Shown here: piece after piece, positions 1 through 64,000 of the stretch
Layout of the letters: each line of letters starts with the position of its first letter
How positions within the stretch are numbered: the first letter of the stretch is position 1
NCBI GenBank assembly: GCA_031272035.1
Contig: JAISUO010000034.1
Coordinates: forward strand, 790-64,789
DNA from: Synergistaceae bacterium
GTDB lineage: Bacteria; Synergistota; Synergistia; Synergistales; Aminobacteriaceae
Length of the DNA: 64,000 nucleotides
Reading direction: 5' to 3'
Translations under genes and position numbers: made by a program
Notes under the pieces: generated by a model
Database searches by the model: none
Seen by the model: only the letters and a program-made list of their open reading frames with translations
What the model was told of the DNA's origin: nothing

Positions 1-79
1 CGCGCAAAAATTTGGGCCAGGGAGGAGCCCATCGTTCCCGCTCCCGCAATCGCCACGGTTTTTATTTTCGAACCTCGTT

Positions 80-1927
80 TCATACGTTTCCCCTCGTTTC
101 TTTAGACGCCCAGGCGTCTGTGATGTCCTCTTCATACTGCATCGACCAAAGTTTAAGATAGTATCCCCTTTTGCGCAGCAGTTCCCGATGTGTTCCTCTT
201 TCGATAATTTTACCGTCCCGCACCACGAGGATGAGGTCGGCGGCCCGGATCGTCGAGAGACGATGGGCGATCAGGAAGGAGGTCCGACCCTGCAGAACCT
301 TCGATATGGCGTTCTGGATCAGCCGTTCCGTTTCGGTGTCGATGGACGACGTGGCCTCGTCCAGGACGAAGATCCGCGGGTCGGCCAACAGAGCCCGGGC
401 AAAGGCGACGAGTTGTTTTTCCCCCGTGGAGAGCCGGTCGCCGCCTTCGCCCACGTCGCTGTCGAGCCCCTGAGGAAGTTTTCTCAAAACGGCGTCGGCT
501 GACGCCAGATGAATGGCCTCCAGAATTTGTTCGTCGGTGGCGTCGAGACGCCCGTAACGGACGTTGTCGCGGATCGTTCCCGAGAAAAGATGCGGCGTCT
601 GCAGCACGCAGCCGATGTTTGAATGCAGCCACAACTGTGAACGTTCCCGATAGTCCCGCCCGTCGATAAGGATTCTTCCGGAAGTGGGCTCGAAAAAGCG
701 GCAGGCCAGGTTGACCAGAGTTGACTTGCCCGCTCCGGTTTCTCCGACGATGGCCAGGCAGGTTCCTGCCGGTATGTCCAGGCTGAAGTGGGAAAGGACT
801 TCCTCGTCGCCGTCGGGATACTGAAAAGTCACGTCGTCGAAGCGAATGTCGCCAAAGAGGGGCTCCCAGTTCTCCCGTCGGGGGTGGAAGCTGTCGCCGT
901 ACTTTTCCGTGACCTCGGGGGAATCCGTGATTTCCGGTTTTCGCTTCAGCAGGGCATCGACGCGTTCGATGTTGGCTCCCGTGGCGGTGGCGTCCGAAAA
1001 GAATCGGGACAGGTGCTGTATGGGCTCAAGAATGTTGATGGCGTAGGAAATCAGCGCCGAAAGCGTTCCGAAGGCCATGGACCCCTTCAGGATGTACGAG
1101 GACCCCTGAGCCAGCATCATGGCCACGGCGAAGGACCCGAAAGCCATCATCACGGGCATGTAGATGGCACTCAGAGTGGCCGCTCGTATGGTCTCCCGGT
1201 ACATTTCCCCGGAGAGACCGGAGAACTCCACCGCGTTGAGGTCCTCGACCACGAGGGTTTTCGACGTGCGGGCTCCGAGAATCCCCTCGTTGAAAGCGCC
1301 CGTTATGAAGGAGTTCGCCCGGCGGACTTTTCGGTTGTGACGCAGGATTTTGTTCTGGAACCAGAACGTGATCAGCGCCAGGACCGGCAGAAGCCCCGTG
1401 AACCACAGGCCCAGCCTCAGGTCCAGCAGGAGCATCGAAACCACGGCGAAGACCACGTAAGAAAGCCCCCACATCAGATCGACGAGTCCCCAGGCCACCA
1501 GCATTCCAATTTTGTCGGTGTCCGAGAGAACCCGGGCCAGAATGTAACCCACCGGCGTCGTGTTGTAATAGGAAAGGGAGAGCGTCTGCAGGTGGTCGAA
1601 ACAGGCCTTCTTCAGGTCCCGGGAAAACCCCAGCTCCACTCGAATCGCCATTCTCGTGAAGATCGCCACGAACAGGAACTCCAGGAGGATCACGGCGGCT
1701 CCGGCCAGGGCCGCGGCGGGGATGCCTCTCGAAACTTTGGGAATGATGAAGGCGTCAATGAAATACTTCTGATATAAGGGGATGCAGACGTCGATCACCG
1801 AACAGGCGAGCATGAGGGACAGGGCTGCGGCCACCGTTCGACGGTAGGGTCGAAAGAAGGGGAGCATCGCGGCCCATACTCCCAGCCGAAAGGGTCGGTC
1901 GGAAAATTCGTCCTCATGGAACTGCAT
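80..1927 (-). CDS. ABC exporter, fused permease/ATP-binding protein
   Basis: 615-aa ORF with an N-terminal multi-TM region. NBD motifs are Walker A GETGAGKST, signature LSTGEKQ and Walker B IFVLDEATS. It overlaps the upstream partner gene by 14 nt. Confidence 0.9.
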   Translation of the reverse strand: MQFHEDEFSDRPFRLGVWAAMLPFFRPYRRTVAAALSLMLACSVIDVCIPLYQKYFIDAFIIPKVSRGIPAAALAGAAVILLEFLFVAIFTRMAIRVELGFSRDLKKACFDHLQTLSLSYYNTTPVGYILARVLSDTDKIGMLVAWGLVDLMWGLSYVVFAVVSMLLLDLRLGLWFTGLLPVLALITFWFQNKILRHNRKVRRANSFITGAFNEGILGARTSKTLVVEDLNAVEFSGLSGEMYRETIRAATLSAIYMPVMMAFGSFAVAMMLAQGSSYILKGSMAFGTLSALISYAINILEPIQHLSRFFSDATATGANIERVDALLKRKPEITDSPEVTEKYGDSFHPRRENWEPLFGDIRFDDVTFQYPDGDEEVLSHFSLDIPAGTCLAIVGETGAGKSTLVNLACRFFEPTSGRILIDGRDYRERSQLWLHSNIGCVLQTPHLFSGTIRDNVRYGRLDATDEQILEAIHLASADAVLRKLPQGLDSDVGEGGDRLSTGEKQLVAFARALLADPRIFVLDEATSSIDTETERLIQNAISKVLQGRTSFLIAHRLSTIRAADLILVVRDGKIIERGTHRELLRKRGYYLKLWSMQYEEDITDAWASKETRGNV

Positions 1928-3755
1928 GTGGAAACTCCATTTCTTCGGACAGTTCCTCTTCCGAGTTCCGCTGCATGTCGTGAATTCGCCTGTAAAACCC
2001 GTTGCGTTTCAGCAGCTCGGCGGGAGTGCCGATTTCCGCGATTTTACCGTTTTCCAGAACCATGATCCGGTCTGCGCCTGAAACAGAGGTGAGTCTGTGG
2101 GCAATGATCAGTGTGGTAACGCCTTTCGTTCTCTGATGGAGGCCGCTGCGGATCTTCGCGTCCGTTTCGGTGTCCACCGCGGAGAGGGAGTCGTCGAAAA
2201 TCATGATCGTCGGTTTTTTGAGCAGTGTTCGGGCAATGGCCACTCTCTGCTTCTGCCCGCCGGAAAGGGTGACGCCCCGTTCTCCCACCAGGGTGTCGTA
2301 TCCCAGCGAAAAATGTTCGATGGCCTCGTCCAGCCAGGCCGCCGCAGCGGCTTCGCGAATTTCCTCGACGGGGCAGTCCGGGCGGAGGGAGGCGATGTTC
2401 TCGCGGATGGTGCGGGAGTAGAGAAAGGGCTCCTGAAGCACAATGCCGATGTTTTCCCGCAGCCATGCGCGTTTGTATTTTCGAATGTCCGTCCCGCCGA
2501 TCCGGATTTCGCCTTCTCCTTCCTTCAGATCGTACAGCCGGCACAGGAGGTGGGCGATGGTGGTTTTGCCGGAGCCGGTCGCTCCCAGTATGCCCAGCGT
2601 TGTCCCCTGTTTTATCGTAAAGGAAAGGTCCCGCAGCACCGGCGCTCCGCCGTAGGAAAAATTGACGCGGTGGAATTCGATGTCGCCGCGAATGGGGGTA
2701 ACGAGGGCATCCGGCGGGTCGTCTTCGACCCGTGCGCGCAGAATTTCCAACAGACGAGAGAGGGAGACTCCGGTCCTTCCCGCTTCGGCGAGAACCCTTC
2801 CCAATCCGCGAACCGGCCAGATGATCATCGAGTTGTAGGTCAGAAATACGATGAATTCTCCCACCGTGACGTTTCCTTCGACGGCCTGCCAGGCTCCGGC
2901 GGCGCAGATCGTGACCATCTGGAGGCCGGTCAGCAGGTCCCCCAGCCCCCAGTAAAGACTGAGCAGGTTCCCCAGTTTCACCCAGAGGCCGGCGTAGCGG
3001 CGGTTTCGCAGGTCAAAGCGTTCGGTTTCGTAGAGCTCGCGTCCGAAGGCCCGCACCACCCGAACTCCCGTGAAATTCTCCTGAGCCGCGGCCAGAAGTT
3101 CGCCTTCCGCCTCGTCCGCCGCCTGAAAATGGGGAGCGGTCCTTCGCAGAAAGAAAAAGGACGTGAGAAAGGTCACGACCAGAAAGGCGAAGGAGAGAAG
3201 GGACAGGGCCACGTTCATGGAAAGCAGGATCGAAGTGGCGAAAACGATCAGAGCCAGAGTGCGGACCACCTCCACGACCTGGGCGGACATAAAGTTGTGG
3301 ACGACGTCCACGTCAGAGGTGCATCGCTGAACGATGTCTCCGGTTTGAATATCGATGTGCCAGGCGTAGGGCAGGTGCTGGATGTGGGTGTAGAGCGCGT
3401 CTCGAAGGCGCTTTGTCAGGCTCTCCGCGGCCATGGAGAGCGTCCGGCGGTGAATAAATCCCAGCAGCTCTCCGGCGACGGAGATTCCGGTCACCAGCAG
3501 AACGATGAACGCCCGATTTTCGCTCATGGCTTGAGCAAGCCCCGTGGTCAGACCGGAAAAGGCTCCCGAAAAATACGAGGTCGGAGGAACGTCTCCGATC
3601 ACGCTGTCCACCACGAAACGAATCGCCTGAGGCAGGAGGAAACCGCAGAACGTCGAGGCGAGCATGGCCGAGAAGGAGACGCAGTAAAGAGCTCTGCTTC
3701 CGGCGGAGATGTTCCACAGCAGAGCGAAGGGGCTTTTTGCCGCAACCGGAAACAT
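1914..3755 (-). CDS. ABC exporter, fused permease/ATP-binding protein (heterodimer partner)
   Basis: 613-aa ORF with Walker A GATGSGKTT, signature LSGGQKQR and Walker B IMIFDDSLSAVD. Tandem with 80..1927. Confidence 0.9.
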   Translation of the reverse strand: MFPVAAKSPFALLWNISAGSRALYCVSFSAMLASTFCGFLLPQAIRFVVDSVIGDVPPTSYFSGAFSGLTTGLAQAMSENRAFIVLLVTGISVAGELLGFIHRRTLSMAAESLTKRLRDALYTHIQHLPYAWHIDIQTGDIVQRCTSDVDVVHNFMSAQVVEVVRTLALIVFATSILLSMNVALSLLSFAFLVVTFLTSFFFLRRTAPHFQAADEAEGELLAAAQENFTGVRVVRAFGRELYETERFDLRNRRYAGLWVKLGNLLSLYWGLGDLLTGLQMVTICAAGAWQAVEGNVTVGEFIVFLTYNSMIIWPVRGLGRVLAEAGRTGVSLSRLLEILRARVEDDPPDALVTPIRGDIEFHRVNFSYGGAPVLRDLSFTIKQGTTLGILGATGSGKTTIAHLLCRLYDLKEGEGEIRIGGTDIRKYKRAWLRENIGIVLQEPFLYSRTIRENIASLRPDCPVEEIREAAAAAWLDEAIEHFSLGYDTLVGERGVTLSGGQKQRVAIARTLLKKPTIMIFDDSLSAVDTETDAKIRSGLHQRTKGVTTLIIAHRLTSVSGADRIMVLENGKIAEIGTPAELLKRNGFYRRIHDMQRNSEEELSEEMEFPHAVP

Positions 3756-3759
3756 CGGT

Positions 3760-4473
3760 TTATACCTTTCCCCCGTCCCACAGCTCCTGCAGGGTAACGA
3801 AGCGGTATCCCCGTTCGCGGAGGGCCTTTACGATTCCCGGCAGGGCCCGGACGGTTTCGGGGACCCCCGAATGCATCAGGATCACGGCGCCGGGCCGGAC
3901 GTCTCCCAGCACCTGGGCCGTGATGGTTTCCGCGTTCCGTCCCGTGTAGTCGGCGGTGTTCACGCTCCAGAGCCCCAGCTTCATGTTCATTTGCCGCATG
4001 GCTTTGAAGATCACGAGGCCGAATCCCCCTCCGGGCGGTCGCATGAAGCGGGGAGTCCGGATGTTCAGCCTGTCCATGACTTCATTGCATCGCTCCGTCT
4101 CGCGGATGACCTTTTCCAGCCACAGGGTGTAGAGTTTGGGGTGTGTGTAGCTGTGGTTCTCGATCATATTGCCGGATTGGTCGATGGCCCGGGTGATCTC
4201 TTCGTAACGTTCGGCGAACTTGCCCACCAGGAAGAACGTTCCCGGAGTCCGGAGTTCCCGCAGAACCGTCAGCAGCTCATGTACGCCGTTCTCCCGCGGG
4301 CCGTCGTCGAAGGTCAGAACCACCTCCCAGACGAAGGGATTGCCCGAGGCGATTCCCCATCTTCCTCTTTCATCGGAAAGAGGCCCCCACTGAACGCACA
4401 GAAAAAGACACAGCAACGCGATTGTCAGGCTCCGTTGACTTTTGCGCAGATATTTCGGCGTGGAAATTTTCAT
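3760..4473 (-). CDS. Polysaccharide deacetylase (NodB/CE4 domain), secreted
   Basis: Motifs TFDDGP and HSYTHP. I chose the internal ATG at 4473 (MKISTPKYL..., signal-like LTIALLCLFL), preceded by GAAAGGA. The ORF track extends to 4590. Confidence 0.8.
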   Translation of the reverse strand: MKISTPKYLRKSQRSLTIALLCLFLCVQWGPLSDERGRWGIASGNPFVWEVVLTFDDGPRENGVHELLTVLRELRTPGTFFLVGKFAERYEEITRAIDQSGNMIENHSYTHPKLYTLWLEKVIRETERCNEVMDRLNIRTPRFMRPPGGGFGLVIFKAMRQMNMKLGLWSVNTADYTGRNAETITAQVLGDVRPGAVILMHSGVPETVRALPGIVKALRERGYRFVTLQELWDGGKV

Positions 4474-4743
4474 CGCGATCCTTTCGATTTGTATGAATTT
4501 CGGCTGCACAGATTCCCGGCCTGCATGAATTTTGAATCCTCTGTCTTCCTGCCCCCATGACGCGGATGCATCGATGATATAATGAAACACTATAATGTGT
4601 TTTTGAGAGTTGCGCCAGAGGGAAATATATTTCGAGGCAAAATAATCAAAATGGGTTTGAAGTCAGTGATTGATATTAATGTTAAATTAAAATCAATTTA
4701 AAGCTAAAATGAGTTTGTTAAAGAAGGGCATGTAAAGAGGAAC

Positions 4744-5277
4744 ATGGCGCTGCAAAACGCAAGACCGGAGTGGGATGTGTATTTTTTGACGATCGCGATG
4801 ATGGCCGCAATGCGAAGCACCTGTCTCCGCAGGCGGGTGGGGGCCGTAATCGTTCGGGACAGGCAGATCGTCAGCACGGGATACAATGGGGCGCCGAGAG
4901 GCACAGCGCATTCTTTCGACGTGGGGTGTCTGAGGGATATTTTGGGGATCCCTTCGGGGGAACGTCAGGAGATGTGCCGGGGGTCCCACGCCGAGGGAAA
5001 CGCCATTGCCCAGGCGGCCCGCATGGGAATCGCCACGGACGGAGGAACCCTTTACTGTACTCATGAGCCCTGTTCCATGTGTACGAAATCCATATTGAAC
5101 GCGGGGCTTGTCCGGGTGGTCTACATGGTGCCCTATCCAGACAGGCTGGCGGTGGAGCTGCGGGAGGAAACGGACGTGATTTTCGAGGCCATGGCCCCGG
5201 AAAAAGTGGAGGAAGCGCGGGAATGGATGAGGCAGGCGGCTTCCTTCACGCCTCAGTTGAACAGAAGAAGCGAATAA
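4744..5277 (+). CDS. dCMP deaminase / ComEB-type cytidine-deoxycytidylate deaminase
   Basis: Zinc-binding motifs HAEGNAI and PCSMC. 177 aa. Confidence 0.85.
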   Translation: MALQNARPEWDVYFLTIAMMAAMRSTCLRRRVGAVIVRDRQIVSTGYNGAPRGTAHSFDVGCLRDILGIPSGERQEMCRGSHAEGNAIAQAARMGIATDGGTLYCTHEPCSMCTKSILNAGLVRVVYMVPYPDRLAVELREETDVIFEAMAPEKVEEAREWMRQAASFTPQLNRRSE

Positions 5278-5373
5278 ATAAAAGAAGCGAAGCCAAAAAA
5301 TAAAGATAAAATTATAAAGAGAAAAATAAAGAAGTCAGAAGGTGTCCGCGCGACCCCGAAGGAGGAAACGGAT

Positions 5374-5949
5374 TTGGTTCCCACAAGAGATGAAGCTTTG
5401 TCGCTTTTAAAAAAATATAACCAGGATGAAAGCCATATCAAACACGCCTTTGCCGTAGAGGGGGTCATGCGCCATTTTGCGCGGCGGATGGGCGGCGACG
5501 AGTCCCTGTGGGGAGTGGTGGGCATCCTCCACGACATCGACTGGGAGCGGACCATGAGCGATCCCGCCCGTCACTGCAACCTTGCGCCGGAGCTGCTTCG
5601 GGAGGCGGGAATTGACGAGGGGATCATCCACGCGGTCCAGTCTCACGGATATGAGATTTGCTCGGACGTGGAGCCGGAAAACGATATGGAAAAAGTTCTT
5701 TTCGCCGTGGACGAACTGACGGGGCTTGTGATCACGGCCGGACTCGTCCGCCCGTCGAAGTCCCTCGCGGACCTGGAAGTAAAGTCCGTCAAAAAGAAAT
5801 GGAAGGATAAAACCTTTGCCCGGGGCGTGGATCGCGAAGTCATTCAGAAGGGGGCCGAACGAATGGGAATTTCTCTGGACGAGCTGATCGAGCAGACCAT
5901 CGAGGCCCTGCGCCCCATCGAACGGGAGATCGGGCTGCCGGGGGCCTGA
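5374..5949 (+). CDS. HD-domain hydrolase
   Basis: The H...HD pattern (KHAFAVEG...GILHDID) is typical of HD/HDIG phosphohydrolases. TTG start preceded by AAGGAGGAAAC. Confidence 0.7.
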   Translation: MVPTRDEALSLLKKYNQDESHIKHAFAVEGVMRHFARRMGGDESLWGVVGILHDIDWERTMSDPARHCNLAPELLREAGIDEGIIHAVQSHGYEICSDVEPENDMEKVLFAVDELTGLVITAGLVRPSKSLADLEVKSVKKKWKDKTFARGVDREVIQKGAERMGISLDELIEQTIEALRPIEREIGLPGA

Positions 5950-6183
5950 GCGCGGCGGCGGCGACGAAAACTTCTTCTCCTGTCCTGTCTTCTCTTGCCT
6001 GCTCTTCTTTATTGTCAGTAGCTTTGCTCTTGTTCGTATTTTGACAGCCTGTTAGGCTTTGGATGAAGAGTGACTTTTGACTGTAGAATTATAGAAATTG
6101 CAAAGTTGGTTTTACCAGGAATAACACGAGCAATTAAGAGCAATTAAGAAAAGAAAAAAGTTTGTTGGAAGGAGAAGTTTCCC

Positions 6184-6822
6184 ATGCCGATTAAAGTGAT
6201 TTTAGCCGATGATCATCCTTTGACGAGAGCGGGAATCGCGGAATTTTTGAGGAGAGAAAGTTCGCTCGAACTCGTAGGAGAAGCGGAAGACGGTCTGAAA
6301 GCGTGGCAGCAGATTCAGGACCTCAAACCCGATGTGGCGCTTTTGGACATTCGGATGCCGGGCATGGATGGAGTGTCTGTCGTGCAGAAGGTCAAGGAAG
6401 CGGGGCTTCAGACGGCCACGATCATGCTGACCTCTTACGATGCGCAGCAGTATGTCATGGCCTCTCTGCGTGCGGGGGCCCGGGGGTTCGTCCTGAAGAC
6501 CGTCACGCCCAAGGAACTGACGACGGCGATTGCCACGGTGGCCCGGGGAGGGCTTTATCTCGATCCGGAAGTCGCCTCGGTCATGGGAGAAAGAGATTTT
6601 GATCCGGAACAACTTTCCACCCGGGAGAGAGAGGTTCTCGTCCTGGCGGCGAAAGGACTTTCCAGCAAGGAGGTTGCGGGCAGGCTTTTCATCAGCGAGC
6701 GGACCGTTCAGACCCACCTCGCTTCCATTTACGACAAACTGGGGTCCAAGAATAAAACGGAGGCGCTGCTTCTGGCTCTGAAGTATGGAGTGGTCACTTT
6801 GGAGGAGCTGTTGGAAGATTAA
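6184..6822 (+). CDS. Response regulator, NarL/LuxR family
   Basis: Receiver domain (ILADDHPL...DVALLDIRMPGMDG) plus a C-terminal LuxR HTH (LSTREREVL...SEKEVAGRLFISERTVQTHL). Confidence 0.9.
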   Translation: MPIKVILADDHPLTRAGIAEFLRRESSLELVGEAEDGLKAWQQIQDLKPDVALLDIRMPGMDGVSVVQKVKEAGLQTATIMLTSYDAQQYVMASLRAGARGFVLKTVTPKELTTAIATVARGGLYLDPEVASVMGERDFDPEQLSTREREVLVLAAKGLSSKEVAGRLFISERTVQTHLASIYDKLGSKNKTEALLLALKYGVVTLEELLED

Positions 6823-8215
6823 ATTTTTAGTTGTCAGAACGCCCTGGCTGAATTTTTTAAAAAAGAATCTGCTGGCGCTTCTTTTAGGCGCGCTGATGCT
6901 GCCACCCGTAGCTGTATTGATGGTGGCAGCTTTTGCACATTTCACTCAGGAGCGGGCCATGGAGGCCACGGTGAGTTCCTATGTGCAGGACCTTGCGGAG
7001 GGAATGGCGTATCGCCTGAGTACCGAGGGCAGAAGCTGGAGCCTGCCGGAAGAACCCTTTCTCTCCTCGACGCGCTACAGGGTCTTTTCCTGGGGACTGG
7101 CCATTCCGGGGGGCGTCGCCTACATCGGCGCGGACGGAAGGATCATCATGTCCTCCCCGGGGACTTCCGCCATCGCGGAGCTCTGGAAACCGGGCCTGCC
7201 CATGGGGACGGCCATCCGGGTCGAAGATAAGGTGGGGCATCAGTACACCATGGCGATTTATCCCATGGACCAGGGTCGAGGCTACGTGGTGGCCGCCGTC
7301 TCCTGGGATCAGCTTCTGGGAGGACTGGTGCGGGTGGGACGTCCCTGGCCGGTTCTGATCGTCGTCATGTCTCTGGGCAGCATTCTGGCCATTCGCCTGC
7401 TCTGGCGGCGGCTGATCTCGCCTCTGCAGGGGCTGGTGGCCGAAATTGACGATCTCCGGATGGGGCGGGATACCCCCAGCACCATTGATTTACGGGCGGT
7501 GAAGGAAATCGAAAGCGTCCACAACGCCCTGACCCGGTTCGCTCACGCGGCGGTGGAGCGCGACAACCTCCGCAACCGCTACGTGCGGGATATTGTGCAG
7601 GTGCAGGAGACGGAGCGGCTGGATATGGCCCGGGAGATTCATGACGGTCCCCTGCAGGACATCACGGCGCTTTTGCAGCAGATTCACATGTCTCTGGAAG
7701 AAGGCGAGGACACCCGCGCTCGAATCAAAAAGACGGAACTGCTGGCCAGGACTGTGGTCCGCGAACTTCGAGGGCTTTGTGACGAACTGGCCCCCCCCTG
7801 GGTGGAGCTGAAGTCCGCGGACGCGCTGTCGGAGCTTTCGGAGCGTCTTTCTCAAAGCTACGAGGTGCGCGTGTCCGTGGAGCTGGACGAGTCCATCGAC
7901 CTGGGGTCCGAACGGACGCTTTCTCTGGTCCGTATTTTTCAGGAGGCCGTTTCCAACGCCGTCCGCCACGGCGAGGCGACGGAAATTTGCGCCCGGATGT
8001 TCGAAAGAGACGGCAGCGTCGTTTTTGAAGTTCAGGACAACGGGAAGGGCTTCGATTCCGGTTTCGACCACGAAAAACTGCGGGTGGAGGGACATCGGGG
8101 CCTGGCCAACATGAAGGAAAGAATGTCGCTGATCGGCGGTTCGCTGGAAGTTGAATCCAAAATTGGCGAAGGAACGTGTATTCGGTGTATCATGAAACGT
8201 GAGCCCGTCGTGTAG
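6785..8215 (+). CDS. Sensor histidine kinase (HisKA_3 / HATPase_c)
   Basis: H-box REIHDGPLQ, N-box/G-box region EAVSNAVRHG...VQDNGKGF...GHRGLANMKERM, and N-terminal TM segments. The start is uncertain: the ATG at 6785 overlaps the regulator by 38 nt. Confidence 0.85.
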   Translation: MEWSLWRSCWKIKFLVVRTPWLNFLKKNLLALLLGALMLPPVAVLMVAAFAHFTQERAMEATVSSYVQDLAEGMAYRLSTEGRSWSLPEEPFLSSTRYRVFSWGLAIPGGVAYIGADGRIIMSSPGTSAIAELWKPGLPMGTAIRVEDKVGHQYTMAIYPMDQGRGYVVAAVSWDQLLGGLVRVGRPWPVLIVVMSLGSILAIRLLWRRLISPLQGLVAEIDDLRMGRDTPSTIDLRAVKEIESVHNALTRFAHAAVERDNLRNRYVRDIVQVQETERLDMAREIHDGPLQDITALLQQIHMSLEEGEDTRARIKKTELLARTVVRELRGLCDELAPPWVELKSADALSELSERLSQSYEVRVSVELDESIDLGSERTLSLVRIFQEAVSNAVRHGEATEICARMFERDGSVVFEVQDNGKGFDSGFDHEKLRVEGHRGLANMKERMSLIGGSLEVESKIGEGTCIRCIMKREPVV

Positions 8216-8227
8216 GGGGGAGATGTC

Positions 8228-9850
8228 TTGAGAGTCAGATTTCTGGGAGCCGCCCAGGAGGTCACTGGTTCCAATTATCTTGTCGAATGTGGCGGCAGAA
8301 GGATTTTTGTGGATTGCGGTATTCATCAGGGGCGCAACGAAGACGAGCGGAACCGGGAGTCTCCTTTGGTCGATCCGGGAAAGCTCGACGCGGTGCTTTT
8401 GACTCATGCCCACATGGATCACTCGGGAAGGGTTCCGTTGCTGGTTCGTCAGGGGTTCAAGGGAAAAATCTGGGTGACCCGGACGGCGGTGGAACTGCTG
8501 GATGTTCTCTGGCGCGACTCCGCCCACCTCATGAAGGAAGAGGCGGAGTGGAAGAGCAGAAAAAACTCCCGCAGGGGCCTGCCGCCTGCGGAGCCGCTCT
8601 ACGACGAAAAGGACGTCTCCAATACCATGGCGCTTTTACAGCCTGTGGACTACGCGACGCCTTACGAGATCCTGCCCGGCATGGAGGCCTGCTACTACAA
8701 CGCGGGCCACATTTTGGGAAGCGCGTCTGTCGCCCTGAACCTCAGAGAACCGGAAAACGAGGTGCGGCTGGTGTTCAGCGGAGACCTAGGACAGCAGGAA
8801 GCCGTAGTGGAGCCGCCTCCCTCCGTACTGGACAAAGCCCATTACGTCCTTATAGAGTCCACCTACGGCGATCGTCTCCACAGAAATCTGAACCAGACGC
8901 GGAAGGAGTTTCGGGAGGTAATCACCAGCGCCCTTCGGGACAGGGGAAAGGTCATCATCCCCAGTTTTGTCATCGACCGGGCCCAGAGGCTTCTTTACGA
9001 ACTTTTCCTGATGCAGCAGGATGGCCTGATACCCGACGATCTTCCCATCTTCTTCGACTCCCCCATGGGGGCCAGGGCCACGGAGCTTTATCGCCAGTAT
9101 TCCGACACTCTCTCGGAGGACATACAGAAGTGCATCTCCGACGGGCAGGAACCCTTCAGGCCCAAAGGGCTGACTTTCGTTACGTCTGCCGAGCAGTCCC
9201 GGACAATCAACGACGTTTCTTCCTGCATCGTCATCGCGGGAAGCGGCATGTGTACGGGAGGGCGGGTTGTCCATCATCTGAAACACGCGGTCTGGAATCC
9301 CCAGAACCACGTTATTTTTGTGGGGTACCAAAGCTACGGGACGCTGGGGCGTCGCATCGTCGACGGGGAAAAGGACCTGCGCATCGCGGGGGAAGACGTT
9401 ACGGTCAGGGCGCAGATTCATACCCTGGGCGGATTTTCGGCTCACGGGGATCGGGACGACCTTTTGGCCTGGGCGAAACATATCGGGCCCAACCCGCTTT
9501 TTTTCGTTGTGCACGGCGAGCGCAAGGCGTCGCATGCTTTTGCCGCTTCGCTTCAGGAGGCGGGAATGCGTTCTCTGGTTCCCATGAAAAATCAGGAACT
9601 GGCGCTCTCGTCCGAGGTCGTTCTTCGGTCCGGGCAGCCCGTTGCCGTTCCGGTTCAGCCCCTTCCCGAGCCGCAGCCCGCGTGGAAGGGCGACAACGAG
9701 GCCGTCTTGGCGGTGGACAGCATCGCGAAGCTCCTGGAAAATCTGCGGGTAGAGCTGAAAAACGCCGCGAACGCCAGCGAGCTGATGCCGCTTTTGGTTT
9801 CGACCCGTACACTCCTGGAGACGATGAGCAACCGGGCCCAGAAGAAATAA
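8228..9850 (+). CDS. MBL-fold beta-CASP family RNA-metabolising hydrolase
   Basis: HAHMDHSG metallo-beta-lactamase motif and a beta-CASP-like central region. TTG start preceded by GGGGGGAG. Confidence 0.8.
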   Translation: MRVRFLGAAQEVTGSNYLVECGGRRIFVDCGIHQGRNEDERNRESPLVDPGKLDAVLLTHAHMDHSGRVPLLVRQGFKGKIWVTRTAVELLDVLWRDSAHLMKEEAEWKSRKNSRRGLPPAEPLYDEKDVSNTMALLQPVDYATPYEILPGMEACYYNAGHILGSASVALNLREPENEVRLVFSGDLGQQEAVVEPPPSVLDKAHYVLIESTYGDRLHRNLNQTRKEFREVITSALRDRGKVIIPSFVIDRAQRLLYELFLMQQDGLIPDDLPIFFDSPMGARATELYRQYSDTLSEDIQKCISDGQEPFRPKGLTFVTSAEQSRTINDVSSCIVIAGSGMCTGGRVVHHLKHAVWNPQNHVIFVGYQSYGTLGRRIVDGEKDLRIAGEDVTVRAQIHTLGGFSAHGDRDDLLAWAKHIGPNPLFFVVHGERKASHAFAASLQEAGMRSLVPMKNQELALSSEVVLRSGQPVAVPVQPLPEPQPAWKGDNEAVLAVDSIAKLLENLRVELKNAANASELMPLLVSTRTLLETMSNRAQKK

Positions 9851-9895
9851 AGATTATGTATTCAATGAAATTTATGTATTTATGGAGGGTTTTTG

Positions 9896-11188
9896 ATGCC
9901 GCCTGACGGTCAGAAAATCAACGCATATGAAATTTTACAGTCCCGTGGCCTCGTGGAGTGGTGCAGCGCTCCGGAAAAATTGCAGGAAGTTCTGAACGAG
10001 GGAATGACCACAATTTACATCGGATTCGACCCTACGGCGGACAGTCTGCATGTGGGGCATCTCATCCCCATTATGGCTCTGGCCTGGATTCAGCGATGCG
10101 GACATCGTCCCATTGCCCTTGCGGGAGGGGGAACCGGCCTCATCGGAGATCCCTCCGGAAAGAGTAAGGAGCGCAACCTCATCACCATCGAAGAAGTGCG
10201 GAAAAACGTGGAGGGAGTCCGTCCTCAGCTGGCGCACTTTCTGGACTTCGACTGCGGGAAGAACTCCGCGGTGCTGGTCAACAACTACGACTGGCTGTCG
10301 GAGTTTTCCTTCCTGGATGTCCTTCGGGACGTGGGCAAACATTTTTCCGTCAATGCCCTCATCGCGCGCGACTACGTCAAAAGCCGCCTGACGGATCCCG
10401 ATAAAAGCATTTCCTATACGGAGTTTTCCTACGTCCTCCTCCAGTCCATGGATTTTCGTCAGCTCTATGAAAAATACGGCTGCCGCCTGCAGATGGGCGG
10501 AAACGACCAGCAGGGCAATCTGGTGGCCGGCGTGGATTACGTTCGCAAAACCACGGAGGGCGAGGTCTTCGGCCTGACTCAGCCTCTGCTCCTGACCGCC
10601 GCCGGAACCAAGTTTGGCAAGACGGAGGACGGGGCGGTGTGGCTGGACCCGAAGCGAACCAGCCCTTACCGTTTTTATCAGTTCTGGATCAACTCCGACG
10701 ACAGAGATGTGGAGCGTCTGCTGAAACTTTTCACATTTCTGTCTCTTGAAGACATTTCGGCGCTCATGGAAGAACACGCAAAAAATCCGGCATTGCGGAC
10801 GGCCCAGCGCCGTCTGGCCTTCGAGATAACCCGGCTCGTTCACGGAGAGTCCACGGCGGAAAGCGTCGTAACCGCCAGCGAGGTCCTCTTTGGTTCGGCT
10901 CGTCTTTCGGAAGTCGGAGAGGAGACGTTCGGGATGCTCAAAGAAGAAATGCCCTTTTCCGTCCTCTCTCAGCCTTTGCCCGGAACGGTGGTAGACGTCC
11001 TTGTGGCCTGCGGAGCCTGTGAAAGCAGGGGAGAGGCGAAGCGCGCTATCAAGCAGGGAGGAGTTACCCTCAATGAAAAACGGGTGGAGGAGGAAGGCGC
11101 TTTGCTGTCGAAAGAGACGCTGCTCTGCGGGCGATACGTTTTTGTTCGCATGGGTAAAAAACGCTTTCATCTCATCGCCTTTAATTGA
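9896..11188 (+). CDS. tyrS: Tyrosine--tRNA ligase
   Basis: HIGH motif as HVGH, KMSKS motif as KFGKT, and a C-terminal S4-like domain. The ATG at 9896 lies 6 nt after GGAGGG; the track starts at the TTG at 9893. Confidence 0.95.
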   Translation: MPPDGQKINAYEILQSRGLVEWCSAPEKLQEVLNEGMTTIYIGFDPTADSLHVGHLIPIMALAWIQRCGHRPIALAGGGTGLIGDPSGKSKERNLITIEEVRKNVEGVRPQLAHFLDFDCGKNSAVLVNNYDWLSEFSFLDVLRDVGKHFSVNALIARDYVKSRLTDPDKSISYTEFSYVLLQSMDFRQLYEKYGCRLQMGGNDQQGNLVAGVDYVRKTTEGEVFGLTQPLLLTAAGTKFGKTEDGAVWLDPKRTSPYRFYQFWINSDDRDVERLLKLFTFLSLEDISALMEEHAKNPALRTAQRRLAFEITRLVHGESTAESVVTASEVLFGSARLSEVGEETFGMLKEEMPFSVLSQPLPGTVVDVLVACGACESRGEAKRAIKQGGVTLNEKRVEEEGALLSKETLLCGRYVFVRMGKKRFHLIAFN

Positions 11189-11244
11189 ATTTAAGTGAAT
11201 TCAACTGAAGATAAACGACAATTAATCGACAATCGGAGAATATT

Positions 11245-12084
11245 ATGAAAAACTGCATTTGGTATGTTTCGGGTTTTCATCGTCCCTGGGAGGCCTCGAT
11301 GGTGGGGAATCTGGCGACCGCCCTGAAAACGGCCGGTTTTCCGGTGCAGGTCTATGTCGCGGGAGGAACGAAGGACATTCGCGTGGAGGGCGTTCTTTCC
11401 TGGAAATCTTTGACGATGTTCGAGCGTTTGGCCGTGGTGCTCTTTCGGGGCGACCTCTGGCATCTCTGGGGTAACCCGCCTTTTTGGTGGAGGTTCATTC
11501 GCCTCAGGGCCCGCACGGTGCATACCCTCCTGGAGGAATCCCCCGCCTGGCAGGGGCACCCCACCCGCCTTTTCCCGGAGCAGACCCTGGAGGGAGAAAG
11601 TCTGGTGAAGCCCACCTTCGAAACCAAAGTCGCTCTGACGGGTGATTCCCCCGAGTCTCTTTCCGCGCTTTTGCTGGCGCTGCCTCCCACGGAGCCCCTT
11701 CAGAAGGCGGTGGAAGCCCTGGCCTGGGAGACGGCTCCGGTGAAAAAAACGGGAAGCGCCCCCGTTTCGGGAGGAGCGATATTTGTGGACGACGCTCCCT
11801 CGAACGCGCTTCTGGCCGCCTGGGCGACAATGCAGGGCATCCCTGTCGTGGCCCGCAAATCTTCACTGCTTGGGGGGCTTCTGGGCAGAGAAGGCTATTT
11901 GGCAGCCGGGGAGGACTCTCAGGACGCCTGGGTCGAGGTTCTCAAAGCTGCCCGCTCCGAAGAGGGAAGAGGGGCTTCGGTGAGCGCCCGTCGTTTTTTG
12001 AAGGAAAAATTCAGTTCCGCCAACGCTGCGGAGTCTCTGATCGAGCTTTACAGTTCCGTCAGCCGAAAGCGGGAAAATGATTGA
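11245..12084 (+). CDS. Hypothetical protein, degenerate GT-B glycosyltransferase-like
   Basis: The C-terminal half (ALLAAWATMQGIPVVARKSSLLGGLLG...ARRFLKEKFS...LIELY) resembles a GT4 C-domain. TTGA stop/start overlap with the acyltransferase gene. Confidence 0.45.
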   Translation: MKNCIWYVSGFHRPWEASMVGNLATALKTAGFPVQVYVAGGTKDIRVEGVLSWKSLTMFERLAVVLFRGDLWHLWGNPPFWWRFIRLRARTVHTLLEESPAWQGHPTRLFPEQTLEGESLVKPTFETKVALTGDSPESLSALLLALPPTEPLQKAVEALAWETAPVKKTGSAPVSGGAIFVDDAPSNALLAAWATMQGIPVVARKSSLLGGLLGREGYLAAGEDSQDAWVEVLKAARSEEGRGASVSARRFLKEKFSSANAAESLIELYSSVSRKREND

Positions 12085-12965
12085 AAGCCGCAGTATGGGC
12101 TCTGGAGGCCCTTCGTAAGTCCGTTCGTCCGGGCTGGCGCGCTTCCGGTCTGACCTGTTTTCTGAAAGGCGTTTTAAACGCGTTCCGCCCGAGAGGCGAG
12201 CGCATCCTCTCGAACCTGGCGATGGTATATCCGGACCGCCCGGGGGCCTGGCGCAAAAAGCTGCGTCGCTCCCTTTACGGTCACCTGGCCTGGACCGTAA
12301 CCGAAATTCTCGCTTTGCAGAGGGACCCCGCCCAGGCTCTGGACTGGATAAGGGAGGTGCAGGGTCTCCAGTATCTCGAATCCCTCCAGGGAGAAAAAAA
12401 AGGCGCGCTTTTCGTCAGCGCCCATTACGGCAACTGGGAGCTCATGGCGTCCTGGTACGCTCAATATCTGAAGTCCGGACGGAAATCCCGGGACTTTTAT
12501 ATCGTATCCCAGAACATGAGAGACAGGGACCTTTCCGCTCTGGTGGAGCGCTACCGAAAAAACACCGGAATAAAACTTTTGCCCAAGAACACCTCGACTT
12601 TGGAAATGGTGAGAGTTCTGAGATCCGGCGGGCACATCGCCATGCTGGTGGACATCTCCTGGATCGGGGGCATCCTTTTGCCCTTCATGGGCCATGAGTG
12701 CACCCACGCCACGGGGCCGGCCGTTTTGTCCCTTTTGGCTTCCGTTCCCGTCGTCCCCATATCCATCCGCAGAGAAAAACCCTTTTGCCACGTGGCGGAG
12801 TTTTTTCCGCCGCTTCCCGTTCCGGAGAACGGTGACCGCCTTGACCGAATCGCTCAGGTGACGCAATCCATCTCCGGCGCTGTGGAAAGGATGATCGACC
12901 TTCGACCTGAACTGTGGTTCTGGCTTCACAACCGATGGAAGAAGGAAAAAGCCCGGGAACTGTAA
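12081..12965 (+). CDS. Lipid A biosynthesis (LpxL/HtrB-type) lysophospholipid acyltransferase
   Basis: SAHYGNWE catalytic motif and the size (294 aa) fit the lauroyl/myristoyl acyltransferase family. Confidence 0.75.
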   Translation: MKAAVWALEALRKSVRPGWRASGLTCFLKGVLNAFRPRGERILSNLAMVYPDRPGAWRKKLRRSLYGHLAWTVTEILALQRDPAQALDWIREVQGLQYLESLQGEKKGALFVSAHYGNWELMASWYAQYLKSGRKSRDFYIVSQNMRDRDLSALVERYRKNTGIKLLPKNTSTLEMVRVLRSGGHIAMLVDISWIGGILLPFMGHECTHATGPAVLSLLASVPVVPISIRREKPFCHVAEFFPPLPVPENGDRLDRIAQVTQSISGAVERMIDLRPELWFWLHNRWKKEKAREL

Positions 12966-12985
12966 ACTGCAGAAAACTGAAGGGC

Positions 12986-14344
12986 TTATTTCTTGCCGCC
13001 TCCGTGCCGATAGAGCACAAAAGCCAGCCCCGCGCACAGAAAATCCAGAATCGGCTGCACCATCATCAATCCAGTCATGGGAACCAGCCGGTTCATCAGA
13101 ACCATGAGAGGTACGTCCACAATGCCCTTGCGAAACAGGGACACGATCAGGGCTTTGCCCCCCTGAGCGGTACCCTGGAACAGCGCCGTGAACAGCAGAG
13201 TGAGGGAGAGAAAGGGCATTGCCATGCAGTGCAGGCGCATGAAAAAAGCGCCTCGGGAGATGGTTTCTGGTTTGTCGATAAAAAATTGGATGAACCTCGG
13301 CGCGAAAATTTCCAGACACGCGACACAGGATCCCGTAAAGATGATGGACACGATGAGCGAATATCTCAGAGCCAGTTTCATGCGTTTTTGGTCTCCCGAT
13401 CCGTAGTTGTACGCCAAAAGCGGCAAAACGCCGTTCGACAGACCCTGTACGATGCTGGCCGGAACCATGTCCACTTTTTTGACGATCCCAAGGGCCGCCA
13501 CAGCGATGGAAGTGTAGGCGGACATCAGGTTGTTCAGCACCGCCGTGGAGAATACGGCGAGAAAAACCTGCAGCGCGGAGGGCAGGCCGACGGAAAACAC
13601 CTGCGCGACGGTCTTCCGGCCGCACCAAAAATTCCAGGGGCTCAGGGAGAGAACCGTTTTTTGGCGGATTTTCCAGAAAAACGCTAAAAAATAAAGAGTT
13701 GCCGCGATGTTGGAAATACAGGTCGCCAGCGCGGCCCCGGCGATGTGCATTCCCAGTCCCCAGGAGAAAATAAAGGGCGGGTCGAGAAGAATGTTGAGAA
13801 CGCCGCCCAGCGACATGCCCAGGGCCGCCTGTTTCGACGCGCCCACCGAGCGGACGAGATGGGCCAGAAACATGTTCAGAACGGTGGGAACTCCGCCGAT
13901 TACAAGAACCCAGAAAAGATAATCCCGAACATAAGGAAGGGTCTCCGCATCCGCTCCCAGCAGCATCATGAACGGCGCGCCGCCGGTAAACACCCCCAGT
14001 GACAGGGCGGAGGTCGTTCCGACGGTCGTCCACAGACAAAAAGAAGAAAGCTTTTTCACCAGACGGTAATCTTCCCGTCCCAGCGCGGCGGAAATCAGGC
14101 TTCCGCCGCCGATTCCGAAAAGATTGGCGATGGCCGTCAGTCCCCAGAAAAGGGGATAGGCAATGGTCACCGCCGCCACCTGACTGTTGTCGCCGAGCTG
14201 CCCGATGTACCAGGTGTCGGCAAGGTTATAGACCATGGCGATAATCTGACTGATGATCGTCGGAACGGCAAGCGTCGCAATTGCCTTTCCCAGAGGCGCG
14301 GATTTAAACAGAAAGGTTTCTCTCTCGCTCAATGACGTCGGCAC
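12986..14344 (-). CDS. MATE family efflux transporter
   Basis: 452 aa, about 12 TM segments, with the typical MATE N-terminus (LGKAIATLAVPTIISQIIAMVYNLADTWYIGQLG). Confidence 0.9.
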   Translation of the reverse strand: MPTSLSERETFLFKSAPLGKAIATLAVPTIISQIIAMVYNLADTWYIGQLGDNSQVAAVTIAYPLFWGLTAIANLFGIGGGSLISAALGREDYRLVKKLSSFCLWTTVGTTSALSLGVFTGGAPFMMLLGADAETLPYVRDYLFWVLVIGGVPTVLNMFLAHLVRSVGASKQAALGMSLGGVLNILLDPPFIFSWGLGMHIAGAALATCISNIAATLYFLAFFWKIRQKTVLSLSPWNFWCGRKTVAQVFSVGLPSALQVFLAVFSTAVLNNLMSAYTSIAVAALGIVKKVDMVPASIVQGLSNGVLPLLAYNYGSGDQKRMKLALRYSLIVSIIFTGSCVACLEIFAPRFIQFFIDKPETISRGAFFMRLHCMAMPFLSLTLLFTALFQGTAQGGKALIVSLFRKGIVDVPLMVLMNRLVPMTGLMMVQPILDFLCAGLAFVLYRHGGGKK

Positions 14345-14414
14345 GGAGTTCGGACCCCTTTATTTAATATAATAGCGCGATGCGCAAAACAGGGTGGGAG
14401 ACCGCTCATAAAAA

Positions 14415-15449
14415 TCAGGTCTGCGGCGTCGTTTTGCGCATTTCCGGACGAGGTTCGCGGAAGAGCAGTTTTTCCAGAGCCTGTTCGATGGAGGCTCCCT
14501 CGTAGAGAATCGCGTGGACGCCCTCGGCGATGGGCAGTTCGATGCCCGTCTCCTTCCCCCAGGCCACGAGAGCTTTTACCGTGTGGGCGCCTTCGACCAC
14601 CTGCCCGATCTCCGAAGCGGCCTCCTGAATGTTCAGTCCCTGCCCCAGGGCGATGCCGAAGCGCAGGTTCCTGGAGTGATGGCTGTAGCAGGTGACCATC
14701 AGGTCTCCCGTGCCCGCAAGCCCCGCCAGAGTCAGCGGAGAAGCGCCGAGGGCCGAGCCCATGCGCATAATCTCGGCCAGCCCCCTGGTCGCCAGGGCCG
14801 CTCTCGCGTTGTCTCCAAAATTCAGGGCCTCCGCAATTCCCACGGCGATGGCGATGACGTTTTTCACAGCCCCTCCCAGCTCTACGCCCGAAAGGTCGCT
14901 GCTGGTGTAGATGCGAAAGTGCGGACTGTTCAGAAGACTCTGCCATTCCTCAGCGATCTCCAGGGATTTCGAGGCGACGACCACCGCCGTGGGAAGGTTC
15001 CGAATGACTTCCTCCGCGTGGCTGGGGCCGGAAAGGGTCCCCCAAAAGAGGGCCTCGGGTTCGGCGGCGGCAAACACGTCCTCCGCGATCTGGTGAGGCA
15101 GTTTGCCCGTGGCGATTTCGATTCCCTTGGCGAGGCTCAGAAACTTCACCGGCTTCTTTCCAGCCATGACGACGGGAAGCGCCCTCTGCAAAACGCCCCG
15201 AAGGTACTGCGCGGGGACGGCGAGAACGACATGGGGAGAAAAGGTGATAGACTCCTCGAAGTCCGGGCTGGCTGTGACCTTCGCGTCCAGCGGGTGTCCT
15301 CTCAGATAACGGGGATTGATGCGCGTCCTGTTGATGGCCTCCGCCTGAGCCGGGTTCCGGCACCAGAGGCGGACGTCATATCCCCTCTGCGCCGCGTAAT
15401 GCGCCATGGCGGTTCCAAAGCTTCCCGCTCCCAAAATTGTTAAATTCAT
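14415..15449 (-). CDS. gpsA: NAD(P)H-dependent glycerol-3-phosphate dehydrogenase
   Basis: N-terminal Rossmann motif ILGAGSFGTA, the conserved GAVKNVIAIA, and the expected length of 344 aa. Confidence 0.95.
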   Translation of the reverse strand: MNLTILGAGSFGTAMAHYAAQRGYDVRLWCRNPAQAEAINRTRINPRYLRGHPLDAKVTASPDFEESITFSPHVVLAVPAQYLRGVLQRALPVVMAGKKPVKFLSLAKGIEIATGKLPHQIAEDVFAAAEPEALFWGTLSGPSHAEEVIRNLPTAVVVASKSLEIAEEWQSLLNSPHFRIYTSSDLSGVELGGAVKNVIAIAVGIAEALNFGDNARAALATRGLAEIMRMGSALGASPLTLAGLAGTGDLMVTCYSHHSRNLRFGIALGQGLNIQEAASEIGQVVEGAHTVKALVAWGKETGIELPIAEGVHAILYEGASIEQALEKLLFREPRPEMRKTTPQT

Positions 15450-15469
15450 GAAAATCCTCTTCGGTCGAT

Positions 15470-16825
15470 TTATGATTTCAACTTATGATTTTTTTCGTCC
15501 ACGATCAGGACGATGCCTTCCAGCGCCACGACCACCGCCCAGGTCCCCTTTGACAGGGGGGTCGCTCGGCCGCTTCGGGCCTTCCAGAGCTCTCCGTGAC
15601 ATTTGACCATGCCCTCGGGGGAGAGGTCTTCGATAACCTCCACGTCAAGCCCGATCAGGCCCTGCTGTCCCGTGGAAATTTTGGCGCGCAGGCTCCTCGC
15701 GATGATCAGCGCGAAAACGGCGAAGCACAGGCCCAGGGCGATTGCCATCCCCGCCAGAAGGCTGACGGATACGTGCAGCAGCTCTCCTCCGGGGGCCCGA
15801 AACAGAAAAACGCCTCCGGCGACGATGACGGCGATGCCCAGCAGGCTCAAAATACCCACGCCGCCCACCAGCAGATCGATGCCCATGACGATGACGCCCG
15901 CGCCCACCAGGGCGATTCCCGCCCAGTTGAAGGGCAGCATTTTGAGCCCGATACTGCCCAGCAGAAGCATGATCGCGCCCGTTACGCCAAGGACAAAACC
16001 GCCCGGCGTGATGATCTCGTAGAAAATGGCGAGCATACCGCCCACCAGCAGCAGGTAGGCGATGTCAGGGCTGGAAAGAAACTGAATCAGACGTTCCTGC
16101 CCCGTCATTTCCACGGAGGCGGGCAGGTTGTTCGCAAATTCGATCTTTGCCGGTCGTCCTCCCACCGTCACGGTTCGTCCCCGTATCGCCGTGAGAAGCG
16201 AGTTCAGGTCGTCCGCCACAATATCGATCACGTTCTCCTGAAGGGCCTCCTGTGCCGTCAGGGAGAGGCTTTCTTCAATCATGTCCTGGGCAATTTTTTC
16301 ATTGCGGTCCCGAAGCTGCGTCAGGGCGCGCATCTGGGCCATCAGGTCATTGGTGATTTTCTTTTTCATATCGCTGTCCGGGACGTCGCCGCCCGACGCC
16401 ACCACCGGATGAGCCGCGCCGACGTTCGTGCCGGAAGCCATGGCGGCAATGTGCGCCGCCTGCATCATGAACGCCCCCGCCGATGCCGCGCGTCCTCCGG
16501 GGGGAACCCACATCACAACGGGAATTTTTGAGGCCAGAATCGCCTGTGTGATGCCTCGGGTTGCCTCGACGAGGCCTCCCGGCGTATCCAGCCGGAACAC
16601 GATCAGGCCTCCGTTGTCCGCTTCCGCTTCGGCAATGGTTCGGGTGACGAACTGTTCCATCTGCACCCCCACCGTGCCGTTCAGAGGCGCCACGAACACC
16701 CTGCCGCTTCCCTGTGCCCGGGCCGGTCCGGCGCAGGCGGAAAGACACAGCAGAGCCGACAGAATCCGGAGAGTCACGCGTCTGAGGTTCTGATGTTGTG
16801 TTTTCGATAAATTCAGGAACTGCAT
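15470..16825 (-). CDS. NfeD-family membrane-bound serine protease (ClpP class)
   Basis: Signal peptide, ClpP-like domain (GGRAASAGAFM), central TM bundle and a C-terminal OB-like NfeD domain. Confidence 0.8.
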   Translation of the reverse strand: MQFLNLSKTQHQNLRRVTLRILSALLCLSACAGPARAQGSGRVFVAPLNGTVGVQMEQFVTRTIAEAEADNGGLIVFRLDTPGGLVEATRGITQAILASKIPVVMWVPPGGRAASAGAFMMQAAHIAAMASGTNVGAAHPVVASGGDVPDSDMKKKITNDLMAQMRALTQLRDRNEKIAQDMIEESLSLTAQEALQENVIDIVADDLNSLLTAIRGRTVTVGGRPAKIEFANNLPASVEMTGQERLIQFLSSPDIAYLLLVGGMLAIFYEIITPGGFVLGVTGAIMLLLGSIGLKMLPFNWAGIALVGAGVIVMGIDLLVGGVGILSLLGIAVIVAGGVFLFRAPGGELLHVSVSLLAGMAIALGLCFAVFALIIARSLRAKISTGQQGLIGLDVEVIEDLSPEGMVKCHGELWKARSGRATPLSKGTWAVVVALEGIVLIVDEKNHKLKS

Positions 16826-18190
16826 CTATAGCCCTCCTTTTTTCAGAGCTTCTTCCAGGTCGTCCACTCGTTGGATTTCAAGCCCCGCGAACTCCGCGCT
16901 TTCGGAGGCGCCGCGCTCTCCGGAGCTGACAATCGCGCGTTTCAGGCCCAGTCGGGCGGCCTCTTTCAAACGCGCGGCGAGCCGCGTCACAGGACGAACC
17001 TCACCGGCAAGCCCGACTTCTCCCAGATAACAGCAGTCGTTGCGCAGAGGCCGGTCTTTCAGCGCGGAGGCCAGAGAGACGCAGGCCGCGAGATCCGCGG
17101 AGGGATCCTGGATAGACAGCCCGCCGGCGATGTTCAGATAGAGGTCGCAGCCGCTGCAGGGGATTCCCGCCCGTTTTTCCAGAACGGCCGTCAGAAGCTG
17201 AAAACGGTTGAGCTCGATGCCCCGGGAGGTTCGTCTGGGGTAGGGAAACGTCGTGAGAACCGCCAGAGTCTGAATTTCCGCCACCAGAGGCGTCGACCCT
17301 TCCATCGCCAGCGTCATGGCGACGCCCGGCACCGCGGTGTCAGAGCGGTTCCAGTACAGGCCGCTCTTGTCCTCGACGGCGATGAGCCCGTTTTCCCGCA
17401 TCTCGAACACCCCCAGCTCGTCCGTGTTGCCGTAACGATTTTTCACCGCCCGCAGCATTCGGTAGGACGAGTAGCCCTCGCCGGAAAAGGTCAGCACGGT
17501 ATCCACCATATGTTCCAGCAGCATCGGCCCCGCCAGCCGTCCGTCCTTCGTGATGTGCCCCACGAGCACGGCGGGAATTTGCGCCGCCCGGGCGGAGTCC
17601 ACGGTTCGCTGGGCCACGGCGCGGACCTGGTTCGGAGTTCCCGGCCAGCCGGTTTCCTCCGGAGCGCGCATGGCCTGTACGCTGTCCAGAATGATCAGCC
17701 CCACGCCCTCCAGTTCGGACAGGGCTTCTTCCAGGTCGGACCCGCAGTACAGGAGCAGGTTCTTCGAAGCCACTCCCAGCCGTTTCGCCCGCAGGGCCAC
17801 CTGAGCGTTTGACTCCTCGCCCGAAACGTAAAGCACGGAAAGCCCCGCGGCTGCCATTCGTCCTCCGGCCTGGAGCAGAAGCGTCGATTTGCCGATTCCC
17901 GGCTGTCCTCCGATCAGCACGACGCCGCCGGGCACCAGCCCTCCTCCCAGCACGCGATCCAGTTCGCCGATTCCCGAGGAAAGACGGGGAGGGGGAGTGA
18001 CGGATACGGCGCTGACCACCTCCACCCGCGGTGATTTTCTGTTTTTGGCGGACGGGGCGGGCGTTACCGTTTCGAGAGTTCCCCACTGCCCGCATGACGT
18101 GCATCTTCCCGTGCGCGTGACGGTCGAAAAACCACAGCTGCTGCATACGTAACGTAACGGTTCTTCTTTGCTCAGCAGAAATCCCTCCAA
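16826..18190 (-). CDS. radA: DNA repair protein RadA
   Basis: Zinc ribbon CSSCG...CTSCG, Walker A GGQPGIGKST, KNRYG motif and a Lon-like C-domain. TTG start. Confidence 0.95.
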   Translation of the reverse strand: MEGFLLSKEEPLRYVCSSCGFSTVTRTGRCTSCGQWGTLETVTPAPSAKNRKSPRVEVVSAVSVTPPPRLSSGIGELDRVLGGGLVPGGVVLIGGQPGIGKSTLLLQAGGRMAAAGLSVLYVSGEESNAQVALRAKRLGVASKNLLLYCGSDLEEALSELEGVGLIILDSVQAMRAPEETGWPGTPNQVRAVAQRTVDSARAAQIPAVLVGHITKDGRLAGPMLLEHMVDTVLTFSGEGYSSYRMLRAVKNRYGNTDELGVFEMRENGLIAVEDKSGLYWNRSDTAVPGVAMTLAMEGSTPLVAEIQTLAVLTTFPYPRRTSRGIELNRFQLLTAVLEKRAGIPCSGCDLYLNIAGGLSIQDPSADLAACVSLASALKDRPLRNDCCYLGEVGLAGEVRPVTRLAARLKEAARLGLKRAIVSSGERGASESAEFAGLEIQRVDDLEEALKKGGL

Positions 18191-18209
18191 TCCATACCGC
18201 TCATTATAT

Positions 18210-18247
18210 TATTGAAAGAATCTATTGAAAGAATTTATTGAAAGAAT
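18210..18247. repeat. 3 x 13-bp tandem direct repeat (TATTGAAAGAAT + 1 nt)
   Basis: TATTGAAAGAAT occurs at 18210, 18223 and 18236, 20-57 nt upstream of the radA start on the minus strand. Confidence 0.9.
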
Positions 18248-18274
18248 GGGGTTGTCCGCCGGAAAATTGCCGGG

Positions 18275-19120
18275 TTACAGCGCGTATACGAGAGAGCCGT
18301 TTTGGGGCGGGGTCGCCGAGAGCATCCAAAGGGCTTTTTGAACCATTTCTTCTCGATATTTCACCTCATCCTCCCTGGACAGGCGCGGGTTTCCGAAAAC
18401 ACATTCCACGCTGTTGCCCCGGAGGATCCGGTTGACCCCGAAGCTTTCGGCAATTTTCGTCAGGTTGGTCGCCTGAACGACGGGAATGCCCACCCGTTCG
18501 ATTTCTCTGGCGATGATCGCCCCGCAGCGGGTGCTGGTGCCGCAGGTCGAAGAAAGAATGACCGCGTCCGCCTCCGTTTCTTTCAGGGAAAGCGCTATTT
18601 TCTCTCCGAAGGCCTCGCTGTTTTCCGCGGGCGTCATCACTCCAGCTAAAGTATAAAAAATGTCTGAAAGTTTCCCAATAACACCCTGACGCTCAAGACG
18701 GCGCAGGGCGTCTACCGGCATGAGTCGATTGGGGTCTTCGAGAATCAGCGCGTTGTTGTAACCCTGGTGACTGATTTCGTAGTCCTCCGGGGAGAGCTGT
18801 TCTTTTCCGTAAAAAGAGTAGATGCAGAATTTTTTGGCGTTTGAGGGCGTCACGTCGTCCGGATTCCCTTTGGGGACAAGGCCTCCGTCCGTCACAAGGG
18901 CGATCTTCGACTCCGACAGAGGACGCGAAAGGATGGGAACAGAGGAAATTTCGGCGTTCGGCATGGGAACTTCCGTGCAGTATTCCTCTTTTCTGTATTT
19001 TGCCAGAAGCATATTGATTCCCCGCTTTGGAGCGGGTACAGAGTAATCGACTGCCGTTTCTCCCACCCCTCTGAGAGCGTTGGGATTTCCCGCGCCGTAA
19101 ACGACCCCGAGATTTTTCAC
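18275..19120 (-). CDS. GrdB-family (glycine/sarcosine/betaine reductase component B) Cys paralogue, lacking the N-terminal domain
   Basis: 281 aa, collinear with residues ~160-438 of the selenoprotein at 21461..22777. It reads SSTCGTSTRCGA where the other gene has ST-UGA-GTSTRCGA. GTG start preceded by AAGGAGG. Confidence 0.7.
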   Translation of the reverse strand: MKNLGVVYGAGNPNALRGVGETAVDYSVPAPKRGINMLLAKYRKEEYCTEVPMPNAEISSVPILSRPLSESKIALVTDGGLVPKGNPDDVTPSNAKKFCIYSFYGKEQLSPEDYEISHQGYNNALILEDPNRLMPVDALRRLERQGVIGKLSDIFYTLAGVMTPAENSEAFGEKIALSLKETEADAVILSSTCGTSTRCGAIIAREIERVGIPVVQATNLTKIAESFGVNRILRGNSVECVFGNPRLSREDEVKYREEMVQKALWMLSATPPQNGSLVYAL

Positions 19121-19205
19121 AGGACAGAACCTCCTTTGTGTACCCTCTTATTGTATCTCATTCTTCGGTCCGGAAACCTCCGGGGACTCTTTTCATATTT
19201 CAGAC

Positions 19206-19841
19206 TCATTTTACATGCGAAACCTGAATTGTATTCTGTGTATTCTGGACGTCAGGTTCCTGACCGGCGGTTTTCTCGTCGGAGGGCGCGATGGAATAGC
19301 GGGATCCCGCCAGCATACTCACGCGGCGAAGCTGTTCGAAGCGGGCCATGTAATCGTCCTGCATACCCTGCTTTACCCAATCCATAACGATGCCCGCGTA
19401 GGAGTGCGCCTCCATGCGCGCCATCAGAAATAATTCTTCGTCGGCGAGTTTGCAGCCTGACTGACTGTAGATCGTGTTGATATGTATTTTCAGAAGCTCG
19501 AAGTAGAAGTCCACGAGGTAGTCCTGCAGCGAATTCTGCCCCGCGTAGTCCAGTGCTTCCAGATAGAAGTCCCGGTTGGCCTGCATGTATCGGCATAACC
19601 TGACAAAACCGTCAAACCAGCGGTCTGGTTCCGAAAAAGCGTTGATCTCGGGAAGGGTTTCGGAGTAAAAAATCCAGTTGATCAAATCATATTTGTCGTT
19701 GAAATGATAGTAAAAGGTATTCCGACTGATACCGCAGTACTCTGTAATATCGGAAACCGTTATTTTTGCCAGACTCTTTTCCTTCACCAGCGCTTTAAGC
19801 GCATCGACCAGAGCCTTTTTCATAAGCGCCGTCTTTGACAT
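19206..19841 (-). CDS. TetR/AcrR family transcriptional regulator
   Basis: N-terminal HTH (ITVSDITEYCGISRNTFYYHFNDKYDLINW). The ATG at 19841 is preceded by GAGGA; the track ORF extends to 19880. Confidence 0.85.
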   Translation of the reverse strand: MSKTALMKKALVDALKALVKEKSLAKITVSDITEYCGISRNTFYYHFNDKYDLINWIFYSETLPEINAFSEPDRWFDGFVRLCRYMQANRDFYLEALDYAGQNSLQDYLVDFYFELLKIHINTIYSQSGCKLADEELFLMARMEAHSYAGIVMDWVKQGMQDDYMARFEQLRRVSMLAGSRYSIAPSDEKTAGQEPDVQNTQNTIQVSHVK

Positions 19842-20052
19842 TTTCGTCCTCGTTTTGTTCAAGCTGAACCCGACAGACAAAACTTAAGCCGGAGGTCGAA
19901 AATTCTCCCCAAAGGTTCATGCAGCAGTTAAAATTTCTCAACATTTTTTGCGCAAATGAAGAATATTGTCCTAAAACCAAACATATTCAGCCAATTAACA
20001 ATTACGGGCGAACAATGATTCTTCCACGTATAAATTATACTATATGCCGTTT

Positions 20053-20092
20053 GTGTTGCTTTGTGTGTTGCTTTGCTTTGTGTGTTGCTTTG
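20053..20092. repeat. Three copies of GTGTTGCTTTG in the tetR / reductase-operon intergenic region
   Basis: Exact 11-mers at 20053, 20065 and 20082, about 50-90 nt upstream of the ATG at 20141. Confidence 0.9.
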
Positions 20093-20140
20093 AAAAATCT
20101 TTGAAATACAGACCCTGTACGGGGTCGGAAGGGAGAAATT

Positions 20141-21436
20141 ATGTGCAGGGAGCTTTCCATCGATTACGTGAATATACGCAACGTCATGTTTGGAAATCGC
20201 ACGGAACTGCGGAACGGCGTGCTGACGCTGGACAAAGAAGAACTCATGGCGCTGGCGAATAAACCCGTATTCGACTCTTTTGACATCAAAATCGCGTCTC
20301 CGGGGGACAGCTGTCGTATCCTCGGAGTTCACGAAGTCATGCAGCCTCGCTGTAAAGTCGACGCGCCGGAAACGTCATACCCTGGAGCATGGGGCAGTCT
20401 CGCCCCGGCGGGGGAGGGGAGAACCGTCGCGCTGCGGGGCGTCGTCATTACGGAGCTTTATTACCCCAAAGCCAACGTCAAGTGGTACCTGGATATGTGT
20501 GAACCCTGTTCTCATTACTCCTACTATGCCCGGCATCATCACATCATCCTGGACGCGACTCCCGGCAGCGGCATCAGTGACCTCACTTACAGCGAGGCGC
20601 TGAAACACTCCGCCCTCTCCATCAATGTCCACCTGGCGAAGCTGGCCATCGGTCAGACACCGGACAAAACAGAATTCTTTTCTCACCGTCCTCTGGATGA
20701 GGGGCAGAGGGGAAAAGACGGGAAAAAGCTGCCTCGCGTGGCGTATCTCTGCACGCTTCAGGCAACTACGGATTTTTGGAACTTTCTTTATTATGGCCAG
20801 AGCGCTGTCGGTTATCTGCCCATCATCGTGCAGCCCACCGAGATTCTGGACGGAGCGGTTATTTTTCGCTATTGGGAAAATACCTACGTGCTTCAGAACG
20901 ATCCCTACGTGAAGGAGCTCCTGAGCCGGCACGGCAAAGATCTCGATTTCGCCGGCGTCGTTTTCGCCAACAACACGATGAGAATAGGCGACAAAAGCGC
21001 GATGGGCCTGATCGCGGCCGGATTGTGCAAAAACACCCTCCGGGCGGATTGCGTCATGGTCAACAAGTCGGGAATGGGACACGCGCAGCTGGACGCGGTT
21101 ATGGCCTTCAACTGGTGCGAAAGCATGGGAATGACCGCGGCGGTCAACCTCGCCGGAGTCAGCAACGACACTCCGGGAGACATGCTGGTCATCGCCGATC
21201 CCAAAGTGGATGCCGTCGTCAACAGCGGCCGGCATTTTCTGCTCGAACATCCAAGGGTTGAGCGCCTCATCGGGGAGGACGTCAACGTTCCCAGTCTGCT
21301 GGGACTCGATCCGCGAGGTCCTTTTACGCACACGACCAACTACGCCTACGCGGGCGTTTACGGTCAGCTCGGAGACTGCTATCGAACCATGGACGACGAC
21401 ATCACATGGACCGCTCCGGAAGCCTGCGCTCAATGA
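20141..21436 (+). CDS. GrdE/GrdG/GrdI-family subunit of a glycine/sarcosine/betaine-type reductase component B
   Basis: 431 aa. Conserved family blocks LPRVAYLCTLQ, PTEILDGAV and RHGKDLDFAGVVF. RBS GGAAGGGAG. Confidence 0.8.
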   Translation: MCRELSIDYVNIRNVMFGNRTELRNGVLTLDKEELMALANKPVFDSFDIKIASPGDSCRILGVHEVMQPRCKVDAPETSYPGAWGSLAPAGEGRTVALRGVVITELYYPKANVKWYLDMCEPCSHYSYYARHHHIILDATPGSGISDLTYSEALKHSALSINVHLAKLAIGQTPDKTEFFSHRPLDEGQRGKDGKKLPRVAYLCTLQATTDFWNFLYYGQSAVGYLPIIVQPTEILDGAVIFRYWENTYVLQNDPYVKELLSRHGKDLDFAGVVFANNTMRIGDKSAMGLIAAGLCKNTLRADCVMVNKSGMGHAQLDAVMAFNWCESMGMTAAVNLAGVSNDTPGDMLVIADPKVDAVVNSGRHFLLEHPRVERLIGEDVNVPSLLGLDPRGPFTHTTNYAYAGVYGQLGDCYRTMDDDITWTAPEACAQ

Positions 21437-21460
21437 AACTGAAAACGAGGTGAAAAAGTC

Positions 21461-22777
21461 ATGGCAAAATACAGAATTGTACATTACGTCAACCAGTTTT
21501 ATGGCGGATTCGGCGGAGAAGACACGGCGGGAATGGGAATAGAGGTCCGCGAAAATCCGGTGGGACCCGGACTCGCCCTGCAGGCGGCCCTTGGCGAAGC
21601 GGGAACGGTGGTCGCCACGGTGATCTGCGGAGATAATTACGCGACAGAAAACCTCGAAAACGTGACGGAGGAAATCCTGAAGATCGTTGAAGGCTTTAAA
21701 CCGGACATATTCGTCGCCGGCCCCGGATTCAACGCCGGGCGCTACGGGCTGATCTGCGGCGCGGTGACCTCCAAAGTCGCCGAACAGCTGCTTATTCCGT
21801 CGGTCACGGCTCTCTATCAGGAAAACCCGGGAACGGATCTTTACAAGGACCGGTGTTACATTCTTAAAACGGACAACAACGCCCGCGACATGAAAAAGGT
21901 CATTTCCGAGCTGGCTCGTTTCGTTCTGCGCCTGGCCGCGGGGGAGGTCATCGGCAAGGGCGATGTGGAACACTACCACGGCAATGGCCCGGCGCCCCTG
22001 ATCGACTACTCTCTTCCAGCGCCGCGGCGGGGTGTGGATATGCTTCTCGCGAAACACGCGGGGTGTCCGTTCAAAACGGAGGTCGTCATACCCTCCCGGG
22101 AACCTGTTCCCATTCCCCGGCTTCACAAGCCGCTTTCGGAAATCAAACTGGCCCTCGTAACCGACGGAGGGCTCGTTCCAAAGGGTAACCCGGACAAAAT
22201 GGTCCCCACCAACTCCACCATGTTCAAATCCTACCCGATAGAGGGAAAAGAGCGTCTGGATGCTCAGGATTACGAGGTCAGCCATCAGGGATACAACAAC
22301 GCTTTCGTTTTACAAAATCCCAACCGGCTCGTCCCTCTGGACGCCGCGAGAACTCTGGTCGCCAGGGGGGAAATCGGGGAGCTCCTTGAGAAATACTACA
22401 CGACCGCGGGCGTGATGACGCCCATGGGCACAGGGAAAAAGTTCGGAGAAAATATCGCGAAAGAGCTGAAAGAAGCCGATGTGGACGCGGTGCTTCTCGT
22501 CTCCACCTGAGGAACGTCTACCCGCTGCGGTGCAGTGATGACAAAAGAGATAGAACGCGCCGGTTTACCTGTAGTTCACGTCACCAACCTCACAAAAATT
22601 GCCGAAGGCATCGGTTCCAAACGCATATTCAGAGGCAACAGCATCGTTCACGTTCTGGGAGATCCCCAGCTTTCACCCGACATGGAGGCACGGTACAGAG
22701 AACAGCTGCTGTCCCAGGCCCTGAAACTTCTGGAAGATGCTCCTGTCGACGAAACGAGCAGCATTATTTACGAATAG
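21461..22777 (+). CDS. GrdB/GrdF/GrdH-family selenoprotein B (in-frame UGA = selenocysteine at 22508-22510)
   Basis: ORFs 21461..22510 and 22535..22777 are in the same frame. Read-through gives ...VDAVLLVST-U-GTSTRCGAVMTKEIERAG..., and the Cys paralogue at 18275..19120 has Cys at the UGA position. Confidence 0.85.
22508..22510 (+). other. Selenocysteine (UGA) codon
   Basis: An in-frame TGA within a conserved ST-x-GTSTRCGA motif. It aligns to TGC (Cys) in the paralogue. Confidence 0.8.
22516..22542 (+). promoter_or_regulatory. Candidate bacterial SECIS hairpin
   Basis: Upper stem CGCUGC/GCAGUG (22523-22528 / 22532-22537) with a GGU apical loop, starting 12 nt after the UGA. A possible lower stem is GUCU/A-GAC. 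Confidence 0.5.
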
Positions 22778-22789
22778 GAGAGATTAGAA

Positions 22790-23515
22790 ATGGAGAATTA
22801 TCTGGTCATTGCGGAAGCCTTTCCCGTCTGGCTTTGTGTTGTTCCCGCCGTTGTTCTCGTTCTGTTTCAGGCGGCGATTTTCGTTAAAAAAGCCTATCGG
22901 GCCGGAGCCGAGATCGGCATGACTCAAAAGCAGCTCAACTCCGCCATACGAGCGAGCGCCATTTCTTCCATCGGGCCGGCTCTGGCCATTCTGTCCACGC
23001 TTTTGGCGCTGCTGGTATTGGTAGGAGGCCCCGTCGCCTGGATGCGCCTTTCCTACATCGGCAACATGCTTTTCGAGGCTTTGGCTTTTAACTTCGGGAT
23101 TACAGCCAGCGGCATCGAGACGGCTGCCGGTCAGGCCGTTACAGGGCAGGCGTTTGTGAACGGCGTTTGGGTCATGATTCTGGGCTCCATCGGCTGGATC
23201 ATCGTTTCGATTCTGATCACGGACAAAATGAACGTCGTGCAGCATAAAATTTCAGGCGGCAACCCGAGAGTCATGCAAATTATCGCCTCCTGCGCCATGA
23301 TTGCGGGCCTGGGTTCGCTTATCGTTCCCTATGTGGTGCCGATCTTCACGGCCGCGAAAGTCGACAGAAACGGTGTGTCCGCCATTGGCGGCGCCGCCGT
23401 CATGGCCGCAATCTGCGCTTTCAATAAAAAACGGAAAATCGGCTGGCTCGGCGAGTGGTCGCTGGCCTTCGCTATCCTGGGCGGCCTCGTGCTGGCGCTC
23501 TGCATAAAAAAGTGA
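22790..23515 (+). CDS. Uncharacterised integral membrane protein (about 6 TM)
   Basis: 241 aa, hydrophobic throughout. RBS GGAGAG. It starts 12 nt after the selenoprotein stop, so it is an operon member. Confidence 0.7.
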   Translation: MENYLVIAEAFPVWLCVVPAVVLVLFQAAIFVKKAYRAGAEIGMTQKQLNSAIRASAISSIGPALAILSTLLALLVLVGGPVAWMRLSYIGNMLFEALAFNFGITASGIETAAGQAVTGQAFVNGVWVMILGSIGWIIVSILITDKMNVVQHKISGGNPRVMQIIASCAMIAGLGSLIVPYVVPIFTAAKVDRNGVSAIGGAAVMAAICAFNKKRKIGWLGEWSLAFAILGGLVLALCIKK

Positions 23516-23545
23516 AACCGGGACAAAAAGAAGGAGAGATATAAA

Positions 23546-24232
23546 ATGGATAAACAGGCGATTCTCGATAAAGACTACATGCCCTACATCAACAAATGGG
23601 GAAAACTGACAAACACCGTGGGCGTGTTTTTCGCTTTCGTTCCGGTTATTTATTTCGGCGTGAGATACGGTTGGTGGCCGCAGCCTGGCCCCGTTTTTCA
23701 GGGCTGGCTCAGCATTTCCGCCAGCGCGGGAATCCTGTGGATTATGCAGCCCATACAGTTCTTCCCCGTCTTAGGCGTTGCGGGAACCTATATGTCCAAC
23801 CTGTCTGGAAACATCTCCAATATGCGGGTTCCCTGTTCCATCGCGGCGGAGCAGGCCGCCGGAGTTCAGCCGGGAACGCCCGAAGCGGAGATTTGCGCGA
23901 ACATCGGCTCGGCCGTGTCAACTCTCATCAATATTCTCGTTCTTTCCGCCGGCGTCCTCGCGGGGTCGTCCCTCCTGGCCCAACTGCCGCCCGCCGCCTC
24001 GGACGCGCTGAAAAGCCTGCTGGTTCCCGCTTTGATTGCCGCCTGCGTCGTCATGGTAGGATGGACCGAGCCTCGTATTCTTCCCCTTGCTTTCCTCCTC
24101 GCGGTTCTCACGCGCATCTTTTTCACGGTCTGTCTGCCCCGGCTCATGTCCATGGCCGACATCACGTCGATTTTTGTCGCGATCTTCGTTTGCGTCGCGC
24201 TGTATAAAATGAAAATTTACATCAGGGATTGA
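23546..24232 (+). CDS. Uncharacterised integral membrane protein (about 6 TM)
   Basis: 228 aa. RBS AAGGAGAG. Last gene before the terminator at 24273. Confidence 0.7.
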   Translation: MDKQAILDKDYMPYINKWGKLTNTVGVFFAFVPVIYFGVRYGWWPQPGPVFQGWLSISASAGILWIMQPIQFFPVLGVAGTYMSNLSGNISNMRVPCSIAAEQAAGVQPGTPEAEICANIGSAVSTLINILVLSAGVLAGSSLLAQLPPAASDALKSLLVPALIAACVVMVGWTEPRILPLAFLLAVLTRIFFTVCLPRLMSMADITSIFVAIFVCVALYKMKIYIRD

Positions 24233-24272
24233 TGGCTTTATAAGCAGCAAACCAGCGAACATATCGTTCAGG

Positions 24273-24305
24273 GGGCCGCTTTCACGAGCGGCCCTTTCGG
24301 TTTTT
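24273..24305 (+). terminator. Rho-independent terminator of the reductase operon
   Basis: GGGCCGCT-TTCACG-AGCGGCCC followed by TTTCGGTTTTT. Confidence 0.75.
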
Positions 24306-24482
24306 CCGACCCCGCTCGCAAATATCGGAAGAGCCGCAATATTCCCCTCCGTTCACAAGTCTCTCGATTGCTTCGGCGTTGATATAAGGTCCGACAAACT
24401 GCCAGGCCGAAGCAACGGAGCTTTTGCCTGAACCGTTCGGTCCCGCGAACACCAATATGTGCGGAGTGTCAGTCAAGATCAT
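24282..24482 (-). pseudogene. Zeta-toxin/AAA-like P-loop toxin remnant (truncated after about 66 aa)
   Basis: MILTDTPHILVFAGPNGSGKSS...YINAEAIERL matches the N-terminus of zeta/COG4185-type kinases. The reading frame then runs into the terminator hairpin and stops. The ATG overlaps the antitoxin stop by 14 nt. Confidence 0.55.
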
Positions 24483-24780
24483 AAACTCTCCTGCCGTCAG
24501 GGTATTCAAGGTACGGACAATTCTGTTCGTCGTCGAACAACGCTGTCGGAGTGCCGTTCTCGACGGCTTTGCTTATTTTTGCTCTGACGCTGCGGCGCAT
24601 AAGGACATCCTGAGGATCGCTGTCGAGTTCGAGTGCAAACGGAATTGACCGACTTCGGGCCACGCGGGTCAAAAAGATGTTGATGCCCGTACTCATATTC
24701 ATGCCCAGCGCGTTGAACACTGTTTCGGCGTTTCGTTTGACTGTGGAGTCAACACGGACGCTCAATCTTGTTTCGCCCAT
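24469..24780 (-). CDS. RelB/DinJ-family antitoxin
   Basis: RHH-type N-terminus (RLSVRVDSTVKRNAETVFNALGMNMSTGINIFLTRVA...IPFAL). The ATG at 24780 lies 7 nt after GGAGGTG. Confidence 0.7.
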   Translation of the reverse strand: MGETRLSVRVDSTVKRNAETVFNALGMNMSTGINIFLTRVARSRSIPFALELDSDPQDVLMRRSVRAKISKAVENGTPTALFDDEQNCPYLEYPDGRRVYDLD

Positions 24781-24904
24781 TATGGAACACCTCCGCATCC
24801 AATATGTTCCATTTATACATCCAATGGAGATACAATAGCAAGCGTTATATTTGGAAAAAGATTACTCCTCGAATAACATCCTCGAAAATTTCAAAAATTT
24901 CTCC

Positions 24905-24948
24905 TTGACAAATTTTTATAGAATGAATATACTAACGCTATTCATTCT
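24905..24948 (+). promoter_or_regulatory. Sigma70-like promoter with an overlapping 10-bp inverted repeat (putative Fur/PerR-type operator)
   Basis: TTGACA (24905-24910), 17 nt, TATACT (24928-24933). The perfect inverted repeat AGAATGAATA (24920-24929) / TATTCATTCT (24939-24948) spans the -10. Confidence 0.5.
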
Positions 24949-25005
24949 TAATAGCTTAAATGAATCCGCCTCACGCGGAAAAACAAAGGGGGCGACGGAG
25001 CGGGG

Positions 25006-25422
25006 ATGAAAGATTTCGACCCCAGCCCTGCGCAAACACTTATTCGGCGTCAGACGGTGCAGAGGAAACTGGTTTTAGACGCGGTTCGCGCGGGTTGTCA
25101 CCCGTCGGCGCGGGAGATATTCGTCTCGGTTTCCCAGTCGGCCCGCGTCAGTTTCGGAACGGTCTACAGGAACCTGCAGGTTCTGGAGGAGGAGGGCGAA
25201 ATCGCTCGCGTTGAAATAGACCCGGAGGTAGTTCGCTACGACTGGAAACTGACGCCTCATCATCATTTCCGATGCGTGAAATGCGGGCGCGTGTTGGATT
25301 TCCCCGTGCCCTGCCGCGTCGAGTTGGACAGGGACGCGGAGGAGGAAAGCGGTTTTGTAGTCGAGCGCCGCCTCGTGGCTTTCGAGGGGATTTGTCCGGA
25401 GTGCCGAAGTTCGGACGCCTGA
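25006..25422 (+). CDS. Fur-family (Fur/PerR/Zur) transcriptional regulator
   Basis: Winged-helix N-domain, HHHFRCVKCG and CPEC metal-site motifs. 138 aa. Confidence 0.85.
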   Translation: MKDFDPSPAQTLIRRQTVQRKLVLDAVRAGCHPSAREIFVSVSQSARVSFGTVYRNLQVLEEEGEIARVEIDPEVVRYDWKLTPHHHFRCVKCGRVLDFPVPCRVELDRDAEEESGFVVERRLVAFEGICPECRSSDA

Positions 25423-25616
25423 GTCGTTTCTCCAAAAGGAGAGCGTTTTATTTTAAGCAATAAATAATAACGATTCCTGTTATTGTTTATTCCTGGATTA
25501 GCTTCCCTGACTTTAGAAAGGTGATCTGTGAAGAATGCCAAAATACTGGTATATCGGGAGTACTGGCAGGATTGCCCTGCTTAAATACGTGTGCTGCGGG
25601 AGCACGAAGACATCCC

Positions 25617-25638
25617 GCAAATATATTGCAAATATATT
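25617..25638. repeat. 2 x 11-bp exact tandem repeat GCAAATATATT abutting the RBS
   Basis: Copies at 25617-25627 and 25628-25638, immediately upstream of GAAGGAGGAG. Confidence 0.9.
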
Positions 25639-25655
25639 GAAGGAGGAGAATGGTT

Positions 25656-26225
25656 ATGAGAAGTTTCACAACGCTGGACCTGCAATACGCTCACAGATTT
25701 TACGGATTCAAAGGTGAAGCCCAGTATTTGCACGGGCACACGGGGATACTGACGCTTGAGGTCGAGGATACCATCAACGCGGGCGTCAATATGGTTTTTC
25801 CCTGCAACGAAATTAAGAAAACCGCCTGGGAAGTTTTACAAAACTTTGACCACGCACTGATTCTCAGAGAGGACGACCCGCTGCTTCCCGCGATTCTTGG
25901 CGTTTACGAGACACAGGGCATCAAGGACGGAGCACCGAGCAATAAACAGAAAGGCCCCGCTTTCAAAACGGAGCTTGCGACAGCGTATCCCGAATGTCGT
26001 TTGGTGGTCACGAAAGAAACGATGACCGTTGAGGGCATGATTAAGATCGTTTACGATTTGCTTAAAGACAAGCTGAATATTGTTAAAATCACCTTCACGA
26101 GCGGAGTAAACGGCGCTGTGCAGGAATACAGCGAAAAACACCAGAAAGAACAGGACCGTTGCCCGTTGTGCGGAATTGCTCTGAACAAAGACGGCGTGTG
26201 TCCAAAATGCGGTTACAGGAAATAG
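25656..26225 (+). CDS. 6-pyruvoyl-tetrahydropterin synthase / QueD-family protein with a C-terminal zinc ribbon
   Basis: HRFYGFKGEAQYLHGHTG (PTPS HGH motif), plus a C-terminal CPLCG...CPKCG. The second ATG (25656) has better spacing to the RBS than 25650. Confidence 0.65.
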   Translation: MRSFTTLDLQYAHRFYGFKGEAQYLHGHTGILTLEVEDTINAGVNMVFPCNEIKKTAWEVLQNFDHALILREDDPLLPAILGVYETQGIKDGAPSNKQKGPAFKTELATAYPECRLVVTKETMTVEGMIKIVYDLLKDKLNIVKITFTSGVNGAVQEYSEKHQKEQDRCPLCGIALNKDGVCPKCGYRK

Positions 26226-26313
26226 TCGAAAGGTCATAAATCCAGGCAGTGTCATTAAAAAGCTGCAGGACTGGCGGGAATTGCGATCATGTTCCCGCCA
26301 GTCTCTTTTTCGG

Positions 26314-26874
26314 TTACAGGTTCAAACGCATATAGGCGTTGTCGATATCGTCCTGCTCAATGCCGATGTATCGCAGAGTGTCCACGCTCATGGAGTGGTT
26401 CAGGAGCTTCTGGACCAGCCCCAGATCTCCCGTACGGCGGTATACGTGATACCCGAAGGTTTTTCTCAAAGTGTGGGTGCCGATGGCATCCAGTCCCACA
26501 TCCCGGGCGACGTCGGAGAGAATGCGCCAGGCCTGTACTCTGGAAATGGGCCTTGCGCCTCTGGCCGATGCGAAAAGAAACTCGGTGTCATCCATCTCGT
26601 CTGTCAGACAGCTTTTCAGCGTTCGAGTGACCGAGAAATTCAGGGGAAAGCGTTTTATCTTTCCCGTTTTGGCCTCCTGAAGGTAAAGGCAGGTGCGCAG
26701 CTGCCCATTGTCGTTACGAACATCCCGCACCGTAAGAGACAGGAGGTCGCCGATTCGAAGCGCGGTGTTGATGCCCATCACGAAAAGCAGCAAATCCCGA
26801 GGATTTTTTCCCCGGAGGATCCGTTTCATCGACTTGATTTTGCCTGTGCTGCGAATGGGTTCCACAATCCTCAT
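26314..26874 (-). CDS. Small tyrosine-type site-specific recombinase (catalytic domain only, FimB/FimE-sized)
   Basis: 186 aa. Motifs ALRIGDLLSL (Arg I), HTLRKTF (H-x-x-R) and LLNHS...TLRY (His / Tyr nucleophile). Confidence 0.8.
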   Translation of the reverse strand: MRIVEPIRSTGKIKSMKRILRGKNPRDLLLFVMGINTALRIGDLLSLTVRDVRNDNGQLRTCLYLQEAKTGKIKRFPLNFSVTRTLKSCLTDEMDDTEFLFASARGARPISRVQAWRILSDVARDVGLDAIGTHTLRKTFGYHVYRRTGDLGLVQKLLNHSMSVDTLRYIGIEQDDIDNAYMRLNL

Positions 26875-27303
26875 TTTTCATCCTCTGCAGTCTGGAGTTT
26901 TGTGTCTTAGAGAGCTCTCTGTCTTCGCCGCGACGAATCTACTATCTCACATCCGATATATTTTTACCTCCGAAAAACAAAGTATTTTTATTAAAAAAAT
27001 ATGAAAAATATAGTTATAAAAAGATTTTTCTTGTATATATCGTATTTATTCGTTTATTAGTAAAAATTTAAAATAATAATTAACATGGATATTAGTCAGA
27101 GATTGGATTGTATAGAAAAAAATTGATTTGCCGACAGATATAATAATAAGCAGAAAAAGACGAGGAATAATGTTTCTCAGGTCATATTGTTTGACATGCA
27201 ATACATAATGAAATATGATTTACCTGTACGAAGGGACGGAGCGTTCGAAACGTCCCCTCGGGAATATGAAGTCGAAAATAGTCGATAATCAGGAGGTATT
27301 ACT

Positions 27304-27924
27304 GTGGATTGTTGTAACAGCAGGGCGCGTATAGGACAGGCCGCTCCGGAATTTTCCGCGGAAGGTTTTTCAGCGGTGGAGGACGGTTTTCACCATTACG
27401 CGCTCTCCGAATGCAAAGGGAAGTGGGTTTTGCTCTTTTTCTATCCGGGGGACTTTACATATGTATGTCCAACCGAACTTCAATCCCTGGCGGAGTATAA
27501 AAAGGATTTCGAGGAACTTGGAGTGCAGGTTTTTCTCATAAGCACGGACAGTCGTTATTCTCACAAGCAGTGGAATCAGTACGAACTGTCGAAGATGATC
27601 GACGGAGGAATGCCCTACGCGATGCTGCCCGACCAGACGGGCGCCCTTGGCAGGCCTTATGATTTCTACGATGAAAGCGCGGGCGTGGACCTTCGAGGGA
27701 CGGTGGTCATCGATCCCGACGGAGTCGTTCAGCTCATTTACGCCAACGCTCCCGCCATCGGACGTCATCCCGGAGAGATCGTGCGCTGCATTCGCGCACT
27801 CAGGGAATACCGCGACAACGGCAATGTAGTTCCCGCCTGCTGGATTCCGGGGCTGGAAACCATCGATCCCTCCTATGAAAATTCGGGAAGAGTCTGGGAG
27901 ACGTACAAATCGAAGAAAAAGTAA
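27304..27924 (+). CDS. Peroxiredoxin (AhpC/Prx1-type 2-Cys)
   Basis: Peroxidatic motif FTYVCPTE and resolving-Cys region VVPACW. GTG start 8 nt after AGGAGG. Confidence 0.9.
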   Translation: MDCCNSRARIGQAAPEFSAEGFSAVEDGFHHYALSECKGKWVLLFFYPGDFTYVCPTELQSLAEYKKDFEELGVQVFLISTDSRYSHKQWNQYELSKMIDGGMPYAMLPDQTGALGRPYDFYDESAGVDLRGTVVIDPDGVVQLIYANAPAIGRHPGEIVRCIRALREYRDNGNVVPACWIPGLETIDPSYENSGRVWETYKSKKK

Positions 27925-27961
27925 TCTCTTTTTTCAATAAATTAGTCTGATAAACGAAAAA

Positions 27962-28008
27962 CAGATGAAGCTGCGGAGGAAATTTTCTTCTGCGGCTTTA
28001 TCTGTTTT
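27962..28008 (+). terminator. Rho-independent terminator
   Basis: A 20-bp stem (CAGAUGAAGCUGCGGAGGAA / UUCUUCUGCGGCUUUAUCUG, 4 G-U pairs) followed by UUUU. It is weaker on the opposite strand, but flanked there by an A-run and may also stop citF. Confidence 0.65.
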
Positions 28009-28048
28009 GATGACAGCACAATAATTTATAATCGAAAGCAAATTGGTT

Positions 28049-29596
28049 TCATTTCACCTGTCGAATCACGTCGAGGACGCTTCCGTCCCGCCATTCCAGA
28101 ACGGCGACGATGCGTTCCTCTGTCTCCAACGGGTCCATGGGGCCGGAAATACGCAGAGCCTTTTCGATCAGTTCATCCATGGAAACCACAGGAACGTCCC
28201 GCGCTTCCTTTATACACTCCAGAAGGTCCTGACGGCGGGGGTTGATCGTTGCCCCGTACTCCGTGACAAGAACGTCGATCGCTTCCCCCGGAGTGGTGAC
28301 GCAGTGAACGTTTTCCACCACGCAGGGAACACGTCCTCTCGTCAGCGGCTGGGCCACAATGGTCAGGGCGGCGCCCGCAGCCGTGTCCTGATGGCCTCCG
28401 ATGCCGTGCAGAAGCATTCCGTCGCTTTCGGTGTTGACGTTGACGTTGAAATTTCTGTCAATTTCCGTGGCCCCCAGAACGACCACGTCCAGCATATTGA
28501 CTGCCGCTCCGGCGTTCCAGGGGTTGGCATATTCGTCCGCCGAAATTTCACCGTGCCCGGGGTTGCGCGCCAGAGATTCGACGGCCGCCGCGTCGAAGGA
28601 CTGAACGTCCAGCAGGTGCGTCAGCAGCCCTTCTTCCAGCAGATTCACGAAGAAGCCCGTTATGCCGCCCAGTCCGAAACTGCCCCGAATTCCCCTGCGG
28701 AGCATGGCTTCTCTCATGAAGGAGGTGACGGCCAGAGCGGTTCCGCTGGCTCCTGTCTGAAAGGAGATTCCCTCTCTGAAAAGGGGGGAGGTTTCGATAA
28801 CTCCGGCTGCATAGCGGGCGATCATGAGGTGCAGGGGGTCCTTTGTCACGGCAGTGCTGCCTGAAACGATCCCTTTAGGGTCGCCGATGGAGGGAATTTC
28901 CACGACGAAATCCGTATAAACCTGAGAAATGGAGGCGGGGACGAGAAGGCCGGGCAGCAGGTTGTCCGTAACGCCCACGACGCAGTCGGCGTATTCCGCG
29001 TCGGTGCGGGCGTATCCCAGCGGTCCGCAGGCGGATTTCCCCGTTTGTCCCGAAAGATTCCCGAAACGGTCCGCCGCCGGAGCCGCGATAAACGCCACAT
29101 CCACAGGAGCTTCTCCGGACATGATCGCCCGGGGACGTCCGCCGTGGCTTCTCAGAACCACGGGCGCTTCCATGCCCCCTCGGGAGATCATTCGCCCCAG
29201 AGCGCCGTTGACAGACCCCATGATCTTGCGGATCACCCCTGACCGGATGTGGTTCAGAAGGGGTTCGTGGACCGGAAAAAGCGCCGTTGGAAAAAGCGTC
29301 AGGTCCCGGATTCCCATTCGGGCGCAGACCTCCAGCACGGCGTTGATCACGTGATCTCCGTTGCGGAGATGGTGGTGAAAGGAGATCGTCATCCCGCTTT
29401 GCAGACCGGAAGCAGCGACGGCGTCTTCAAGGCTTCGGAGGACCTTTCCGCTTTTCCCTCCGGGACGAAAAATCCGCCCTCTCCGGCGACCGGCGGGCCG
29501 GCGTCCCTCCAGTCCCGTCCAGGGAATGGTCGGACCGTAGCCCTCGATGCAGGCGGGAATTTCCCGTCCCAACGCGTTTCGGGTTTTGGCGCTCAT
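28049..29596 (-). CDS. citF: Citrate lyase alpha subunit (citrate CoA-transferase)
   Basis: 515 aa. Conserved blocks GMTISFHHHLRNGD, LRSHGGR and DVQSFD...SLARNP.H.EISA..YANP. ATGA overlap with citE. Confidence 0.9.
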   Translation of the reverse strand: MSAKTRNALGREIPACIEGYGPTIPWTGLEGRRPAGRRRGRIFRPGGKSGKVLRSLEDAVAASGLQSGMTISFHHHLRNGDHVINAVLEVCARMGIRDLTLFPTALFPVHEPLLNHIRSGVIRKIMGSVNGALGRMISRGGMEAPVVLRSHGGRPRAIMSGEAPVDVAFIAAPAADRFGNLSGQTGKSACGPLGYARTDAEYADCVVGVTDNLLPGLLVPASISQVYTDFVVEIPSIGDPKGIVSGSTAVTKDPLHLMIARYAAGVIETSPLFREGISFQTGASGTALAVTSFMREAMLRRGIRGSFGLGGITGFFVNLLEEGLLTHLLDVQSFDAAAVESLARNPGHGEISADEYANPWNAGAAVNMLDVVVLGATEIDRNFNVNVNTESDGMLLHGIGGHQDTAAGAALTIVAQPLTRGRVPCVVENVHCVTTPGEAIDVLVTEYGATINPRRQDLLECIKEARDVPVVSMDELIEKALRISGPMDPLETEERIVAVLEWRDGSVLDVIRQVK

Positions 29597-30513
29597 GGCC
29601 GTTTTCCCTCCTCTCCGCTCTCCATTCCGTCCTTCATCGGCGTCATCCCCGCCAGGCTCAGAAGGTAACGGGCGCGTTTAATGACGGGGACATCCACCAG
29701 TTTGCCGTCCACCGCCACGGCGCCCTGTCCTTTGCGGGCCGCTTCTTCCGCCGCGCGAAGGATGCGCAGAGAGTTTTCCGTTTCCTGCCGCGTCGGGGTG
29801 TAAACCTCATGAATAATCGGAATTTGTCCGGGGTGCAGGACGTTTTTTCCGTCAAATCCCAACTGTCGGACAAAAGCGGTTTGTTCTCTCAGGCCTTCGA
29901 GGTCGTGAATTCTCGGGTAGGCCGTGTCCAGAACGTCGACGCCGGCGGCCCGCCCCGCCACAAGAGTCATGCGACGAATCCAGTCCAGCTCGCTCTCCCC
30001 GGCAGAGCGGCTCGTCCGGAGATCCGCCGCCAGATCTTCCCCGCCGGGGGTTATGCCCGTGATTCGAGAAGAGGCCGTTGCGATGTCGAAGGCCTTCCAC
30101 ACCGCCTTCGCGCTTTCCAGAAGACAGAAAATCGTAAAATGTCCCGCCTTCAGCCCGTGTTTTTCTTCCAGTTCCGAGAGGGCTTCGTCCAAAAGAGACG
30201 CCATGGCGGCCGATTCCGCCTTGGGCAGGCGTATTCCGTCGACCTGAGGGTTGACTGCCGCCGCGGAGGCCACCGCCTCCAGGTCCTCGCGCCAAAACTC
30301 CGTGTCCATGCCATTGACGCGGACGGAGACTTCGCAACTCCCGAAATCCTGCCAGGAAAGGATTTTTTGCACCAAAATCCGGGCGGCATCCTTTTCTTTT
30401 TGGGGAACAGAATCCTCCAGGTCGAGAATCAGGCCGTCAGGACGGAATAAATGTCCTCGCAGAAGCATGTTCGGGTTGTTGCCGGGAAGGTACATCATCG
30501 TTCGTCTGCGCAT
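29593..30513 (-). CDS. citE: Citrate lyase beta subunit (citryl-CoA lyase, HpcH/CitE family)
   Basis: MRRRTMMYLPGNNPNM...LILDLEDSV is the typical CitE N-terminus. The start is ambiguous between 30513 (AAAGGGG RBS) and 30531. Confidence 0.85.
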   Translation of the reverse strand: MRRRTMMYLPGNNPNMLLRGHLFRPDGLILDLEDSVPQKEKDAARILVQKILSWQDFGSCEVSVRVNGMDTEFWREDLEAVASAAAVNPQVDGIRLPKAESAAMASLLDEALSELEEKHGLKAGHFTIFCLLESAKAVWKAFDIATASSRITGITPGGEDLAADLRTSRSAGESELDWIRRMTLVAGRAAGVDVLDTAYPRIHDLEGLREQTAFVRQLGFDGKNVLHPGQIPIIHEVYTPTRQETENSLRILRAAEEAARKGQGAVAVDGKLVDVPVIKRARYLLSLAGMTPMKDGMESGEEGKRP

Positions 30514-30532
30514 TTCGGGCCCCTTTCGCATC

Positions 30533-30808
30533 TCATTCCGTTTCCTCTTCTTCCGGCCCGGACAGGCGTGCACAGGCCGTTTCGGCCCGGGCGGCCACCA
30601 CCACATCCCAGGCTCCATGATCCTGCACATGAACGATTGCGTCGGTGAGGCCGAAATCCGTTAAAACCTGTCTCACGGTCCGGTCGATGGCGCTTTGAAA
30701 CCGGCCGCCTCCCGATACGGTGAGAGAAACGCCGCTTCCCGAAGGCGCTTCTTCGACGACGACCATGCAGTCCATGGATTCCAGAGTTCCGGCCGTTGCG
30801 CGTCTCAT
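30533..30808 (-). CDS. citD: Citrate lyase gamma subunit (acyl carrier protein)
   Basis: 91 aa from the internal ATG. It carries the AGTLES motif that holds the prosthetic-group serine. ATGA overlap with the permease stop. Confidence 0.8.
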   Translation of the reverse strand: MRRATAGTLESMDCMVVVEEAPSGSGVSLTVSGGGRFQSAIDRTVRQVLTDFGLTDAIVHVQDHGAWDVVVAARAETACARLSGPEEEETE

Positions 30809-32742
30809 TGCGTTTTCGCGGTCCCTTCCGCTCCCGTTTCGGGCTTCCCGCCGGAGCTGCGTTTTTTCCCCAGCGCGTACAGAAGCCCCAGAACCGCCAG
30901 TCCGGTGACGTCGCTCTTCCATCCGGGGATGATCATGCCCAGGGCCCCCGCCAGGGCGAGGGCTCTTTCCCAAAGGGAGAGTTTGTCGAGCAGATACCCT
31001 TCGATGCCCGCCGACAGAACGAATACGCCGATAATGGCGGTAGCCAGCGCCTGTGCGAAATCAACCCAGTTTCGCACGTTGGGCAGGAGAAGTTCGGGAG
31101 AATAAATGAACACGAACGGGATGATAAAGCCGGACAGCACCATTTTCACCGAAGTGAAGGCCGTCTGGTTGGGGTTCGCTCCGGCGATTCCCGCCGCCGT
31201 GTAGGCCCCGACGCAGACCGGGGGCGTCACCGACGAGAGAACGGCGAAGAAGAACACGAAGAAATGGACGTCCAGAGGTTTGCAGCCGATGATCGTCAGA
31301 GCCGGAGCCGCCACGGCGCTGGCCATGACGTAGCTGGCCGTCGTCGGCATCCCCATGCCCAGGATCAGGGAGATGATCATCGTCACCACAAGGGTCGGCA
31401 TCAGTTTGCCGGCGGTGTAGCTCAGGATGGTGTCGCCGATGCGGAGGGCGATGCCGGTGGCTCCCATCATTCCAATGACGACTCCCACAAGGGTGCAGGC
31501 CACCGCCACGGAGAGCGCCGATTTCGAGCCCTCCTCCAGGGTGGAAATAAAGCTCCTCAGGTTCAGTCTGTCCTTTCTGTCGATGAAACTCAGGGCGACA
31601 CAGGTTCCGATTCCCCAACAGGCCGAATAGAGGGGGTTGTATCCCTGCACCAGAAAATAAATGATGACGCAAAGGGGCAGAGCCTTGTAGCCGCTCCGGA
31701 TGAGCACCTCGGAAACTTTGGGCAGAGAGCTTTTATCCAGTCCTTTCAGATTCAGTTTCGAGGCCTGGAGACTGAGACAGCACCATATCCCCCAAAAGTA
31801 GAGCAGGGCCGGAACCACAGACGCCGAGACCACCCGAATGTAGGGAACTCCGATGGAGTCCGCGATGATGAAGGCGGCCGACCCCAGTACGGGGGGCATG
31901 ATCTGACCTCCGGTGGAGGCCGCCGCCTCCACGGCTCCGGCGTAGAACGAGGGATAACCGATTTTTTTCATGAGCGGGATCGTAAAAGCGCCTGTGGTCG
32001 CCACGTTTGCCGAAGTGCTGCCGCTTATGGTTCCCATCAGAGCGCTGGAAATCACGGCGATTTTGGCCGGGCCGCCTTTTTTGTGGCCGGTGAGAGCCAT
32101 GGAAATGTCGTTGAAGAAACTTGAAGTTCCCGTGGAGCTCAGGAACGACCCGAACAGGATGAAAAGATAGATGTAGGTGGCTGAAACACCCGCCACCAGC
32201 CCAAACAGCCCGTCCGTGGTCAGGTACAGCTCCTCAATGATGCGGGGCACGGAGAGCCCGAAATGCCGGAACAGCGTTGGCATGGAGCGTCCATAATAGG
32301 CAAAAAACAGGAAGAACGCGCAGAAGATCGGCAGCGGGTAACCCAGAACGCGCCGCGCCGCCTCGAACACGAGCAGTATCATCAGCGCCCCCAGGTAGAG
32401 CTCCAGTGTTGTGTAGGTTCCCGAGCGCCGGGCTATTTCCTCGTACATGATGAAAACGTACAGGGTGGAGGCCGCCGCCGCTATGGCGAGCACCCAGTCC
32501 AGGACGGTCGGTTTGTCGAAGGGCGAGCGTTTTGTGGCCGGGTAGAGCAGAAAAATCAGAAACAGAACCAGCGCGATGTGAAAACTTCTCTGCTGCATTG
32601 CGGGCAGAAGTCCGAAGGCCGAAGTGTACAAATGGAAAACAGCCAGGATGACGGTGACGACAGTTATTAAAATCCCCAGTTTCCCTCCGGGGTTTCGTCG
32701 TTTGCCACGTTTTGCGGGGGCCTGTGCCTCCGTTGCGGACAT
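30805..32742 (-). CDS. TRAP transporter, fused permease (TAXI-type)
   Basis: About 645 aa with many TM segments and DctM-like blocks. The ATG at 32742 follows GGGAGGAG; the track ORF extends to 32781. Confidence 0.85.
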   Translation of the reverse strand: MSATEAQAPAKRGKRRNPGGKLGILITVVTVILAVFHLYTSAFGLLPAMQQRSFHIALVLFLIFLLYPATKRSPFDKPTVLDWVLAIAAAASTLYVFIMYEEIARRSGTYTTLELYLGALMILLVFEAARRVLGYPLPIFCAFFLFFAYYGRSMPTLFRHFGLSVPRIIEELYLTTDGLFGLVAGVSATYIYLFILFGSFLSSTGTSSFFNDISMALTGHKKGGPAKIAVISSALMGTISGSTSANVATTGAFTIPLMKKIGYPSFYAGAVEAAASTGGQIMPPVLGSAAFIIADSIGVPYIRVVSASVVPALLYFWGIWCCLSLQASKLNLKGLDKSSLPKVSEVLIRSGYKALPLCVIIYFLVQGYNPLYSACWGIGTCVALSFIDRKDRLNLRSFISTLEEGSKSALSVAVACTLVGVVIGMMGATGIALRIGDTILSYTAGKLMPTLVVTMIISLILGMGMPTTASYVMASAVAAPALTIIGCKPLDVHFFVFFFAVLSSVTPPVCVGAYTAAGIAGANPNQTAFTSVKMVLSGFIIPFVFIYSPELLLPNVRNWVDFAQALATAIIGVFVLSAGIEGYLLDKLSLWERALALAGALGMIIPGWKSDVTGLAVLGLLYALGKKRSSGGKPETGAEGTAKTQ

Positions 32743-32886
32743 TGCCTCATCTCCTCCCTGAAGTTCGCCGGAAGGCCGCATGTGAGCCTCCCGACGATTT
32801 TAAAAGTGTAATGAACGTAAAGAGAAATGAATGTAATGAGAAGATCGAAAAATCCCCGATGATTTTTATTCGATTTTATTCTTTTT

Positions 32887-33846
32887 TTATTCTTTGATGA
32901 GTCCCTGTTCCGCGTAATATTTCTTTGCCCCCGGATGCAGCGGGACGGCCATTCCCGAAAGCGCCATCTGCAGGTTGAACCCGGCGAAATAGTTCAGGCG
33001 TTCCGCGAGAAATTTGTTGTTTTCGTGGAGCATTTTCGTGATTTTGTAAATGACCTCATCCGGCATATCGGCGTAGGTCAAAAGCGATCCCACCGCCGCG
33101 GGGACGGGAATGCTCTGGTCATAACCGCTGTACGTTCCGGCGGGAATCTCCGCTTTGGCGTAGTGAGGGAATTTTTGTACCAGTTCATTGAGCTTGTCGT
33201 CTTCAAGCCCGATCAGGCCCACTTTTCCGGATCGGACCATTGAGTCCACCTGGGCGTTGGGGGCGTTTGTGGTCCAGATATGTCCCTGGCTGTCGCCCAC
33301 CGTAAGGGCCTCCTCGACCTCCGCGCGTCCGAACCTCTGAATGTTGACGTCTTTGTCCTCGATGCCGTAAATGGACAGAAATTCGCGGCTGTTGACCTCG
33401 ATACCGCCGCCCACGGGGCCGTAATCCACGCGCTTGCCTTTGAAGTCCGCCAGGCTTTTGATCCCCGCTTCCTTATTGACCAGGATGTGGGCCGGCATGA
33501 GGTAGATTGCGGTAACGTACCTCAGGCTTTTGATGGGTTCAGGGAAGGACTCGTTGCCGCCGTTCCATGCGTCGTTGACCGTGGAGGACTGAACCATCCC
33601 CAGCTCCATCTCCTTCTTACCGAGGTTGATGCAGTTTTTGACGGAGCCTCCGGTGATAGCCGTAAAGTTGATGTCCTTCATCACCTGAGTGCCGAGTTGA
33701 GCGATGGTGCTGCCGATCAGGTAAAAGCCGCCGCCCACGCTGCTCGTCCCGATGCGCACGAAGACGTCCTCCGCCGCCGCCGCGCCGGAAATGGTCAGAA
33801 CCAGCAAAACAGCCAATGCACACGCTCTGAAAGTACCCTTCTTCAT
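32887..33846 (-). CDS. TAXI-family TRAP transporter solute-binding protein
   Basis: Signal peptide MKKGTFRACALAVLLVLTISGAAAA and TAXI-like blocks (IGTSSVGGGFYLIG, NTFAGFNLQ-like C-terminus). The ATG at 33846 follows AAGGAGG. Confidence 0.85.
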   Translation of the reverse strand: MKKGTFRACALAVLLVLTISGAAAAEDVFVRIGTSSVGGGFYLIGSTIAQLGTQVMKDINFTAITGGSVKNCINLGKKEMELGMVQSSTVNDAWNGGNESFPEPIKSLRYVTAIYLMPAHILVNKEAGIKSLADFKGKRVDYGPVGGGIEVNSREFLSIYGIEDKDVNIQRFGRAEVEEALTVGDSQGHIWTTNAPNAQVDSMVRSGKVGLIGLEDDKLNELVQKFPHYAKAEIPAGTYSGYDQSIPVPAAVGSLLTYADMPDEVIYKITKMLHENNKFLAERLNYFAGFNLQMALSGMAVPLHPGAKKYYAEQGLIKE

Positions 33847-33992
33847 TTCTTCCTTCGCCTCCTTATGAAATAAGTCCTGCCGTTTTTGAGAAAGCTGTCC
33901 CTCGACAGCCGAAGTCCGGATCGAAACTGGAGTGAAACCCGGAAGAGCGATACTCATCTAAACTTTTTGTTTTTAATTTCCAGTGTTTAATT

Positions 33993-34883
33993 TCAATTAA
34001 TGAACTCCGGAAGAAACTCTTTTTCCAGATTTCTGAACTGAGGAACGCCGACGACTTCCTTGAACTCGTCGAAGTCCGCCACCAGGTCTTTGCGTCCGGT
34101 GGCCAGGCGTCCGCCCCGGATGGCCTCCAGGTAGTTCTGGATTCCCCGCATGGCGGCGAAGGTGGTGCCCGTGGGGACGCTGACCCGGGCCACGCCCATG
34201 GCGGCGAGCTCATCAAGAGGAATGAGAGGTGTCTTCCCGCCCTCCACCAGGTCGAAGAGGTTGATGCTGATCAGACAGTCGATTTCTTTCGCGGCCCGGG
34301 CGATCTCTTCCCGGCTGCGGGGGGCCTCGACGAAAATCATGTCGGCGCCCGCCTGAGCGTAGGCGTTGGCCCGCCGGATGGCCTCGTCGATTCCCGCCAC
34401 GGCGATGGCGTCGGTTCGGGCGTTGATGATGAAGTCCGCGTCGAGAGCGTCGCGAACTTTTTTGCAGGCTTTGATTTTGAGCACCATTTCTTCGGCGGGA
34501 ACGACGGTTTTGCCCTCAATGTGTCCGCAGCGCTTCGGGAAAACCTGATCTTCGATGTTCATTCCGGCGGCCCCCGCCAGGATGATCTGTTCCGTCACGC
34601 GCATGGCGTTGATGGCGTTGCCGAATCCGGTGTCCGCGTCGGCCATGACGGGGATGTTCACCGATTGGATGATGTTGCCGGTGATATGCATCATTTCGGT
34701 ATACGTCAGAAATGCCATATCCGGAAGGCCCAGCAGCGTGGCCGCTAGGCCGAAACCGCTGACCTGGATGATCTCGAATTGGGCTCTTTCGATGAGTTTC
34801 GCCGATAGAACGTCGTGGCATCCAATAGCGGGTGTTGCCTTTTTTCTGTCGAGAATGGCGCGAAGCTGGGTCGTTTTTTTCAT
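33993..34883 (-). CDS. Isocitrate lyase / PEP mutase superfamily enzyme (2-methylisocitrate-lyase-like)
   Basis: 296 aa. Motifs DADTGFG and the lyase signature KRCGH. First gene of the operon. Confidence 0.8.
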   Translation of the reverse strand: MKKTTQLRAILDRKKATPAIGCHDVLSAKLIERAQFEIIQVSGFGLAATLLGLPDMAFLTYTEMMHITGNIIQSVNIPVMADADTGFGNAINAMRVTEQIILAGAAGMNIEDQVFPKRCGHIEGKTVVPAEEMVLKIKACKKVRDALDADFIINARTDAIAVAGIDEAIRRANAYAQAGADMIFVEAPRSREEIARAAKEIDCLISINLFDLVEGGKTPLIPLDELAAMGVARVSVPTGTTFAAMRGIQNYLEAIRGGRLATGRKDLVADFDEFKEVVGVPQFRNLEKEFLPEFIN

Positions 34884-34929
34884 GTTCTCCGGTCTCCATT
34901 TCCATAATTTGGATATTGATTCTAGAATG

Positions 34930-34938
34930 TGGTATAAT
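34930..34938 (+). promoter_or_regulatory. Extended -10 element (TGgTATAAT) for iclR
   Basis: TGGTATAAT at 34930-34938, 80 nt upstream of the iclR ATG. It is back-to-back with the minus-strand promoter. Confidence 0.4.
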
Positions 34939-34942
34939 ACAA

Positions 34943-34970
34943 ATTATAAGATAAAAATTTTTTCGGTCAA
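34943..34970 (-). promoter_or_regulatory. Sigma70-like promoter for the lyase/TRAP/citDEF operon
   Basis: On the minus strand: TTGACC (34970-34965), 16 nt, TATAAT (34948-34943). Confidence 0.5.
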
Positions 34971-34996
34971 GATAGTTCGATCAGATAATTCGATCA
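34971..34996. repeat. 2 x 13-bp tandem repeat GATA(G/A)TTCGATCA (candidate IclR-type operator)
   Basis: Copies at 34971-34983 and 34984-34996 (12/13 identical). They sit directly upstream of the minus-strand -35 and inside the iclR leader. Confidence 0.6.
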
Positions 34997-35018
34997 AAAT
35001 GTCAGGGAGATTTTTGAA

Positions 35019-35804
35019 ATGAAAATAGCGAGGGAGGACGGCACGTCTTCGCTGAGAAAGGCGATTGGCGTGCTGAAGTGTTTTTCCGAGGAACGCAGGG
35101 AGCTTTCGATGACGGACGTGGCCCATGCTCTGGCCCTGCCTCCCGCCACCGCCGCCAGAATCCTCGGCGCGCTGGTCGAAGAGGGTCTTTTGGAGCGGGA
35201 TGAGCGCAGCAAACGGTATCAGTTGGGCATACAGTGTCTGCGTATGGGAAAGATTGCGAACCTTTCCGGCACATTACGCGTCTGCGCCCGGCCTTTTATG
35301 GAAAAATTGCGGGACCGGTTCGACGAAACGGTCAATTTATACGTAAGGGAAGGTCGGGTTCGGATTTGTTACGCCCAGTGCGAGACCACCTCGACGCTGC
35401 GGCGGTCCATCCCCCTGGGATCGAGGTTTCCCCTTGCGGCCGGGGCGGCGGGGCGCTGCCTTCTGGCCTGGATGCCGCCGGAGTTCATTCGCGAGGTCAT
35501 GGAGGATTTGTCTCCCTTCACTGAAAACACGGTGACGGAGAGAGCGCGTTTTCTGGAGCTTTTGGAGGAGACGAAGCGCAATCTCTTCACGATCAGCCGA
35601 GCGGAGAGAGAAAGGGGCGTCCTTGCCATCGCCTCTCCCGTTTTCGACGCGCCGGGTTCCGTTCGCGCCAGCCTGAGCATTGCGGGGCCGGCCAGCCGCT
35701 TCACGGATGCGATTATCGAAGAAATGATCGTCATGCTGAAGCAGGTCGCCGTCGAATTTTCTGAGCTTCTCTCCAGTGGGAAAAAAGCGGAGGGCGAAAG
35801 GTAA
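35019..35804 (+). CDS. IclR family transcriptional regulator
   Basis: N-terminal HTH (LRKAIGVLKCFSEERRELSMTDVAHALALPPATAARIL) and a C-terminal IclR effector domain. Divergent from the operon. Confidence 0.9.
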   Translation: MKIAREDGTSSLRKAIGVLKCFSEERRELSMTDVAHALALPPATAARILGALVEEGLLERDERSKRYQLGIQCLRMGKIANLSGTLRVCARPFMEKLRDRFDETVNLYVREGRVRICYAQCETTSTLRRSIPLGSRFPLAAGAAGRCLLAWMPPEFIREVMEDLSPFTENTVTERARFLELLEETKRNLFTISRAERERGVLAIASPVFDAPGSVRASLSIAGPASRFTDAIIEEMIVMLKQVAVEFSELLSSGKKAEGER

Positions 35805-36122
35805 AATCCTTTTTCGGCGACCTCGGGGCATATCGAAGACGAACCCGCTGAACACCTGACACACCGGCAGATTTCCGGAAAAGCCCCCCTTCGATTTTCC
35901 ATAAAAATGTGAAAATTATATTTCCATGCAAAATATTCTGTCGTAGAATCCCATTTTTGTTGTAAAATTCATTTCAAAGAGATTTTTGACTCATATTTTC
36001 AATGTTCCGGGACAGCGTTTTTAACTTTGAATTCAGTGAAATTTGTTGACGCAGGTGATGCGATAATGAATATTCCCGCTTTTTGGCATGGGAAATTTTG
36101 GTAATCAAGGGAGATGCAGATA

Positions 36123-38294
36123 ATGAAGAATTTGCGTATGACTTCAAAATTGATGTTGGGTTTCGGAATTGTGTTAGTGGTATTTACTGTAGCGGTCGTT
36201 CTGACCTGGATAAACCTGAAGAAACTTACAGACGGAAGTACGTTTCTTCAGGACAGCGTCGTCCCGGCGATGCAGTATATGAGCAGTATCAACAGCGATG
36301 CTTACGAGCTTTTCCTGACTGTCAGAGAAACGCAGTACACGGAAACCGCCGAGTCCATAGCCGATGACGACAAGAAAATCGCGGTTCTGGAGAAAAGTCT
36401 GGCGAACATGGAGGATCTCGGCGCGAAATATCCCACCATGCAGTCCCCGAAAATGGTCAGAGATTCGATTCTGCCCGTTCACAAAAACTATGTGGATATT
36501 GTAGAGAAGGTTCATGCCGCCATTGCGAAAAAAGATAAAGGTCGGGCCGCGCTGGGCAAGGCGGGATCGGATGTCTACGAGAGCCTCAAAAAGGCGCTGG
36601 ACAGTTTTTACAATACTATGAAAAACTCTAACTTGAGCGATGCCAAAGCTCAGGAGCGGGTGGATAATCTCTACCGCGTCAGCAAAATGCTGGCGGACGC
36701 CGTAGAGATGCGGCGGGAACTCGTAGTGGCCGTGGACGTGGCTCATGACGTCAAAGCGATGCGCGAGACGGGAGAAATTGCAAAAAGTATTCAGCAGGCG
36801 GCCCAGACCGTGCTCGACCTGGTGGAGGACCCGGAACGTCAAAATCTCATGAAAAGTATACTGAGTCAGCTCAGCGGCTATTCCGAAGATCTGGAAAATC
36901 TGATAAAGGCCTATGAAGAGCTGAACGGCCTGAACGAGGCCCGTAAACCGGTGATGCTCAGCTATAACACAGAAACCTCGAAAATTGCCGGCTTCGCTCA
37001 GGATACGGTCAAGACCGTCGCCGGAACCAGCCTTACCGAGCTGAACACCACCACCATCGTCCTGTTGGCCTCCGCCGCGCTGGCCATCGTATTGGGGCTT
37101 TTGATCGCCTTCTTCATCTCCCGGTCTATTTCCAAGCCCCTCAATACCATCGTGGACCTGGCGAAACGCTGCCAGGAGGGCGATATGACCATTCAAAGGG
37201 CGGACTTCGGTTATGAGGGCAAAGATGAGCTGGGGAACCTGGTGGGAGCCATGTCCGAGATGATCATCACTCAGGAGGCCGCGATGCAGAACGTCGTGTC
37301 CGTCGCGGACGCCGTGGGGAACGGCGCGAACAGCCTTTCCGCCATAGCCGAGGAAACGAACGCCTCCATGGAAGAGGTGAAGGCCTCCCTCGACCAGGTC
37401 GCGTCCCTGAGCCAGAGCAACGGAGCGGCCCTTGAGGAAAGCAACGCGGGAGTGGAGGAAATGAGCGCGGGCGCGGATACCGTGGCGCAGTCCTCCACGG
37501 AGAGCGCCTCGTTTATCGCCCAGACGACGGAGGCCTCCGGCAAGGCCATTGAGACGGTAAACGCCGTGATCGAGGGAATGAAGAACGCGGACAAAAACTC
37601 CAGAGAAAGCGAAGCTAAAATACGGGAGCTTGTGTCCTCCGTGGAAAACGTCAGCAGCTTTGTTTCGGTCATTACAGGCATTGCCGATCAGACGAACCTT
37701 TTGGCTCTGAACGCGGCCATTGAGGCGGCCCGCGCCGGAGAGGTGGGACGCGGATTCGCCGTGGTGGCGGAGGAAGTGCGGAAGCTGGCTGAGGAGTCCG
37801 CCCGGGCGGCCCAGAACGTCAACGGCATCATCGTAGAGCTTCAGAAACAGGCTCAGGAAAGCATTTCCGCCACCACCGAGGCCGGAAAGGCTCTGAGCGA
37901 AACCCTGACCCAGGCGTCAGAGGCGCAGAAGCAGCTGGACGATGCCCTGAAGCAGATCAACAAGGCCAACGATTCGATCCAGAACATCGCCGCGGTGGCG
38001 CAGGAGCAGGCCGCTTCCAGCAAAGAGGTTGCCACGGCCATCGACAACGCCACCAAATCCACAGTGGAAATGGCGGACACGGTCTCCAATATTCAGCACG
38101 CCACGGAGGAGACGGCAAAAGCCGCCCAGGGCGTGGCTGAACAGGCCGAGTCCATGAGCGAAAACGCCCAGTCCCTGACGGAAGCGCTGTCCCATTTCAA
38201 ACTGCGGACAAGCAAAGCCAAAACCGACGCGGTGAACAGTGCGAACAGCAATACGAAAAACGCGAAGAAAGCACCGCTGAAACTGAAAGCCTGA
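36123..38294 (+). CDS. Methyl-accepting chemotaxis protein
   Basis: N-terminal TM, periplasmic helical sensor, second TM, HAMP domain and the conserved signalling hairpin ([37 protein letters not shown]). Confidence 0.9.
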
Positions 38295-38328
38295 AAACTG
38301 CAGACCAGAAATTAAAAGAAGCGAAAAA

Positions 38329-38374
38329 CCTGGGGGGAACGGTGGCTTTTGTCCGTCGTTCCCCCTGGATTTTT
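38329..38374 (+). terminator. Rho-independent terminator of the MCP gene
   Basis: GGGGGAACG...CGTTCCCCC stem followed by GGATTTTT. Confidence 0.7.
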
Positions 38375-38503
38375 GGAAGTCCTTCTCCGCGCGGCGCCTT
38401 TGCAGCATGATGCAGAAATCTTTCATCCAGAAGGTCGGATGGGCGAATCAAATCTCCCCGAAGTTTATTTTTTAATAAATATAAAAATTTTTCCTTTCAC
38501 TTA

Positions 38504-38531
38504 TTGACAACTTTTGCATTTGGGGTAAGAT
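38504..38531 (+). promoter_or_regulatory. Sigma70-like promoter of the TRAP/AcnX operon
   Basis: TTGACA (38504-38509), 16 nt, TAAGAT (38526-38531). This leaves a leader of about 200 nt before the first RBS. Confidence 0.4.
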
Positions 38532-38736
38532 GACCTTACCTCATTTCATGTTCGTGCTTTTGAGCAGTAAAGTTTGGATAGTGCTGAAAAGTGTCGCCAA
38601 TGTCCACAATTTAGAAACCAATTATGCCAGGTCAGGGTACCGTTTGTGTCGATGTTCATGGAATCTCCACCATTGTAAGTTGTGGACGGTGATTTTCATA
38701 AATATAAAAATATGCCTGCCAAAAGGAGGTGAAAAA

Positions 38737-39051
38737 GTGCCGCACATTACGGTGAGGGGTGTCTCAAAGGAAAAATTGAAGGAGTACGCCGAAGATGTGA
38801 AGAATATTGTTGTTTCCGCTTCGGAGGTCAAAAGAGAGTACGTAAAGATTTTTTACTCGCCTGTGGAGCGCGTGGACGCAGCCGCGGAAACGGCGGTGGA
38901 TGTTTACTGGATGCCGCGGACGCAGGAGCTGCGCGACAGAGTGGCCGCACAACTGACCGAATATTTTCAAAAAAAAGGTTCTCCGTTTGTACAGGTGACC
39001 TTCACTGAATTTCAGGGAAATCTGTTTTACGAAAATGGAGTCCATTATTGA
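38737..39051 (+). CDS. Small cytoplasmic protein, tautomerase-superfamily/DUF1904-like
   Basis: A GTG start 6 nt after AAAGGAGGTG gives VPHITVRGVSKEKL... (104 aa). The upstream part of track ORF 38530.. has no RBS and an implausible composition. Confidence 0.5.
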   Translation: MPHITVRGVSKEKLKEYAEDVKNIVVSASEVKREYVKIFYSPVERVDAAAETAVDVYWMPRTQELRDRVAAQLTEYFQKKGSPFVQVTFTEFQGNLFYENGVHY

Positions 39052-39081
39052 GCGGTAAAAATTCAGAAGGGATGGTGCAAT

Positions 39082-40095
39082 ATGAAACGATCTCTGGGAT
39101 TTCTGGTTTTTATTTGTGCGATGGCTGTGTTCCTGACGCCCGTGACGGCGTTGGGCGCGGATAATTTTACGCCGGTTGTGTTGAAGTTCGCCAATCAGCA
39201 TCCCACGGATTCCATGGCCTCCATCGCGGATCGGGAGATCTGTGAGGAAGTGAAAAAAGCGACGGAGGGGCGGGTGTCTCTGGAGCTGTACACGGACAGC
39301 TCTTTGGGGGATTACACCAGCGTTTTCGAAGAAGTGATGATCGGGACAATCGCTATGGCCCATATCACGGCGGTGGAAACCTACGACCCCAGGATGTCGG
39401 GGTCGATGCTGCCCTACCTGGGCTCCAGCTACGCGGAACTGGCCAAAGCCTACAGGCCGGACAATTATTTGTTTAAAACCGTCTCGGAGAGCGCTCAGAA
39501 GCTGGGGCTTCGAACCTTCGGATTTTTCTGCGAGGGCTTCAGCGGCGTGGGTGTGTCCAAAGCGCTGACCGACGCCAACGTTCCGGTCAAAGAAAAAGGC
39601 GTGATTATCAGGGTTCCGGGGCTGGACAATTTTGCCCTTCCGGCGAAGGATCTGGGCTTCAGAACCGCGACCATCGCCTATTCCGACACCTACACCGCGA
39701 TTCAGACCGGCACGGTGGGCGGCTGGTGCGGAGGACCTCCCAACCTGAACTATCTCTACTTCCGGGACGTCATCAAATATTATTATCACTATCAGATGAC
39801 TCAGGAAGCGACGCAGATTCTGATAAATGAGAAAATTTTCCAGTCGCTCCTTCCGAAAGATCAGGAAGCGATAACGAAAATCATTCAGCAGAAATGCGCG
39901 GACAGCATCAAACTGGCGGAGGAAGACGACGCGAAATACATGGACATGATGAAGAAACAGGGCATCACCGTCGTGGAGTTCAGCGACGCGGAGAGGGCCA
40001 TTTTCGCGGAAAGCTGCCGTAAAAACGTGTGGCCGAGCCTCGCCAAAAACACGTCGCAGGAGTTTATCGACAGTATTTTGGCCAGCATAAAATAA
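39082..40095 (+). CDS. TRAP transporter substrate-binding protein (DctP family)
   Basis: Signal peptide, 337 aa, DctP-like blocks (LKFANQHP, ...FRDVIKYYY). Confidence 0.85.
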   Translation: MKRSLGFLVFICAMAVFLTPVTALGADNFTPVVLKFANQHPTDSMASIADREICEEVKKATEGRVSLELYTDSSLGDYTSVFEEVMIGTIAMAHITAVETYDPRMSGSMLPYLGSSYAELAKAYRPDNYLFKTVSESAQKLGLRTFGFFCEGFSGVGVSKALTDANVPVKEKGVIIRVPGLDNFALPAKDLGFRTATIAYSDTYTAIQTGTVGGWCGGPPNLNYLYFRDVIKYYYHYQMTQEATQILINEKIFQSLLPKDQEAITKIIQQKCADSIKLAEEDDAKYMDMMKKQGITVVEFSDAERAIFAESCRKNVWPSLAKNTSQEFIDSILASIK

Positions 40096-40171
40096 AAAAT
40101 TTCTTTCGAACAGCGCCGGTTCAGCCCGCCTGTGTCCGGGTGGGCTGAACTGAAATCGGGCCGGGAGAGGA

Positions 40172-40699
40172 ATGAGAATAATTAAAACGATTCTTCGGGT
40201 ACTGGATGATAAATTTGAAACCGTGGCGCATTTTATTGTAATTGTTTCGGGCGTCGCGGTTTGCGCCCTGATTTTTATCGGCGCAATGATGCGGTATATC
40301 ATAAAAGTCGATTTTTATGGCTCGGAAGAAATCATTCTCTTTATCGCGTTTTGGCTCTATTTCATGGGAAGCGCCCTGGCCGCGAAAAAGGGCACTCATA
40401 TCAACGCGAACATGCTGAGTCTTTTTATACGTAACAAAAAAACACTGAATAAGCTGGATTTAATCAAATCCGGGCTGTGTCTGATCATGGCCCTGATGGC
40501 CACGCTGTGGAGCTTCAATTATGTGGCCTGGTCCTGGAAAATGGGGGCGAAGTCCAACGTTTTCAAGCTGCCGAACGTCATTGCGCAAATTCCGATTTTC
40601 ATTTCCTTCGTGCTCTGGGATCTTTACCTGATACGGGATGTGGTGCGGGGTTTCGCGAAAATCCGCACCGCGGAAGGAGAGGGTGAATCATGCTCGTAA
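40172..40699 (+). CDS. TRAP transporter small permease (DctQ family)
   Basis: 175 aa with 4 TM segments, positioned between the DctP and DctM genes. Confidence 0.85.
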   Translation: MRIIKTILRVLDDKFETVAHFIVIVSGVAVCALIFIGAMMRYIIKVDFYGSEEIILFIAFWLYFMGSALAAKKGTHINANMLSLFIRNKKTLNKLDLIKSGLCLIMALMATLWSFNYVAWSWKMGAKSNVFKLPNVIAQIPIFISFVLWDLYLIRDVVRGFAKIRTAEGEGESCS

Positions 40700-42000
40700 T
40701 CACGGCCCTCATTGTGCTGCTGGTCACGATGATTATCGGCCTGCCGATCCCGCTGGCGTTTCTGGCCTCGGCGGGGAGCATCTGTCTCTTTGGAAACTAC
40801 AACCCCTCTTTGCTGATGGTTTTTGGTTACAACAAGATCAACTCCATTCTGCTGCTGACCATCCCCCTGTTTGTCCTGGCCGGTTCGATTATGGACAAGG
40901 GCGGCATCGGAGAAAAGCTGATCGGAACCGTAGCGAAGGGCGTAGGCAAAATTCGGGGCGGGCTGGGGATCGTCACGGTTGTATCCTGCGCGGTTTTTGG
41001 AGCGGTTTCCGGAAGCTCTTCCGCGACCCTTTCCTGCATCGGCTCCATTATGACGCCGAGGCTGAAGGAAAACGGCTATCCGGACGGTTTGATCGGCGCG
41101 CTGATCGCCAGTTCCGGTGTTTTGGGCATCCTGATTCCCCCTTCCATGCTGATGATTCTTTACGCCTGGGCAACCGGAGAGTCAGTGCTGGCCTGCTTTT
41201 TGGCCACGATCCTGCCTGGCCTCATGCTGATCGTTCTTTTTTCCGCCGTCAACTGTTTTTACGCGATTAAAAATCCCAATATCAGGGTTTACGACAGCGT
41301 TCTGCAGCAGGCGGACCTGAGAGAGAAAAAGAGAGGAAAGCAGGAAAAGGAATTCAGCGCCATTCCGGCTCTGTTGATGCCCGTCATCATTCTGGGGTCG
41401 ATTTACGGCGGCATTCTCACCGCTACGGAAGCCGCGGCGTTTTCCGTGATTTACGCCCTGCCCGTGGGAATGTTCTACTACAAAAAAATCGACAGAAAAG
41501 CCTTTAATGAAGGCCTTATTCAGGCGGGAGAAACGGCGGGCGTCATTATGACGATGCTGTTTTCGGTCATGATTTTGAGCCGGCTTTACGTGAGCGAAAA
41601 TCTTCCCAAAATGATCCTCACTTTTCTGACCTCCATTTCGGAGAACCGAACAATTATTCTCGTCATGATCAATATTTTCATGATTATCCTGGGAATGCTC
41701 ATGGACGACTGCTCGGCGACAATTCTGGCCGCTCCCATTCTTCTGCCCGTCATGACGGCTTTGGGGGTCAGCCCCATTCATTTCGCGGCGATTTTGGGCG
41801 TGAACATCGGCATGGGCAACGTTACTCCGCCCACGGCGCCGCTGCTGTACCTGGGAGGACGCATTTCCGGAGCGGAGGTTCGGGACATGCTGGGTCCCAA
41901 TCTGGCCCTGATTATCTTCGCGTGGCTGCCGACGCTTGTGGTGACCACGTACATTCCCGCCTTCGGGCTGTTTTTGCCGAGGCTTTTCGGTTACGCCTGA
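40690..42000 (+). CDS. TRAP transporter large permease (DctM family)
   Basis: 436 aa with about 12 TM segments. Overlaps dctQ by 10 nt. Confidence 0.9.
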   Translation: MLVITALIVLLVTMIIGLPIPLAFLASAGSICLFGNYNPSLLMVFGYNKINSILLLTIPLFVLAGSIMDKGGIGEKLIGTVAKGVGKIRGGLGIVTVVSCAVFGAVSGSSSATLSCIGSIMTPRLKENGYPDGLIGALIASSGVLGILIPPSMLMILYAWATGESVLACFLATILPGLMLIVLFSAVNCFYAIKNPNIRVYDSVLQQADLREKKRGKQEKEFSAIPALLMPVIILGSIYGGILTATEAAAFSVIYALPVGMFYYKKIDRKAFNEGLIQAGETAGVIMTMLFSVMILSRLYVSENLPKMILTFLTSISENRTIILVMINIFMIILGMLMDDCSATILAAPILLPVMTALGVSPIHFAAILGVNIGMGNVTPPTAPLLYLGGRISGAEVRDMLGPNLALIIFAWLPTLVVTTYIPAFGLFLPRLFGYA

Positions 42001-42047
42001 TCAGGGTCGATTCGCGTAAAGAAGGAAATGAAGGAAGGAAATTGAGG

Positions 42048-43328
42048 ATGCTCAAACTGACGGATTACGAGAAAGACATGCTGAACGGGAAAATGGGGCC
42101 CTTTAAACAGAGAGCCCTGCAAAAAATCGTGGAGTACGCCAACGTGTTGGGGGCGGAAGAGCTTTGCGAAGTGACCAAGGCAACGGTTTATTTCGGCGCG
42201 CATCCCTATTTGGAGGCCGTGGAATCAGAGGATTACGACGAAATTTTTTCGAAAATGATCCTGTGCAGCGATCGGAAATATCGGCTGGAGCCCTTTGCGG
42301 AGGAGTGCTTTTCCCAGACCTGCGTAGGTCCCTGCGACCACTATTGTTACGAACCCCTCAATCTGTCCCGGGAGGTTTTCGAAAAAAATCTGCGATATCT
42401 GGAGCTCACGAAGGAGGCGGGGGTGAGCATTGCGGGAAGCTGCACGCCTTACCTCAGCGGATGGATTCCCATTCGGGGAGAGCACTTCGTTTCGACGGAA
42501 TCCAGCAACATTCTCATGAGCAACTCCGTGCTGGGCGCTTACGGCAACGCGGACGGGCTGGAGGCGGCCGCCTGGTCCGCCATCTGCGGCAGAACTCCGA
42601 AATGGGGAAATCATATTGCCGAAAATCGTTACGCTACCCACATTTTTGAAATTCAATGCAAAAGCGAATCGATTTTGGACTGGGACATCATCGGCCTGAC
42701 GCTGGGGCGTTTGCTGCCGGGCAACGGAAGGCCCGTTTTGACCGGAAATTTCAAACGTCCCAACCTGAATAAGCTGAAACGCTGCTTCGCCTCTCTGGCG
42801 ACCACCAGCGGAGCCGAGATCTGTCATATCGTGGGATGTACCGTTGAGGCGCCCACCCTGGAGGCGGCGCTGGCCGGTCACGAGCCTCTTGGAAAATTTG
42901 TCATCACGCAGCGGGACTGCGACGAGTCGCTGGCTCTGGTGTGCGATCCAGGCGGAGGTTCCCTTGAAATGGTGGTATTGGGCTGCCCCCATTATTCGCT
43001 GGAGGAAATCCGGTACGCCGCGAAATGTCTTGAGGGCAGACATGTCCATGAGGGGGTCAGTCTCCAGATTTGGACGGATATGGCCATTCAGCAGCTCGCG
43101 AAGGTCAACGGTTACGCCGACATCATCGAAAGAGCGGGCGGACATCTGCTGAACAGCGCCTGTCCCATGGTTTGCGGCAGAACGGTGTTCGACAGGGTGA
43201 AGACGGGTTTCGCGACGGACGGCGCCAAGCAGGCCCACTACCTGCACACGGATTTGAATGTGAAGATTTTCTACGGCGACGCCCAAAAATGCATCGAAGC
43301 GGCGGTCAGAGGCGCGTGGGAGGCCTGA
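42048..43328 (+). CDS. Aconitase X catalytic subunit (DUF521)
   Basis: MLKLTDYEKDMLNGKMGPFKQRALQKIVEYANVLGAEEL is the characteristic AcnX large-subunit N-terminus. 426 aa from the internal ATG with an AAGGAAGGA RBS. Confidence 0.8.
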   Translation: MLKLTDYEKDMLNGKMGPFKQRALQKIVEYANVLGAEELCEVTKATVYFGAHPYLEAVESEDYDEIFSKMILCSDRKYRLEPFAEECFSQTCVGPCDHYCYEPLNLSREVFEKNLRYLELTKEAGVSIAGSCTPYLSGWIPIRGEHFVSTESSNILMSNSVLGAYGNADGLEAAAWSAICGRTPKWGNHIAENRYATHIFEIQCKSESILDWDIIGLTLGRLLPGNGRPVLTGNFKRPNLNKLKRCFASLATTSGAEICHIVGCTVEAPTLEAALAGHEPLGKFVITQRDCDESLALVCDPGGGSLEMVVLGCPHYSLEEIRYAAKCLEGRHVHEGVSLQIWTDMAIQQLAKVNGYADIIERAGGHLLNSACPMVCGRTVFDRVKTGFATDGAKQAHYLHTDLNVKIFYGDAQKCIEAAVRGAWEA

Positions 43329-43330
43329 CG

Positions 43331-43750
43331 ATGGGAAAAATTTTGATCAGGGGAAGACCGGCTTTTCCGGGAAAAGCTGCCGGCGAGGCGATTGTGTGTC
43401 CCGACAGCATTCAGGGCTGGTCGGGGGTCAGCGACAAAACGGGAATTATTATCGAAGAAGCGAATCCCGAAAAAGGAAAATGCATTGCGGGGAAAATATT
43501 GGTTCTTCCCTACGGCAAGGGGTCCACAGGGTGGTCGGGGCATTTTCACTCCGCCTCCGTGGCGGGTTTTACGCCGGCGGGATGGCTGTTTTCCAGAATC
43601 GACTCGCGTTCGGGAGTGGCGACGGCGGTGCTGTCGATTCCAACGGTTGCGGACTTTCCTGACGACGTGGATTTGTTTGAAATCATCGAATCCGGAGACT
43701 TCGTCGAAATCGACGGCGACACCGGAGAGGTTATCGTTACGAAAAAATAA
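43331..43750 (+). CDS. Aconitase X swivel-domain subunit (DUF126)
   Basis: 139 aa. GKAAGEAIV...GKILVLPYGKGSTGWS fits the DUF126 pattern. It starts 2 nt after the large-subunit stop. Confidence 0.75.
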   Translation: MGKILIRGRPAFPGKAAGEAIVCPDSIQGWSGVSDKTGIIIEEANPEKGKCIAGKILVLPYGKGSTGWSGHFHSASVAGFTPAGWLFSRIDSRSGVATAVLSIPTVADFPDDVDLFEIIESGDFVEIDGDTGEVIVTKK

Positions 43751-43766
43751 GGAGGACAGGTGAGGA

Positions 43767-44147
43767 ATGGAACGCGAAATCATCGAAACCCGTAAGGCTC
43801 CGAAACCGGTGGGTCCCTATTCTCATGTGGTTAAATACGGAAATTTGATTTTCGTTTCCGGACAAATTTCCGCGGATCTCGAGACGGGGGAAATCATTGT
43901 TCAGGATGTGGCCGGGCAAACGCGAACCGCCCTGGAGACGATCAAAAATATTTTGGAGGAAATCGGGAGCGGCATGGATAAGGTTCTGAAATGCACGATT
44001 CACCTTTCCGACGAAAAGTATTTTGACGAAATGAATCGGGTTTACAGCTCATTTTTTGAAAAGGGCTATCCCGCGAGAATCACGGTTTTCGGCGCGAAAC
44101 TGTACGCGGGCATCGATATTGAAATCGACGCCATTGCGGGCGTTTGA
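43767..44147 (+). CDS. ridA: RidA/YjgF-family reactive enamine/imine deaminase
   Basis: 126 aa. APKPVGPYSHVVKYGNLIFVSGQI and the C-terminal ARITVFGAKL...IEIDAIA are typical of the family. Confidence 0.9.
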   Translation: MEREIIETRKAPKPVGPYSHVVKYGNLIFVSGQISADLETGEIIVQDVAGQTRTALETIKNILEEIGSGMDKVLKCTIHLSDEKYFDEMNRVYSSFFEKGYPARITVFGAKLYAGIDIEIDAIAGV

Positions 44148-44162
44148 GCGGAGAGAGTTTCG

Positions 44163-45782
44163 GTGGAATATTTCAGCATTTTTAACGATGTTCTGGGCCC
44201 CGTTATGACGGGGCCTTCCAGTTCTCATACCGCCGGGTGTGCCAGAATCGGCGCGATGACGCGGATTCTGCATGGTCGGGAGATTCGGCGGGCGGAGGTC
44301 ATTTTCGATCAAAACGGCTCTTATCCCGGCACCTGCAGAGGACAGGGATCGGACCGCGGTTTTACGGGAGGACTGCTGGGATTTTCTCCGGATGACCTCC
44401 GTTTGAAAAATGCCCTGGAGATCGCGGAAAAATCCGGAGTCAGGGTGGAGTTCAAACAGGCGGACCTGGGCGCTCATCACCCTAATGAAGCCCGGATCAA
44501 CGTTTATGACGGCGAAAGCGACAGAGTGGAAATGAGCGTTCTGACCCGTTCCGTCGGCGGTGGAATGATCGAAATCGTGGAAATGGATGGCTTTCCGGTC
44601 AGCATTAAAGGCGAAACAGGAACAATCTATATTGCCGCCCGCGGAGAAGAGGCCTTCGATCAGATTCGGAAAAAACTGGACGGAAAAACGCGATACGTGG
44701 AAAAACAAAATGGAGAGCGAATTCTTTTTGAAATTCGTTCCTCTTCATTTAATGAAGAAAATGATGAAAAAGAGCTCAAAGAAAAAGAGCTTCGCGATTT
44801 CAGAGAACTGCCGGGGATAGATTTCGTTCGGGTGGCGGAGGTCATTTTGCCGGCGCCCAAAAGAGAGAGACCTGCCCCTCCTTTCGAGAACGCCGCGGGG
44901 GCTCTGGAACGTCTGAAACAATCAGGCGAAAAGAAAGAAATGTGGGAACTGGCCGTTGCCTATGAAAAAGGGGTTACGTTTCTGTCGGCGGACGAGATTT
45001 TTGGGAAAATTCGAGAGATTCTTCAGGTCATGCGAGAGTCCGGAAAGCCGGTGGACCCCGCTCGAACGGTCTCACAAGGATTTTTGGGGTATCAGGCTTC
45101 CGGAATGCTGGAGAAAGCCGCGAAAATCCGGACAGTGAACATGGGCTTTCTGGAGGACTGCATGATTTGGGCCGTCTCCGTAATGGAAAACAACTGCGCC
45201 CGAAATAAAATCGTTGCCGCGCCCACCGCGGGGTCCTGCGGCGTCATTCCGGCGTCTGTGGTGGCGATTGGCGACAAAATGGGCTGTTCCGACGAGGCGA
45301 TCGAAAAAGCCCTGCTGGCCGCGGGGCTGGTGGGAGTTTTTATTGCGAATTCGGCGACGTTCGGCGCGGAGGTGGCGGGGTGTCAGGCGGAAAATGGCGC
45401 CGCCGGCGCGATGGCGGCGGCAGGCGTCGTGCAGCTGCTGGGCGGGTCGGTGGAAAACGGATTTCAGGCGGCTTCCCTGGCTTTGCAGAATTTGCTGGGA
45501 CTGATTTGCGACCCTGTGGGCGGTCTCGCCGAAGTTCCCTGCGTCGGTCGAAATGTTGCCGCGGCGTTCAACGCCGTCGTCTCTGCGAACATGGTGATGT
45601 GCGGGTATAATCCAATCATTCCGCTGGATGAAACGATCGATGCCATGTTCAAAGTGGGGAAAATGCTCCCGGAAGCCCTGAGGTGCACCTGCAGGGGAGG
45701 GCTGTGCGACACCCCCACCGCGAAAATGATCACGGAGCGGCTTGCGAGGGAAAATGCCGCTGCGGAGGTCAGGCGTCATTGA
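44163..45782 (+). CDS. Iron-sulfur L-serine-dehydratase-family enzyme, fused beta-alpha chain
   Basis: N-terminal SIFNDVLGPVMTGPSSSHTAG (beta chain), acidic linker, then alpha-chain blocks APTAGSCGVIPA and AENGAAGAM. GTG start. Confidence 0.85.
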   Translation: MEYFSIFNDVLGPVMTGPSSSHTAGCARIGAMTRILHGREIRRAEVIFDQNGSYPGTCRGQGSDRGFTGGLLGFSPDDLRLKNALEIAEKSGVRVEFKQADLGAHHPNEARINVYDGESDRVEMSVLTRSVGGGMIEIVEMDGFPVSIKGETGTIYIAARGEEAFDQIRKKLDGKTRYVEKQNGERILFEIRSSSFNEENDEKELKEKELRDFRELPGIDFVRVAEVILPAPKRERPAPPFENAAGALERLKQSGEKKEMWELAVAYEKGVTFLSADEIFGKIREILQVMRESGKPVDPARTVSQGFLGYQASGMLEKAAKIRTVNMGFLEDCMIWAVSVMENNCARNKIVAAPTAGSCGVIPASVVAIGDKMGCSDEAIEKALLAAGLVGVFIANSATFGAEVAGCQAENGAAGAMAAAGVVQLLGGSVENGFQAASLALQNLLGLICDPVGGLAEVPCVGRNVAAAFNAVVSANMVMCGYNPIIPLDETIDAMFKVGKMLPEALRCTCRGGLCDTPTAKMITERLARENAAAEVRRH

Positions 45783-45870
45783 CGGATTCGGATTTCGGCC
45801 CATATGAAGAAATCCTCGCAGGAAGTGTATAATAATCCAATACTTGGGTAACTGATTTTGGAGGCGGCCT

Positions 45871-46458
45871 GTGAGCGAATTTGTAGGTTCTCATATCAAA
45901 AGACTGAGAAAAACGCATAAAATGACGCTTCAGCAGGTAGCGGAATTTACAGACCTCTCTGTGGGCTACCTCAGTTTGATCGAGCGGGGACGTACGAGCC
46001 CCACCGTGGCGAACCTGCATAAAATTTGTCAGGCGCTGAACATCACGATGGCGGATCTGTTTGTCAATATGGAAAACGACAACAAGTGCGTCAGAAAAGA
46101 AAATCGACGTCTTCTTTTCGACGATCCCGGCAGGGTGAAATATGAAGCCCTCACCGAGGGGTCACGGTCGATCGTGAGCATGTGTATGCACGTTCTGGAC
46201 GAACAGGTCCATGAAGCTGTAACCCACGTGGCCGACGAGTGTGGATTTATCATTCAGGGAAGCATGATTCTGACCATTGAAGGGATAGAATATTCGGTGG
46301 GGGAGGGGGATTCCATTTATATTCCTGCGGGAAGCGCCCACTCCTTCTGCAGAACCAGCGACTGTCCCTGCATCAGCATCTGGACCGCTCCCGCCGCCAA
46401 TTATCCTTTCGTCTCTCCCTCCGTTTTCGCCGCGGTCCGGTCTTCGGATTCGGCCTGA
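45871..46458 (+). CDS. XRE-family HTH regulator with a C-terminal cupin domain
   Basis: IKRLRKTHKMTLQQVAEFTDLSVGYLSLIERG (HTH_3), plus cupin-like GEGDSIYIPAGSAHSF. Confidence 0.85.
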   Translation: MSEFVGSHIKRLRKTHKMTLQQVAEFTDLSVGYLSLIERGRTSPTVANLHKICQALNITMADLFVNMENDNKCVRKENRRLLFDDPGRVKYEALTEGSRSIVSMCMHVLDEQVHEAVTHVADECGFIIQGSMILTIEGIEYSVGEGDSIYIPAGSAHSFCRTSDCPCISIWTAPAANYPFVSPSVFAAVRSSDSA

Positions 46459-46561
46459 AAATAAATAAGTCAACGCCCGATCGCGCGCGAGAAAACCGAC
46501 GCAACCGGGCGCTGGGCATTAAAAATTGAAGATTAATTGAAGATTAGAGATTGAAACTTGT

Positions 46562-49500
46562 TTATTTTTTGATCTGCGCCTCCAGCTTTGGAATGAACGC
46601 CTCCACTTCCGGGTTCTTATGATATTTGAGGCTTTCCGTGTAACGGTTCAGCGCGTCCGCATATTTCCTGTTTCTGTAGAGATCGTTGGCCTCGTGCACC
46701 AGTTTGTTGGCCTTTTCCATATTCTTCAGGGCGACCTCCAGATGGTCGGCGAAATCCCTGACCTGCGGATTGTGGCTGAGTTTGTAGCTTTCTCTGTACT
46801 TGTCCAGCGCCTCCGCGTATTTTTTCTCTCTGTAGAGAGTGTTGCCGTCGCGGAAAAGAGCATCGGCCTGAACCAGGTCGATGGAGGAAACCTCTGTCGA
46901 CGTCTTTTCCTCGGCTTTCTTCGGGTAGACGTCTTCGGACAGGTCGTCGCTGGCGCTTTCGGAGGGAATTACGACGTTGGAAGCCGGCAGGGCGGATACC
47001 GGCGGAGACAGAGTCGCCTCAAGTTTCTTTATTTTCTCGGACAGATCCACGTCGTCCGGTGTTTTCTGAAGGGCGCGTCTGTAGCGTTCCAGGGCGTCTT
47101 TGGGCCTTTTCTGCTTCAGAAGATTGTCCCCTTCTTTGGTCAGAGCCTGAGCCGCGGTGGCATCCGCGTTTCTCACGTAGATGTCCGCCTTTTCGTCGTA
47201 ATCGTATTTCAGACTTTCACGATACTTCTCCGTCGCGTCCGCAGGTCTTTTCTTTTTGATCAGAGCCTCGGCGTCCTTTCGCAGTCTCGCTCCCTCGGAC
47301 TGAGCGAAACGTTTCGTTTCCTGCTGAAGGATTTTTTCCAGTTCTTCGTCTCCTCGAAGGAGAAGGCTTTCTCTGTATTTCTCCAGCGCCTCGGAGGTTT
47401 TTTTGTTCTTCAGTAGGGAATCTCCCTCCCTGCGCAGGGCGTCGGCGCGCTCCTTCACCACTTTTTCCTCCTCGCTCCGCTCCATGATAAGGGCCATATA
47501 AGCCGTGAGCTGAGGATCGGGAAAGAGTTTCCGGCTCTGTTCATAGAGCTTCAGCGCGTCAGAGTATCGCTTTTTATCGATCAGAGCGTCGGCCTTCGCC
47601 CGCAGGTCCCCCGCCTTCGCCAGAGTCGTTTTTTCTTCAAGAATTTCGCGGTTCAGTCGCGCCACGTCTTTGCTGGTCATGTCGTTTTTTTCGAGCAGAA
47701 GGCTGTCCTGGAGACGAAGCAGCGCTTCAATTTTACGTCCCTGTTCCAGCAGCGCCCCTCCCTCCGCACGCAGTCGGGCCGCCAGATTTGCGCTGGCGCG
47801 GACTTTTTCCTCCGCTTCCTTCAGGGCAAGTTTCATTTCCGTCGTTATTGCCCCGGGTCGCAGAGCTTCCGCCTCCTGCGCCCGGCTTTCGGCTTCTTCA
47901 TATTCGCCGGTGGAGAGCAGCCAGGTGCTTTCCGAGAGAAGGCGAGCAGAAAGTTCCATTTTTTCGAAGTCTTCCTTCATTTGTTTCACGCCGAAGGTCA
48001 CGTCGGGGTCGCCGGGGTCGAGGACGGAAGCCTGAACCGCCGTTTCCAGGGCTTTCAGGTGCCGGTCTTCTTTCCACAGGTCCAGGGCCTTCAGCCAGGT
48101 CTCCCAGGCAAGCGCGCGTCGGGCGTCCCGGGTGACGTCGCTTTTGTTCACGATGATCGGTATGCTGAGTTTCCCTTCTCCAAGAACGATGCCCCGGGCA
48201 TCCTTCGCAACGGCCGTCAGTTTCGCGGTGCCGGGAAGCACTCGGCGGACCAGGGCTGCGTTGTCGCCGGAGGCCAGAATGGAGGAGTCCGAATCCACCG
48301 TCCAGAGCCAGGAGACCGCTCCGTCCGGCAGAGGCGAGAGACTGGCCTGAACTTCGATGGGAGTTTCCGTGACAAATTCGTGAACTTCCTCCAGACGTTT
48401 CTGGTTTGCGTTCCACAGGAGAGCGTTTTTTCTGCCCTCGTTTGCGGTGAGGCTGACGCTCCAGTCCTCTGCGGTGAGAGAAAGGGTTCGCTGCAGAGAG
48501 ACCGTATCCGTTCCCTTTCGCAGGACGGAAAGTTCAACCGTCACCGGCAGATCGTTCGCCGGATAAAAGGAATAGGTCTTTCCCTCGGAGCCGGGATTTC
48601 CGTCCCGGATGTTCCCCTGAACCTTCCAGCGGAACTCCGCGTCTTCGATGTTTCCGTTGTCGACGCGAATAAGGGTGCGCTGTCCTCGTCGGGGCAGGGA
48701 CGGCACGGCCCTCAGGACTGGAGGATTTGCCTGCAGAGCGGCGAGCCAGGCCGCTTCGATTCTGCTCTTTTGGACTTTGCTCAGAAGCTGGGCGGATTCA
48801 TCGCTGGAGGCCAGAGCCAGAGAAGCGGTCAGTTTTTCCTCGGCCAGTTCAAGGCGCGACTCCCTTTCCAGAATGACGGCCTCCCTGTAAAGTTCTCCGG
48901 CCCGGGCCAGAGTGATGGCATCTTCGCTGACGCGTCCGCGCAACACCTGAATCGAACGGAGAACGTTGTCGTCAATCCAGACGCTCTCGCTTTCGATGAA
49001 AAGATCGAGGGCTTTTTCCAGATTCCCCTCGGCTTCGGCTTTGCGGGCCTCACCGGCCAGTCCCGCGGCCCGACCGATTTTTTCATTTCTCGTTTTGATG
49101 GTCTGTTCAAGGCGCTGTATGAGTGAGAAATTTTCCTTCCCAGGGAAAATCGACTCGCTTCTGCGGGCAAGGGCCAGGGCTTCGTCCAGTCGGCCCTGTT
49201 TTTCGGCTTCTCTGGCCTGTTCCGCGAGAATTTTCGCTTCCGTTCGATGTTTGTTTCGCGTTTCGATGCGCCGGGCCAGCTGCGTCATACGGGTCTGAGT
49301 GTCGGATTCCCGACGTACGTTTTGAGCGCGATGGTAGCGGTTCATGGCCTCTTCCAGACGACCTTCAACCTCCAGACGCTCCGCTTCCTTCACCAGCGCC
49401 GCGACCTGGGAGATCTGAGCCTGAATGGCGGCAATGTGAGTTTTCACCCGTTCCCTCGACCGCTGGGAGACGGCGTTGGACCAAAGTCCGGCCGCCTGGG

Positions 49501-51058
49501 AGTATTTCTCCAGAGCCTGCTCCAGAAGCTGCACGTTTCCCTGATTTTCCAGCCCGCGAGCCTCCAGTTCCGCGGCCTCAGCGGTCAGGCGTTCCGCCTC
49601 GTTTCTGCGGCTTTGCTGAAGCTGCAGGGCGGAACGAATCCGTTCCAGGTCGTCGCCGGTTTCCGGAAGGGAGTAAATTTCACGGGATTCGGTCATTTTG
49701 GAGAGCGCGTTTTCCAGATCTCCCTGAGATTCCAGGATCAGCGCGATGTCCCGCACGGTTTTCGCTTCTTCCATTTTTCTCCGGCGAGCCCTGAAACGCC
49801 CCTCCACGTCCATCCGGGCGGCATGTACGAGGGGGTCGGAGAAGAGAAGCAGGCTTTCTTCGTATTTCTTCAGGGCGCTTTCGAACTCATCTTTTTCCGC
49901 CAGGGCATCGGCCTCCTTCGCCAGTGCCGCGGCGCTTTCCCGGGCCTTCTTCGTCCGGTTCAGAATTCCTTCCAGATCTTCAATGCTTTGCGCCGTCCGG
50001 GAGTCGGGATAGAGGGCCTGGGCCTGACGATACTGCATAAGGGCGTCCTCCGGTCTGCCGTCGCGCCACAGAGCCGCCGCGCTGGAGCCGAGAGCCAGTG
50101 CGTTGAGGTAATTGTCCCTTGCCTGACTGAGTCTGTCCAGATCCTTACGCAGAGCGCTTTCGTCCATTCCCGCCAGGATCAGTTCTTCCGAGGCCAGACG
50201 GGCAAGGCGCAGGGCGTTTTCCGCCTCGTCTCTTTTCTGCGCCAGAGCCAGGGCCTTCTGCCACTGCTCCCAGCCCTTCTGCAGCCTGAGGCTGCGCTTC
50301 AGGTCTTCGGCGGAGAATTGAACATCGAAGCTGGTTCGGGCATCTCCCAGTTCGATGCCCTTTTCGTCGAGGATACGGACGGAAAGAACGCCGACTCCCG
50401 TTGTTTCTCGATAAACGGAAACGCGGTTATCCTTTTGGGAAGTGAGAGTGACGCCCTCGCCGGGGCTCCAGACCCAACGGAGATTCTTCGTATCCCGGGA
50501 AGGGCTGAGGACGGCTTCCAGAGAGATGGGGCTTTCCGTGGCGAGTCCCTGGAGCTCCTTCAGTCTTTTCGATTCGTCGTCCCAGATTTTGATTTTTTCG
50601 TCTCCGGAGGACGGGACAGTACGAAGGGTGACGGTGTATCTTTGGGGTATGACGGTCACGGAGGCGTTGTCGACGGTCTCTCCCCCCACCCGATTCCACA
50701 GGGTCGCGGAAATCGTCGTGGAACCCTCTCGGGCTTCCCAGCACACTTCTCTTTCGGAGAGACTGCGAATTCCCTCCGCCTCCCCCCGCCAGTCCCAGTA
50801 AACCCCCTGTCGGGCGGGGTTGAAGTCCGGAATGGCGGCGGTAATCGTTACGGTCTCTCCCCGAAAAGGACGCTCGGGAACGACTTTGAGCACAAATCCT
50901 CCTTTTGAGGATTTGATTTCTTCCGCCCCTTCCGCCCCGGGCAGAAGAGCTCCCGCGGGAAGGAAACCCGTGCAGAGAAGAAGAAAGAGGGTCAACTGTA
51001 AAAAAAGGCGCGATAATGAAGAAAGAAGAGGTAAAAATACAAAAGAAATTTTTTTCAT
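46562..51058 (-). CDS. Giant secreted protein: two (Ig-like pair + W-rich helix) modules, each followed by long TPR/Sel1-like helical repeats
   Basis: The ORF is 1530 aa in the track. The probable start is the ATG at 51058 (MKKISFVFLPLL..., signal peptide). Recurrent repeats of the type ALEKYRESLLL, ALKLYEQSRKLFPDP and ALNRYTESLKYHKNPEVEAF. Paralogous to 52588..54546. Confidence 0.75.
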   Translation of the reverse strand: MKKISFVFLPLLSSLSRLFLQLTLFLLLCTGFLPAGALLPGAEGAEEIKSSKGGFVLKVVPERPFRGETVTITAAIPDFNPARQGVYWDWRGEAEGIRSLSEREVCWEAREGSTTISATLWNRVGGETVDNASVTVIPQRYTVTLRTVPSSGDEKIKIWDDESKRLKELQGLATESPISLEAVLSPSRDTKNLRWVWSPGEGVTLTSQKDNRVSVYRETTGVGVLSVRILDEKGIELGDARTSFDVQFSAEDLKRSLRLQKGWEQWQKALALAQKRDEAENALRLARLASEELILAGMDESALRKDLDRLSQARDNYLNALALGSSAAALWRDGRPEDALMQYRQAQALYPDSRTAQSIEDLEGILNRTKKARESAAALAKEADALAEKDEFESALKKYEESLLLFSDPLVHAARMDVEGRFRARRRKMEEAKTVRDIALILESQGDLENALSKMTESREIYSLPETGDDLERIRSALQLQQSRRNEAERLTAEAAELEARGLENQGNVQLLEQALEKYSQAAGLWSNAVSQRSRERVKTHIAAIQAQISQVAALVKEAERLEVEGRLEEAMNRYHRAQNVRRESDTQTRMTQLARRIETRNKHRTEAKILAEQAREAEKQGRLDEALALARRSESIFPGKENFSLIQRLEQTIKTRNEKIGRAAGLAGEARKAEAEGNLEKALDLFIESESVWIDDNVLRSIQVLRGRVSEDAITLARAGELYREAVILERESRLELAEEKLTASLALASSDESAQLLSKVQKSRIEAAWLAALQANPPVLRAVPSLPRRGQRTLIRVDNGNIEDAEFRWKVQGNIRDGNPGSEGKTYSFYPANDLPVTVELSVLRKGTDTVSLQRTLSLTAEDWSVSLTANEGRKNALLWNANQKRLEEVHEFVTETPIEVQASLSPLPDGAVSWLWTVDSDSSILASGDNAALVRRVLPGTAKLTAVAKDARGIVLGEGKLSIPIIVNKSDVTRDARRALAWETWLKALDLWKEDRHLKALETAVQASVLDPGDPDVTFGVKQMKEDFEKMELSARLLSESTWLLSTGEYEEAESRAQEAEALRPGAITTEMKLALKEAEEKVRASANLAARLRAEGGALLEQGRKIEALLRLQDSLLLEKNDMTSKDVARLNREILEEKTTLAKAGDLRAKADALIDKKRYSDALKLYEQSRKLFPDPQLTAYMALIMERSEEEKVVKERADALRREGDSLLKNKKTSEALEKYRESLLLRGDEELEKILQQETKRFAQSEGARLRKDAEALIKKKRPADATEKYRESLKYDYDEKADIYVRNADATAAQALTKEGDNLLKQKRPKDALERYRRALQKTPDDVDLSEKIKKLEATLSPPVSALPASNVVIPSESASDDLSEDVYPKKAEEKTSTEVSSIDLVQADALFRDGNTLYREKKYAEALDKYRESYKLSHNPQVRDFADHLEVALKNMEKANKLVHEANDLYRNRKYADALNRYTESLKYHKNPEVEAFIPKLEAQIKK

Positions 51059-51172
51059 TTTCTCGAGTTTCCTTTCAATATTCCCTTCGGTTTTTTCAAA
51101 AGTATCACAATTGTTTCTGCCGAAAGCGCAGTCCGAAGGAGTACAGGGGAACACTTTGGCCTGGTGGAGTTG

Positions 51173-51679
51173 TCAGGCGGGGTTTAAAATGGAAGGATCT
51201 GCGGTGAAAAGGGTCAATTCTCCACTTTCATCCCACCTGAGCAGCAGAGTCAAAGGGTCTCGAATTTGAACGCTGGTCCGTACGGGGCGGAGGTTGGCTC
51301 CCTCGCGCTCCAGAATGAAAAACGTAAAGCGGTCCCTGTCCATGGTGCGGAATTCCTCTCTCAGGGCGACCAGGTTGAGGGGAAGGACGGTGATTTTCGT
51401 CCCCGCGTCAAGGATGGGCTCCCAGATTCTCCGGTCGGTCGCGGAAAGCAGCTTCGACAGGGCGATCGCCGCAGGTGGAGTCATCCATTCAGCATCGGTT
51501 TTTTCAACTGAAGTCCGTTCAGTCGGAGCCTGTTCAGTTGCAGTCCGTTCAGTTGAAGTTTGTTCCGGAGCCTGTTCGGCCGGAGTCCCTTCAGTGGGGA
51601 AAGAAAGCGTCTCCGGTTCGAGATGCACCTCTCCCGTTTTCAGATAATCTTTGAGGCTGGGTCTCCTCTTTCTAGTCAT
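51173..51679 (-). CDS. Hypothetical ParA-partner-like protein (basic N-terminus, T/E/Q/A/P-rich disordered centre, globular C-terminus)
   Basis: The ATG at 51679 overlaps the ParA-like stop by 8 nt. The N-terminus is MTRKRRPSLKDYLK, followed by the repeats TERTATEQAPTERTS. I recognise no ParB/HTH motif. Confidence 0.5.
   Translation of the reverse strand: MTRKRRPSLKDYLKTGEVHLEPETLSFPTEGTPAEQAPEQTSTERTATEQAPTERTSVEKTDAEWMTPPAAIALSKLLSATDRRIWEPILDAGTKITVLPLNLVALREEFRTMDRDRFTFFILEREGANLRPVRTSVQIRDPLTLLLRWDESGELTLFTADPSILNPA
51505..51600. repeat. Imperfect intragenic tandem repeats
   Basis: GTCCGTTCAGT at 51513 and 51543; CGGAGCCTGTTC at 51524 and 51566. They encode the TERT / EQAP repeats of the partner protein. 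Confidence 0.8.
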
Positions 51680-52439
51680 GGATATTGCACCTCCTGAGAA
51701 ATTCACGGGCGACCCGTTCGTAATCCCGGGCGCCGTTGCTCGAGAGGTCGTAGGAAAAGATGGAGACTCCGAGACTGCCGGCCTCCGTCAGGCTGATATT
51801 TTGACGAATGTAGGCCTCGAAAAGCAGAGAACCGAAGAAACTGCGCACCTCTTTGGCCACCTCCCGATAGATGAATACGTTGGGGCTGTGTCGGGTAAAC
51901 AGCACTCCCAGCAGAGAGAGGTCGGGGTTCAGGCGTTCTCTGAAAAGAGGAATGGCCTCGTTCAGGAGCTTTAACCCCGCCAGGCTGTAAAATCCTCCGT
52001 CCATGGGGATGACGAGATGCTTCGCTGCCGCCAGAACGTTGCGCGTGAAAATCCCCAGCTGAGGGGGACTGTCGAAAAAAAGGAAATCGTAGCGGTCCGG
52101 ATCGATGTTTTCGACGGCTTCCTTCAGAAGGGTGTCCCTTCCGATCTGTCCCTCCGGGTGAAGTTCCACCATGACCAGATCCAGAGTCCCTGGAACAATG
52201 TCTACTTCCTCCCGGCGCAGGACGACTTCGTCCCATCTGGCGGAGCCCGTCAGAAAATCGACGATATGAAGCTGCTCCGGGGTCACTTCAATGCCGAAGC
52301 TGGTGCTGAGGTTGGCCTGGGGATCCATATCCATAACCGCCACTCGTTTGTGAAGGCGTGCAAGAGCAACAGCCATATTCTGACACGCCGTCGTTTTTCC
52401 AACGCCGCCCTTCAGATTGCAAAACCCGACGGTTATCAT
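51672..52439 (-). CDS. ParA/MinD-family P-loop ATPase (orphan, no ParB)
   Basis: Deviant Walker A NLKGGVGKTT, A' motif VAVMDMDPQ, Walker B DFLFFDSPP. The ATG at 52439 lies 8 nt after GGGGGA. Confidence 0.9.
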   Translation of the reverse strand: MITVGFCNLKGGVGKTTACQNMAVALARLHKRVAVMDMDPQANLSTSFGIEVTPEQLHIVDFLTGSARWDEVVLRREEVDIVPGTLDLVMVELHPEGQIGRDTLLKEAVENIDPDRYDFLFFDSPPQLGIFTRNVLAAAKHLVIPMDGGFYSLAGLKLLNEAIPLFRERLNPDLSLLGVLFTRHSPNVFIYREVAKEVRSFFGSLLFEAYIRQNISLTEAGSLGVSIFSYDLSSNGARDYERVAREFLRRCNIHD

Positions 52440-52587
52440 GCACAATTCCCCCTTTAAGCAGGAGAATACCATAATATACGGATATAAAAAGCCGTAGTCT
52501 TTATTGTTTTGCTCTCTTCAGGCCTCTTTTTTCAGATTTTCTGTTTCCAGGTACAATAAAGAAAAACCTGGCAGTAACAAAAAAACG

Positions 52588-54546
52588 CTACCTGGGATTC
52601 GACGCGGCCGTTGCCGGTCCCGCCGCGGCCGTCGGGACGATGTCGGCGCTCCCGAGCGTGCTTTCGATATGCCGCGTGAAGTTTTCGACCTCGGCATTGG
52701 CGTGAACGGAGAGGCTTTCCCTGTATTTCGCCAGAGCTTCGGCGTATCTGCCCTCATTATAAAGGCTGTTTGCCTCTTTTATAAGGACGTTGGCTTTCAG
52801 GACGGATTCGTACTCCCGGAGGGATGTTTCCACCCGACTGATCCAGTCCGAGAGCCGGGGATCCCTGGATATGGCGTAACTCTTGCGGTAGGAGTCCAAA
52901 GCCTCCCTGTATTTGCCCTGCTTGTACAGAGCGTGGCCTTCCTGCAAAAGGCGCATGGCATCCGCCTGAGTCCCTATTCCGAAATCCTCCGGAGCGCGGA
53001 CGACCTGCGTCGAGGACGATTTCACGGTCTTTTCCAGAGCGGCGATCTGTTTGGCCAGAGCGTCGTCCGGCCACAGAGCCTGGCTTTCCTTGAAACGAAC
53101 CAGGGCCTGCGCGTTCTGATTTTTCTTCTGAAGGTCGGCGGCCTCTCGGCGTAACGCGGCGGCTCGGGTCCGACGTTCCTTGATGGCCTCTTCCAGATCC
53201 TGGGCGTGACTCTCCACACTGGATACCGCTTCCAGTTTCAGGCTGTCTCTGTATTTCTCCAGAGCTTCCGTGAGCCTGCCCTCCGCTTCCAGTTTTTCTC
53301 CCTCCGAGGCAAGGGAGTTCGCCTGGGCGATGGAGGCCAGGCGCTTTTCGATGCGGTCGGCCCTTTGCGCCACGCCATCGTCGGGAACGAGGGCCATCGT
53401 TTCCCTGTAATATTTCAGGGCATCTTCAAAGAGGTTTTCCTGGTCGTAAGCGGCGGCCGTGTCCTTCAGCCACTCCGCTTTCTGACGCCGGATGCGCGCC
53501 TCGTCGATTTCCACCTCCAGCGCCCGGATGTTGCTCTCGATGTCTTCCAGGGGCCAGGCGGCGTAGGCCCGGCGCATAACCTTGAGGGCCTCCACCGGCT
53601 TGTGTTCATTTTGCAGGGAGGCGGCGTCGGCGCTGAGTTTCCGGGAACGTTCCACCCGGTTGAAGTTGGCGGTCATGCTCCTGAGACCGTCGGAAATTTC
53701 CAGGGTCTCGGGGTCGTTCTCCGCCGCTTCTCTGGCCCGGACGATGGCGTTATCGAAGTTTTTCGCGTCCCACATGTCCAGTGCCTCGGTCCACTGCCCC
53801 CAGGCTTTTCTGCGTCGAATGGAATCGTCCACTCTCGATCGGGCTATGGGAACGTTCACGCTTTTTTCACCATGTCCCAGCACCGTTCCCGAAGCCGTGG
53901 AAACCACGACGGAAAGCACCGCATCGCCGATTTCGTTCCGCACCACCGTGACCTCGTTTTTCTCTCCGCCTTCCCGAATGGCCGTGGAGGCATCGGTGTT
54001 CCAGCGGCATTGGATTCCATCCTTGAATGTGGGGGTCAGGGCCACGGTGAAACGGATGGGTTCTCCGGCGATCAGCCCTTCGGCGGGGACGTCCTGCTTT
54101 TTGTTCACGTCCCACAGCAGGAAGGGATCGGGTTTGATCATGACCACCTCCACGTTGAACTCTTTGGCTTTTACGGAGATGTTTGCCGTCCCCAGCGAAT
54201 CGCCATCGGGTCCGGAGGCGGAAACGGCCGCGATCACCGGCTCGGTGTCCACCGGTGTGAAACGGCACTCAAGCCCTCCTTTACGAAGAGAGATCGGTTT
54301 GGCGTTTCCCTCGAAGGACCAGTCGTAAACGACGCCCTCCTGTCCCAAAGCGTCCCCCTTCAGGGAAAGAACCACCTCGCAGCCGATGTAGGCCTCTTCC
54401 TGCTGTTCGATGCGAAGAGCCTCAGCCCCCTCGGTGGAAACGGGAGCCGCAATCAACAAAGCCGCGGCCAGAAGCAGGGACGTCTTTGAGAAGAATTTCA
54501 AAAACAGGTTCTTTATCATTTTTTCTGTCTTTTTTGCGCGTTTCAC
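52588..54546 (-). CDS. Secreted Ig-like pair + TPR/Sel1-like repeat protein, paralogue of 46562..51058
   Basis: The GTG at 54546 follows GGAAGG. Signal peptide KRAKKTEKMIKNLFLKFFSKTSLLLAAALLIAAPVS. Same module order and same C-terminal repeat type (ALDSYRKSYAISRDPRLSDW, ALAKYRESLSVHANAEVENF). Confidence 0.75.
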   Translation of the reverse strand: MKRAKKTEKMIKNLFLKFFSKTSLLLAAALLIAAPVSTEGAEALRIEQQEEAYIGCEVVLSLKGDALGQEGVVYDWSFEGNAKPISLRKGGLECRFTPVDTEPVIAAVSASGPDGDSLGTANISVKAKEFNVEVVMIKPDPFLLWDVNKKQDVPAEGLIAGEPIRFTVALTPTFKDGIQCRWNTDASTAIREGGEKNEVTVVRNEIGDAVLSVVVSTASGTVLGHGEKSVNVPIARSRVDDSIRRRKAWGQWTEALDMWDAKNFDNAIVRAREAAENDPETLEISDGLRSMTANFNRVERSRKLSADAASLQNEHKPVEALKVMRRAYAAWPLEDIESNIRALEVEIDEARIRRQKAEWLKDTAAAYDQENLFEDALKYYRETMALVPDDGVAQRADRIEKRLASIAQANSLASEGEKLEAEGRLTEALEKYRDSLKLEAVSSVESHAQDLEEAIKERRTRAAALRREAADLQKKNQNAQALVRFKESQALWPDDALAKQIAALEKTVKSSSTQVVRAPEDFGIGTQADAMRLLQEGHALYKQGKYREALDSYRKSYAISRDPRLSDWISRVETSLREYESVLKANVLIKEANSLYNEGRYAEALAKYRESLSVHANAEVENFTRHIESTLGSADIVPTAAAGPATAASNPR

Positions 54547-54801
54547 TGTGATACCTTCCTTTCGGGTAATCAGGGATAAGCCTTGCACGGGTTATTCCTC
54601 CCCAGTTTTGATTTGTCCAAAAAAAATACCGAATTTTAGGAGACCATTTAGGACGATTTTACGATATTTCGAAAAGAAAATCCAATTTCTCTGTGGTAAA
54701 GTATGCGCGTTGTTTTTCGAATGCGCTTGGGCGACGTGTCTGGAGGCAGGTTGCAGTCCGGAGACGATGGGGTCGCTTCACACAGGGAGGTTTGGAGAAG
54801 G

Positions 54802-56442
54802 ATGTTGTCGAAAACGGCGTTTCCCCCGGAGCAAACTCTGGCCGGAATGAGCGAAGAGGGGCGACGAATTTACGATCTGATGCTGGAACTCGTGGCCATT
54901 CCCAGCGTTACGGGCTCGGAAGGCGGAGAGAACCGGTGCGCGGATTTTATTTACGACCGGCTTTCAAAACAGGATTACTTCGGGCGAAATCCGTCGGATC
55001 TCTTTTTTGGCGGTCCCATGGACAAAGCGGAGGATCCTCTTGGACGCAGATCCGTCTGTGGTTTGGTGCGGGCCGGAATCCCCACGAAGAAAACGGTGAT
55101 CCTGCTGGGGCATTTCGACGTGGTGGATGTGGACGTGTGCGGGCCTCTGCGCCCCTGGGCCTTTGACCCGAAGGCGTACACGGAGCGGATTGGGGAGCTG
55201 GAGCTTTCCAAAGAGGCAAGGGACGACCTGGAGTCCGGCGACTGGCTTTTCGGTCGGGGCGTCTCCGACATGAAAACGGGAGTGGCTTTGATAATGACCC
55301 TTCTGAAAGAGCATGGAGACCGGCGGGAAGAGCGGGATTTCAACCTGCTGGGGCTGCTTGTTCCCGACGAGGAAGGCGACTCCGTGGGAATGCGTGGGGC
55401 GATTTCGGTGCTGGCCAGGCTTCAGGAGGAAGAAAAACTCGATTTTCTGGCCTGCGTGAATATCGAGCCCGTTTTCGAGTCCTCCGGGCCGGCGATCTTT
55501 TATGGGACCATAGGCAAATTCATGCCTTTCTTTCTCTGCGTGGGACGGGAGACCCACGTGGGGGCCTACTACGAGGGCCTGAACTCCACCCTCATCGCCT
55601 CTTTTCTCAATATTTCTCTGGATGGCGGCAAAGACACGGTGGAATGCCGCGGAACTCAGACCTTTCAGCCCTGGAGCTGCCTGCGCATGCGGGACACGAG
55701 GACTCGCTACGCGGTGACTCTCCCCGAGCGCACCGTTCTTTATTACAACTGTCTGACCGTTGAAAAAACGCCGGCGGCGATACTGGAGTTTATGAAGACG
55801 AAAGCGACCCTGGCCCTGCGCGCCGCTCTCTCTCACGTTGGACGGGAGGACTGGACGCCCAGGGTGCTGACCGTGGAGGACGTTTTGAATCAGGCCGCCA
55901 AAAATCTGGGTTCGAAACAGAGGCTCTTCGAGGAGCTGGCCGTTTCGGAGACGACCGCGGACGCTCGGGAGCGCAACATCGATTTTCTGTCCCGGGCCCT
56001 GGACGTCACGGGGGAGAAGGGCCCCCTGGTGGTCGCGGGTTTTCTTCCGCCTTTTTATCCTCCCCGCAGCAATCGGAGCGACAGCCTCCACAAACGGGCG
56101 GTGCGGAAGGCGGCGTCCCTCGTCCGGAACGAACTGGAGAAGCGGGGCTTCGGCCTGAAGGAAATGGAAATCATGCAGGGCATCACCGATTTGAGCTATA
56201 CGGGGTTTGAGGGGCAGGCCTCCGACCTGGAGCCCCTGGCGACAAATCTTCCCCTCTGGGGGCGATGCTACAGCCTTCCTCTTTCCGACCTGCGGAAAAT
56301 CGACATTGCGCCGGTGGTTCTGGGGCCGGTGGGAAGGGATGCCCACAAGCTCACGGAGAGGGTGAAGCTGAGTTATTCCTTTGATATACTTCCTTCGATT
56401 TTGCGGACGTTCATATTTTCGATTGCAGAGGAGCATAAATAA
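54802..56442 (+). CDS. M20-family metallopeptidase/amidohydrolase (RocB-like long form)
   Basis: LVAIPSVTGSEGE, LLGHFDVVDV, GRGVSDMKTG and PDEEGDSVGMRG. The ATG at 54802 follows GGAGAAGG. Confidence 0.8.
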   Translation: MLSKTAFPPEQTLAGMSEEGRRIYDLMLELVAIPSVTGSEGGENRCADFIYDRLSKQDYFGRNPSDLFFGGPMDKAEDPLGRRSVCGLVRAGIPTKKTVILLGHFDVVDVDVCGPLRPWAFDPKAYTERIGELELSKEARDDLESGDWLFGRGVSDMKTGVALIMTLLKEHGDRREERDFNLLGLLVPDEEGDSVGMRGAISVLARLQEEEKLDFLACVNIEPVFESSGPAIFYGTIGKFMPFFLCVGRETHVGAYYEGLNSTLIASFLNISLDGGKDTVECRGTQTFQPWSCLRMRDTRTRYAVTLPERTVLYYNCLTVEKTPAAILEFMKTKATLALRAALSHVGREDWTPRVLTVEDVLNQAAKNLGSKQRLFEELAVSETTADARERNIDFLSRALDVTGEKGPLVVAGFLPPFYPPRSNRSDSLHKRAVRKAASLVRNELEKRGFGLKEMEIMQGITDLSYTGFEGQASDLEPLATNLPLWGRCYSLPLSDLRKIDIAPVVLGPVGRDAHKLTERVKLSYSFDILPSILRTFIFSIAEEHK

Positions 56443-56643
56443 TGAAAAACCCCGTGGATGAAGGTCCTGGAACGGCCTATGATCTTTTTTTCTTTTCCTG
56501 CTGTTTTAGATGTGCGATTTCTTTTTGCTATAAAGCACGTTTTTGAAGAGTATCGCTCTTTGCGTAAAATCGATTATGCGTTACAATAAAACTATCGTAG
56601 CCAATTTGTGCGAGGGGTCCATTTTTTCGGAGGTGACAGAGGG

Positions 56644-57600
56644 ATGCGACTTCTGACCCGGTCAGATTTTGACGGATTGATGTGTGCTGTTTTGCTCAAG
56701 GAACTGGAGCTTTTCGAAGAAAAGAAATTTGTTCATCCCAAAGATATTCAGGATGGAGTAATTGCCGTCACGGGGGAGGATATTCTGGTCAATATTCCTT
56801 ACGCTCCGGGATGTGGAATGTGGTTTGACCACCACACCAGCGAGGACGCCAGAAAACTGATGTACCAATATAAGTACGTTGGCGCTTCCTGGCCCGCGCC
56901 GAGCTGCGCCCGGGTGATTTATGAGTATTATGGCGGAGCGAAGGGACGACTGGCTCGCTTCAGGCAGATGGTCATGGATGCGGACAAGTGTGATTCCGCT
57001 CACTTCACTCGCGAGGAAGTGCTGGATCCCCAGGGAATGGTTTTGCTTTCCTTTATTATGGACCCGCGCACGGGGTTTGGTCGATACCGGGACTTCCGCA
57101 TTTCCAACTATCAGCTTATGGACTGCCTGATCGATCACCTTCGAACGATGAATATCGAAGAGATTATGCAGTTGGATGACCTGCAGGAGCGGGTGCGCCT
57201 GTACAACGAGCATCGGGAACCCTTCGAAAAAATGATGCGGGACCACTCCTGGACCGATGGAGCGGCGGTCATTACCGATCTCCGGGAGGTGGAGGAAACC
57301 TACGTGGGAAATCGTCACGTCATTTACGCTCTCTTCCCCGACCAGAACGTGTCGGTGCGAGTGTTCGACGGGCGGGAAAAACAGTTCTGCGTTTTTGCCG
57401 TGGGATACAGCATCCTGAACCGTACCGCTACGGTGGACGTGGGCAAGCTGATGCTGAAATATGGCGGCGGCGGTCACCGCAGAGTGGGAACCTGTCAGGT
57501 GCCTTACGCGGAAGTGGATCGCATTCTGAAGGAAATTGTCGAAGAGATCAATGCCCGTAACTGGCAAATGCTTAACATATCGGGTTTTGAAGAGTTTTAA
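56644..57600 (+). CDS. DHH-family phosphoesterase-like protein
   Basis: SDFDG (motif I) and WFDHHTS (DHH motif). 318 aa. The ATG follows GGAGGTGACAGAGGG. Confidence 0.65.
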   Translation: MRLLTRSDFDGLMCAVLLKELELFEEKKFVHPKDIQDGVIAVTGEDILVNIPYAPGCGMWFDHHTSEDARKLMYQYKYVGASWPAPSCARVIYEYYGGAKGRLARFRQMVMDADKCDSAHFTREEVLDPQGMVLLSFIMDPRTGFGRYRDFRISNYQLMDCLIDHLRTMNIEEIMQLDDLQERVRLYNEHREPFEKMMRDHSWTDGAAVITDLREVEETYVGNRHVIYALFPDQNVSVRVFDGREKQFCVFAVGYSILNRTATVDVGKLMLKYGGGGHRRVGTCQVPYAEVDRILKEIVEEINARNWQMLNISGFEEF

Positions 57601-57806
57601 CGGAACTTTGTGCCGAAAAGAAAAGACCTCACGGAAAATTGGTGGAAATTGCATGAGTAATTCCCGCTGATGTTTTTGTTTTTTCAAAAAATCCTCTGTA
57701 TTTTTCAGAGGTGATGAGTGTAGAATACATGGAGAGCGACTTCTGAGCGCAGAAGGGCTCTCTATTTTATATTTTTATATTCATTTTCAGGAAGGAGTAT
57801 CAGGCA

Positions 57807-58619
57807 ATGGCAAAAAATACCTTGAGAATCGGCAAGTTTACGGCGCTGTTTTTGGGCCTGCTGATGTTTGCGACGGGAGGGGCCTTCGCGAAGTCGAAAG
57901 ATGAAGTTTCCGTCACCGTCGAAGGAGTCGCCTTCGTTATGTTGCCCACCCCGGCCGCTTCAGGGGTGAAATACGAGGCGAAGGGAGATCCTTCCACCCT
58001 GTTTTGGAGCCATGGAAACGAGGCGACTCTGACGGTCGGAGGGCGAGAGTATTCTCGTTACGTTCTGGTGCAGGAAGGACTGGAGGAAGATGAGCTTTTT
58101 CTCACGGTGGACGGTAAAATTTACGTTATGAGGAGAGTTGAAGCCGCTTCGGGAGAGAAATACGAGGCGGAAAACGATCCGACTACCGTTTTCTGGGGTA
58201 AGGGCGATTCGGCGATGCTCACGGTGGAGGGCAAAAGATATAAAGGATACGACCATTTCTTCCCCTTTGGAGAGATCTGGACTGAAGACAGGGGAATCCC
58301 TCTGGAGGCGGAGTGGAAGGTCACGAGCCTGGACGGGGCCGACCTGGTGGAAGGCTCGGTCATAACCGCCGTCTTTCACGCGGATGGAACGCTGAACGGG
58401 AAGGCCTCCATCAACAACTACAACGCTTCCTGGATGGTGCTGAGAGACAGAGTTGTGATCTCGAAGGGCGTCTCCACGAGAATGGCGGGTAAACCTGCGC
58501 TCATGGAACAGGAAAGAGTGTTTCTCGAACTTCTGTCCGCAGCGAGCCGTTTCGCCTCCTGGGGCGACACTCTTGTGCTCACCGCGGGAGACGGCAGAGA
58601 ACTGACTCTGAAAAAATGA
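57807..58619 (+). CDS. Secreted protein with two MliC-like lysozyme-inhibitor repeats and a C-terminal META (HslJ-like) domain
   Basis: Signal peptide. The duplicated block is AASG(V/E)KYEA..DP(S/T)T(L/V)FW..G..A.LTV.G, followed by WKVTSLDGADL...NNYNASW...LVLT (META pattern). Confidence 0.65.
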   Translation: MAKNTLRIGKFTALFLGLLMFATGGAFAKSKDEVSVTVEGVAFVMLPTPAASGVKYEAKGDPSTLFWSHGNEATLTVGGREYSRYVLVQEGLEEDELFLTVDGKIYVMRRVEAASGEKYEAENDPTTVFWGKGDSAMLTVEGKRYKGYDHFFPFGEIWTEDRGIPLEAEWKVTSLDGADLVEGSVITAVFHADGTLNGKASINNYNASWMVLRDRVVISKGVSTRMAGKPALMEQERVFLELLSAASRFASWGDTLVLTAGDGRELTLKK

Positions 58620-58726
58620 AAAAGTAAAAACACAGCTCAGTGGAGGAGAACGGCGCAGAAGGTGAAAGTTTTCGGGTGAAAGTTTCCGCTTCACGTTCAG
58701 CAAATATAAAATAGGAATATAAGGAT

Positions 58727-58758
58727 AAAAAACAGGGCCCCTCGGCCCAGGGGCCCTG
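58727..58758 (-). terminator. Rho-independent terminator of the csp gene
   Basis: A 9-bp GC stem CAGGGCCCC/GGGGCCCTG followed, on the minus strand, by TTTTTT. Confidence 0.8.
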
Positions 58759-58792
58759 ACATCAATTTCGGCTGAATTCGATTGGAGAAATG

Positions 58793-58993
58793 TTACACCT
58801 TGGAAACGTTGGCTGCCTGCGGTCCCTTTTCGCCGTTCACAATTTCAAACGATACCTTCTGTCCCTCTGCAAGGGTCTTGAAACCTTCACCCATTATCGC
58901 ACTGTAATGCACAAACACATCCTTACCCTCATCAGCAGTGATGAAACCATAACCCTTGCTCTCGTTGAACCACTTCACGGTACCCTGAGCCAT
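58793..58993 (-). CDS. cspA: Cold-shock protein (CspA family)
   Basis: [18 protein letters not shown] (RNP1) and DVFVHYS (RNP2). 66 aa. AGGAGG RBS. Confidence 0.95.
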
Positions 58994-59205
58994 TAAAAAA
59001 AGCCTCCTAAACCAAACAAAATTACCGACCACAAGGGCGGCATGTAGATACTATACGATTGTGAAGGCAATATGTCAAGATACTGAATATGTTTTGGTAA
59101 AATTTATCGATTTTCGTATAAAGACAGGGTGTCCGTTATAATGAAAAAGATCGGTCGTCCAATTCGAGGAGTCCGGAATGAAGAGATCAAAATGAAGGAA
59201 TCGAA

Positions 59206-60633
59206 GTGGAGAAGCGGGGCAGGGCGGGTATGATAAAATTTTTTGTCTCCTTCGCGGTGACTCTGCTGTTTTGGGGGTATGAAGCTGCGGCGGCGGAGAG
59301 CGTCAGTCTCGGTCGGTATCTGGAAATGGTGAGGGATCGGAATCCCGCGCTGCGGTCCGGGGCTCGATCCCTGGAGGCGGGGTATTACGGTGTACTGGCG
59401 TCTGTCTCTTACCAGAGGCCCTCTTTGGAGGGGATGGTGTCGGGTTCTTACCTGACGGGGAGCAGGAACGCCCAGTCGGACCTCCGGGAAAAGAACGTCG
59501 CCGCCGGAAACGCGGCTTTCAGGCTGACGCACCGCATCGACCTCAGCGGCGCCTGGTCGCTGGATGAACGGCAGCAGATTCTTTTTTACGAGATCCAGAG
59601 GGCCGGCTTCGACGAGGACGTCAACGATCTTATGGCTGCGGCGGAGGAATGCTGGTGGTCGGCGGTGCTGGCGAGAGAAAACATCGCGCTTCAGGAGGAT
59701 GTTCTGCGTCAGCGCCGGGAAAATAACCGGGTCACCGAAGAAAAATATAAACAGCAGCTCGTTCCCCGTCTGGACCTCATCCGCTCGGAGGCGCAGGTCG
59801 TGGAGGCCGAAAGCCTCGTCTCCGACGCCAGTGCGCAGTACAGCAACCTGTTGGCGCGGCTGGCGGCATTGACGGGAGGCACGGAGGTCGTCCCCCCGGA
59901 GGAGCCTCTTCTCCTTCCGGCCTTTAGTGTCACCGCCACACCGGAGAAGATGCTTTCCTCCAGTCCGGAAGTTCGCGCCGCCCGTCTCGCTCTCGACAGG
60001 AGCAGGGTCGTCAGGCAGCTGAAGGCGAAAGGCCTGTCTCCGACCCTGAACGCGGCAATAACCTGGATGCCCTTTTCAGACCCCTGGAATTCCTCCTCCC
60101 CTCAAAAGGGAGAAATGTCGGCGACCCTGAGCCTGAACTTCCCGATTTTGGACGGCGGGCAGACCCGATATGAGGTCCTGAACGCGGACAGGCTGGTACA
60201 GGCCGCGGAGGAGTGGCTGCGTTCCGTGGAAAACTCCGCGAAAATGGATTTTGCGATCGCCGGCAACGACTGGAACAGGGCGATGGCCCTCGAAAAGGCG
60301 AAAAAACGTCAGGTGGAGCGGTCCGACGAAGAAGTACGGATCACTAAGCTGATGTACGGTGAGGGCATGGGAGCGCAGTTGGATCTGATCAATGCCCAGA
60401 CGGAAAATCAGCGAATCCGAACGGACTATCTGAGCGCGGTGCGGGATATGTATGTGGCTCTCGTCAACCTCAGAAAGGTTGCGGGAGATTACGCTCCCGA
60501 CGAGGAGGGCGCCTGGAAAGATGCCGTGATTCGCTATGGCAGGGGCAGAAATGTGTCAGACGAAAATGTTTTGGGCGGAACGAACGAAAAACGAACAGGT
60601 CGGGCAGGGGAAGCAAAAAACAAAAATCGATGA
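59206..60633 (+). CDS. TolC-family outer membrane efflux protein
   Basis: Signal peptide followed by the two-fold repeat of the OEP family (e.g. LDLIRSEAQV..., QLDLINAQTENQRIRTDYLSA). Confidence 0.85.
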   Translation: MEKRGRAGMIKFFVSFAVTLLFWGYEAAAAESVSLGRYLEMVRDRNPALRSGARSLEAGYYGVLASVSYQRPSLEGMVSGSYLTGSRNAQSDLREKNVAAGNAAFRLTHRIDLSGAWSLDERQQILFYEIQRAGFDEDVNDLMAAAEECWWSAVLARENIALQEDVLRQRRENNRVTEEKYKQQLVPRLDLIRSEAQVVEAESLVSDASAQYSNLLARLAALTGGTEVVPPEEPLLLPAFSVTATPEKMLSSSPEVRAARLALDRSRVVRQLKAKGLSPTLNAAITWMPFSDPWNSSSPQKGEMSATLSLNFPILDGGQTRYEVLNADRLVQAAEEWLRSVENSAKMDFAIAGNDWNRAMALEKAKKRQVERSDEEVRITKLMYGEGMGAQLDLINAQTENQRIRTDYLSAVRDMYVALVNLRKVAGDYAPDEEGAWKDAVIRYGRGRNVSDENVLGGTNEKRTGRAGEAKNKNR

Positions 60634-60691
60634 AAAATGGTCAGAAGAGACAGAAGAAAGAAAGATAAGGAAGAGAAGCTGGAAAGAAATT

Positions 60692-60726
60692 ATGAAGGGT
60701 TTTTACTGATTTTTACCTTCATTTTT
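60692..60726 (+). terminator. Possible terminator downstream of the tolC-like gene
   Basis: ATGAAGG...CCTTCAT 7-bp stem (17-nt loop) followed by TTTT. Confidence 0.35.
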
Positions 60727-60945
60727 CATCGGGGCTGGGTTTTAGGTGATGTGTTATATTGAATACATCGAAAAGTGCTCGAAGTATCGCCGGGATTATA
60801 TGAGGTTTTAGAAAAACCTTTTTAACGACAGAAAGGCTGTAAAAAGAGTACAAAGACAAATGAGGCGACTCCCTGCGGGCCGCTTAAACAATGTTGTCTG
60901 CAAAAATTTTAACGGATGTGTCTCAAGCGGTGGAGGTAGTGAGAA

Positions 60946-61614
60946 ATGGAGAAATTTTTTAAGTCTGAAATGCGCATTGTAAGAGGTGTCATGGGAGCGC
61001 TGTTGTGGTTGTCTCTGGGGATTTCCACCGCCTGGGCGGAACCGGAAGCGTATAATTTCCCCCCTTTGCCGAGGCCGCTGGCGGTTGTTAACATGCCTCC
61101 CGTGCCGTCTCCCGACACTCGAATGATTGCCGCGGATGCGGCCAGACGTCGTGAAGCAAGGAAAAAAACCATCGTAGAACTGTTTCGAAAATACAACAGA
61201 AAACTGAGCGAAAAAAAAGCCGAGGATTATGTCCAATATATCCTTCAGGCCTGTGAGCAGTTTAACCAGGATCCTTTCGTCATCGCGGCGATGATCGTCA
61301 ACGAATCTACGGTGAAACACGACGCTCTTTCCAGAGGAGGCGACTATGGCCTGATGCAGGTGCGATGGCGCGTCCACAGGAAAAAAATTCAGGAGAAGTA
61401 CCCACATATTGATGGACCTCATGACATGTTCGATCCCAAATACAACGTTTTGGTGGGGACGGAAATTTTCGCCACGTACTATCAGACGGCGAAGGAAGAT
61501 CTCCGGGGAGCCCTCAGGTATTACACGGCGGGGAACAAGCGTCTGATCGAAAAGGTCTGTACCGTGCGAAGCCAGCTCGAAGAAAACTACCTGAGACATC
61601 TGAAAAAAGGCTGA
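60946..61614 (+). CDS. Lytic transglycosylase (SLT domain)
   Basis: Signal peptide. The catalytic block is AMIVNESTVKHDALSRGGDYGLMQV. Confidence 0.85.
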   Translation: MEKFFKSEMRIVRGVMGALLWLSLGISTAWAEPEAYNFPPLPRPLAVVNMPPVPSPDTRMIAADAARRREARKKTIVELFRKYNRKLSEKKAEDYVQYILQACEQFNQDPFVIAAMIVNESTVKHDALSRGGDYGLMQVRWRVHRKKIQEKYPHIDGPHDMFDPKYNVLVGTEIFATYYQTAKEDLRGALRYYTAGNKRLIEKVCTVRSQLEENYLRHLKKG

Positions 61615-61766
61615 TAATCTTTAAAATTTGTAAAATTTTATTCCTTCTATATTGCGTCCGGCGGGCCAGAGGATATAATTTTCTGCAGGAAGCAAAGTAT
61701 GAGTGTAGAGAATGAGTATTATGATTGATTAAAGTTATACATGTATTTTGCGGGAGGGTATGACGC

Positions 61767-63719
61767 GTGTCGCAGGAAAAGCATTTTTTTCAGTCAGAAG
61801 CCGCAGAGCTTCTGAAAATGATGATTCATTCGGTTTACTCCAACAGAGAAATTTTTTTGAGAGAACTGATCTCGAACGCATCGGATGCTCTGGATAAAAG
61901 ACGCATCGAGGTACTTTCCAACAGCGAGGAATACGGAGAATACGAACCTGAAATTCGTGTCGTGAGGGATAAGGAAAAACGTACGCTTACGGTTCGGGAC
62001 AATGGCATCGGCATGACTCGGGAGGAAATTGTCGAGTATATCGGAACTATCGCCAGATCCGGCACGAGAGAATTTCTTTCCGCGGCCGGAAAGGGAGACG
62101 GGAAGAGCGACTCTCCTTCCATGCAGGAGAGGCTTATCGGGCAGTTTGGGGTCGGTTTTTATTCCGTTTTTATGGTGGCGGATCGGGTGGAACTGACGTC
62201 AAGACGGCTGGGGACGACGGAAACCTGGCGTTTCGAGTCCGCGGGAGACGGGTCCTACACTCTTGAAGAGGCGGAGCTGCCGGAGTGCGGAACCTGGGTG
62301 AAGCTCTATCTTCGCGAGCCGGGAGAGGATGAGCAGGACTACGTCGACGAGTGGACCCTTCGCGAGATCGTCAGAAAGTACTCCGACTTTATCGGTTATC
62401 CCATTATAATGAACTGTTCCAAATGGAAGGACAATGTTGAGACCGTCGAGGACGAGGTGATCAACTCCCGTAAGGCGATCTGGAGCAGACCTGAGGGAGA
62501 GGTGTCGGAGACGGAATACAGCGAGTTCTACCGTCACCTCACCCACGACTGGCAGGAGCCTTTGACGCGGATTGTTCTCAATGCCGAAGGATCTGTCAGC
62601 TTCAGGGGGTTGCTCTTTGTTCCGTCCCGGGCGCCTTTCGAGCTCTTCATGAACGAACGGGCCGGAGGAGTGAGCCTCTACATCGGACGGGTTTTTATCA
62701 TGAACGACTGTAAAGACCTGATTCCGGAGTATCTGAGATTTGTTCGGGGAGTGGTGGATTCCGAAGACCTGCCCCTCAACATCTCCCGTGAAATTTTGCA
62801 GGAAGACCCCCGTGTTCGCGTAATACGCCGCAGTGTGCTGCGTAAGATCTTTGCCAGCCTCCGAAAAATGCTGGAGAACGACCGGGAAAAATATGAAAAA
62901 TTCTGGGCCGCTTTCGGACGACTTTTGAAGGAAGGCGTCATACAGGACAGGGAAAACGCCCGAACAATATTGGAAATTTCCCTGTTCCGCTCCACCGGTC
63001 TCCAGGGCTCCGGCTCCGACGAAGCCGGTTCCGGCGGCGGCTGGACGACGCTGAACGAGTATCTGAGTCGAATGAAACCCGGTCAGGGGGGCATCTATTA
63101 CCTTGTGGGCCGTGACGCCTCCGCTCTCAAAAATTCACCGAAACTGGAGGCTTTTGCGGAGAAGGGATATGAAGTTCTGCTGCTGACGGATCCTGTGGAT
63201 GAGATTATTATGAACCAGAACTCCGAATACGAGGAGAAGAAATTTCTCGACGTGGGGTCCGCCGAAGTTCATGCCGCTGCCGAAGAGGAGCGCAAAGAAG
63301 CTGAAAAGAAACTGGAGGGGCTGCAAAAGGCCTTCGAGCCGCTGAAAAATAAGATTATGGCTGTTTTTCCCGAAACATTGAGCGACGTTCGACTTTCAAC
63401 TCGCATGACGTCCTCTCCGGCCTGTCTTGTGGGGGACAGAAACGCGCTGTCTCTGCAAATGGAACACATGATGCGCGCAATGGGGCAGGAAGTCCCGGTT
63501 GTGAAGCGAATTTTCGAACTCAATCCGTCTCATCCCGTCGTGAAAAGCCTGATCGCTCTGGCGGAGGCGGGGGATGCCAGGACGGAGGATTTTGTTTCAG
63601 TCCTCTATGATCAGGCCCTGCTTTTGGATGGAGGAACGCTCTCCGACCCGGGAGACTTCGCGAATCGCCTGTCTCGAATCATGAACATGGCGCTGGAGGA
63701 ATCTGCCAATAAGCGATAA
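61767..63719 (+). CDS. htpG: Molecular chaperone HtpG (Hsp90)
   Basis: FLRELISNASDALDK, GQFGVGFYS, 650 aa. GTG start. Confidence 0.95.
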   Translation: MSQEKHFFQSEAAELLKMMIHSVYSNREIFLRELISNASDALDKRRIEVLSNSEEYGEYEPEIRVVRDKEKRTLTVRDNGIGMTREEIVEYIGTIARSGTREFLSAAGKGDGKSDSPSMQERLIGQFGVGFYSVFMVADRVELTSRRLGTTETWRFESAGDGSYTLEEAELPECGTWVKLYLREPGEDEQDYVDEWTLREIVRKYSDFIGYPIIMNCSKWKDNVETVEDEVINSRKAIWSRPEGEVSETEYSEFYRHLTHDWQEPLTRIVLNAEGSVSFRGLLFVPSRAPFELFMNERAGGVSLYIGRVFIMNDCKDLIPEYLRFVRGVVDSEDLPLNISREILQEDPRVRVIRRSVLRKIFASLRKMLENDREKYEKFWAAFGRLLKEGVIQDRENARTILEISLFRSTGLQGSGSDEAGSGGGWTTLNEYLSRMKPGQGGIYYLVGRDASALKNSPKLEAFAEKGYEVLLLTDPVDEIIMNQNSEYEEKKFLDVGSAEVHAAAEEERKEAEKKLEGLQKAFEPLKNKIMAVFPETLSDVRLSTRMTSSPACLVGDRNALSLQMEHMMRAMGQEVPVVKRIFELNPSHPVVKSLIALAEAGDARTEDFVSVLYDQALLLDGGTLSDPGDFANRLSRIMNMALEESANKR

Positions 63720-63866
63720 TTTAAAGCGAGAAATAGAGAAAAGCTGTACAATACGTAAATCAATGCAGAATTTCCTGTTAGGGGGGCGAAAATCATAGCG
63801 GGCCGAAAGAAAACGAAAAAGGAAGAAGTTCCGGCAGAGGAAAAATTCGTTCCCAAATATGATGTT

Positions 63867-64000
63867 ATGTCCAAACAGCGTTACGTCGACACCACGTCGC
63901 AGAAGACGGATTTCGACAAGGTTCTTGACGAATTGAGCTCCATCAGTCAGGAAAAACTTTCCTGGGATATATTGCGTATGACCCAGAAGCACTTTGGCGA
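63867..64000 (+). CDS. 5' end of an unidentified gene running off the window
   Basis: The frame is open from 63759 to the window end (…MSKQRYVDTTSQKTDFDKVLDEL...). The first canonical start is the ATG at 63867, and I recognise no product. Confidence 0.25.
   Translation, partial: MSKQRYVDTTSQKTDFDKVLDELSSISQEKLSWDILRMTQKHFG

What the first reader, a model, noticed from the sequence alone, without database searches (positions are those of the whole stretch)
19206..24305. Stand-alone 'protein B only' Stickland-type reductase operon coupled to two uncharacterised membrane proteins
A four-gene operon is tightly spaced, with RBSs and a clean terminator at 24273. It encodes a GrdE-family subunit, a Sec-GrdB-family subunit, and two membrane proteins (241 and 228 aa, about 6 TM each) that I cannot assign to any known transporter family. 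A TetR regulator is divergent. Nothing in the window encodes GrdA, GrdC/D or thioredoxin/thioredoxin reductase, all of which are needed for a complete glycine-type reductase. In known systems, protein B is the substrate-specific component, with separate forms for glycine, sarcosine and betaine. A portable B module with its own regulator and putative importer therefore suggests a reductase for an unidentified amine substrate, plugged into a shared GrdA/GrdCD core, and possibly a new two-subunit transporter family.
Basis: partly seen in the sequence, partly recalled or inferred. Interest (0 to 1): 0.8.

Follow-up and report, generated by a model that had tools for sequence, protein, structure and literature searches.

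The report
Fluoroacetate-reductase-type operon with unknown membrane pair

Summary
The interpretation needs updating. The GrdE-like protein passes NCBI's model for fluoroacetate reductase subunit FarE, but narrowly (694 bits, cut-off 675). It fails the sarcosine model, and its partner fails the glycine, sarcosine and betaine models. FarEB was described in 2023 (Leong et al., PMC10838667) as a protein B module feeding GrdA/GrdCD. Two Clostridium genomes support this with the operon trxB-trxA-grdA-grdC-grdD-farE-farB. The window protein belongs to a sister clade of the experimentally linked FarE, so its substrate is unproven. A primary or secondary amine is unlikely, because the pyruvoyl-forming cysteine loop is missing.

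Three points appear to be new:
- DUF5058 and its 228-aa partner were an adjacent pair in all 13 distinct contexts examined. They have no solved-structure fold match and no literature. In Far loci they sit where lactate permease, MFS, TRAP or LrgB carriers sit elsewhere. Outside Far loci they sit beside M20D amidohydrolases.
This suggests a DhaS/DhaQ-style sensor.
- Far-type loci occur well beyond Synergistota.

Verdict: a new variant of a known kind, of moderate interest.

The parts
18275..19120 (-). Short (281 aa) Cys-containing paralog of the C-terminal half of selenoprotein B (motif SSTCGTSTRCG). Proposed sensor/co-regulator partner of the TetR, or alternatively an auxiliary enzyme subunit.
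   Evidence: Pfam GRDB 177 bits covering profile positions 181-347 only; TIGR01918 223 bits. An AAGGAGG ribosome-binding site lies 9 nt before the GTG start. All 25 full-length orthologs in Far loci are 236-293 aa, and most align from about FarB residue 144-148. Each has Cys at the Sec position. A second GrdB-like hit is found in 27 of 44 Far loci by tblastn.
19206..19880 (-). TetR-family regulator of the DhaS-like subgroup (TetR_N + TetR_C_8), divergent from farE and co-directional with the short GrdB paralog. The longest ORF starts at 19880; the likely true start is the ATG at 19841.
   Evidence: Pfam TetR_C_8 62.8 bits and TetR_N 36.6 bits. Best NCBIfam hit is TIGR02366 DhaS at 110.7 bits, below the 129 cut-off. 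Best PDB matches are 4mk6 (DHAK regulator, 1e-17) and 2iu5 (DhaS, 3e-11) over nearly the full length. The TetR gene sits immediately upstream of the short GrdB gene on the same strand in 18 of 23 loci.
19947..19956 (.). Perfect palindrome TTTGCGCAAA in the TetR/farE intergenic region. Candidate operator, low confidence.
   Evidence: It lies in the best-conserved block when the intergenic regions of the window and L078 are aligned (L078 has TTTGTGCAAA). Not tested further.
20141..21436 (+). FarE-like subunit (GrdE family, 431 aa, not a pyruvoyl proprotein).
   Evidence: NCBIfam NF053623 FarE scores 694.1 bits against a cut-off of 675. The next best hit is GrdG at 168 bits. In an NJ tree it falls in a clade sister to the canonical FarE clade. 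It lacks the C-G-G-x-R-C loop found in other GrdE-like proteins.
21461..22777 (+). FarB-like selenoprotein B (438 aa), with Sec encoded by TGA at 22508-22510. Motif ST-U-GTSTRCG.
   Evidence: Pfam GRDB 426.7 bits. TIGR01918 scores 409.8, above its 65.45 cut-off. It is below the cut-offs for GrdF (458 vs 800), GrdB (381 vs 602) and GrdH (381 vs 775). The ST-U-GTS[ST]RCG motif is conserved in 31 orthologs.
22523..22537 (+). SECIS-type hairpin CGCUGC-GGU-GCAGUG, 12 nt downstream of the UGA.
   Evidence: It is the centroid structure of the fold. Across 25 distinct Sec-FarB genes, the codons forming it are essentially fixed at synonymous sites (CGC 25/25, TGC 24/25, GGT 23/25, GCA 25/25, GTG 20/25). 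The same amino acids in 11 Cys paralogs use mixed codons.
22790..23515 (+). DUF5058 membrane protein (241 aa, about 5-6 TM helices). Proposed subunit 1 of a two-component importer.
   Evidence: PF16481 201.5 bits. Hydropathy and AF2 model (pLDDT 80). No PDB fold match, best E = 3.1. It was followed by an M2-family gene in every context examined.
23546..24232 (+). Partner membrane protein 'M2' (228 aa, about 6 TM helices, no Pfam family). Proposed subunit 2 of the importer.
   Evidence: No Pfam or NCBIfam hit for it, and no Pfam hit for any of 36 relatives. Conserved core is P-x-x-[FY]-[FY]-x-[VI]-L-G-x-x-G-T-Y-M-S-x-[LI]-S-G-N-I-x-N-M-R-V-P-C. A profile search found about 1,000 representative clusters, and the 150 best listed are 117-284 aa with no fusions. 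AF2 pLDDT 76; no PDB fold match, best E = 1.6. Not homologous to DUF5058 (hhalign probability 0.3).
24270..24297 (+). Intrinsic terminator ending the farE-farB-DUF5058-M2 operon.
   Evidence: 12-bp stem with 7 G-C pairs, a 4-nt loop and a T-rich tail.

Best explanation
The locus is a six-gene 'Far-type' cassette.

FarE (not self-cleaving) and FarB (selenocysteine) form a substrate-specific protein B of the glycine-reductase type. The Sec of FarB attacks C2 of an alpha-substituted acetate that carries its own leaving group. Fluoroacetate is the only substrate experimentally linked to this family. The leaving group is expelled and a carboxymethyl-selenoether forms. This is passed to selenoprotein A (GrdA), then converted by GrdC/GrdD to acetyl-phosphate, with thioredoxin supplying electrons. 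Those core components are encoded elsewhere in the genome.

The two co-transcribed membrane proteins, DUF5058 and its obligate partner, form a two-subunit carrier that brings the substrate in. Here it replaces the MFS FarA, lactate-permease, TRAP or LrgB carriers found in other Far loci.

Expression is controlled by the divergent DhaS-like TetR together with the short Cys paralog of FarB. By analogy with DhaS/DhaQ, the paralog binds the substrate and acts as the macromolecular effector of the TetR.

Shown: gene content, family assignments, Sec recoding signal, conserved gene linkage.
Inferred: substrate class, GrdA dependence in this genome, transport role, regulatory mechanism.
For: Family assignment:
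- FarE equivalog model 694 bits (cut-off 675). FarB passes only the generic selenoprotein-B subfamily model.
- Canonical FarE from the MFA-degrading species P. piscolens and C. evryensis scores 938 and 896 bits and is 62-63% identical to the window protein.
- PMC10838667 reports about 5,000-fold MFA induction of farACEB, upregulation of grdA in the presence of MFA, and fluoride release by three species.
- The Cys loop is absent from FarE. UxxSxxC replaces UxxCxxC in FarB.
- The SECIS hairpin is under synonymous-site constraint.

Coupling to the core:
- FarEB sits in a trxB-trxA-grdA-grdC-grdD-farE-farB operon in two Clostridium genomes.

Transport role:
- Other Far loci carry a different carrier in the neighbourhood: Lactate_perm in 16 loci, MFS in 9, LrgB in 4, DctM in 4, and DUF5058+M2 in 4.
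- DUF5058 and M2 were adjacent in all 13 distinct contexts, in operons with Far-like reductases or M20D amidohydrolases.

Regulation:
- TetR and the short Cys-GrdB both occur in 27 of 44 loci. They are usually adjacent with the TetR gene first, and the genes overlap by 4-7 nt in L003 and L082.
- The TetR is closest to DhaS. The DhaS/DhaQ precedent is described in PMC4325133 and PMC7590123.
Against: - No biochemistry exists for any FarEB. The family assignment rests on transcriptomics and genomics.
- The window protein is in a sister clade. Two of its four members fall below the FarE cut-off (670 and 669 bits), so the substrate may differ.
- The window lacks the farA and farC genes of the named operon.
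- The genome could not be searched for grdA/grdCD/trx/sel genes.
- The membrane pair has no similarity to any known transporter, and its models are only moderately confident (pTM 0.51 and 0.61).
- In some loci (L010, L007, L016) the short GrdB is not next to the TetR, which also fits a role as an enzyme subunit.
- No fluoride riboswitch or fluoride exporter was found in the window (Rfam scan).
Confidence: 0.6

Rival explanations
1. The enzymology and the GrdA coupling are the same, but the physiological substrate of this sister clade is not fluoroacetate. This may hold for the Far family in general. The substrate would be a natural alpha-substituted acetate or a glycine derivative with a good leaving group. 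It would be released from an ester or amide precursor by the hydrolases that accompany these loci. On this reading fluoroacetate is an adventitious substrate.
For: - The window clade is phylogenetically separate and sits at or below the FarE cut-off.
- L069 carries a window-type FarE and a third-type FarE in one cluster, which implies diverged specificities.
- Far-type loci are common in human and animal gut Lachnospiraceae, Olsenella, Catonella and others, where fluoroacetate is not an obvious nutrient.
- M20D amidohydrolases are recurrent neighbours (9 loci), as are esterases and alpha/beta hydrolases (12 and 9 loci).
- Outside Far loci, the DUF5058/M2 pair is dedicated to M20D amidohydrolase operons.
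- Leong et al. themselves suggest that another compound may be the preferred substrate.
Against: - The only experimental link for the family is strong, specific induction by fluoroacetate, with little upregulation by glycine, and fluoride release (PMC10838667).
- No candidate natural substrate has been identified.
- Neighbourhood associations are indirect.
- The window cassette itself contains no hydrolase.
Confidence: 0.35
2. The cassette is a self-contained reductase that does not use GrdA/GrdCD, in the manner of D-proline reductase. The short Cys-GrdB would be a PrdB-like catalytic or resolving subunit, and electrons would come from another thiol system.
For: - The short paralog has the size and domain of PrdB (TIGR04483 81.6 bits, below cut-off) and keeps the active-site motif with Cys.
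- It stays with farEB even when it is not adjacent to the TetR, for example downstream of farB in L010.
- DsbA-like thioredoxin-fold genes accompany 11 Far loci.
- No core genes are in the window.
Against: - FarEB is embedded in complete trx-grdA-grdCD operons in two genomes that lack the short paralog.
- grdA is reported to be upregulated in the presence of MFA (PMC10838667).
- About 40% of Far loci lack the short paralog within 8 kb.
- The TetR-first, overlapping gene arrangement points to a regulator complex rather than an enzyme subunit.
Confidence: 0.1
3. The DUF5058/M2 pair is not the substrate importer. It would instead export the product or leaving group (for example fluoride or acetate), act as a membrane anchor or sensor, or be functionally unrelated to the reductase.
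For: - It has no homology or fold similarity to any transporter.
- Fluoride release would require detoxification, and no fluoride exporter or riboswitch is seen nearby.
Against: - In other loci the same neighbourhood holds recognised small-carboxylate uptake carriers.
- The pair's other consistent partners are cytoplasmic M20D amidohydrolases, which need an imported substrate and release no halide.
- It is co-transcribed with farEB with 12- and 30-nt spacers.
Confidence: 0.12

Closest known systems
farACEB fluoroacetate reductase operon of Cloacibacillus porcorum MFA1, with far loci of C. evryensis and Pyramidobacter piscolens (Leong et al. 2023, PMC10838667; NCBIfam NF053623 FarE)
   Same: - A FarE-type, non-processed GrdE homolog followed by a Sec-containing FarB that lacks the first Cys of the CxxC motif.
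- The FarE model cut-off is passed.
- Protein B only, with the GrdA/GrdCD core elsewhere.
- The TetR/short-GrdB pair is also present at the P. piscolens locus.
   Different: - 62-63% identity, in a sister clade at the edge of the model cut-off.
- No MFS FarA and no radical-SAM FarC.
- Instead it carries a DUF5058/M2 membrane pair, which the paper does not describe.
- The substrate has not been tested.
Betaine reductase protein B (GrdH/GrdI), and glycine and sarcosine reductase protein B (GrdB/GrdE, GrdF/GrdG)
   Same: - Same two-subunit architecture.
- Same selenocysteine motif region and SECIS placement.
- Same proposed hand-off to GrdA.
- Like GrdI, FarE is not a pyruvoyl proprotein (PMC10838667).
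   Different: - Fails the equivalog thresholds: GrdH 381 vs 775, GrdB 381 vs 602, GrdF 458 vs 800, GrdG 168 vs 780.
- Has UxxSxxC instead of UxxCxxC.
- Not adjacent to grdA/grdCD/trx in this window.
DhaS/DhaQ of Lactococcus lactis: a TetR-family activator that uses a substrate-binding enzyme paralog as its effector (PMC4325133, PMC7590123; PDB 2iu5)
   Same: - The TetR is closest to DhaS in sequence.
- It is genetically paired with a paralog of a subunit of the enzyme it presumably regulates.
- The gene pair is adjacent and sometimes overlapping.
   Different: - It is below the DhaS equivalog cut-off (110.7 vs 129).
- The partner is a GrdB/PrdB-type protein, not a DhaK paralog.
- No interaction or DNA-binding data exist, so this is an analogy only.
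Two-component small-carboxylate carriers such as LrgAB/PftAB-type systems (comparison from general knowledge)
   Same: - Two small, adjacent, co-transcribed polytopic membrane proteins.
- LrgB-family genes occur near farEB in 4 loci, as DUF5058/M2 does in others.
   Different: - No sequence, profile or fold similarity.
- Transport has not been demonstrated.

Membership tests
FarE, fluoroacetate reductase subunit (NCBIfam NF053623, equivalog) | Whole-protein score at or above the curated cut-off of 675 bits | tested here: met
   694.1 bits. The margin is narrow. Clade mates score 691, 670 and 669, while canonical members score 896-948.
FarE, fluoroacetate reductase subunit | Falls inside the clade that contains the FarE proteins of organisms shown to defluorinate fluoroacetate | tested here: not met
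   In an NJ tree, the window protein, P0002, L001 and L069 copy 1 form a sister clade to the one holding P. piscolens and C. evryensis. No bootstrap was run.
FarE, fluoroacetate reductase subunit | No cysteines for autocatalytic cleavage, so it is not a pyruvoyl proprotein | tested here: met
   Other GrdE-like proteins (L045, L047-L051) have DGA-x-x-x-C-G-G-x-R-C. All FarE-type proteins, including the window protein, have a 3-residue deletion there and no Cys. The comparison proteins could not be confirmed as bona fide GrdE.
far operon (farACEB) | MFS antiporter FarA and radical-SAM FarC in the operon | tested here: not met
   Neither is in the window cassette. They are also absent from P. piscolens (PMC10838667), so they are accessory. 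A farC-like radical-SAM gene follows M2 in L001 and follows farB in L069.
far operon (farACEB) | Induced by fluoroacetate, with fluoroacetate reduced to acetate plus fluoride | not testable with these tools
   This needs culture or enzyme assays. The source is an uncultured Synergistaceae MAG.
Selenoprotein B family (TIGR01918, glycine/betaine/sarcosine/D-proline reductase family) | Score above the subfamily cut-off, in-frame UGA at the active site, and a SECIS element | tested here: met
   409.8 bits against a 65.45 cut-off. TGA at 22508 within the ST-U-G motif. Hairpin under synonymous-site constraint.
Glycine (GrdB/E), sarcosine (GrdF/G) and betaine (GrdH/I) reductase protein B | Equivalog or exception-model cut-offs | tested here: not met
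   GrdB 381 vs 602, GrdF 458 vs 800, GrdH 381 vs 775, GrdG 168 vs 780.
D-proline reductase (PrdA/PrdB) | Equivalog cut-offs for PrdA and PrdB | tested here: not met
   PrdA 23.5 vs 700. PrdB 81 vs 300 for FarB and 81.6 vs 300 for the short paralog.
Complete glycine-reductase-type system | GrdA, GrdC, GrdD, thioredoxin and thioredoxin reductase present in the same genome | not testable with these tools
   All are absent from the 64-kb window. They are present in the same operon as farEB in L021 and L022.
DUF5058 (PF16481) | Pfam gathering score | tested here: met
   201.5 bits against a 28.2 cut-off, covering profile positions 3-222 of 222.
Any described transporter family (for DUF5058 and M2) | Sequence-profile or fold similarity to a known carrier or channel | tested here: not met
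   M2 has no Pfam or NCBIfam match, and none of 36 relatives has a Pfam match. Foldseek against PDB gave best E = 1.6 and 3.1, with TM-scores (normalised by query length) no higher than 0.28.
DhaS (TIGR02366) / DhaS-DhaQ type regulation | Equivalog cut-off, and use of an enzyme paralog as protein effector | tested here: inconclusive
   110.7 bits against a 129 cut-off, so it is not DhaS itself, though DhaS is its closest named and solved relative. Conserved pairing with a paralog of the regulated enzyme is shown. Interaction has not been tested.

The most novel reading that the evidence does not exclude
Three linked readings are not excluded by the evidence:

1. DUF5058 and its partner are the two subunits of a previously unrecognised, new-fold family of secondary carriers for small N-acyl or alpha-substituted carboxylates.
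2. The Far cassette is switched on by a DhaS/DhaQ-like mechanism. A cysteine paralog of selenoprotein B captures the substrate, possibly covalently as a carboxymethyl thioether, and serves as protein effector of the TetR.
3. The physiological substrate of this widespread gut Far family is a natural compound other than fluoroacetate.
Probability: 0.2. Interest if true: 0.8.

Novelty: new variant of a known kind. Interest (0 to 1): 0.55.

Why it matters
Reductive C-F cleavage by a glycine-reductase-type selenoenzyme is one of the very few proposed direct reductive defluorinations (PMC11777429), and it still lacks biochemistry.

This locus and its relatives add four things:
- The Far module is much more widespread than the three Synergistota species reported. 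It occurs in gut Lachnospiraceae, Olsenella, Clostridium and a deltaproteobacterium.
- In some genomes it sits inside complete grd operons. This gives a direct genomic argument for the GrdA hand-off and offers compact operons for heterologous reconstitution.
- The family carries a conserved regulator pair that could serve as a biosensor for its true substrate.
- It uses interchangeable uptake systems, one of which (DUF5058 plus partner) is a family of about 1,000 clusters with no known fold, function or literature.

Identifying that carrier's substrate would also help annotate the M20D amidohydrolase operons it accompanies in Bacilli, Tissierellia and Fusobacteria.

Tried and rejected
- Rfam (gathering thresholds) and ARAGORN on the whole window found nothing: no fluoride, glycine or other riboswitch, and no tRNA-Sec.
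- PDB sequence searches with FarE and FarB found no solved relatives.
- An exact-sequence look-up of the window FarE failed, although a 100%-identical cluster exists.
- DUF5058 and M2 are not paralogs of each other, by BLASTP and hhalign.
- Foldseek searches of both AF2 models against PDB gave no significant match.
- No DUF5058-M2 fusion protein appeared among the top 150 profile hits, so that route to proving a complex gave nothing.
- The overall fold z-score of the post-UGA region was not significant. The SECIS argument therefore rests on the synonymous-codon control.
- The three direct repeats at 20045-20092 were considered as an operator. They are not conserved in the 86%-identical relative L078.
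- The GrdE-like proteins used as Cys-containing comparators (L045-L052) did not pass any named equivalog. The missing-pyruvoyl-cysteine point therefore leans partly on Leong et al.
- I considered that the short GrdB was a pseudogene fragment. I rejected this because it has its own ribosome-binding site, an intact motif, a conserved length and orthologs in many loci.
- The antisense 636-aa ORF at 20375-22285 is a shadow ORF.

Full report
**Observation.**
- A TetR gene lies at 19206-19880 (-).
- Divergent from it is a tightly spaced four-gene operon: a GrdE-family gene (20141-21436), a GrdB-family gene with an in-frame TGA at 22508-22510 (21461-22777), and two polytopic membrane proteins of 241 aa (22790-23515) and 228 aa (23546-24232).
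- The operon ends at a 12-bp-stem terminator at 24270-24297.
- Pfam confirms TetR_N/TetR_C_8, Gly_reductase and GRDB.
- The first membrane protein is Pfam DUF5058. The second has no Pfam or NCBIfam family.
- tblastn with a full TrxB/TrxA/GrdA/GrdC/GrdD set found nothing in the window, and motif scans were also negative.
It is 85 nt downstream of the TetR gene and has its own AAGGAGG ribosome-binding site. It encodes a 281-aa protein that matches only the C-terminal half of GrdB and has Cys where FarB has Sec (SSTCGTSTRCG).

**What the enzyme genes are.**
- NCBIfam places the GrdE-like protein in NF053623, 'fluoroacetate reductase subunit FarE', at 694.1 bits against a cut-off of 675. The next best model, sarcosine GrdG, scores 168.
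- The Sec protein passes only the generic selenoprotein-B subfamily model TIGR01918. It fails the glycine, sarcosine, betaine and proline equivalogs.
- The Far system was published in 2023 (Leong et al., PMC10838667).
  - In Cloacibacillus porcorum MFA1 the operon farACEB is induced about 5,000-fold by monofluoroacetate. It encodes an MFS antiporter, a radical-SAM protein, FarE and FarB.
  - FarE lacks the cysteines for pyruvoyl formation, and FarB lacks the CxxC motif.
  - The authors propose that FarEB makes a carboxymethyl-selenoether that enters the ordinary GrdA/GrdC pathway.
  - C. evryensis and Pyramidobacter piscolens also defluorinate.
- Reviews list the enzyme as a 'glycine reductase-type defluorinase', inferred from genomics only. 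I found no later biochemistry.

**How close the window is to the characterised members.**
- The window protein is 62-63% identical to FarE of P. piscolens W5455 and C. evryensis. Its nearest relatives are uncultured Synergistota at 86%, 70% and 69% identity.
- An exact match of the second membrane protein identifies the source as a Synergistaceae MAG.
- In an NJ tree the window, P0002, L001 and one copy from L069 form a clade sister to the large canonical FarE clade.
- NCBIfam scores mirror the tree. Canonical members score 896-948. The window clade scores 694, 691, 670 and 669, straddling the cut-off. A third clade (L069 copy 2, L074) scores 464-479.
- Membership by the curated score is therefore met only marginally, and functional equivalence is an inference.
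- All FarE-type proteins, including the window protein, lack a C-G-G-x-R-C loop that other GrdE-like proteins carry after the conserved QPTE[IV]LDGA motif. This agrees with Leong et al. It argues against Schiff-base chemistry on a primary or secondary amine and favours a substrate with its own leaving group.

**Selenocysteine.**
- The TGA is followed 12 nt later by the hairpin CGCUGC-GGU-GCAGUG at 22523-22537.
- The thermodynamic z-score of the region is unremarkable, but a codon control is telling.
  - In 25 distinct Sec-FarB genes from several phyla, the five codons forming the hairpin are nearly fixed at synonymous sites (CGC 25/25, TGC 24/25, GGT 23/25, GCA 25/25, GTG 20/25).
  - The Cys paralogs encode the same R-C-G-A residues with freely varying codons.
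- This is direct evidence for an RNA-level constraint of the SECIS type.

**Coupling to the GrdA core.**
- I could not search this genome. However, in Clostridium lapidicellarium (L021) and C. aromativorans (L022) farE-farB is the last part of an operon trxB-trxA-grdA(Sec)-grdC-grdD-farE-farB.
- Together with the reported upregulation of grdA in the presence of MFA, this supports the plug-in model for the family.

**Distribution and neighbourhoods.**
- A genome scan found about 44 loci with FarE at 54-69% identity to the window protein. Besides Synergistota, they come from many Lachnospiraceae (Faecalimonas, Dorea, Hespellia, Bariatricus, Merdimonas), Oscillospiraceae, Clostridium, Catonella, Olsenella/Atopobiaceae, a Thermoanaerobacterales MAG and a deltaproteobacterial MAG.
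- I clustered all ORFs within about 8 kb of farE. The counts below are numbers of loci.

| Neighbour | Loci |
|---|---|
| TetR | 28 |
| L-lactate-permease family carrier | 16 |
| Abhydrolase_3 esterase | 12 |
| DsbA-like protein | 11 |
| MFS (FarA-like) | 9 |
| Other alpha/beta hydrolase | 9 |
| M20 amidohydrolase | 9 |
| Radical-SAM protein (FarC-like) | 8 |
| LrgB | 4 |
| TRAP DctM | 4 |
| DUF5058+M2 | 4 |

- Different carriers for small carboxylates therefore accompany the reductase genes in different lineages.
- The P. piscolens-type locus itself has a divergent lactate-permease gene, although the paper states that no transporter was evident there.

**The membrane pair.**
- In every context I retrieved, a DUF5058 gene is immediately followed by a 222-243-aa member of the M2 family. 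These contexts are the window, L001, L046, L069, L071, L073, L074, L075, L076, L077, L078, L080 and L081.
- In six contexts the pair sits with Far-like GrdE/GrdB genes of two different subclades (window, L001, L046, L069, L074, L078).
- In six others it sits in operons with M20D amidohydrolases (TIGR01891). These come from Bacilli, Tissierella, Fusobacteriaceae and unassigned metagenome contigs. This is the same subfamily that follows farB in nine canonical Far loci.
- The remaining context, L077, reaches the contig end just after the pair, so its downstream neighbours are unknown.
- The M2 family has about 1,000 representative clusters (E <= 1e-3). The 150 best listed are 117-284 aa, with no fusions. 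It has a strongly conserved G-T-Y-M-S-x-L-S-G-N-I-x-N-M-R-V-P-C core.
- The two proteins are not homologous to each other.
- AF2 models are all-helical, with pLDDT 76 and 80 and pTM 0.51 and 0.61. They have no significant neighbour among solved structures.
- No paper in the library mentions DUF5058.
- The best reading is a two-subunit uptake carrier for a small carboxylate or N-substituted amino-acid-like compound. This rests on gene linkage only.

**The regulator pair.**
- The TetR is of the DhaS type. Its best NCBIfam hit is TIGR02366 at 110.7 bits, below the 129 cut-off. Its best solved relatives are 4mk6 and DhaS 2iu5, matching over nearly the full length.
- The short GrdB paralog is a stable family, not debris. 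All 25 full-length orthologs are 236-293 aa, most align from about FarB residue 144-148, and all carry Cys at the Sec position.
- TetR and the short GrdB both occur in 27 of 44 Far loci by tblastn. In 18 of the 23 loci resolved by ORF clustering, the TetR gene is immediately upstream on the same strand. The genes overlap by 7 nt (ATGTTAA) in L003 and by 4 nt in the P. piscolens-type locus.
- L078, at 86% identity, has the same six-gene cassette as the window but different flanking genes.
- DhaS is the textbook exception among TetR regulators. It uses DhaQ, a substrate-binding paralog of the enzyme subunit DhaK, as a macromolecular inducer (PMC4325133, PMC7590123).
- By analogy I propose that the Cys paralog senses the substrate for the TetR. 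A less reactive Cys in place of Sec would suit a sensor. This is an inference.
- The alternative, that the paralog is a PrdB-like enzyme subunit, is kept as a rival. In a few loci it is not adjacent to the TetR.
- A conserved palindrome, TTTGCGCAAA at 19947-19956, is a candidate operator.

**Verdict.**
The 'unknown B-type reductase' is a sister-clade member of the already described FarEB family, and an amine substrate is unlikely.
- The portable-module and shared-core ideas, and the suspicion of a new two-subunit membrane system, hold up and are strengthened.
- The locus is a new variant of a known kind. Its value lies in four things: the uncharacterised DUF5058/M2 pair, the DhaS-like TetR plus Cys-selenoprotein-B-paralog pair, the much wider distribution of Far loci, and compact complete operons suitable for the biochemical test the family still lacks.

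Noticed in passing
L082:4272-15517 (contig encoding a FarE identical to that of P. piscolens W5455): The far locus of the experimentally fluoroacetate-degrading species has a divergent L-lactate-permease-family gene, the TetR/short-GrdB pair, two alpha/beta hydrolases, two GntR regulators and a DsbA-like gene. The published statement that no transporter was evident in P. piscolens may need revising.
   Followed up: partly
L021:3125-10600 and L022 (Clostridium lapidicellarium, C. aromativorans): There is a complete operon trxB-trxA-grdA(Sec)-grdC-grdD-farE-farB, with FarEB in the place normally held by GrdEB. This is a compact candidate for heterologous reconstitution.
   Followed up: yes
L069:3300-11119: One cluster holds a short GrdB (-), a TetR, a window-type FarE, DUF5058, M2, a third-type FarE (45% identical, 479 bits on the FarE model), a Sec-FarB and a radical-SAM gene. 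Two diverged FarE paralogs share one FarB.
   Followed up: partly
window 20045-20092: Three direct repeats of about 19 nt (TGCTTTGTGTGTTGCTTTG, spacing 12 and 17 nt) lie 50-95 nt upstream of the farE start. They are not conserved in the 86%-identical relative L078. Their function is unknown.
   Followed up: partly
window 24282-27924 and the GC profile from 16 to 30 kb: Immediately downstream of the cassette lie a truncated ATPase fragment, a RelB antitoxin, a Fur-family regulator, a PTPS-like protein with a C-terminal zinc ribbon, a small (185 aa) tyrosine recombinase and a peroxiredoxin. GC falls from 0.63 (16-18 kb) to 0.47-0.555 (18-28 kb), then returns to 0.60. This suggests that the Far cassette lies in an acquired or variable region.
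   Followed up: partly
window 20375-22285 (-): A 636-aa antisense ORF overlaps farE and farB. Similar long antisense ORFs occur in other GC-rich Far loci (cluster 12). I treated it as a shadow ORF, not a gene.
   Followed up: partly
L005, L007, L008, L009, L019, L020, L024, L030, L039 (downstream of farB): A small acidic protein of 138-159 aa with no Pfam family, often in two copies, recurs next to an Abhydrolase_3 esterase in Far loci of Lachnospiraceae and Atopobiaceae. Its function is unknown.
   Followed up: no
window 28049-32781 (-): Citrate lyase alpha and beta subunits (CitF, CitE-like) lie beside a 657-aa fused TRAP DctM-type permease. This looks like ordinary metabolism unrelated to the finding.
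   Followed up: no
window 46562-51154 (-): A very large ORF (1,530 aa) lies next to a ParA-like gene (51672-52472). I did not examine it.
   Followed up: no

Follow-up and report, generated by a model that had tools for sequence, protein, structure and literature searches.

The window, i.e., the whole 64-kb stretch of DNA that was analysed, contains a far-type gene module situated in an 8-kb insertion of lower GC content. The features assigned in and next to this module are given below with coordinates, strand, description, and underlying evidence.

18275..19120, minus strand: short Cys paralogue of 281 aa, corresponding to the linker and C-terminal domain of FarB (alignment)
19206..19880, minus strand: gene of a divergent TetR-family regulator (Pfam TetR_N and TetR_C_8)
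20141..21436, plus strand: farE-type gene encoding a non-pyruvoyl GrdE-family partner of 431 aa (NF053623, PF09338)
21461..22777, plus strand: farB-type gene encoding a selenoprotein B subunit of 438 aa via one UGA (reading frame, TIGR01918, Pfam GRDB)
22508..22510, plus strand: UGA, predicted selenocysteine at residue 350 in the motif ST-U-GTSTRCG (TGA kept in homologues, Cys in short paralogues)
22523..22537, plus strand: SECIS hairpin with a 6-bp stem, CGCUGC/GCAGUG (Rfam RF01990 alignment, covariation, energy)
22790..23515, plus strand: gene of a DUF5058 polytopic membrane protein of 241 aa in the same operon (Pfam PF16481, E = 1.7e-59)
23546..24232, plus strand: orf228, encoding a polytopic membrane protein of 228 aa (approximately six hydrophobic segments)
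24270..24297, plus strand: intrinsic terminator that ends the farE-farB-DUF5058-orf228 operon (12-bp stem, 7 of its pairs GC, then a T-rich tail)

The farB-type gene is composed of two ORFs, 21461..22510 and 22535..22777, which belong to one frame (both starts are congruent to 2 modulo 3) and are joined by the TGA at 22508-22510. This TGA is in frame with the ATG at 21461, and the frame is open up to the TAG at 22775-22777 of the plus strand. Translation with read-through of the TGA yields a product of 438 aa with U at position 350. The original prediction that an in-frame UGA fuses the two ORFs was thus borne out, and so was its assignment of the read-through protein to the GrdB family: TIGR01918 matches residues 5-426 with 409.8 bits (cutoff 65.45), and PF07355 (Pfam GRDB) scores 426.7 bits (cutoff 22; E = 1e-127). 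Both the TIGR01918 alignment and that of NF040794 (residues 1-431) run unbroken across the UGA. A mechanical ORF list gives exactly a two-gene picture, namely a 349-aa protein ending at the TGA and an independent 80-aa protein starting from the GTG at 22535. However, no Shine-Dalgarno sequence is present upstream of this GTG, and the 24 nt separating the two ORFs encode the conserved GTSTRCGA motif. Due to the unbroken family alignments over the TGA and the missing ribosome-binding site at 22535, two separate genes were ruled out, and we consider this reading extremely improbable.

Across 268 scanned Synergistota genomes, every full-length homologue contains exactly one TGA, and the TGA is kept in all of the approximately 60 full-length homologues examined. 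The same holds for 47 out of 47 partner genes that adjoin FarE-type or related GrdE-type genes and were drawn from Synergistota, Lachnospiraceae, Clostridium, Oscillospiraceae, Atopobiaceae, and other MAGs. None of the homologues ends at the position of the TGA, and the 88 residues downstream of it are conserved. Compared to the closest orthologue, the 88 codons after the UGA differ at 19, 10, and 41 first, second, and third codon positions, respectively, a pattern that indicates purifying selection in frame downstream of the UGA.

Short paralogues carry a Cys opposite U350. In case of the paralogue at 18275..19120, which reads ...AVILSSTCGTSTRCGAIIAREIER, the alignment places the Cys codon exactly opposite the TGA, in agreement with the Sec/Cys signature proposed initially. 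This paralogue spans only the C-terminal two thirds of the farB-type protein, with 53% identity to residues 161-437 of the 438-aa protein. It possesses an AAGGAGG ribosome-binding site of its own and lacks a SECIS element. In the tree it branches within the far-type super-clade, and in two genomes (G153 and G157) the short paralogue is fused to TetR.

A SECIS-like hairpin, CGCUGC-GGU-GCAGUG, had been postulated 12 nt after the UGA, and both covariation and the Rfam alignment testify to its presence. The stem arms are located at 22523-22528 and 22532-22537 and enclose a GGU loop at 22529-22531; between the loop G and the U of the UGA, the distance is 21 nt. What supports the hairpin is the comparison of aligned sequences. 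Among 33 UGA genes, 97.4% of the paired cells are filled by pairing bases, and compensatory changes on both sides occur in three out of six pairs. This degree of pairing was matched by 0 out of 500 shuffles, slid controls reached 16-69%, and the 10 Cys paralogues remained at the shuffle level with 51.7%. The hairpin energy is -7.6 kcal/mol versus +3.2 for the same columns in the Cys paralogue. Considered alone, the 66-nt stretch folds no better than shuffled sequence (z = +0.8); since the thermodynamic test is uninformative in this context, the covariation analysis was used instead.

The Rfam model RF01990 (SECIS_4) aligns over its entire length (model positions 1-38 of 38) to 22511-22548 and reproduces both the stem and the GGU loop. 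With 21.4 bits (E = 0.018 when 301 nt are searched), the score does not reach the gathering score of 38. In comparison, the canonical grdB SECIS of the same genome scores 64.9 bits, and of the type B far SECIS elements (see below) RF01990 detects none, even at E <= 10. The element of the window and SECIS_4 share the 6-bp stem and the GGU loop at the same codon positions, but the outermost two pairs of the model do not form here, and within the stem one U-A pair is replaced by C-G and one G-C pair by G-U.

The machinery for selenocysteine decoding, for which a genome-wide check had been suggested, is present: selA (544 bits), selB (357 bits), selD, and tRNA-Sec (75.9 bits) were all identified above the curated cutoffs, and ARAGORN assigns the anticodon TCA to the tRNA-Sec. 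The selD gene contains an in-frame TGA of its own. A complete grdE-A-B-C-D cluster is located on contig C14, with a TGA in grdA and in grdB.

Given this machinery, the covarying SECIS, the purifying selection on the downstream frame, and the TGA kept in all of the approximately 60 full-length homologues, a pseudogene in which a Cys codon mutated to TGA and only a 349-aa fragment is made was ruled out by comparative data. A single-base change suffices to convert TGC or TGT to TGA and a Cys paralogue is situated only 2.3 kb away, but we regard such a decay as hardly credible. The chance that UGA is read genome-wide as a standard amino acid, e.g., Trp or Gly, appears practically negligible. Such a reassignment would account for the open frame and nothing further, whereas farE, DUF5058, orf228, and tetR all end at TGA as an ordinary stop, and in-frame TGAs of the genome occur only at the known Sec sites of grdA, grdB, and selD. 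It was ruled out by the TGA stops of these neighbouring genes.

Within the GrdB family, the sequence comparisons identify 21461..22777 as being of the far (fluoroacetate reductase) type rather than one of the GrdB, GrdF, or GrdH proteins for glycine, sarcosine, or betaine, a distinction that the original prediction had not made. All of the glycine/sarcosine/betaine/proline equivalog models remained below their cutoffs (TIGR01917, 381 bits with a cutoff of 602; NF040794, 458 with 800; NF040795, 381 with 775; TIGR04483, 81 with 300). In the tree, the protein is placed inside the far-type clade (support 98/99), outside a monophyletic sub-clade (100/98) that holds the operon of Cloacibacillus porcorum. 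We refer to members with the motif U-GTSTRCG (Sec-x-x-Ser-x-x-Cys; S-x-x-C) as type A and to those with U-GTSSRGG (S-x-x-G) as type B; the latter correspond to this sub-clade. The farB-type protein of the window is of type A, which is not separately resolved as a clade (34/9). Gut Firmicutes and Actinobacteria widely carry type A, which was found in gut and digester anaerobes belonging to four phyla; beyond the Synergistota, the far family occurs in gut Lachnospiraceae, Clostridium, Oscillospiraceae, and Atopobiaceae. Neither the two sub-types nor the homologues outside the Synergistota are treated in the 2023 far paper (PMC10838667) or in a 2025 review. What is new here is that the gene is paired with a FarE-type subunit and falls into the far clade described by Leong et al. 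2023.

The AlphaFold2 model of the farB-type product (pLDDT 89.9) displays two alpha/beta domains. A PDB sequence search with the protein gave nothing at E <= 0.01, and a PDB fold search with the model gave generic alpha/beta matches only (TM-scores <= 0.24) and no structural homologue.

The farE-type gene ends 24 nt before the start of farB and is matched by PF09338 (E = 3e-74). With NF053623 it scores 694.1 bits, 19 bits above the cutoff of 675, while its closest orthologue falls below this cutoff with 669 bits and other members reach 756-935 bits. At the site where the GrdE of the same genome has GNCVSACDKNSTY, the FarE-type protein shows a deletion of 6 residues, and the Cys-containing self-cleavage segment is absent. 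Lacking self-cleavage, the FarE-type subunit would carry no pyruvoyl group.

The DUF5058 protein has five hydrophobic segments, and its gene is syntenic in genome G048 and at locus L117. Its neighbour orf228, for which no Pfam match was obtained, is always paired with DUF5058 (G048, L117, and L119). A TetR gene adjoins far-type pairs at 31 out of 51 loci. For farA (MFS) and farC (radical SAM), tblastn revealed no homologue in the 64-kb window, and in the rest of the genome only a farC-like radical-SAM paralogue with 37% identity on a different contig. The accessory genes differ between the sub-types: a lactate-permease-family gene occurs at 17 out of 33 type A loci, and MFS FarA at 11 out of 16 type B loci. 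Type A, which is common in gut Lachnospiraceae, usually has a lactate-permease-family transporter, alpha/beta hydrolases, and M20 amidohydrolases as neighbours.

The far operon and its proposed chemistry have been published for C. porcorum MFA1 (Leong et al. 2023, PMC10838667; NF053623), and the FarB described there is the closest relative of the protein of the window. Identity amounts to 58-63% for FarB and 62-64% for FarE. Common to both systems are the far-type clade, the Sec position, the placement of the SECIS hairpin, a FarE without self-cleavage cysteines, a TetR gene and a short Cys paralogue nearby, and the need for a separate grdA/C/D cluster. In contrast to the published FarB (GTSSRGG), which lacks both CxxC cysteines, the protein of the window keeps the second Cys (GTSTRCG); its operon is devoid of the farA MFS and farC radical-SAM genes and contains DUF5058 and the 228-aa membrane protein instead, and its host belongs to a different family of the Synergistota. 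Absence of accessory genes has been described before, since C. evryensis lacks farC and P. piscolens both farA and farC (PMC10838667). The location outside the C. porcorum sub-clade, the retained Cys, and the lack of farA and farC were counted against the explanation favoured below, as were the narrow FarE margin, the SECIS score under the Rfam gathering score, and the stability of the isolated hairpin, which does not exceed that of shuffles.

The GrdB encoded on contig C14 (TIGR01917) resembles the farB-type protein in family, length, Sec position, hairpin architecture, and distance of the hairpin from the UGA. Nevertheless, identity between the two amounts to only 40%, the TIGR01917 score of the farB-type protein is far from the cutoff, and the clades are split by a long branch (support 100/100). 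Furthermore, the redox motif U-x-x-C-x-x-C is incomplete in the protein of the window: canonical copies read U-G-T-C-T-R-C, whereas here the first Cys is replaced by Ser (U-G-T-S-T-R-C), and the partner subunit is not a pyruvoyl proprotein. Betaine reductase protein B (GrdH/GrdI) likewise combines a Sec-containing B subunit with an unprocessed GrdE homologue and acts on a substrate that does not need a Schiff base (as cited in PMC10838667). It differs in that the NF040795 score is less than half of the cutoff and that a betaine transporter is missing from the operon of the window.

Altogether, we are highly confident that 21461..22777 represents one selenoprotein gene, encoding a far-clade protein B subunit with a FarE-type partner and hairpin-directed Sec350. 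Gene structure, UGA, SECIS, decoding machinery, family assignment, and operon are seen in the data; chemistry, substrate, and the role in transport are inferred from them. The hairpin at 22523-22537 would recruit SelB and Sec-tRNA(Sec), leading to the insertion of selenocysteine at the UGA as Sec350. The farB-type protein would then act as the GrdB-type subunit of a substrate-specific "protein B", together with the FarE-type subunit encoded upstream. The selenolate of Sec350 is proposed to attack C2 of a substituted acetate, X-CH2-COO-, which has a good leaving group and does not need a Schiff base; fluoroacetate or a related compound may be the substrate. The carboxymethyl group would be passed on to the GrdA selenoprotein of the genome and converted by GrdC/GrdD to acetyl phosphate. 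Uptake of the substrate is probably the task of the DUF5058 and 228-aa membrane proteins, and the divergent TetR is probably the regulator of the operon.

With regard to the substrate, two readings were weighed. According to the first, which we regard as possible but on balance doubtful, the enzyme is a true fluoroacetate reductase that shares the substrate of C. porcorum FarEB, with DUF5058 and the 228-aa protein as importer replacing FarA. It is in agreement with this reading that the FarE exceeds the NCBIfam equivalog cutoff and that the top NF053623 scores (910-935 bits) come from type A partners in Pyramidobacter-like genomes. Moreover, P. piscolens, whose operon is without the transporter and rSAM genes, degrades fluoroacetate at 30% of the amount of C. 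porcorum (PMC10838667, suppl. table 4), and the type A loci L060 and L061 seem to match this description more closely than does L068, a type B locus with an upstream MFS gene. However, the sole operon shown to be fluoroacetate-responsive is of type B, as the published MFA1 primers map to a locus of the type B sub-clade that reads GTSSRGG. In addition, the lineage of the window forms the most divergent branch, to which the two lowest FarE scores belong. Finally, the abundance of type A in gut Lachnospiraceae and its gene context point to a natural substrate that is commoner than a rare plant toxin.

The second reading, a Stickland-type reductase for another substituted acetate with fluoroacetate at most as a side substrate, has about an even chance in our assessment. 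The S-x-x-C motif in place of S-x-x-G of type B, the different accessory genes, and the spread over four phyla are in line with it, and the authors of the 2023 study raise the possibility that the enzyme prefers a different compound (PMC10838667). On the other hand, the gene context yields no candidate substrate, the NCBIfam curators do not separate the two types but place them in one equivalog, and the low tree support does not set type A apart as a clade. Extending this second reading, it is tempting to speculate, with somewhat less than even confidence, that type A FarE/FarB constitute a separate Stickland-type reductase for a common substituted acetate other than fluoroacetate, which spread horizontally over at least four phyla of gut and digester anaerobes. 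This reductase might travel with a TetR repressor partnered by a Cys-containing copy of the C-terminal domain of the enzyme; this copy, fused to the repressor in two genomes, might serve as ligand sensor. In the lineage of the window, the substrate might enter via a new two-part transporter composed of DUF5058 and the 228-aa protein.

For annotation, the result means that a truncated protein plus an orphan are to be replaced by one enzyme subunit of 438 aa, and that the gathering threshold of Rfam SECIS_4 misses the far-type variant of the element. To our knowledge, far-type reductases are the only anaerobic, selenium-dependent route to break the C-F bond of fluoroacetate, and they are relevant to livestock poisoning and defluorination research. 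The far family splits into two sub-types that differ in active site and accessory genes, and an experimental tie to fluoroacetate exists for one sub-type only. Thus, the far-type genes of Lachnospiraceae, Clostridium, Oscillospiraceae, and Atopobiaceae provide a concrete set for tests of the substrate range.

The farB-type gene opens with an ATG at 21461, preceded by a GAGGTG Shine-Dalgarno sequence eight nucleotides ahead, and meets a TGA beyond which, on sequence inspection, the frame stays open until a TAG at 22775-22777. The relevant features are as follows.

18275-19120, minus strand: short paralogue with a Cys codon
20141-21436, plus strand: farE-type gene, upstream partner
21461-22777, plus strand: farB-type gene
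22508-22510, plus strand: in-frame TGA of farB
22523-22537, plus strand: hairpin CGCUGC-GGU-GCAGUG
24270-24297: 12-bp terminator, closing the farE-farB-DUF5058-228-aa operon
26314-26874: small tyrosine recombinase gene

If the TGA is translated as a residue, the product comprises 438 aa and contains the motif ...VDAVLLVST-U-GTSTRCGAVMTKEIERAG. The original prediction of two same-frame ORFs joined by an in-frame TGA, which a gene caller would split, is confirmed, and the mechanical ORF list gives exactly a 349-aa ORF and an 80-aa ORF from GTG 22535; no ribosome-binding site is present ahead of this GTG. The proposed GrdB-family membership is borne out by NCBIfam TIGR01918 (glycine/betaine/sarcosine/D-proline family reductase selenoprotein B), a single unbroken match across the UGA over residues 5-426 (409.8 bits, cutoff 65.45), and by Pfam GRDB (E = 1e-127). 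Compared to the closest orthologue, nucleotide differences by codon position amount to 81/52/200 before and 19/10/41 after the UGA, and the 88 downstream codons carry 35 synonymous and 20 non-synonymous changes, a pattern that indicates purifying selection on the downstream piece in this frame. A confident AlphaFold2 model from 31 homologues (mean pLDDT 89.9) has two alpha/beta domains, with Sec350 situated where strand 343-347 meets helix 351-366; no related solved structure was found by sequence or by fold.

TGA is the ordinary stop codon of the neighbouring farE, DUF5058, orf228, and tetR genes, and the standard genetic code therefore applies. Exactly one in-frame TGA occurs in every full-length homologue among the matches listed when 268 genomes of the phylum were scanned, and the codon is present in 47 of 47 partner genes adjoining FarE-type or related GrdE-type genes (from Synergistota, Lachnospiraceae, Clostridium, Oscillospiraceae, Atopobiaceae, and other MAGs). 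Neither set contains a full-length Cys variant or a homologue ending at the TGA. The selenocysteine machinery is complete for the components sought in the genome, namely selB (357 bits, cutoff 242) and selA (544 bits, cutoff 268), which are adjacent on contig C49, selD (336 bits), and a tRNA-Sec with anticodon TCA (75.9 bits, cutoff 47). The selD gene (contig C15, 12641-13573, locus L010) contains one in-frame TGA of its own, and its product is probably also a selenoprotein.

The hairpin begins twelve nucleotides past the UGA, as predicted. On its own, the 66-nt stretch shows no folding advantage over shuffled sequence (z = +0.8), and SECIS_4 (RF01990), the Rfam model of the grdB-type SECIS, aligns end to end at 22511-22548 with 21.4 bits, below its gathering score of 38. 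The decisive evidence for the predicted SECIS element is comparative. In a gap-free alignment of 33 UGA-bearing genes, the six hairpin pairs are formed in 97.4% of cells, with changes on both sides in three pairs (U-A to C-G or A-U; U-A to G-C; C-G to A-U). Neither the level of pairing nor that of covariation is reached by any of 500 shuffles, and pairing is 16-69% when the partner is shifted one to three columns. Some compensations combine a synonymous Arg change (CGU to CGC) with an amino-acid change in the other arm (Thr ACG to Val GUG). Across the ten short paralogues with Cys, these columns are paired in 51.7% of cells, not above shuffles. Hairpin energies are -7.6 kcal/mol for the window, -7.1 for the genome's own canonical grdB, and -5.3 for the C. 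porcorum-type farB; the same columns of the window's Cys paralogue give +3.2. Since the own grdB reaches 64.9 bits on RF01990 and the far-type element stays below threshold, the far-type SECIS represents a divergent variant missed at the Rfam thresholds. The selenoprotein interpretation was thus right on frame, conserved TGA, SECIS, and machinery, and by sequence the farB-type gene is a textbook case of a selenoprotein gene in bacteria, from a well-known family and with predicted selenium incorporation.

For the farB product, the equivalog models of glycine, sarcosine, betaine, and proline reductase all remain under their cutoffs. Its partner matches the NCBIfam model of the fluoroacetate reductase subunit FarE with 694 bits (cutoff 675). 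In the phylum scan, the farB product matches about 15 loci in about 13 genomes with 566-717 bits and 58-71% identity, and all remaining matches reach at most 410 bits. In a maximum-likelihood tree, a long branch (100/100) sets the far-type group, including the window's protein, apart from ordinary GrdB; this sub-family was described in 2023 (PMC10838667). As in all FarE proteins, the six-residue segment with two self-cleavage cysteines, present in the genome's own GrdE, is missing from the farE product, in agreement with the published FarE, described as a non-pyruvoyl subunit (PMC10838667).

The residues following Sec fall into two classes, type A (ST-U-GTS[ST]RCGAV), to which the window belongs, and type B (ETST-U-GTS[ST]RGG[SA]). 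In the tree, type B forms a monophyletic group (100/98), the type A lineages do not resolve into a single clade, and the window groups with Synergistales bacterium PG1894_187 (G048) at 100/100. On the NCBIfam FarE model, partners of both types score 756-935 bits, the most divergent being those of the window (694) and G048 (669). The published FarB "lacks the conserved CxxC" (PMC10838667). All eight published qPCR primers map with 0-2 mismatches to L065, a type B locus of a complete genome of 3.59 Mb; their order is farA-farC-farE-farB, and the amplicon sizes of 179, 199, 182, and 189 bp equal those published. Therefore the only operon shown to be fluoroacetate-responsive is of type B, whereas the window's predicted enzyme is of type A. 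Fluoroacetate, suggested by the FarE match, is a tentative and somewhat less likely substrate assignment; there is about an even chance that another compound is used.

Following the established glycine reductase scheme and PMC10838667, SelB and Sec-tRNA would read the hairpin and insert Sec350, and the FarE/FarB-type complex would take up a 2-substituted acetate. Because the pyruvoyl group is absent, the leaving group should need no Schiff base, as in betaine and fluoroacetate. The selenolate would displace it, the carboxymethyl group would pass to GrdA and be freed by GrdC and GrdD as acetyl phosphate, and thioredoxin would re-reduce GrdA. Contig C14 carries grdE, grdA(TGA), grdB(TGA), grdC, and grdD, and thus provides the components of proteins A and C on which the orphan protein B pair depends in the published model.

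Downstream of farE and farB, the operon encodes a 241-aa DUF5058 protein with five hydrophobic segments, then an unclassified membrane protein of 228 aa; neither farA nor farC is present. Among 51 far-type loci, alpha/beta hydrolases and M20 amidohydrolases are also recurrent, mainly at type A loci.

Neighbouring genes at far-type loci (33 type A, 16 type B)
L-lactate-permease-family transporter: type A 17/33; type B 4/16
MFS FarA: type A 2/33; type B 11/16
Radical-SAM FarC: type A 4/33; type B 5/16
DsbA-like protein: type A 5/33; type B 9/16

The DUF5058/228-aa pair also occurs in G048 and a Pyramidobacter MAG (L117), and adjoins a different GrdE/GrdB pair in a Clostridiales MAG (L119). Its recurrence beside GrdE/GrdB-type pairs is consistent with a candidate two-part substrate transporter, to which no family is assigned. 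DUF5058 and the polytopic protein of about 228 aa are always paired beside GrdE/GrdB-type genes, in four arrangements (window 22790-24232; L073 11651-13038; L117 4483-5885; L119 13715-15007).

The short paralogue aligns only to farB residues 161-437 (53% identity) and thus duplicates the C-terminal two thirds alone; as predicted, its Cys lies opposite U350. Every short copy carries a Cys codon and has lost the SECIS hairpin. A TetR gene occurs at 31 of 51 far-type loci. TetR followed by the short copy is found beside farE-farB pairs in several phyla in varying arrangements (window 18275-19880, minus strand; L068 6409-7986; L071/L099). In two Synergistota genomes (G153, G157), both are joined in one ORF (525 and 545 aa, respectively). 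Joint occurrence and single-ORF forms suggest that the paralogue works with the TetR repressor, perhaps as a putative ligand sensor. The tetR/farE intergenic region (20053-20092) is AT-rich (GC 0.41) with tandem 11-mer repeats; a simple scan called no sigma-70-like promoter there.

In two same-genus genomes (88% and 82% complete), no far-type gene was found, and the distance between radA and the small tyrosine recombinase gene is about 94 nt, compared to 8.1 kb in the window. The region 18200-26300 (GC 0.41-0.59, flanks 0.60-0.65) holds the entire far-type module. A RelB-like antitoxin with a P-loop remnant, a Fur-family gene, and a PTPS-like gene are also situated there. The direct neighbourhood of radA and recombinase in these relatives, their lack of a far-type gene, and the spread across phyla point to horizontal acquisition of the module as a likely insertion at 18200-26300. 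Far-type FarE/FarB pairs outside the Synergistota (L073-L114), each with UGA and SECIS, occur in Faecalimonas umbilicata, Hespellia stercorisuis, Bariatricus massiliensis, Catonella morbi, Clostridium lapidicellarium, C. aromativorans, Olsenella absiana, and many Lachnospiraceae and Oscillospiraceae MAGs.

Beyond the original prediction, the present analysis contributes proof of the SECIS element by covariation, the far-type assignment, the distinction of types A and B, the conserved TetR/short-paralogue module, the insertion context, and a wide distribution outside the Synergistota, reaching well past the 'small number of Synergistota' reported in 2023 (PMC10838667).

What the first reader, a model, noticed from the sequence alone, without database searches (positions are those of the whole stretch)
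38504..46458. TRAP - aconitase X - RidA - Fe-S serine-dehydratase-like operon: candidate pathway for an unidentified hydroxy-amino/hydroxy-acid substrate
Eight co-oriented, closely spaced genes: a small tautomerase/DUF1904-like protein, DctPQM, AcnX large and small subunits, RidA, and a fused beta-alpha L-serine-dehydratase-family enzyme. An XRE-cupin regulator follows. Two-subunit bacterial AcnX enzymes are known as cis-3-hydroxy-L-proline dehydratases, and the archaeal ones as mevalonate-5-phosphate dehydratases. RidA quenches enamine/imine products of dehydratases. I do not recognise this combination of two different Fe-S dehydratases, an imine deaminase, a possible tautomerase and a dedicated TRAP importer as a described pathway. 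It could process collagen-derived hydroxyproline isomers or another beta-hydroxy amino acid down to a 2-oxo acid.
Basis: partly seen in the sequence, partly recalled or inferred. Interest (0 to 1): 0.65.

Follow-up and report, generated by a model that had tools for sequence, protein, structure and literature searches.

The report
Uncharacterised aconitase-X hydroxy-amino-acid catabolic operon
This is a real, widely conserved nine-gene operon of anaerobic (mostly gut) bacteria. It is built around an uncharacterised iron-sulfur "aconitase X" dehydratase and a protein of unknown function (DUF1904), and it most likely turns an imported beta-hydroxy amino/imino acid into a 2-oxo acid by a route nobody has described.

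Summary
Nine co-oriented genes lie behind one promoter: DUF1904, DctP, DctQ, DctM, AcnX large and small subunits, RidA, a fused beta-alpha Fe-S serine-dehydratase-family enzyme (SdaBA), and an XRE-cupin regulator.

The AcnX keeps the type-II [4Fe-4S] Cys triad and the catalytic Ser/Glu/Lys. It lacks the landmark residues of both characterised AcnX functions, so it belongs to the uncharacterised bacterial type-II subclasses.

In 80 genome loci, AcnXLS + DUF1904 + RidA + XRE-cupin forms a conserved core. Interchangeable modules attach to it: TRAP + SdaBA (as here), BCCT + a dedicated MttB methyltransferase ± 2-oxoacid:ferredoxin oxidoreductase, or ABC + amidohydrolase. One genome carries two deeply diverged copies of the whole nine-family set.

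Best model:
- AcnX dehydrates a beta-hydroxy-alpha-(N-alkyl)amino or imino acid, most likely of the 3-hydroxyproline type, to an enamine.
- DUF1904, whose N-terminal Pro is invariant, tautomerises it.
- RidA hydrolyses the imine to a 2-oxo acid.
- SdaBA removes a related hydroxy-amino acid or isomer.

The substrate is not identified, and I found no paper describing this pathway. It is a new variant of a known kind, of moderate to high interest.

The parts
38475..38488 (+). Operator-like AT-rich element, copy 1 (ATAAATATAAAAAT), just upstream of the -35 hexamer
   Evidence: Both exact 14-nt copies in the window lie in this control region; 0 are expected by chance. A related palindrome, TWATAAATATWA, lies just upstream of homologous operons in L007, L015, L020, L094 and L099. 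That the XRE-cupin protein binds it is inferred.
38504..38531 (+). Sigma-70-type promoter, TTGACA-16 nt-TAAGAT
   Evidence: Best promoter-like site in 38200-46700, matching 10 of 12 positions. It follows the terminator of the upstream MCP gene at 38330-38368.
38698..38711 (+). Operator-like element, copy 2, 26 nt upstream of the DUF1904 start codon
38737..39051 (+). DUF1904 protein (104 aa, GTG start). Proposed Pro-1 enamine/enol tautomerase.
   Evidence: PF08921, E=6.5e-17. A GGAGGTG Shine-Dalgarno sequence precedes the GTG. The Met-Pro N-terminus is invariant in all homologues. Predicted secondary structure is beta-alpha-beta twice. PDB homologues 4m1a and 1u9d have unknown function. This subfamily is found only in AcnX operons.
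39082..40095 (+). TRAP solute-binding protein DctP (337 aa, with signal peptide)
   Evidence: PF03480, E=2.7e-33; NF037995, 115.9 bits against a cut-off of 50. The closest solved SBPs (SiaP, isethionate-binding and others) reach only E~1e-16, so the ligand cannot be inferred.
40172..40699 (+). TRAP small permease DctQ
   Evidence: PF04290, E=1.5e-19.
40690..42000 (+). TRAP large permease DctM
   Evidence: PF06808, E=2e-87; TIGR00786, 330 bits against a cut-off of 268.
42048..43328 (+). Aconitase X large (catalytic) subunit, 426 aa. Type II, uncharacterised subclass.
   Evidence: PF04412, E=5e-93. The AF2 model (pLDDT 83) matches TkAcnX and AtAcnX at TM 0.82-0.84. C132/C313/C372, E151-S152-S153, K394 and Y398 align with the TkAcnX cluster and substrate-core residues. 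Six further cysteines are conserved in the clade: C40, C87, C92, C96, C204 and C259.
43331..43750 (+). Aconitase X small (swivel) subunit, 139 aa
   Evidence: PF01989, E=1.2e-20. Ser65-Thr66 align with the TkAcnX catalytic Ser62-Thr63. Trp30 aligns with AtAcnX Trp35 (Leu27 in Tk). Gly67 replaces At Thr72 / Tk Val64 (PMC8184944).
43767..44147 (+). RidA enamine/imine deaminase, 126 aa
   Evidence: TIGR00004, 124.4 bits against a cut-off of 106.25. The P-A-R arginine motif is present. RidA genes of different lineages (31-82% identical) sit at different positions in homologous operons.
44163..45782 (+). Fused beta-alpha Fe-S serine-dehydratase-family enzyme (SdaBA), 539 aa
   Evidence: PF03313, E=1.8e-64, and PF03315. 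The motifs GPSSSHTAG, CQAENG and CDPV..PC are conserved. It scores below all NCBIfam L-serine ammonia-lyase equivalog cut-offs. It co-occurs with AcnX in three diverged AcnX clades.
45871..46458 (+). XRE-HTH + cupin transcriptional regulator, 195 aa
   Evidence: HTH_3 E=1.8e-13 and Cupin_2 E=1.8e-10. A homologous regulator is present in 21 of 29 loci of the close clade, usually transcribed divergently upstream.

Best explanation
This is a substrate-inducible catabolic operon for a beta-hydroxy-alpha-amino or imino acid carrying a carboxylate. The most likely substrate is a 3-hydroxyproline-type compound, free or N-methylated.

Proposed steps:
1. The DctPQM TRAP system imports the compound.
2. 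The two-subunit [4Fe-4S] aconitase X abstracts the C-alpha proton (Ser65 of the small subunit) and eliminates the C-beta hydroxyl on the cluster. The product is a 2-enamine, by analogy a delta-2-pyrroline-2-carboxylate-like species.
3. DUF1904 uses its N-terminal proline as a general base, as tautomerase-superfamily enzymes do, and converts the enamine to the 2-imine/iminium.
4. RidA hydrolyses the imine to a 2-oxo acid, releasing ammonia or an amine.
5. The fused Fe-S SdaBA enzyme performs the same type of beta-elimination on a second, related hydroxy-amino acid that AcnX does not take. This could be the other diastereomer or L-serine.
6. The XRE-cupin protein senses the substrate and controls the promoter through the two AT-rich operator-like repeats.

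Shown here: gene content, operon structure, conservation of catalytic residues, co-conservation and modularity.
Inferred: the order of steps, the role of DUF1904, the class of substrate.
Guessed: the identity of the substrate.
For: (a) The catalytic apparatus of AcnX is intact and of type II: Cys triad, Glu-Ser-Ser, Lys and Tyr in the large subunit, and Ser-Thr in the small subunit. The fold is confirmed.

(b) The known AcnX reactions are dehydrations of 3-hydroxy acids with C2-H abstraction. C3LHyp gives the delta-2 and then the delta-1-pyrroline-2-carboxylate (PMC8184944).

(c) A RidA is found in 17 of 29 close-clade loci, including loci that have no Sda gene (L007, L009, L011, L014, L016, L019, L020, L023, L025, L026, L094). 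The RidA genes come from different lineages. The imine therefore arises from the AcnX branch.

(d) Four-subunit 2-oxoacid:ferredoxin oxidoreductases lie directly adjacent in L007, L009, L014, L016, L023 and L094. This predicts a 2-oxo acid product.

(e) In more distant AcnX clades the neighbours are imine-reducing families, Ldh_2 (the Pyr2C reductase family) and octopine dehydrogenase, together with proline-racemase-superfamily genes. All known functions of that superfamily act on proline or hydroxyproline (PMC4113996).

(f) Trp30 of the small subunit equals AtAcnX Trp35, which packs on the pyrrolidine ring.

(g) DUF1904 has an invariant Met-Pro start and a beta-alpha-beta x2 secondary-structure prediction, and it is associated exclusively with this AcnX clade: 21 of 29 loci against 1 of 51. 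Every DUF1904 relative recovered from metagenomes lies in such an operon.

(h) All nine families are kept together in two deeply diverged copies in one genome (L003 and L054). SdaBA also accompanies a third AcnX clade that has proline-racemase and Asp/Glu-racemase genes (L066, L067, L074, L079).

(i) The same AcnX pocket residues occur in the TRAP+Sda, BCCT+MttB+OFOR and ABC+amidohydrolase contexts, which are interleaved in the tree. A dedicated MttB orthologous group accompanies the BCCT version. 3-hydroxyproline betaine is a genuine dietary betaine.
Against: No substrate has been tested.

The AtAcnX residues that bind the ring nitrogen are not conserved: Thr72 is replaced by Gly67, and no Asp203 equivalent could be aligned. 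By Watanabe's criteria the enzyme is therefore not a C3LHyp dehydratase.

DUF1904 showed no detectable sequence similarity to 4-OT, and the fold search on its model was inconclusive. Its placement in the tautomerase superfamily rests on my memory of the SCOP/Pfam-clan classification plus the conserved Pro-1.

SdaBA keeps all L-serine dehydratase motifs. It also occurs alone with a transporter (L086, L088) or with a TRAP but no AcnX (L091), so it may simply be an L-serine deaminase.

SdaBA and MttB never share a locus (0 of 80). I have no firm explanation for this.

The TRAP binding protein gives no clue to the ligand.
Confidence: 0.55

Rival explanations
1. Two independent functions happen to lie side by side. 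TRAP + SdaBA + RidA is an ordinary L-serine (or Ser/Thr) uptake and deamination unit: 2-aminoacrylate is quenched by RidA and pyruvate is formed. AcnXLS + DUF1904 is a separate unit for an unrelated substrate, co-transcribed only for convenience.
For: SdaBA retains every canonical Fe-S L-serine dehydratase motif and scores just below the equivalog cut-offs (217.8 against 243.2; 140.8 against 161.2). Homologues about 50% identical occur as XRE-cupin + 360-aa membrane protein + SdaBA (L086, L088), as DctPQM + SdaBA without AcnX (L091), and alone (L087). In a widespread gut lineage SdaBA survived a deletion that removed AcnX.
Against: The full nine-family set is retained in two deeply diverged operons within one genome (L003 and L054). 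SdaBA also accompanies a third AcnX clade. In L088 the Sda module sits next to an AcnXLS-RidA module. RidA tracks AcnX even where Sda is absent. TRAP occurs with AcnX but without Sda in L007, L025 and L093.
Confidence: 0.2
2. AcnX acts on a 3-hydroxy acid whose nitrogen is not on C-alpha, such as carnitine, norcarnitine or 4-amino-3-hydroxybutyrate. Dehydration gives an alpha,beta-unsaturated acid. DUF1904 shifts the double bond to the beta,gamma position, creating an enamine. RidA hydrolyses this to succinic semialdehyde plus an amine.
For: AcnX type IIb dehydrates a 3-hydroxy acid with no alpha-nitrogen (MVA5P). BCCT carriers and MttB-family enzymes of this kind handle carnitine-type betaines, and the fate of norcarnitine is explicitly unknown (PMC8604678). 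Double-bond shifts of this type are what 4-OT-like tautomerases do (my own knowledge). Trp30 could provide a cation-pi contact.
Against: This model does not explain the adjacent 2-oxoacid:ferredoxin oxidoreductases. It also leaves unexplained the Ldh_2 and octopine-dehydrogenase imine reductases, the proline-racemase genes and the SdaBA partner. From my own knowledge, RidA-subfamily enzymes are specific for 2-imino acids. A TRAP + SdaBA version is also hard to rationalise for carnitine-like compounds.
Confidence: 0.12
3. [quoted passage not shown]
For: The best PDB sequence hit is TkAcnX (E=1e-39), and AtAcnX is also hit. The fold TM-score is 0.82-0.84 to both. Some database entries name homologues 'phosphomevalonate dehydratase large subunit-like' or 'cis-L-3-hydroxyproline dehydratase'.
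Against: The equivalog model NF051439 scores 159 against a cut-off of 700. The enzyme has the Tk-type third Cys, which type IIa lacks. Thr72 is replaced by Gly, and the residues aligned with the Tk phosphate-binding loop differ (F49-G50-A51, Y54). Leu27 is replaced by Trp (PMC8184944). There are no mevalonate-pathway or aerobic Lhp genes nearby. Sequence identity is only 23-26%.
Confidence: 0.05

Closest known systems
[quoted passage not shown]
   Same: The family and fold are the same (TM 0.83). The chemistry expected is also the same: C-alpha-H abstraction by the small-domain Ser and loss of the C-beta-OH on an Fe-S cluster, giving an enamine and then an imine. The Glu-Ser-Ser, Lys and Tyr residues are conserved, as is the ring-stacking Trp (At Trp35 = Trp30 here).
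   Different: Identity is only 23-24%. The third cluster ligand is the Tk-type Cys (C313), which predicts a [4Fe-4S] rather than a [2Fe-2S] cluster. Thr72 is replaced by Gly. The NCBIfam equivalog score is 159 against 700. The setting is an anaerobe operon with TRAP, RidA, DUF1904 and SdaBA, not the aerobic Lhp cluster with Pyr2C reductase.
Aconitase X type IIb: archaeal mevalonate-5-phosphate dehydratase (TkAcnX, PDB 7cnr/7cns)
   Same: Both have two-subunit architecture and an identical Cys triad (Tk C110/C283/C342 = C132/C313/C372). The residues that bind the carboxylate and the 3-OH are the same. It is the best PDB sequence match (E=1e-39).
   Different: The residues aligned with the phosphate-binding loop are not conserved. 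Leu27(S) is replaced by Trp and Val64(S) by Gly. There is a 22-residue Cys-rich insertion (C87/C92/C96). The context is bacterial and catabolic, with no isoprenoid genes.
Watanabe's uncharacterised bacterial AcnX subclasses IIc-IIf (PMC8184944)
   Same: These are bacterial, two-subunit enzymes that lack the landmark residues of both known functions, which is exactly what is seen here.
   Different: That paper gives no function, context or partner proteins. Which letter applies could not be decided, because the supplementary figure is an image.
Fe-S L-serine dehydratase + RidA (SdaA/SdaAA-SdaAB; LpSdaA, PDB 4rqo)
   Same: The SdaBA gene has the beta-domain GPSSSHT motif, the three cluster cysteines and the GGL-C tail region. 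RidA quenching of 2-aminoacrylate is the textbook partnership.
   Different: SdaBA is a direct fusion of a long (type-1-like) beta chain and an alpha chain (539 aa). It scores below all equivalog cut-offs and is embedded in an AcnX operon in three diverged clades. Its substrate has not been tested.
MttB-superfamily quaternary-amine demethylation systems of gut acetogens (MtpB proline betaine, MtcB carnitine, MtyB gamma-butyrobetaine)
   Same: Sister operons built on the same AcnX core carry BCCT + a non-Pyl MttB ± a corrinoid protein, as in those systems.
   Different: The window itself has no MttB or BCCT. In the described systems the demethylated product is an end product. Here an AcnX-DUF1904-RidA-OFOR set appears to degrade it further, which has not been described.
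Tautomerase superfamily (4-oxalocrotonate tautomerase, MIF, cis-CaaD)
   Same: DUF1904 has an invariant N-terminal proline after Met removal and a predicted beta-alpha-beta x2 secondary structure. The proposed role, enol/enamine to keto/imine tautomerisation of a 2-substituted enoate, is typical of the superfamily.
   Different: There is no detectable sequence similarity to 4-OT and the fold search was inconclusive. No DUF1904 member has a known activity.

Membership tests
Aconitase X (AcnX) subfamily of the aconitase superfamily | AcnX catalytic domain and separate swivel domain; aconitase-like three-domain fold | tested here: met
   PF04412, E=5e-93, and PF01989, E=1e-20. Foldseek TM 0.82-0.84 to 7cnr and 7cnp; weaker matches to homoaconitase, IPMI and aconitase.
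AcnX type II ([4Fe-4S]-type, two subunits) | Separate small and large subunits; Cys triad equivalent to TkAcnX C110/C283/C342; Glu129-Ser130-Ser131, Lys361 and Tyr365 in the large subunit; Ser62-Thr63 in the small subunit | tested here: met
   C132/C313/C372, E151-S152-S153, K394 and Y398. S65-T66 in the small subunit. The Cys triad, Glu-Ser, Lys and the small-subunit Ser are conserved in every complete sequence of the 80 loci; the residue after Glu-Ser is Ser, Gly or His, and Tyr398 is kept only in part of the family.
[quoted passage not shown] | C3LHyp landmark residues (At Trp35, Thr72, Asp203, Ile206); type IIa has only two cluster cysteines; score above the NF051439 equivalog cut-off | tested here: not met
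   The Trp is kept (W30), but Thr72 is replaced by Gly67. The Asp203/Ile206 region could not be aligned (ungapped mapping gives Y48/A51). The Tk-type third Cys is present. NF051439 scores 159 against 700.
AcnX type IIb (mevalonate-5-phosphate dehydratase) | Phosphate-binding Gly48-Val49-Ser50, Asn53 and Asn79; Leu27(S) and Val64(S); a modified mevalonate pathway in the genome | tested here: not met
   The aligned residues are F49-G50-A51 and Y54 (ungapped mapping, low confidence). In the small subunit they are W30 and G67. No mevalonate-pathway genes occur in the window or in 80 related loci.
Fe-S L-serine ammonia-lyase (SdaA / SdaAA+SdaAB) | SDH_beta + SDH_alpha domains, three cluster cysteines, beta-domain SSSHT motif | tested here: met
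   PF03313 and PF03315. GPSSSHTAG at residue 17, CQAENG at 407, CDPV..PC at 449-460. These are conserved in 12 homologues.
Fe-S L-serine ammonia-lyase (SdaA / SdaAA+SdaAB) | Score above the NCBIfam equivalog cut-offs (that is, a predicted L-serine-specific enzyme) | tested here: not met
   TIGR00718, 217.8 against 243.2. TIGR00719, 140.8 against 161.2. TIGR00720, 174.7 against 345.1. Substrate specificity cannot be tested with these tools.
RidA subfamily of Rid proteins | TIGR00004 score above cut-off; conserved Arg that binds the 2-imino-acid carboxylate | tested here: met
   124.4 bits against 106.25. The P-A-R motif lies at residues 102-104.
TRAP transporter (DctPQM type) | Family-7 solute-binding protein plus DctQ and DctM membrane subunits encoded together | tested here: met
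   PF03480, PF04290 and PF06808. TIGR00786 scores 330.5 against 268.45.
Tautomerase/MIF superfamily (for DUF1904) | Catalytic N-terminal proline (Pro-1) | tested here: met
   The Met-Pro start is invariant in 15 locus-derived and 16 database homologues, and in PDB 4m1a and 1u9d.
Tautomerase/MIF superfamily (for DUF1904) | Beta-alpha-beta fold and detectable homology to known tautomerases | tested here: inconclusive
   The predicted secondary structure is beta-alpha-beta x2. The Foldseek top hits are generic PII/ferredoxin-like folds at E~1e-2. hhalign against 4-OT gives a probability of 0.3%. The SCOP/Pfam-clan assignment is recalled from memory only.
PuuR-like XRE-cupin regulators | N-terminal HTH_3 + C-terminal cupin; PuuR equivalog score | tested here: inconclusive
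   The architecture is met. The PuuR equivalog scores 68.5 against 211, so it is not met. The effector is unknown.

The most novel reading that the evidence does not exclude
The AcnXLS-DUF1904-RidA core would be a previously unknown, modular anaerobic pathway. It would degrade beta-hydroxylated N-alkyl/imino acids without redox chemistry, through an Fe-S dehydration, a Pro-1 tautomerisation (the first function for DUF1904) and an imine hydrolysis, ending in a 2-oxo acid.

In sister operons the core would be fed by a dedicated MttB methyltransferase that demethylates a dietary hydroxy-betaine such as 3-hydroxystachydrine. That would be the first route carrying a demethylated quaternary amine on to energy-yielding 2-oxoacid oxidation in gut bacteria.

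The window would encode the TRAP-fed version. There, a serine-dehydratase-family enzyme would have been recruited as a second Fe-S dehydratase for another stereoisomer. The six extra conserved cysteines might bind an additional metal centre.
Probability: 0.3. Interest if true: 0.78.

Novelty: new variant of a known kind. Interest (0 to 1): 0.62.

Why it matters
If the model is right, five things follow.

1. It assigns a first physiological role to one of the bacterial AcnX subclasses that the structural work left open.
2. It gives the first functional hypothesis for DUF1904. Two crystal structures of that family have been deposited with function unknown.
3. It reveals a conserved, mobile three-enzyme deamination module in abundant gut Clostridia (Oscillospiraceae, Lachnospiraceae, Eubacterium), Spirochaetes and others.
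4. It connects that module to MttB-type quaternary-amine demethylation. [quoted passage not shown]
5. It suggests that Fe-S serine-dehydratase homologues may have substrates other than L-serine.

The operon is compact and has a clear regulator and binding protein, so the question can be tested directly by ligand screening and anaerobic enzymology.

Tried and rejected
- **Rfam scan of the whole window.** No RNA family was found, so there is no known riboswitch in the roughly 200-nt leader.
- **DUF1904 fold search.** Foldseek on the AF2 model (pLDDT 74) gave only generic alpha/beta hits and did not recover tautomerases. hhalign of the DUF1904 profile against 4-OT was negative. Pfam at E<=10 gave only DUF1904.
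- **Subtyping the MttB neighbours.** NCBIfam gave only sub-threshold hits to the Pyl-type TMA methyltransferase model, so the substrate could not be assigned.
- **TRAP ligand.** PDB sequence search with DctP found nothing closer than E~1e-16, so no ligand can be inferred.
- **Literature.** I searched for AcnX, DUF521/DUF126/DUF1904, VC0714/1U9D/4M1A, MttB+aconitase, hydroxyproline betaine+corrinoid, and Sda+RidA+TRAP. Nothing describes this cluster.
- **Supplement of PMC8184944.** Figure 8, the IIc-IIf signature table, is held only as an image, so the subclass letter could not be assigned.
- **Substrates considered and set aside.** Hydroxyectoine: there is no reason for an MttB, and the habitat is the gut. 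3-hydroxyaspartate: it does not fit BCCT/MttB. Carnitine/norcarnitine is kept as a minor rival. N-carboxyalkyl-serine (opine-like) substrates that would release serine are attractive for explaining SdaBA, but the AcnX pocket is identical across contexts and no such natural compound is known to me.
I could not measure whether the six extra cysteines cluster in space.

Full report
**1. The observation**

The mechanical ORF list and profile searches confirm nine co-oriented genes between 38.5 and 46.5 kb:
- DUF1904, 38737-39051
- DctP, 39082-40095
- DctQ, 40172-40699
- DctM, 40690-42000
- AcnX large subunit, 42048-43328
- AcnX small/swivel subunit, 43331-43750
- RidA, 43767-44147
- a fused SDH_beta-SDH_alpha protein (SdaBA), 44163-45782
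- an HTH_3 + cupin regulator, 45871-46458

The mechanical ORF for the first gene starts at 38530. The real start is the GTG at 38737. It is preceded by AAAGGAGGTGAAAAA, and every homologue begins Met-Pro at exactly this position.

Gaps between genes range from -10 to 88 nt. The upstream chemoreceptor gene ends with a 16-bp-stem terminator at 38330-38368. A convergent 1530-aa TPR protein closes the region downstream.

The genes further upstream are an unrelated organic-acid cluster on the other strand: an IclR regulator, a PEP-mutase/ICL-family enzyme, a TAXI-TRAP system, and CitE- and CitF-like genes. No paralogues of the operon's genes occur elsewhere in the window, apart from that distant TRAP permease. 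No Rfam family is present.

**2. What kind of AcnX this is**

The large subunit is most similar in sequence to the Thermococcus mevalonate-5-phosphate dehydratase (7cnr, E=1e-39). [quoted passage not shown] An AlphaFold model (pLDDT 83) superposes on both at TM 0.82-0.84 with 23-26% identity.

I used the residue roles given by Watanabe et al. 2021 (PMC8184944).
- The window protein keeps the type-II cluster ligands: C132, C313 and C372 correspond to Tk C110, C283 and C342.
- It keeps the residues that hold the carboxylate and the 3-hydroxyl: E151-S152-S153, K394 and Y398.
- In the small subunit it keeps the catalytic Ser-Thr pair, S65-T66.

It does not keep the residues that define either known specificity.
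- Position 67 of the small subunit is Gly. It is Thr72 in At and Val64 in Tk.
- The segment aligned with the Tk phosphate loop reads F49-G50-A51...Y54.
- NCBI's equivalog model for C3LHyp dehydratase scores 159 bits against a cut-off of 700.

One specificity residue does match the proline enzyme. Trp30 of the small subunit equals At Trp35, which packs on the pyrrolidine ring; Tk has Leu there.

The paper states that the bacterial subclasses IIc-IIf [quoted passage not shown] and are uncharacterised. That is where this protein belongs.

The clade also has six additional, widely conserved cysteines: C40, C87, C92, C96, C204 and C259. Three of them lie in a 22-residue insertion relative to Tk. 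The only two segments the AF2 model places below pLDDT 50 are 91-97 and 255-257: the first holds C92 and C96, the second lies just before C259. This is compatible with a cofactor-binding loop, but I could not test it.

**3. Genome neighbourhoods**

A protein search returned hundreds of close homologues, mostly from gut metagenomes. A scan of one genome per species returned 80 loci. They come from Oscillospiraceae, Lachnospiraceae, Eubacterium limosum, Epulonipiscium, Tissierellia, Geosporobacter, Spirochaetes, Synergistales, Desulfuromusa, Actinomycetota and others.

I located homologues of the nine window proteins by tblastn, called and clustered the remaining ORFs, and annotated the recurrent clusters with Pfam.

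Counts among 29 non-redundant loci whose AcnXL is at least 58% identical to the window's:

| Family | Loci |
|---|---|
| DUF1904 | 21 |
| XRE-cupin regulator | 21 |
| RidA | 17 |
| TRAP | 10 |
| BCCT | 10 |
| MttB-family methyltransferase | 9 |
| SdaBA | 7 |
| 4-subunit 2-oxoacid:ferredoxin oxidoreductase | 5 |
| Amidohydrolase | 6 |
| SBP_bac_5 ABC system | 4 |

Among 51 more distant loci:
- DUF1904 occurs once and the regulator twice.
- The neighbours are MttB (19), HAL-type lyases (10), Ldh_2 (6), octopine-dehydrogenase-like (6), proline-racemase-superfamily (5), Asp/Glu-racemase-like (6) and Mo-hydroxylases (4).

The closest relative (79%) has the identical eight-gene operon with the regulator divergent upstream.

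A neighbour-joining tree shows that the TRAP+Sda, BCCT+MttB(+OFOR) and ABC/amidohydrolase contexts are interleaved within the window's own subclade. The putative pocket residues are the same in all of them. The AcnX reaction is therefore probably the same in each, and the flanking modules are interchangeable feeders or outlets.

From the DUF1904 side the link is just as tight. Every DUF1904 relative found in a metagenome scan lies in such an operon, or in a deletion remnant of one.

**4. Is SdaBA part of the pathway?**

Three observations say yes.
- Contig JAHZDZ010000002.1 carries two copies of the whole nine-family set about 25 kb apart (L003 and L054). They are arranged differently. AcnXL of L054 is only 48% identical to the window's, SdaBA 35% and DctM 63%.
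- A third AcnX clade (46-48% identical; L066, L067, L074, L079) again has SdaBA immediately after AcnXS, together with proline-racemase-superfamily and Asp/Glu-racemase-like genes and a TRAP or an amino-acid permease.
- In L088 an XRE-cupin/transporter/SdaBA module abuts an AcnXLS-RidA-MFS module.

Other observations say SdaBA can also stand alone.
- Homologues about 50% identical occur with only a regulator and a 360-aa polytopic membrane protein (L086, a gammaproteobacterium).
- They also occur with a TRAP but no AcnX (second copy in L091), and alone (L087).
- In a very widespread gut lineage (its DUF1904 protein, P0262, was seen on 220 contigs) a deletion removed most of dctP, dctQM, acnXL and half of acnXS. 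It left DUF1904 and SdaBA intact.

SdaBA keeps all canonical motifs (GPSSSHT, CQAENG, CDPV...PC). It scores a little below each NCBIfam L-serine ammonia-lyase cut-off.

SdaBA and MttB never occur in the same locus: 12 loci have SdaBA, 28 have MttB, and none has both.

**5. Mechanistic reading**

Known AcnX chemistry is the anti-elimination of water from a 3-hydroxy acid. With C3LHyp it gives the 2-enamine, which tautomerises to delta-1-pyrroline-2-carboxylate.

Three independent kinds of neighbour say that the product here is a 2-imino or 2-oxo acid:
- RidA, which is recruited repeatedly from different lineages and is present even where SdaBA is absent;
- 2-oxoacid:ferredoxin oxidoreductases directly adjacent in six loci;
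- in the distant clades, enzymes of imine-reducing families (the Ldh_2 family that contains Pyr2C/Pip2C reductases, and octopine dehydrogenase).

DUF1904 has an invariant Pro after the initiator Met, a conserved Arg, and a beta-alpha-beta x2 secondary-structure prediction. From memory, its crystallised relative VC0714 (1u9d) is classified with the tautomerase/MIF superfamily. I could not verify this with the tools. An enamine-to-imine (or enol-to-keto) tautomerase is exactly the step between the AcnX product and the RidA substrate.

I therefore propose the sequence: import, AcnX dehydration, DUF1904 tautomerisation, RidA hydrolysis, 2-oxo acid.

The proline-racemase-superfamily neighbours are informative, because all known functions of that superfamily act on proline or hydroxyproline (PMC4113996). 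Together with the Pyr2C-reductase-family neighbours and the conserved ring-stacking Trp, they make a 3-hydroxyproline-type imino acid the best single guess.

The BCCT versions have a dedicated MttB orthologous group. Its members are 50-82% identical to one another and at most 41% identical to MttBs next to other AcnX clades. This implies a specific betaine precursor.

3-hydroxyproline betaine (3-hydroxystachydrine) fits.
- It is a beta-hydroxy alpha-betaine.
- It is a leading plasma marker of citrus intake, alongside stachydrine and N-methylproline (PMC7600452).
- Stachydrine and 3-hydroxystachydrine reach up to 2% of dry weight in some plants (PMC6200017).
- From my own knowledge, the MttB family already contains a proline-betaine demethylase, MtpB; the MtyB paper mentions MtpB but not its substrate.

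In the window's TRAP version the substrate would be the free or N-methyl imino acid. SdaBA would then take an isomer or a related hydroxy-amino acid. This last point is the weakest part of the model.

**6. Regulation**

The exact 14-mer ATAAATATAAAAAT occurs twice in the window's control region: at 38475-38488, upstream of the -35 hexamer, and at 38698-38711, upstream of the ribosome-binding site. None is expected by chance. A related palindrome, T(T/A)ATAAATAT(T/A)A, lies in the corresponding intergenic region of L007, L015, L020/L085, L094/L095 and L099. These are plausible operators for the co-conserved XRE-cupin regulator. This is inference.

**7. Comparison with what is known, and novelty**

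The parts belong to known families: AcnX, TRAP, RidA, Fe-S serine dehydratase and XRE-cupin. The AcnX, however, fails the membership tests for both characterised AcnX functions. DUF1904 has no known function.

No paper in the library connects AcnX with any of its partners here. I classify the finding as a new variant of a known kind: an AcnX-type dehydratase pathway with a new partner set and an unidentified substrate.

The main additions are:
- the subclass assignment;
- the recognition that AcnXLS-DUF1904-RidA-regulator is the conserved core;
- the link to MttB/BCCT and to 2-oxoacid oxidoreductases;
- the caveat that SdaBA may be an ordinary L-serine deaminase.

**8. Confidence**

| Claim | Confidence |
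|---|---|
| The operon is real and co-conserved | >0.95 |
| AcnX is an Fe-S dehydratase of an uncharacterised subclass | ~0.9 |
| General AcnX, DUF1904, RidA route from a beta-hydroxy-alpha-amino/imino acid to a 2-oxo acid | ~0.55-0.6 |
| 3-hydroxyproline-type substrate | ~0.35 |
| DUF1904 is the tautomerase of the pathway | ~0.5 |
| SdaBA acts on something other than L-serine | ~0.4 |

Noticed in passing
window 42048-43328 (AcnXL residues C40, C87, C92, C96, C204, C259): Six cysteines beyond the three cluster ligands are conserved across most of the 80-locus family but are absent from TkAcnX and AtAcnX. Three lie in a 22-residue insertion. The two segments with the lowest AF2 confidence are 91-97, which holds C92 and C96, and 255-257, just before C259. 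This could be a second metal or Fe-S site.
   Followed up: partly
window 38475-38488 and 38698-38711: The exact 14-nt repeat ATAAATATAAAAAT flanks the promoter and leader of the operon; 0 copies are expected by chance. A related palindrome lies upstream of homologous operons in other genomes. It is a candidate operator of the XRE-cupin regulator.
   Followed up: partly
window 38532-38736: A leader of about 200 nt lies between the predicted promoter and the DUF1904 start. It holds a spurious 173-aa ATG-started ORF in frame with the gene. No Rfam family matches it, and it is not conserved in sequence with other loci apart from the AT-rich element.
   Followed up: partly
L003 and L054 (both on contig JAHZDZ010000002.1, about 25 kb apart): One gut Bacillota genome carries two complete but deeply diverged copies of the nine-family set (DUF1904, DctPQM, AcnXLS, RidA, SdaBA, XRE-cupin) in different gene orders. 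AcnXL of L054 is only 48% identical to the window's. This suggests two related substrates, or stereoisomers, handled in parallel.
   Followed up: partly
L091/L092/L100 positions about 6200-7250 (L091 coordinates): A very widespread gut lineage (its DUF1904 protein was seen on 220 contigs) carries a deletion remnant of the operon. DUF1904, a 59-aa DctP fragment, the C-terminal half of AcnXS and then an intact SdaBA remain. Downstream lie a DAO/BFD + Pyr_redox_2 + DUF1667 triad and a second DctPQM-SdaBA unit.
   Followed up: partly
L039, L068, L070, L075: AcnXL-AcnXS pairs are tandemly duplicated within one cluster. The second copy is only 29-45% identical to the window's. They sit next to a HAL-type lyase, MttB, BCCT, Ldh_2 and a Mo-hydroxylase. 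This looks like a different, equally undescribed betaine-catabolic cluster.
   Followed up: no
L086 6864-7949 and L088 6894-7976: A conserved 360-aa polytopic membrane protein with no Pfam match lies between an XRE-cupin regulator and an SdaBA homologue. It is probably an uncharacterised amino-acid transporter family.
   Followed up: partly
window 28049-35804: A separate cluster lies on the minus strand with a divergent IclR regulator: a CitF-like CoA-transferase, a CitE/HpcH-like lyase, a TAXI-type TRAP system (NMT1_3 binding protein + fused DctQM) and a PEP-mutase/isocitrate-lyase-family enzyme. It looks like a C5/C6-dicarboxylate (itaconate/citramalate-type) catabolic unit and is unrelated to the finding.
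   Followed up: partly
window 36114-38294 and 46562-51154: A 726-aa 4HB-type methyl-accepting chemotaxis protein lies directly upstream, co-oriented and with its own terminator. A 1530-aa secreted or membrane TPR-repeat protein converges on the operon's end. MCP genes also flank the homologous cluster in Epulonipiscium (L085).
   Followed up: no
L084/L089 about 17441 onwards (L089 coordinates): In the 72%-identity relatives the operon is followed by an EamA exporter. After that comes a 3-hydroxyacyl-CoA-dehydrogenase-like + IlvD/EDD dehydratase + DUF2148 + second TRAP cluster. I did not examine whether this is functionally linked.
   Followed up: no
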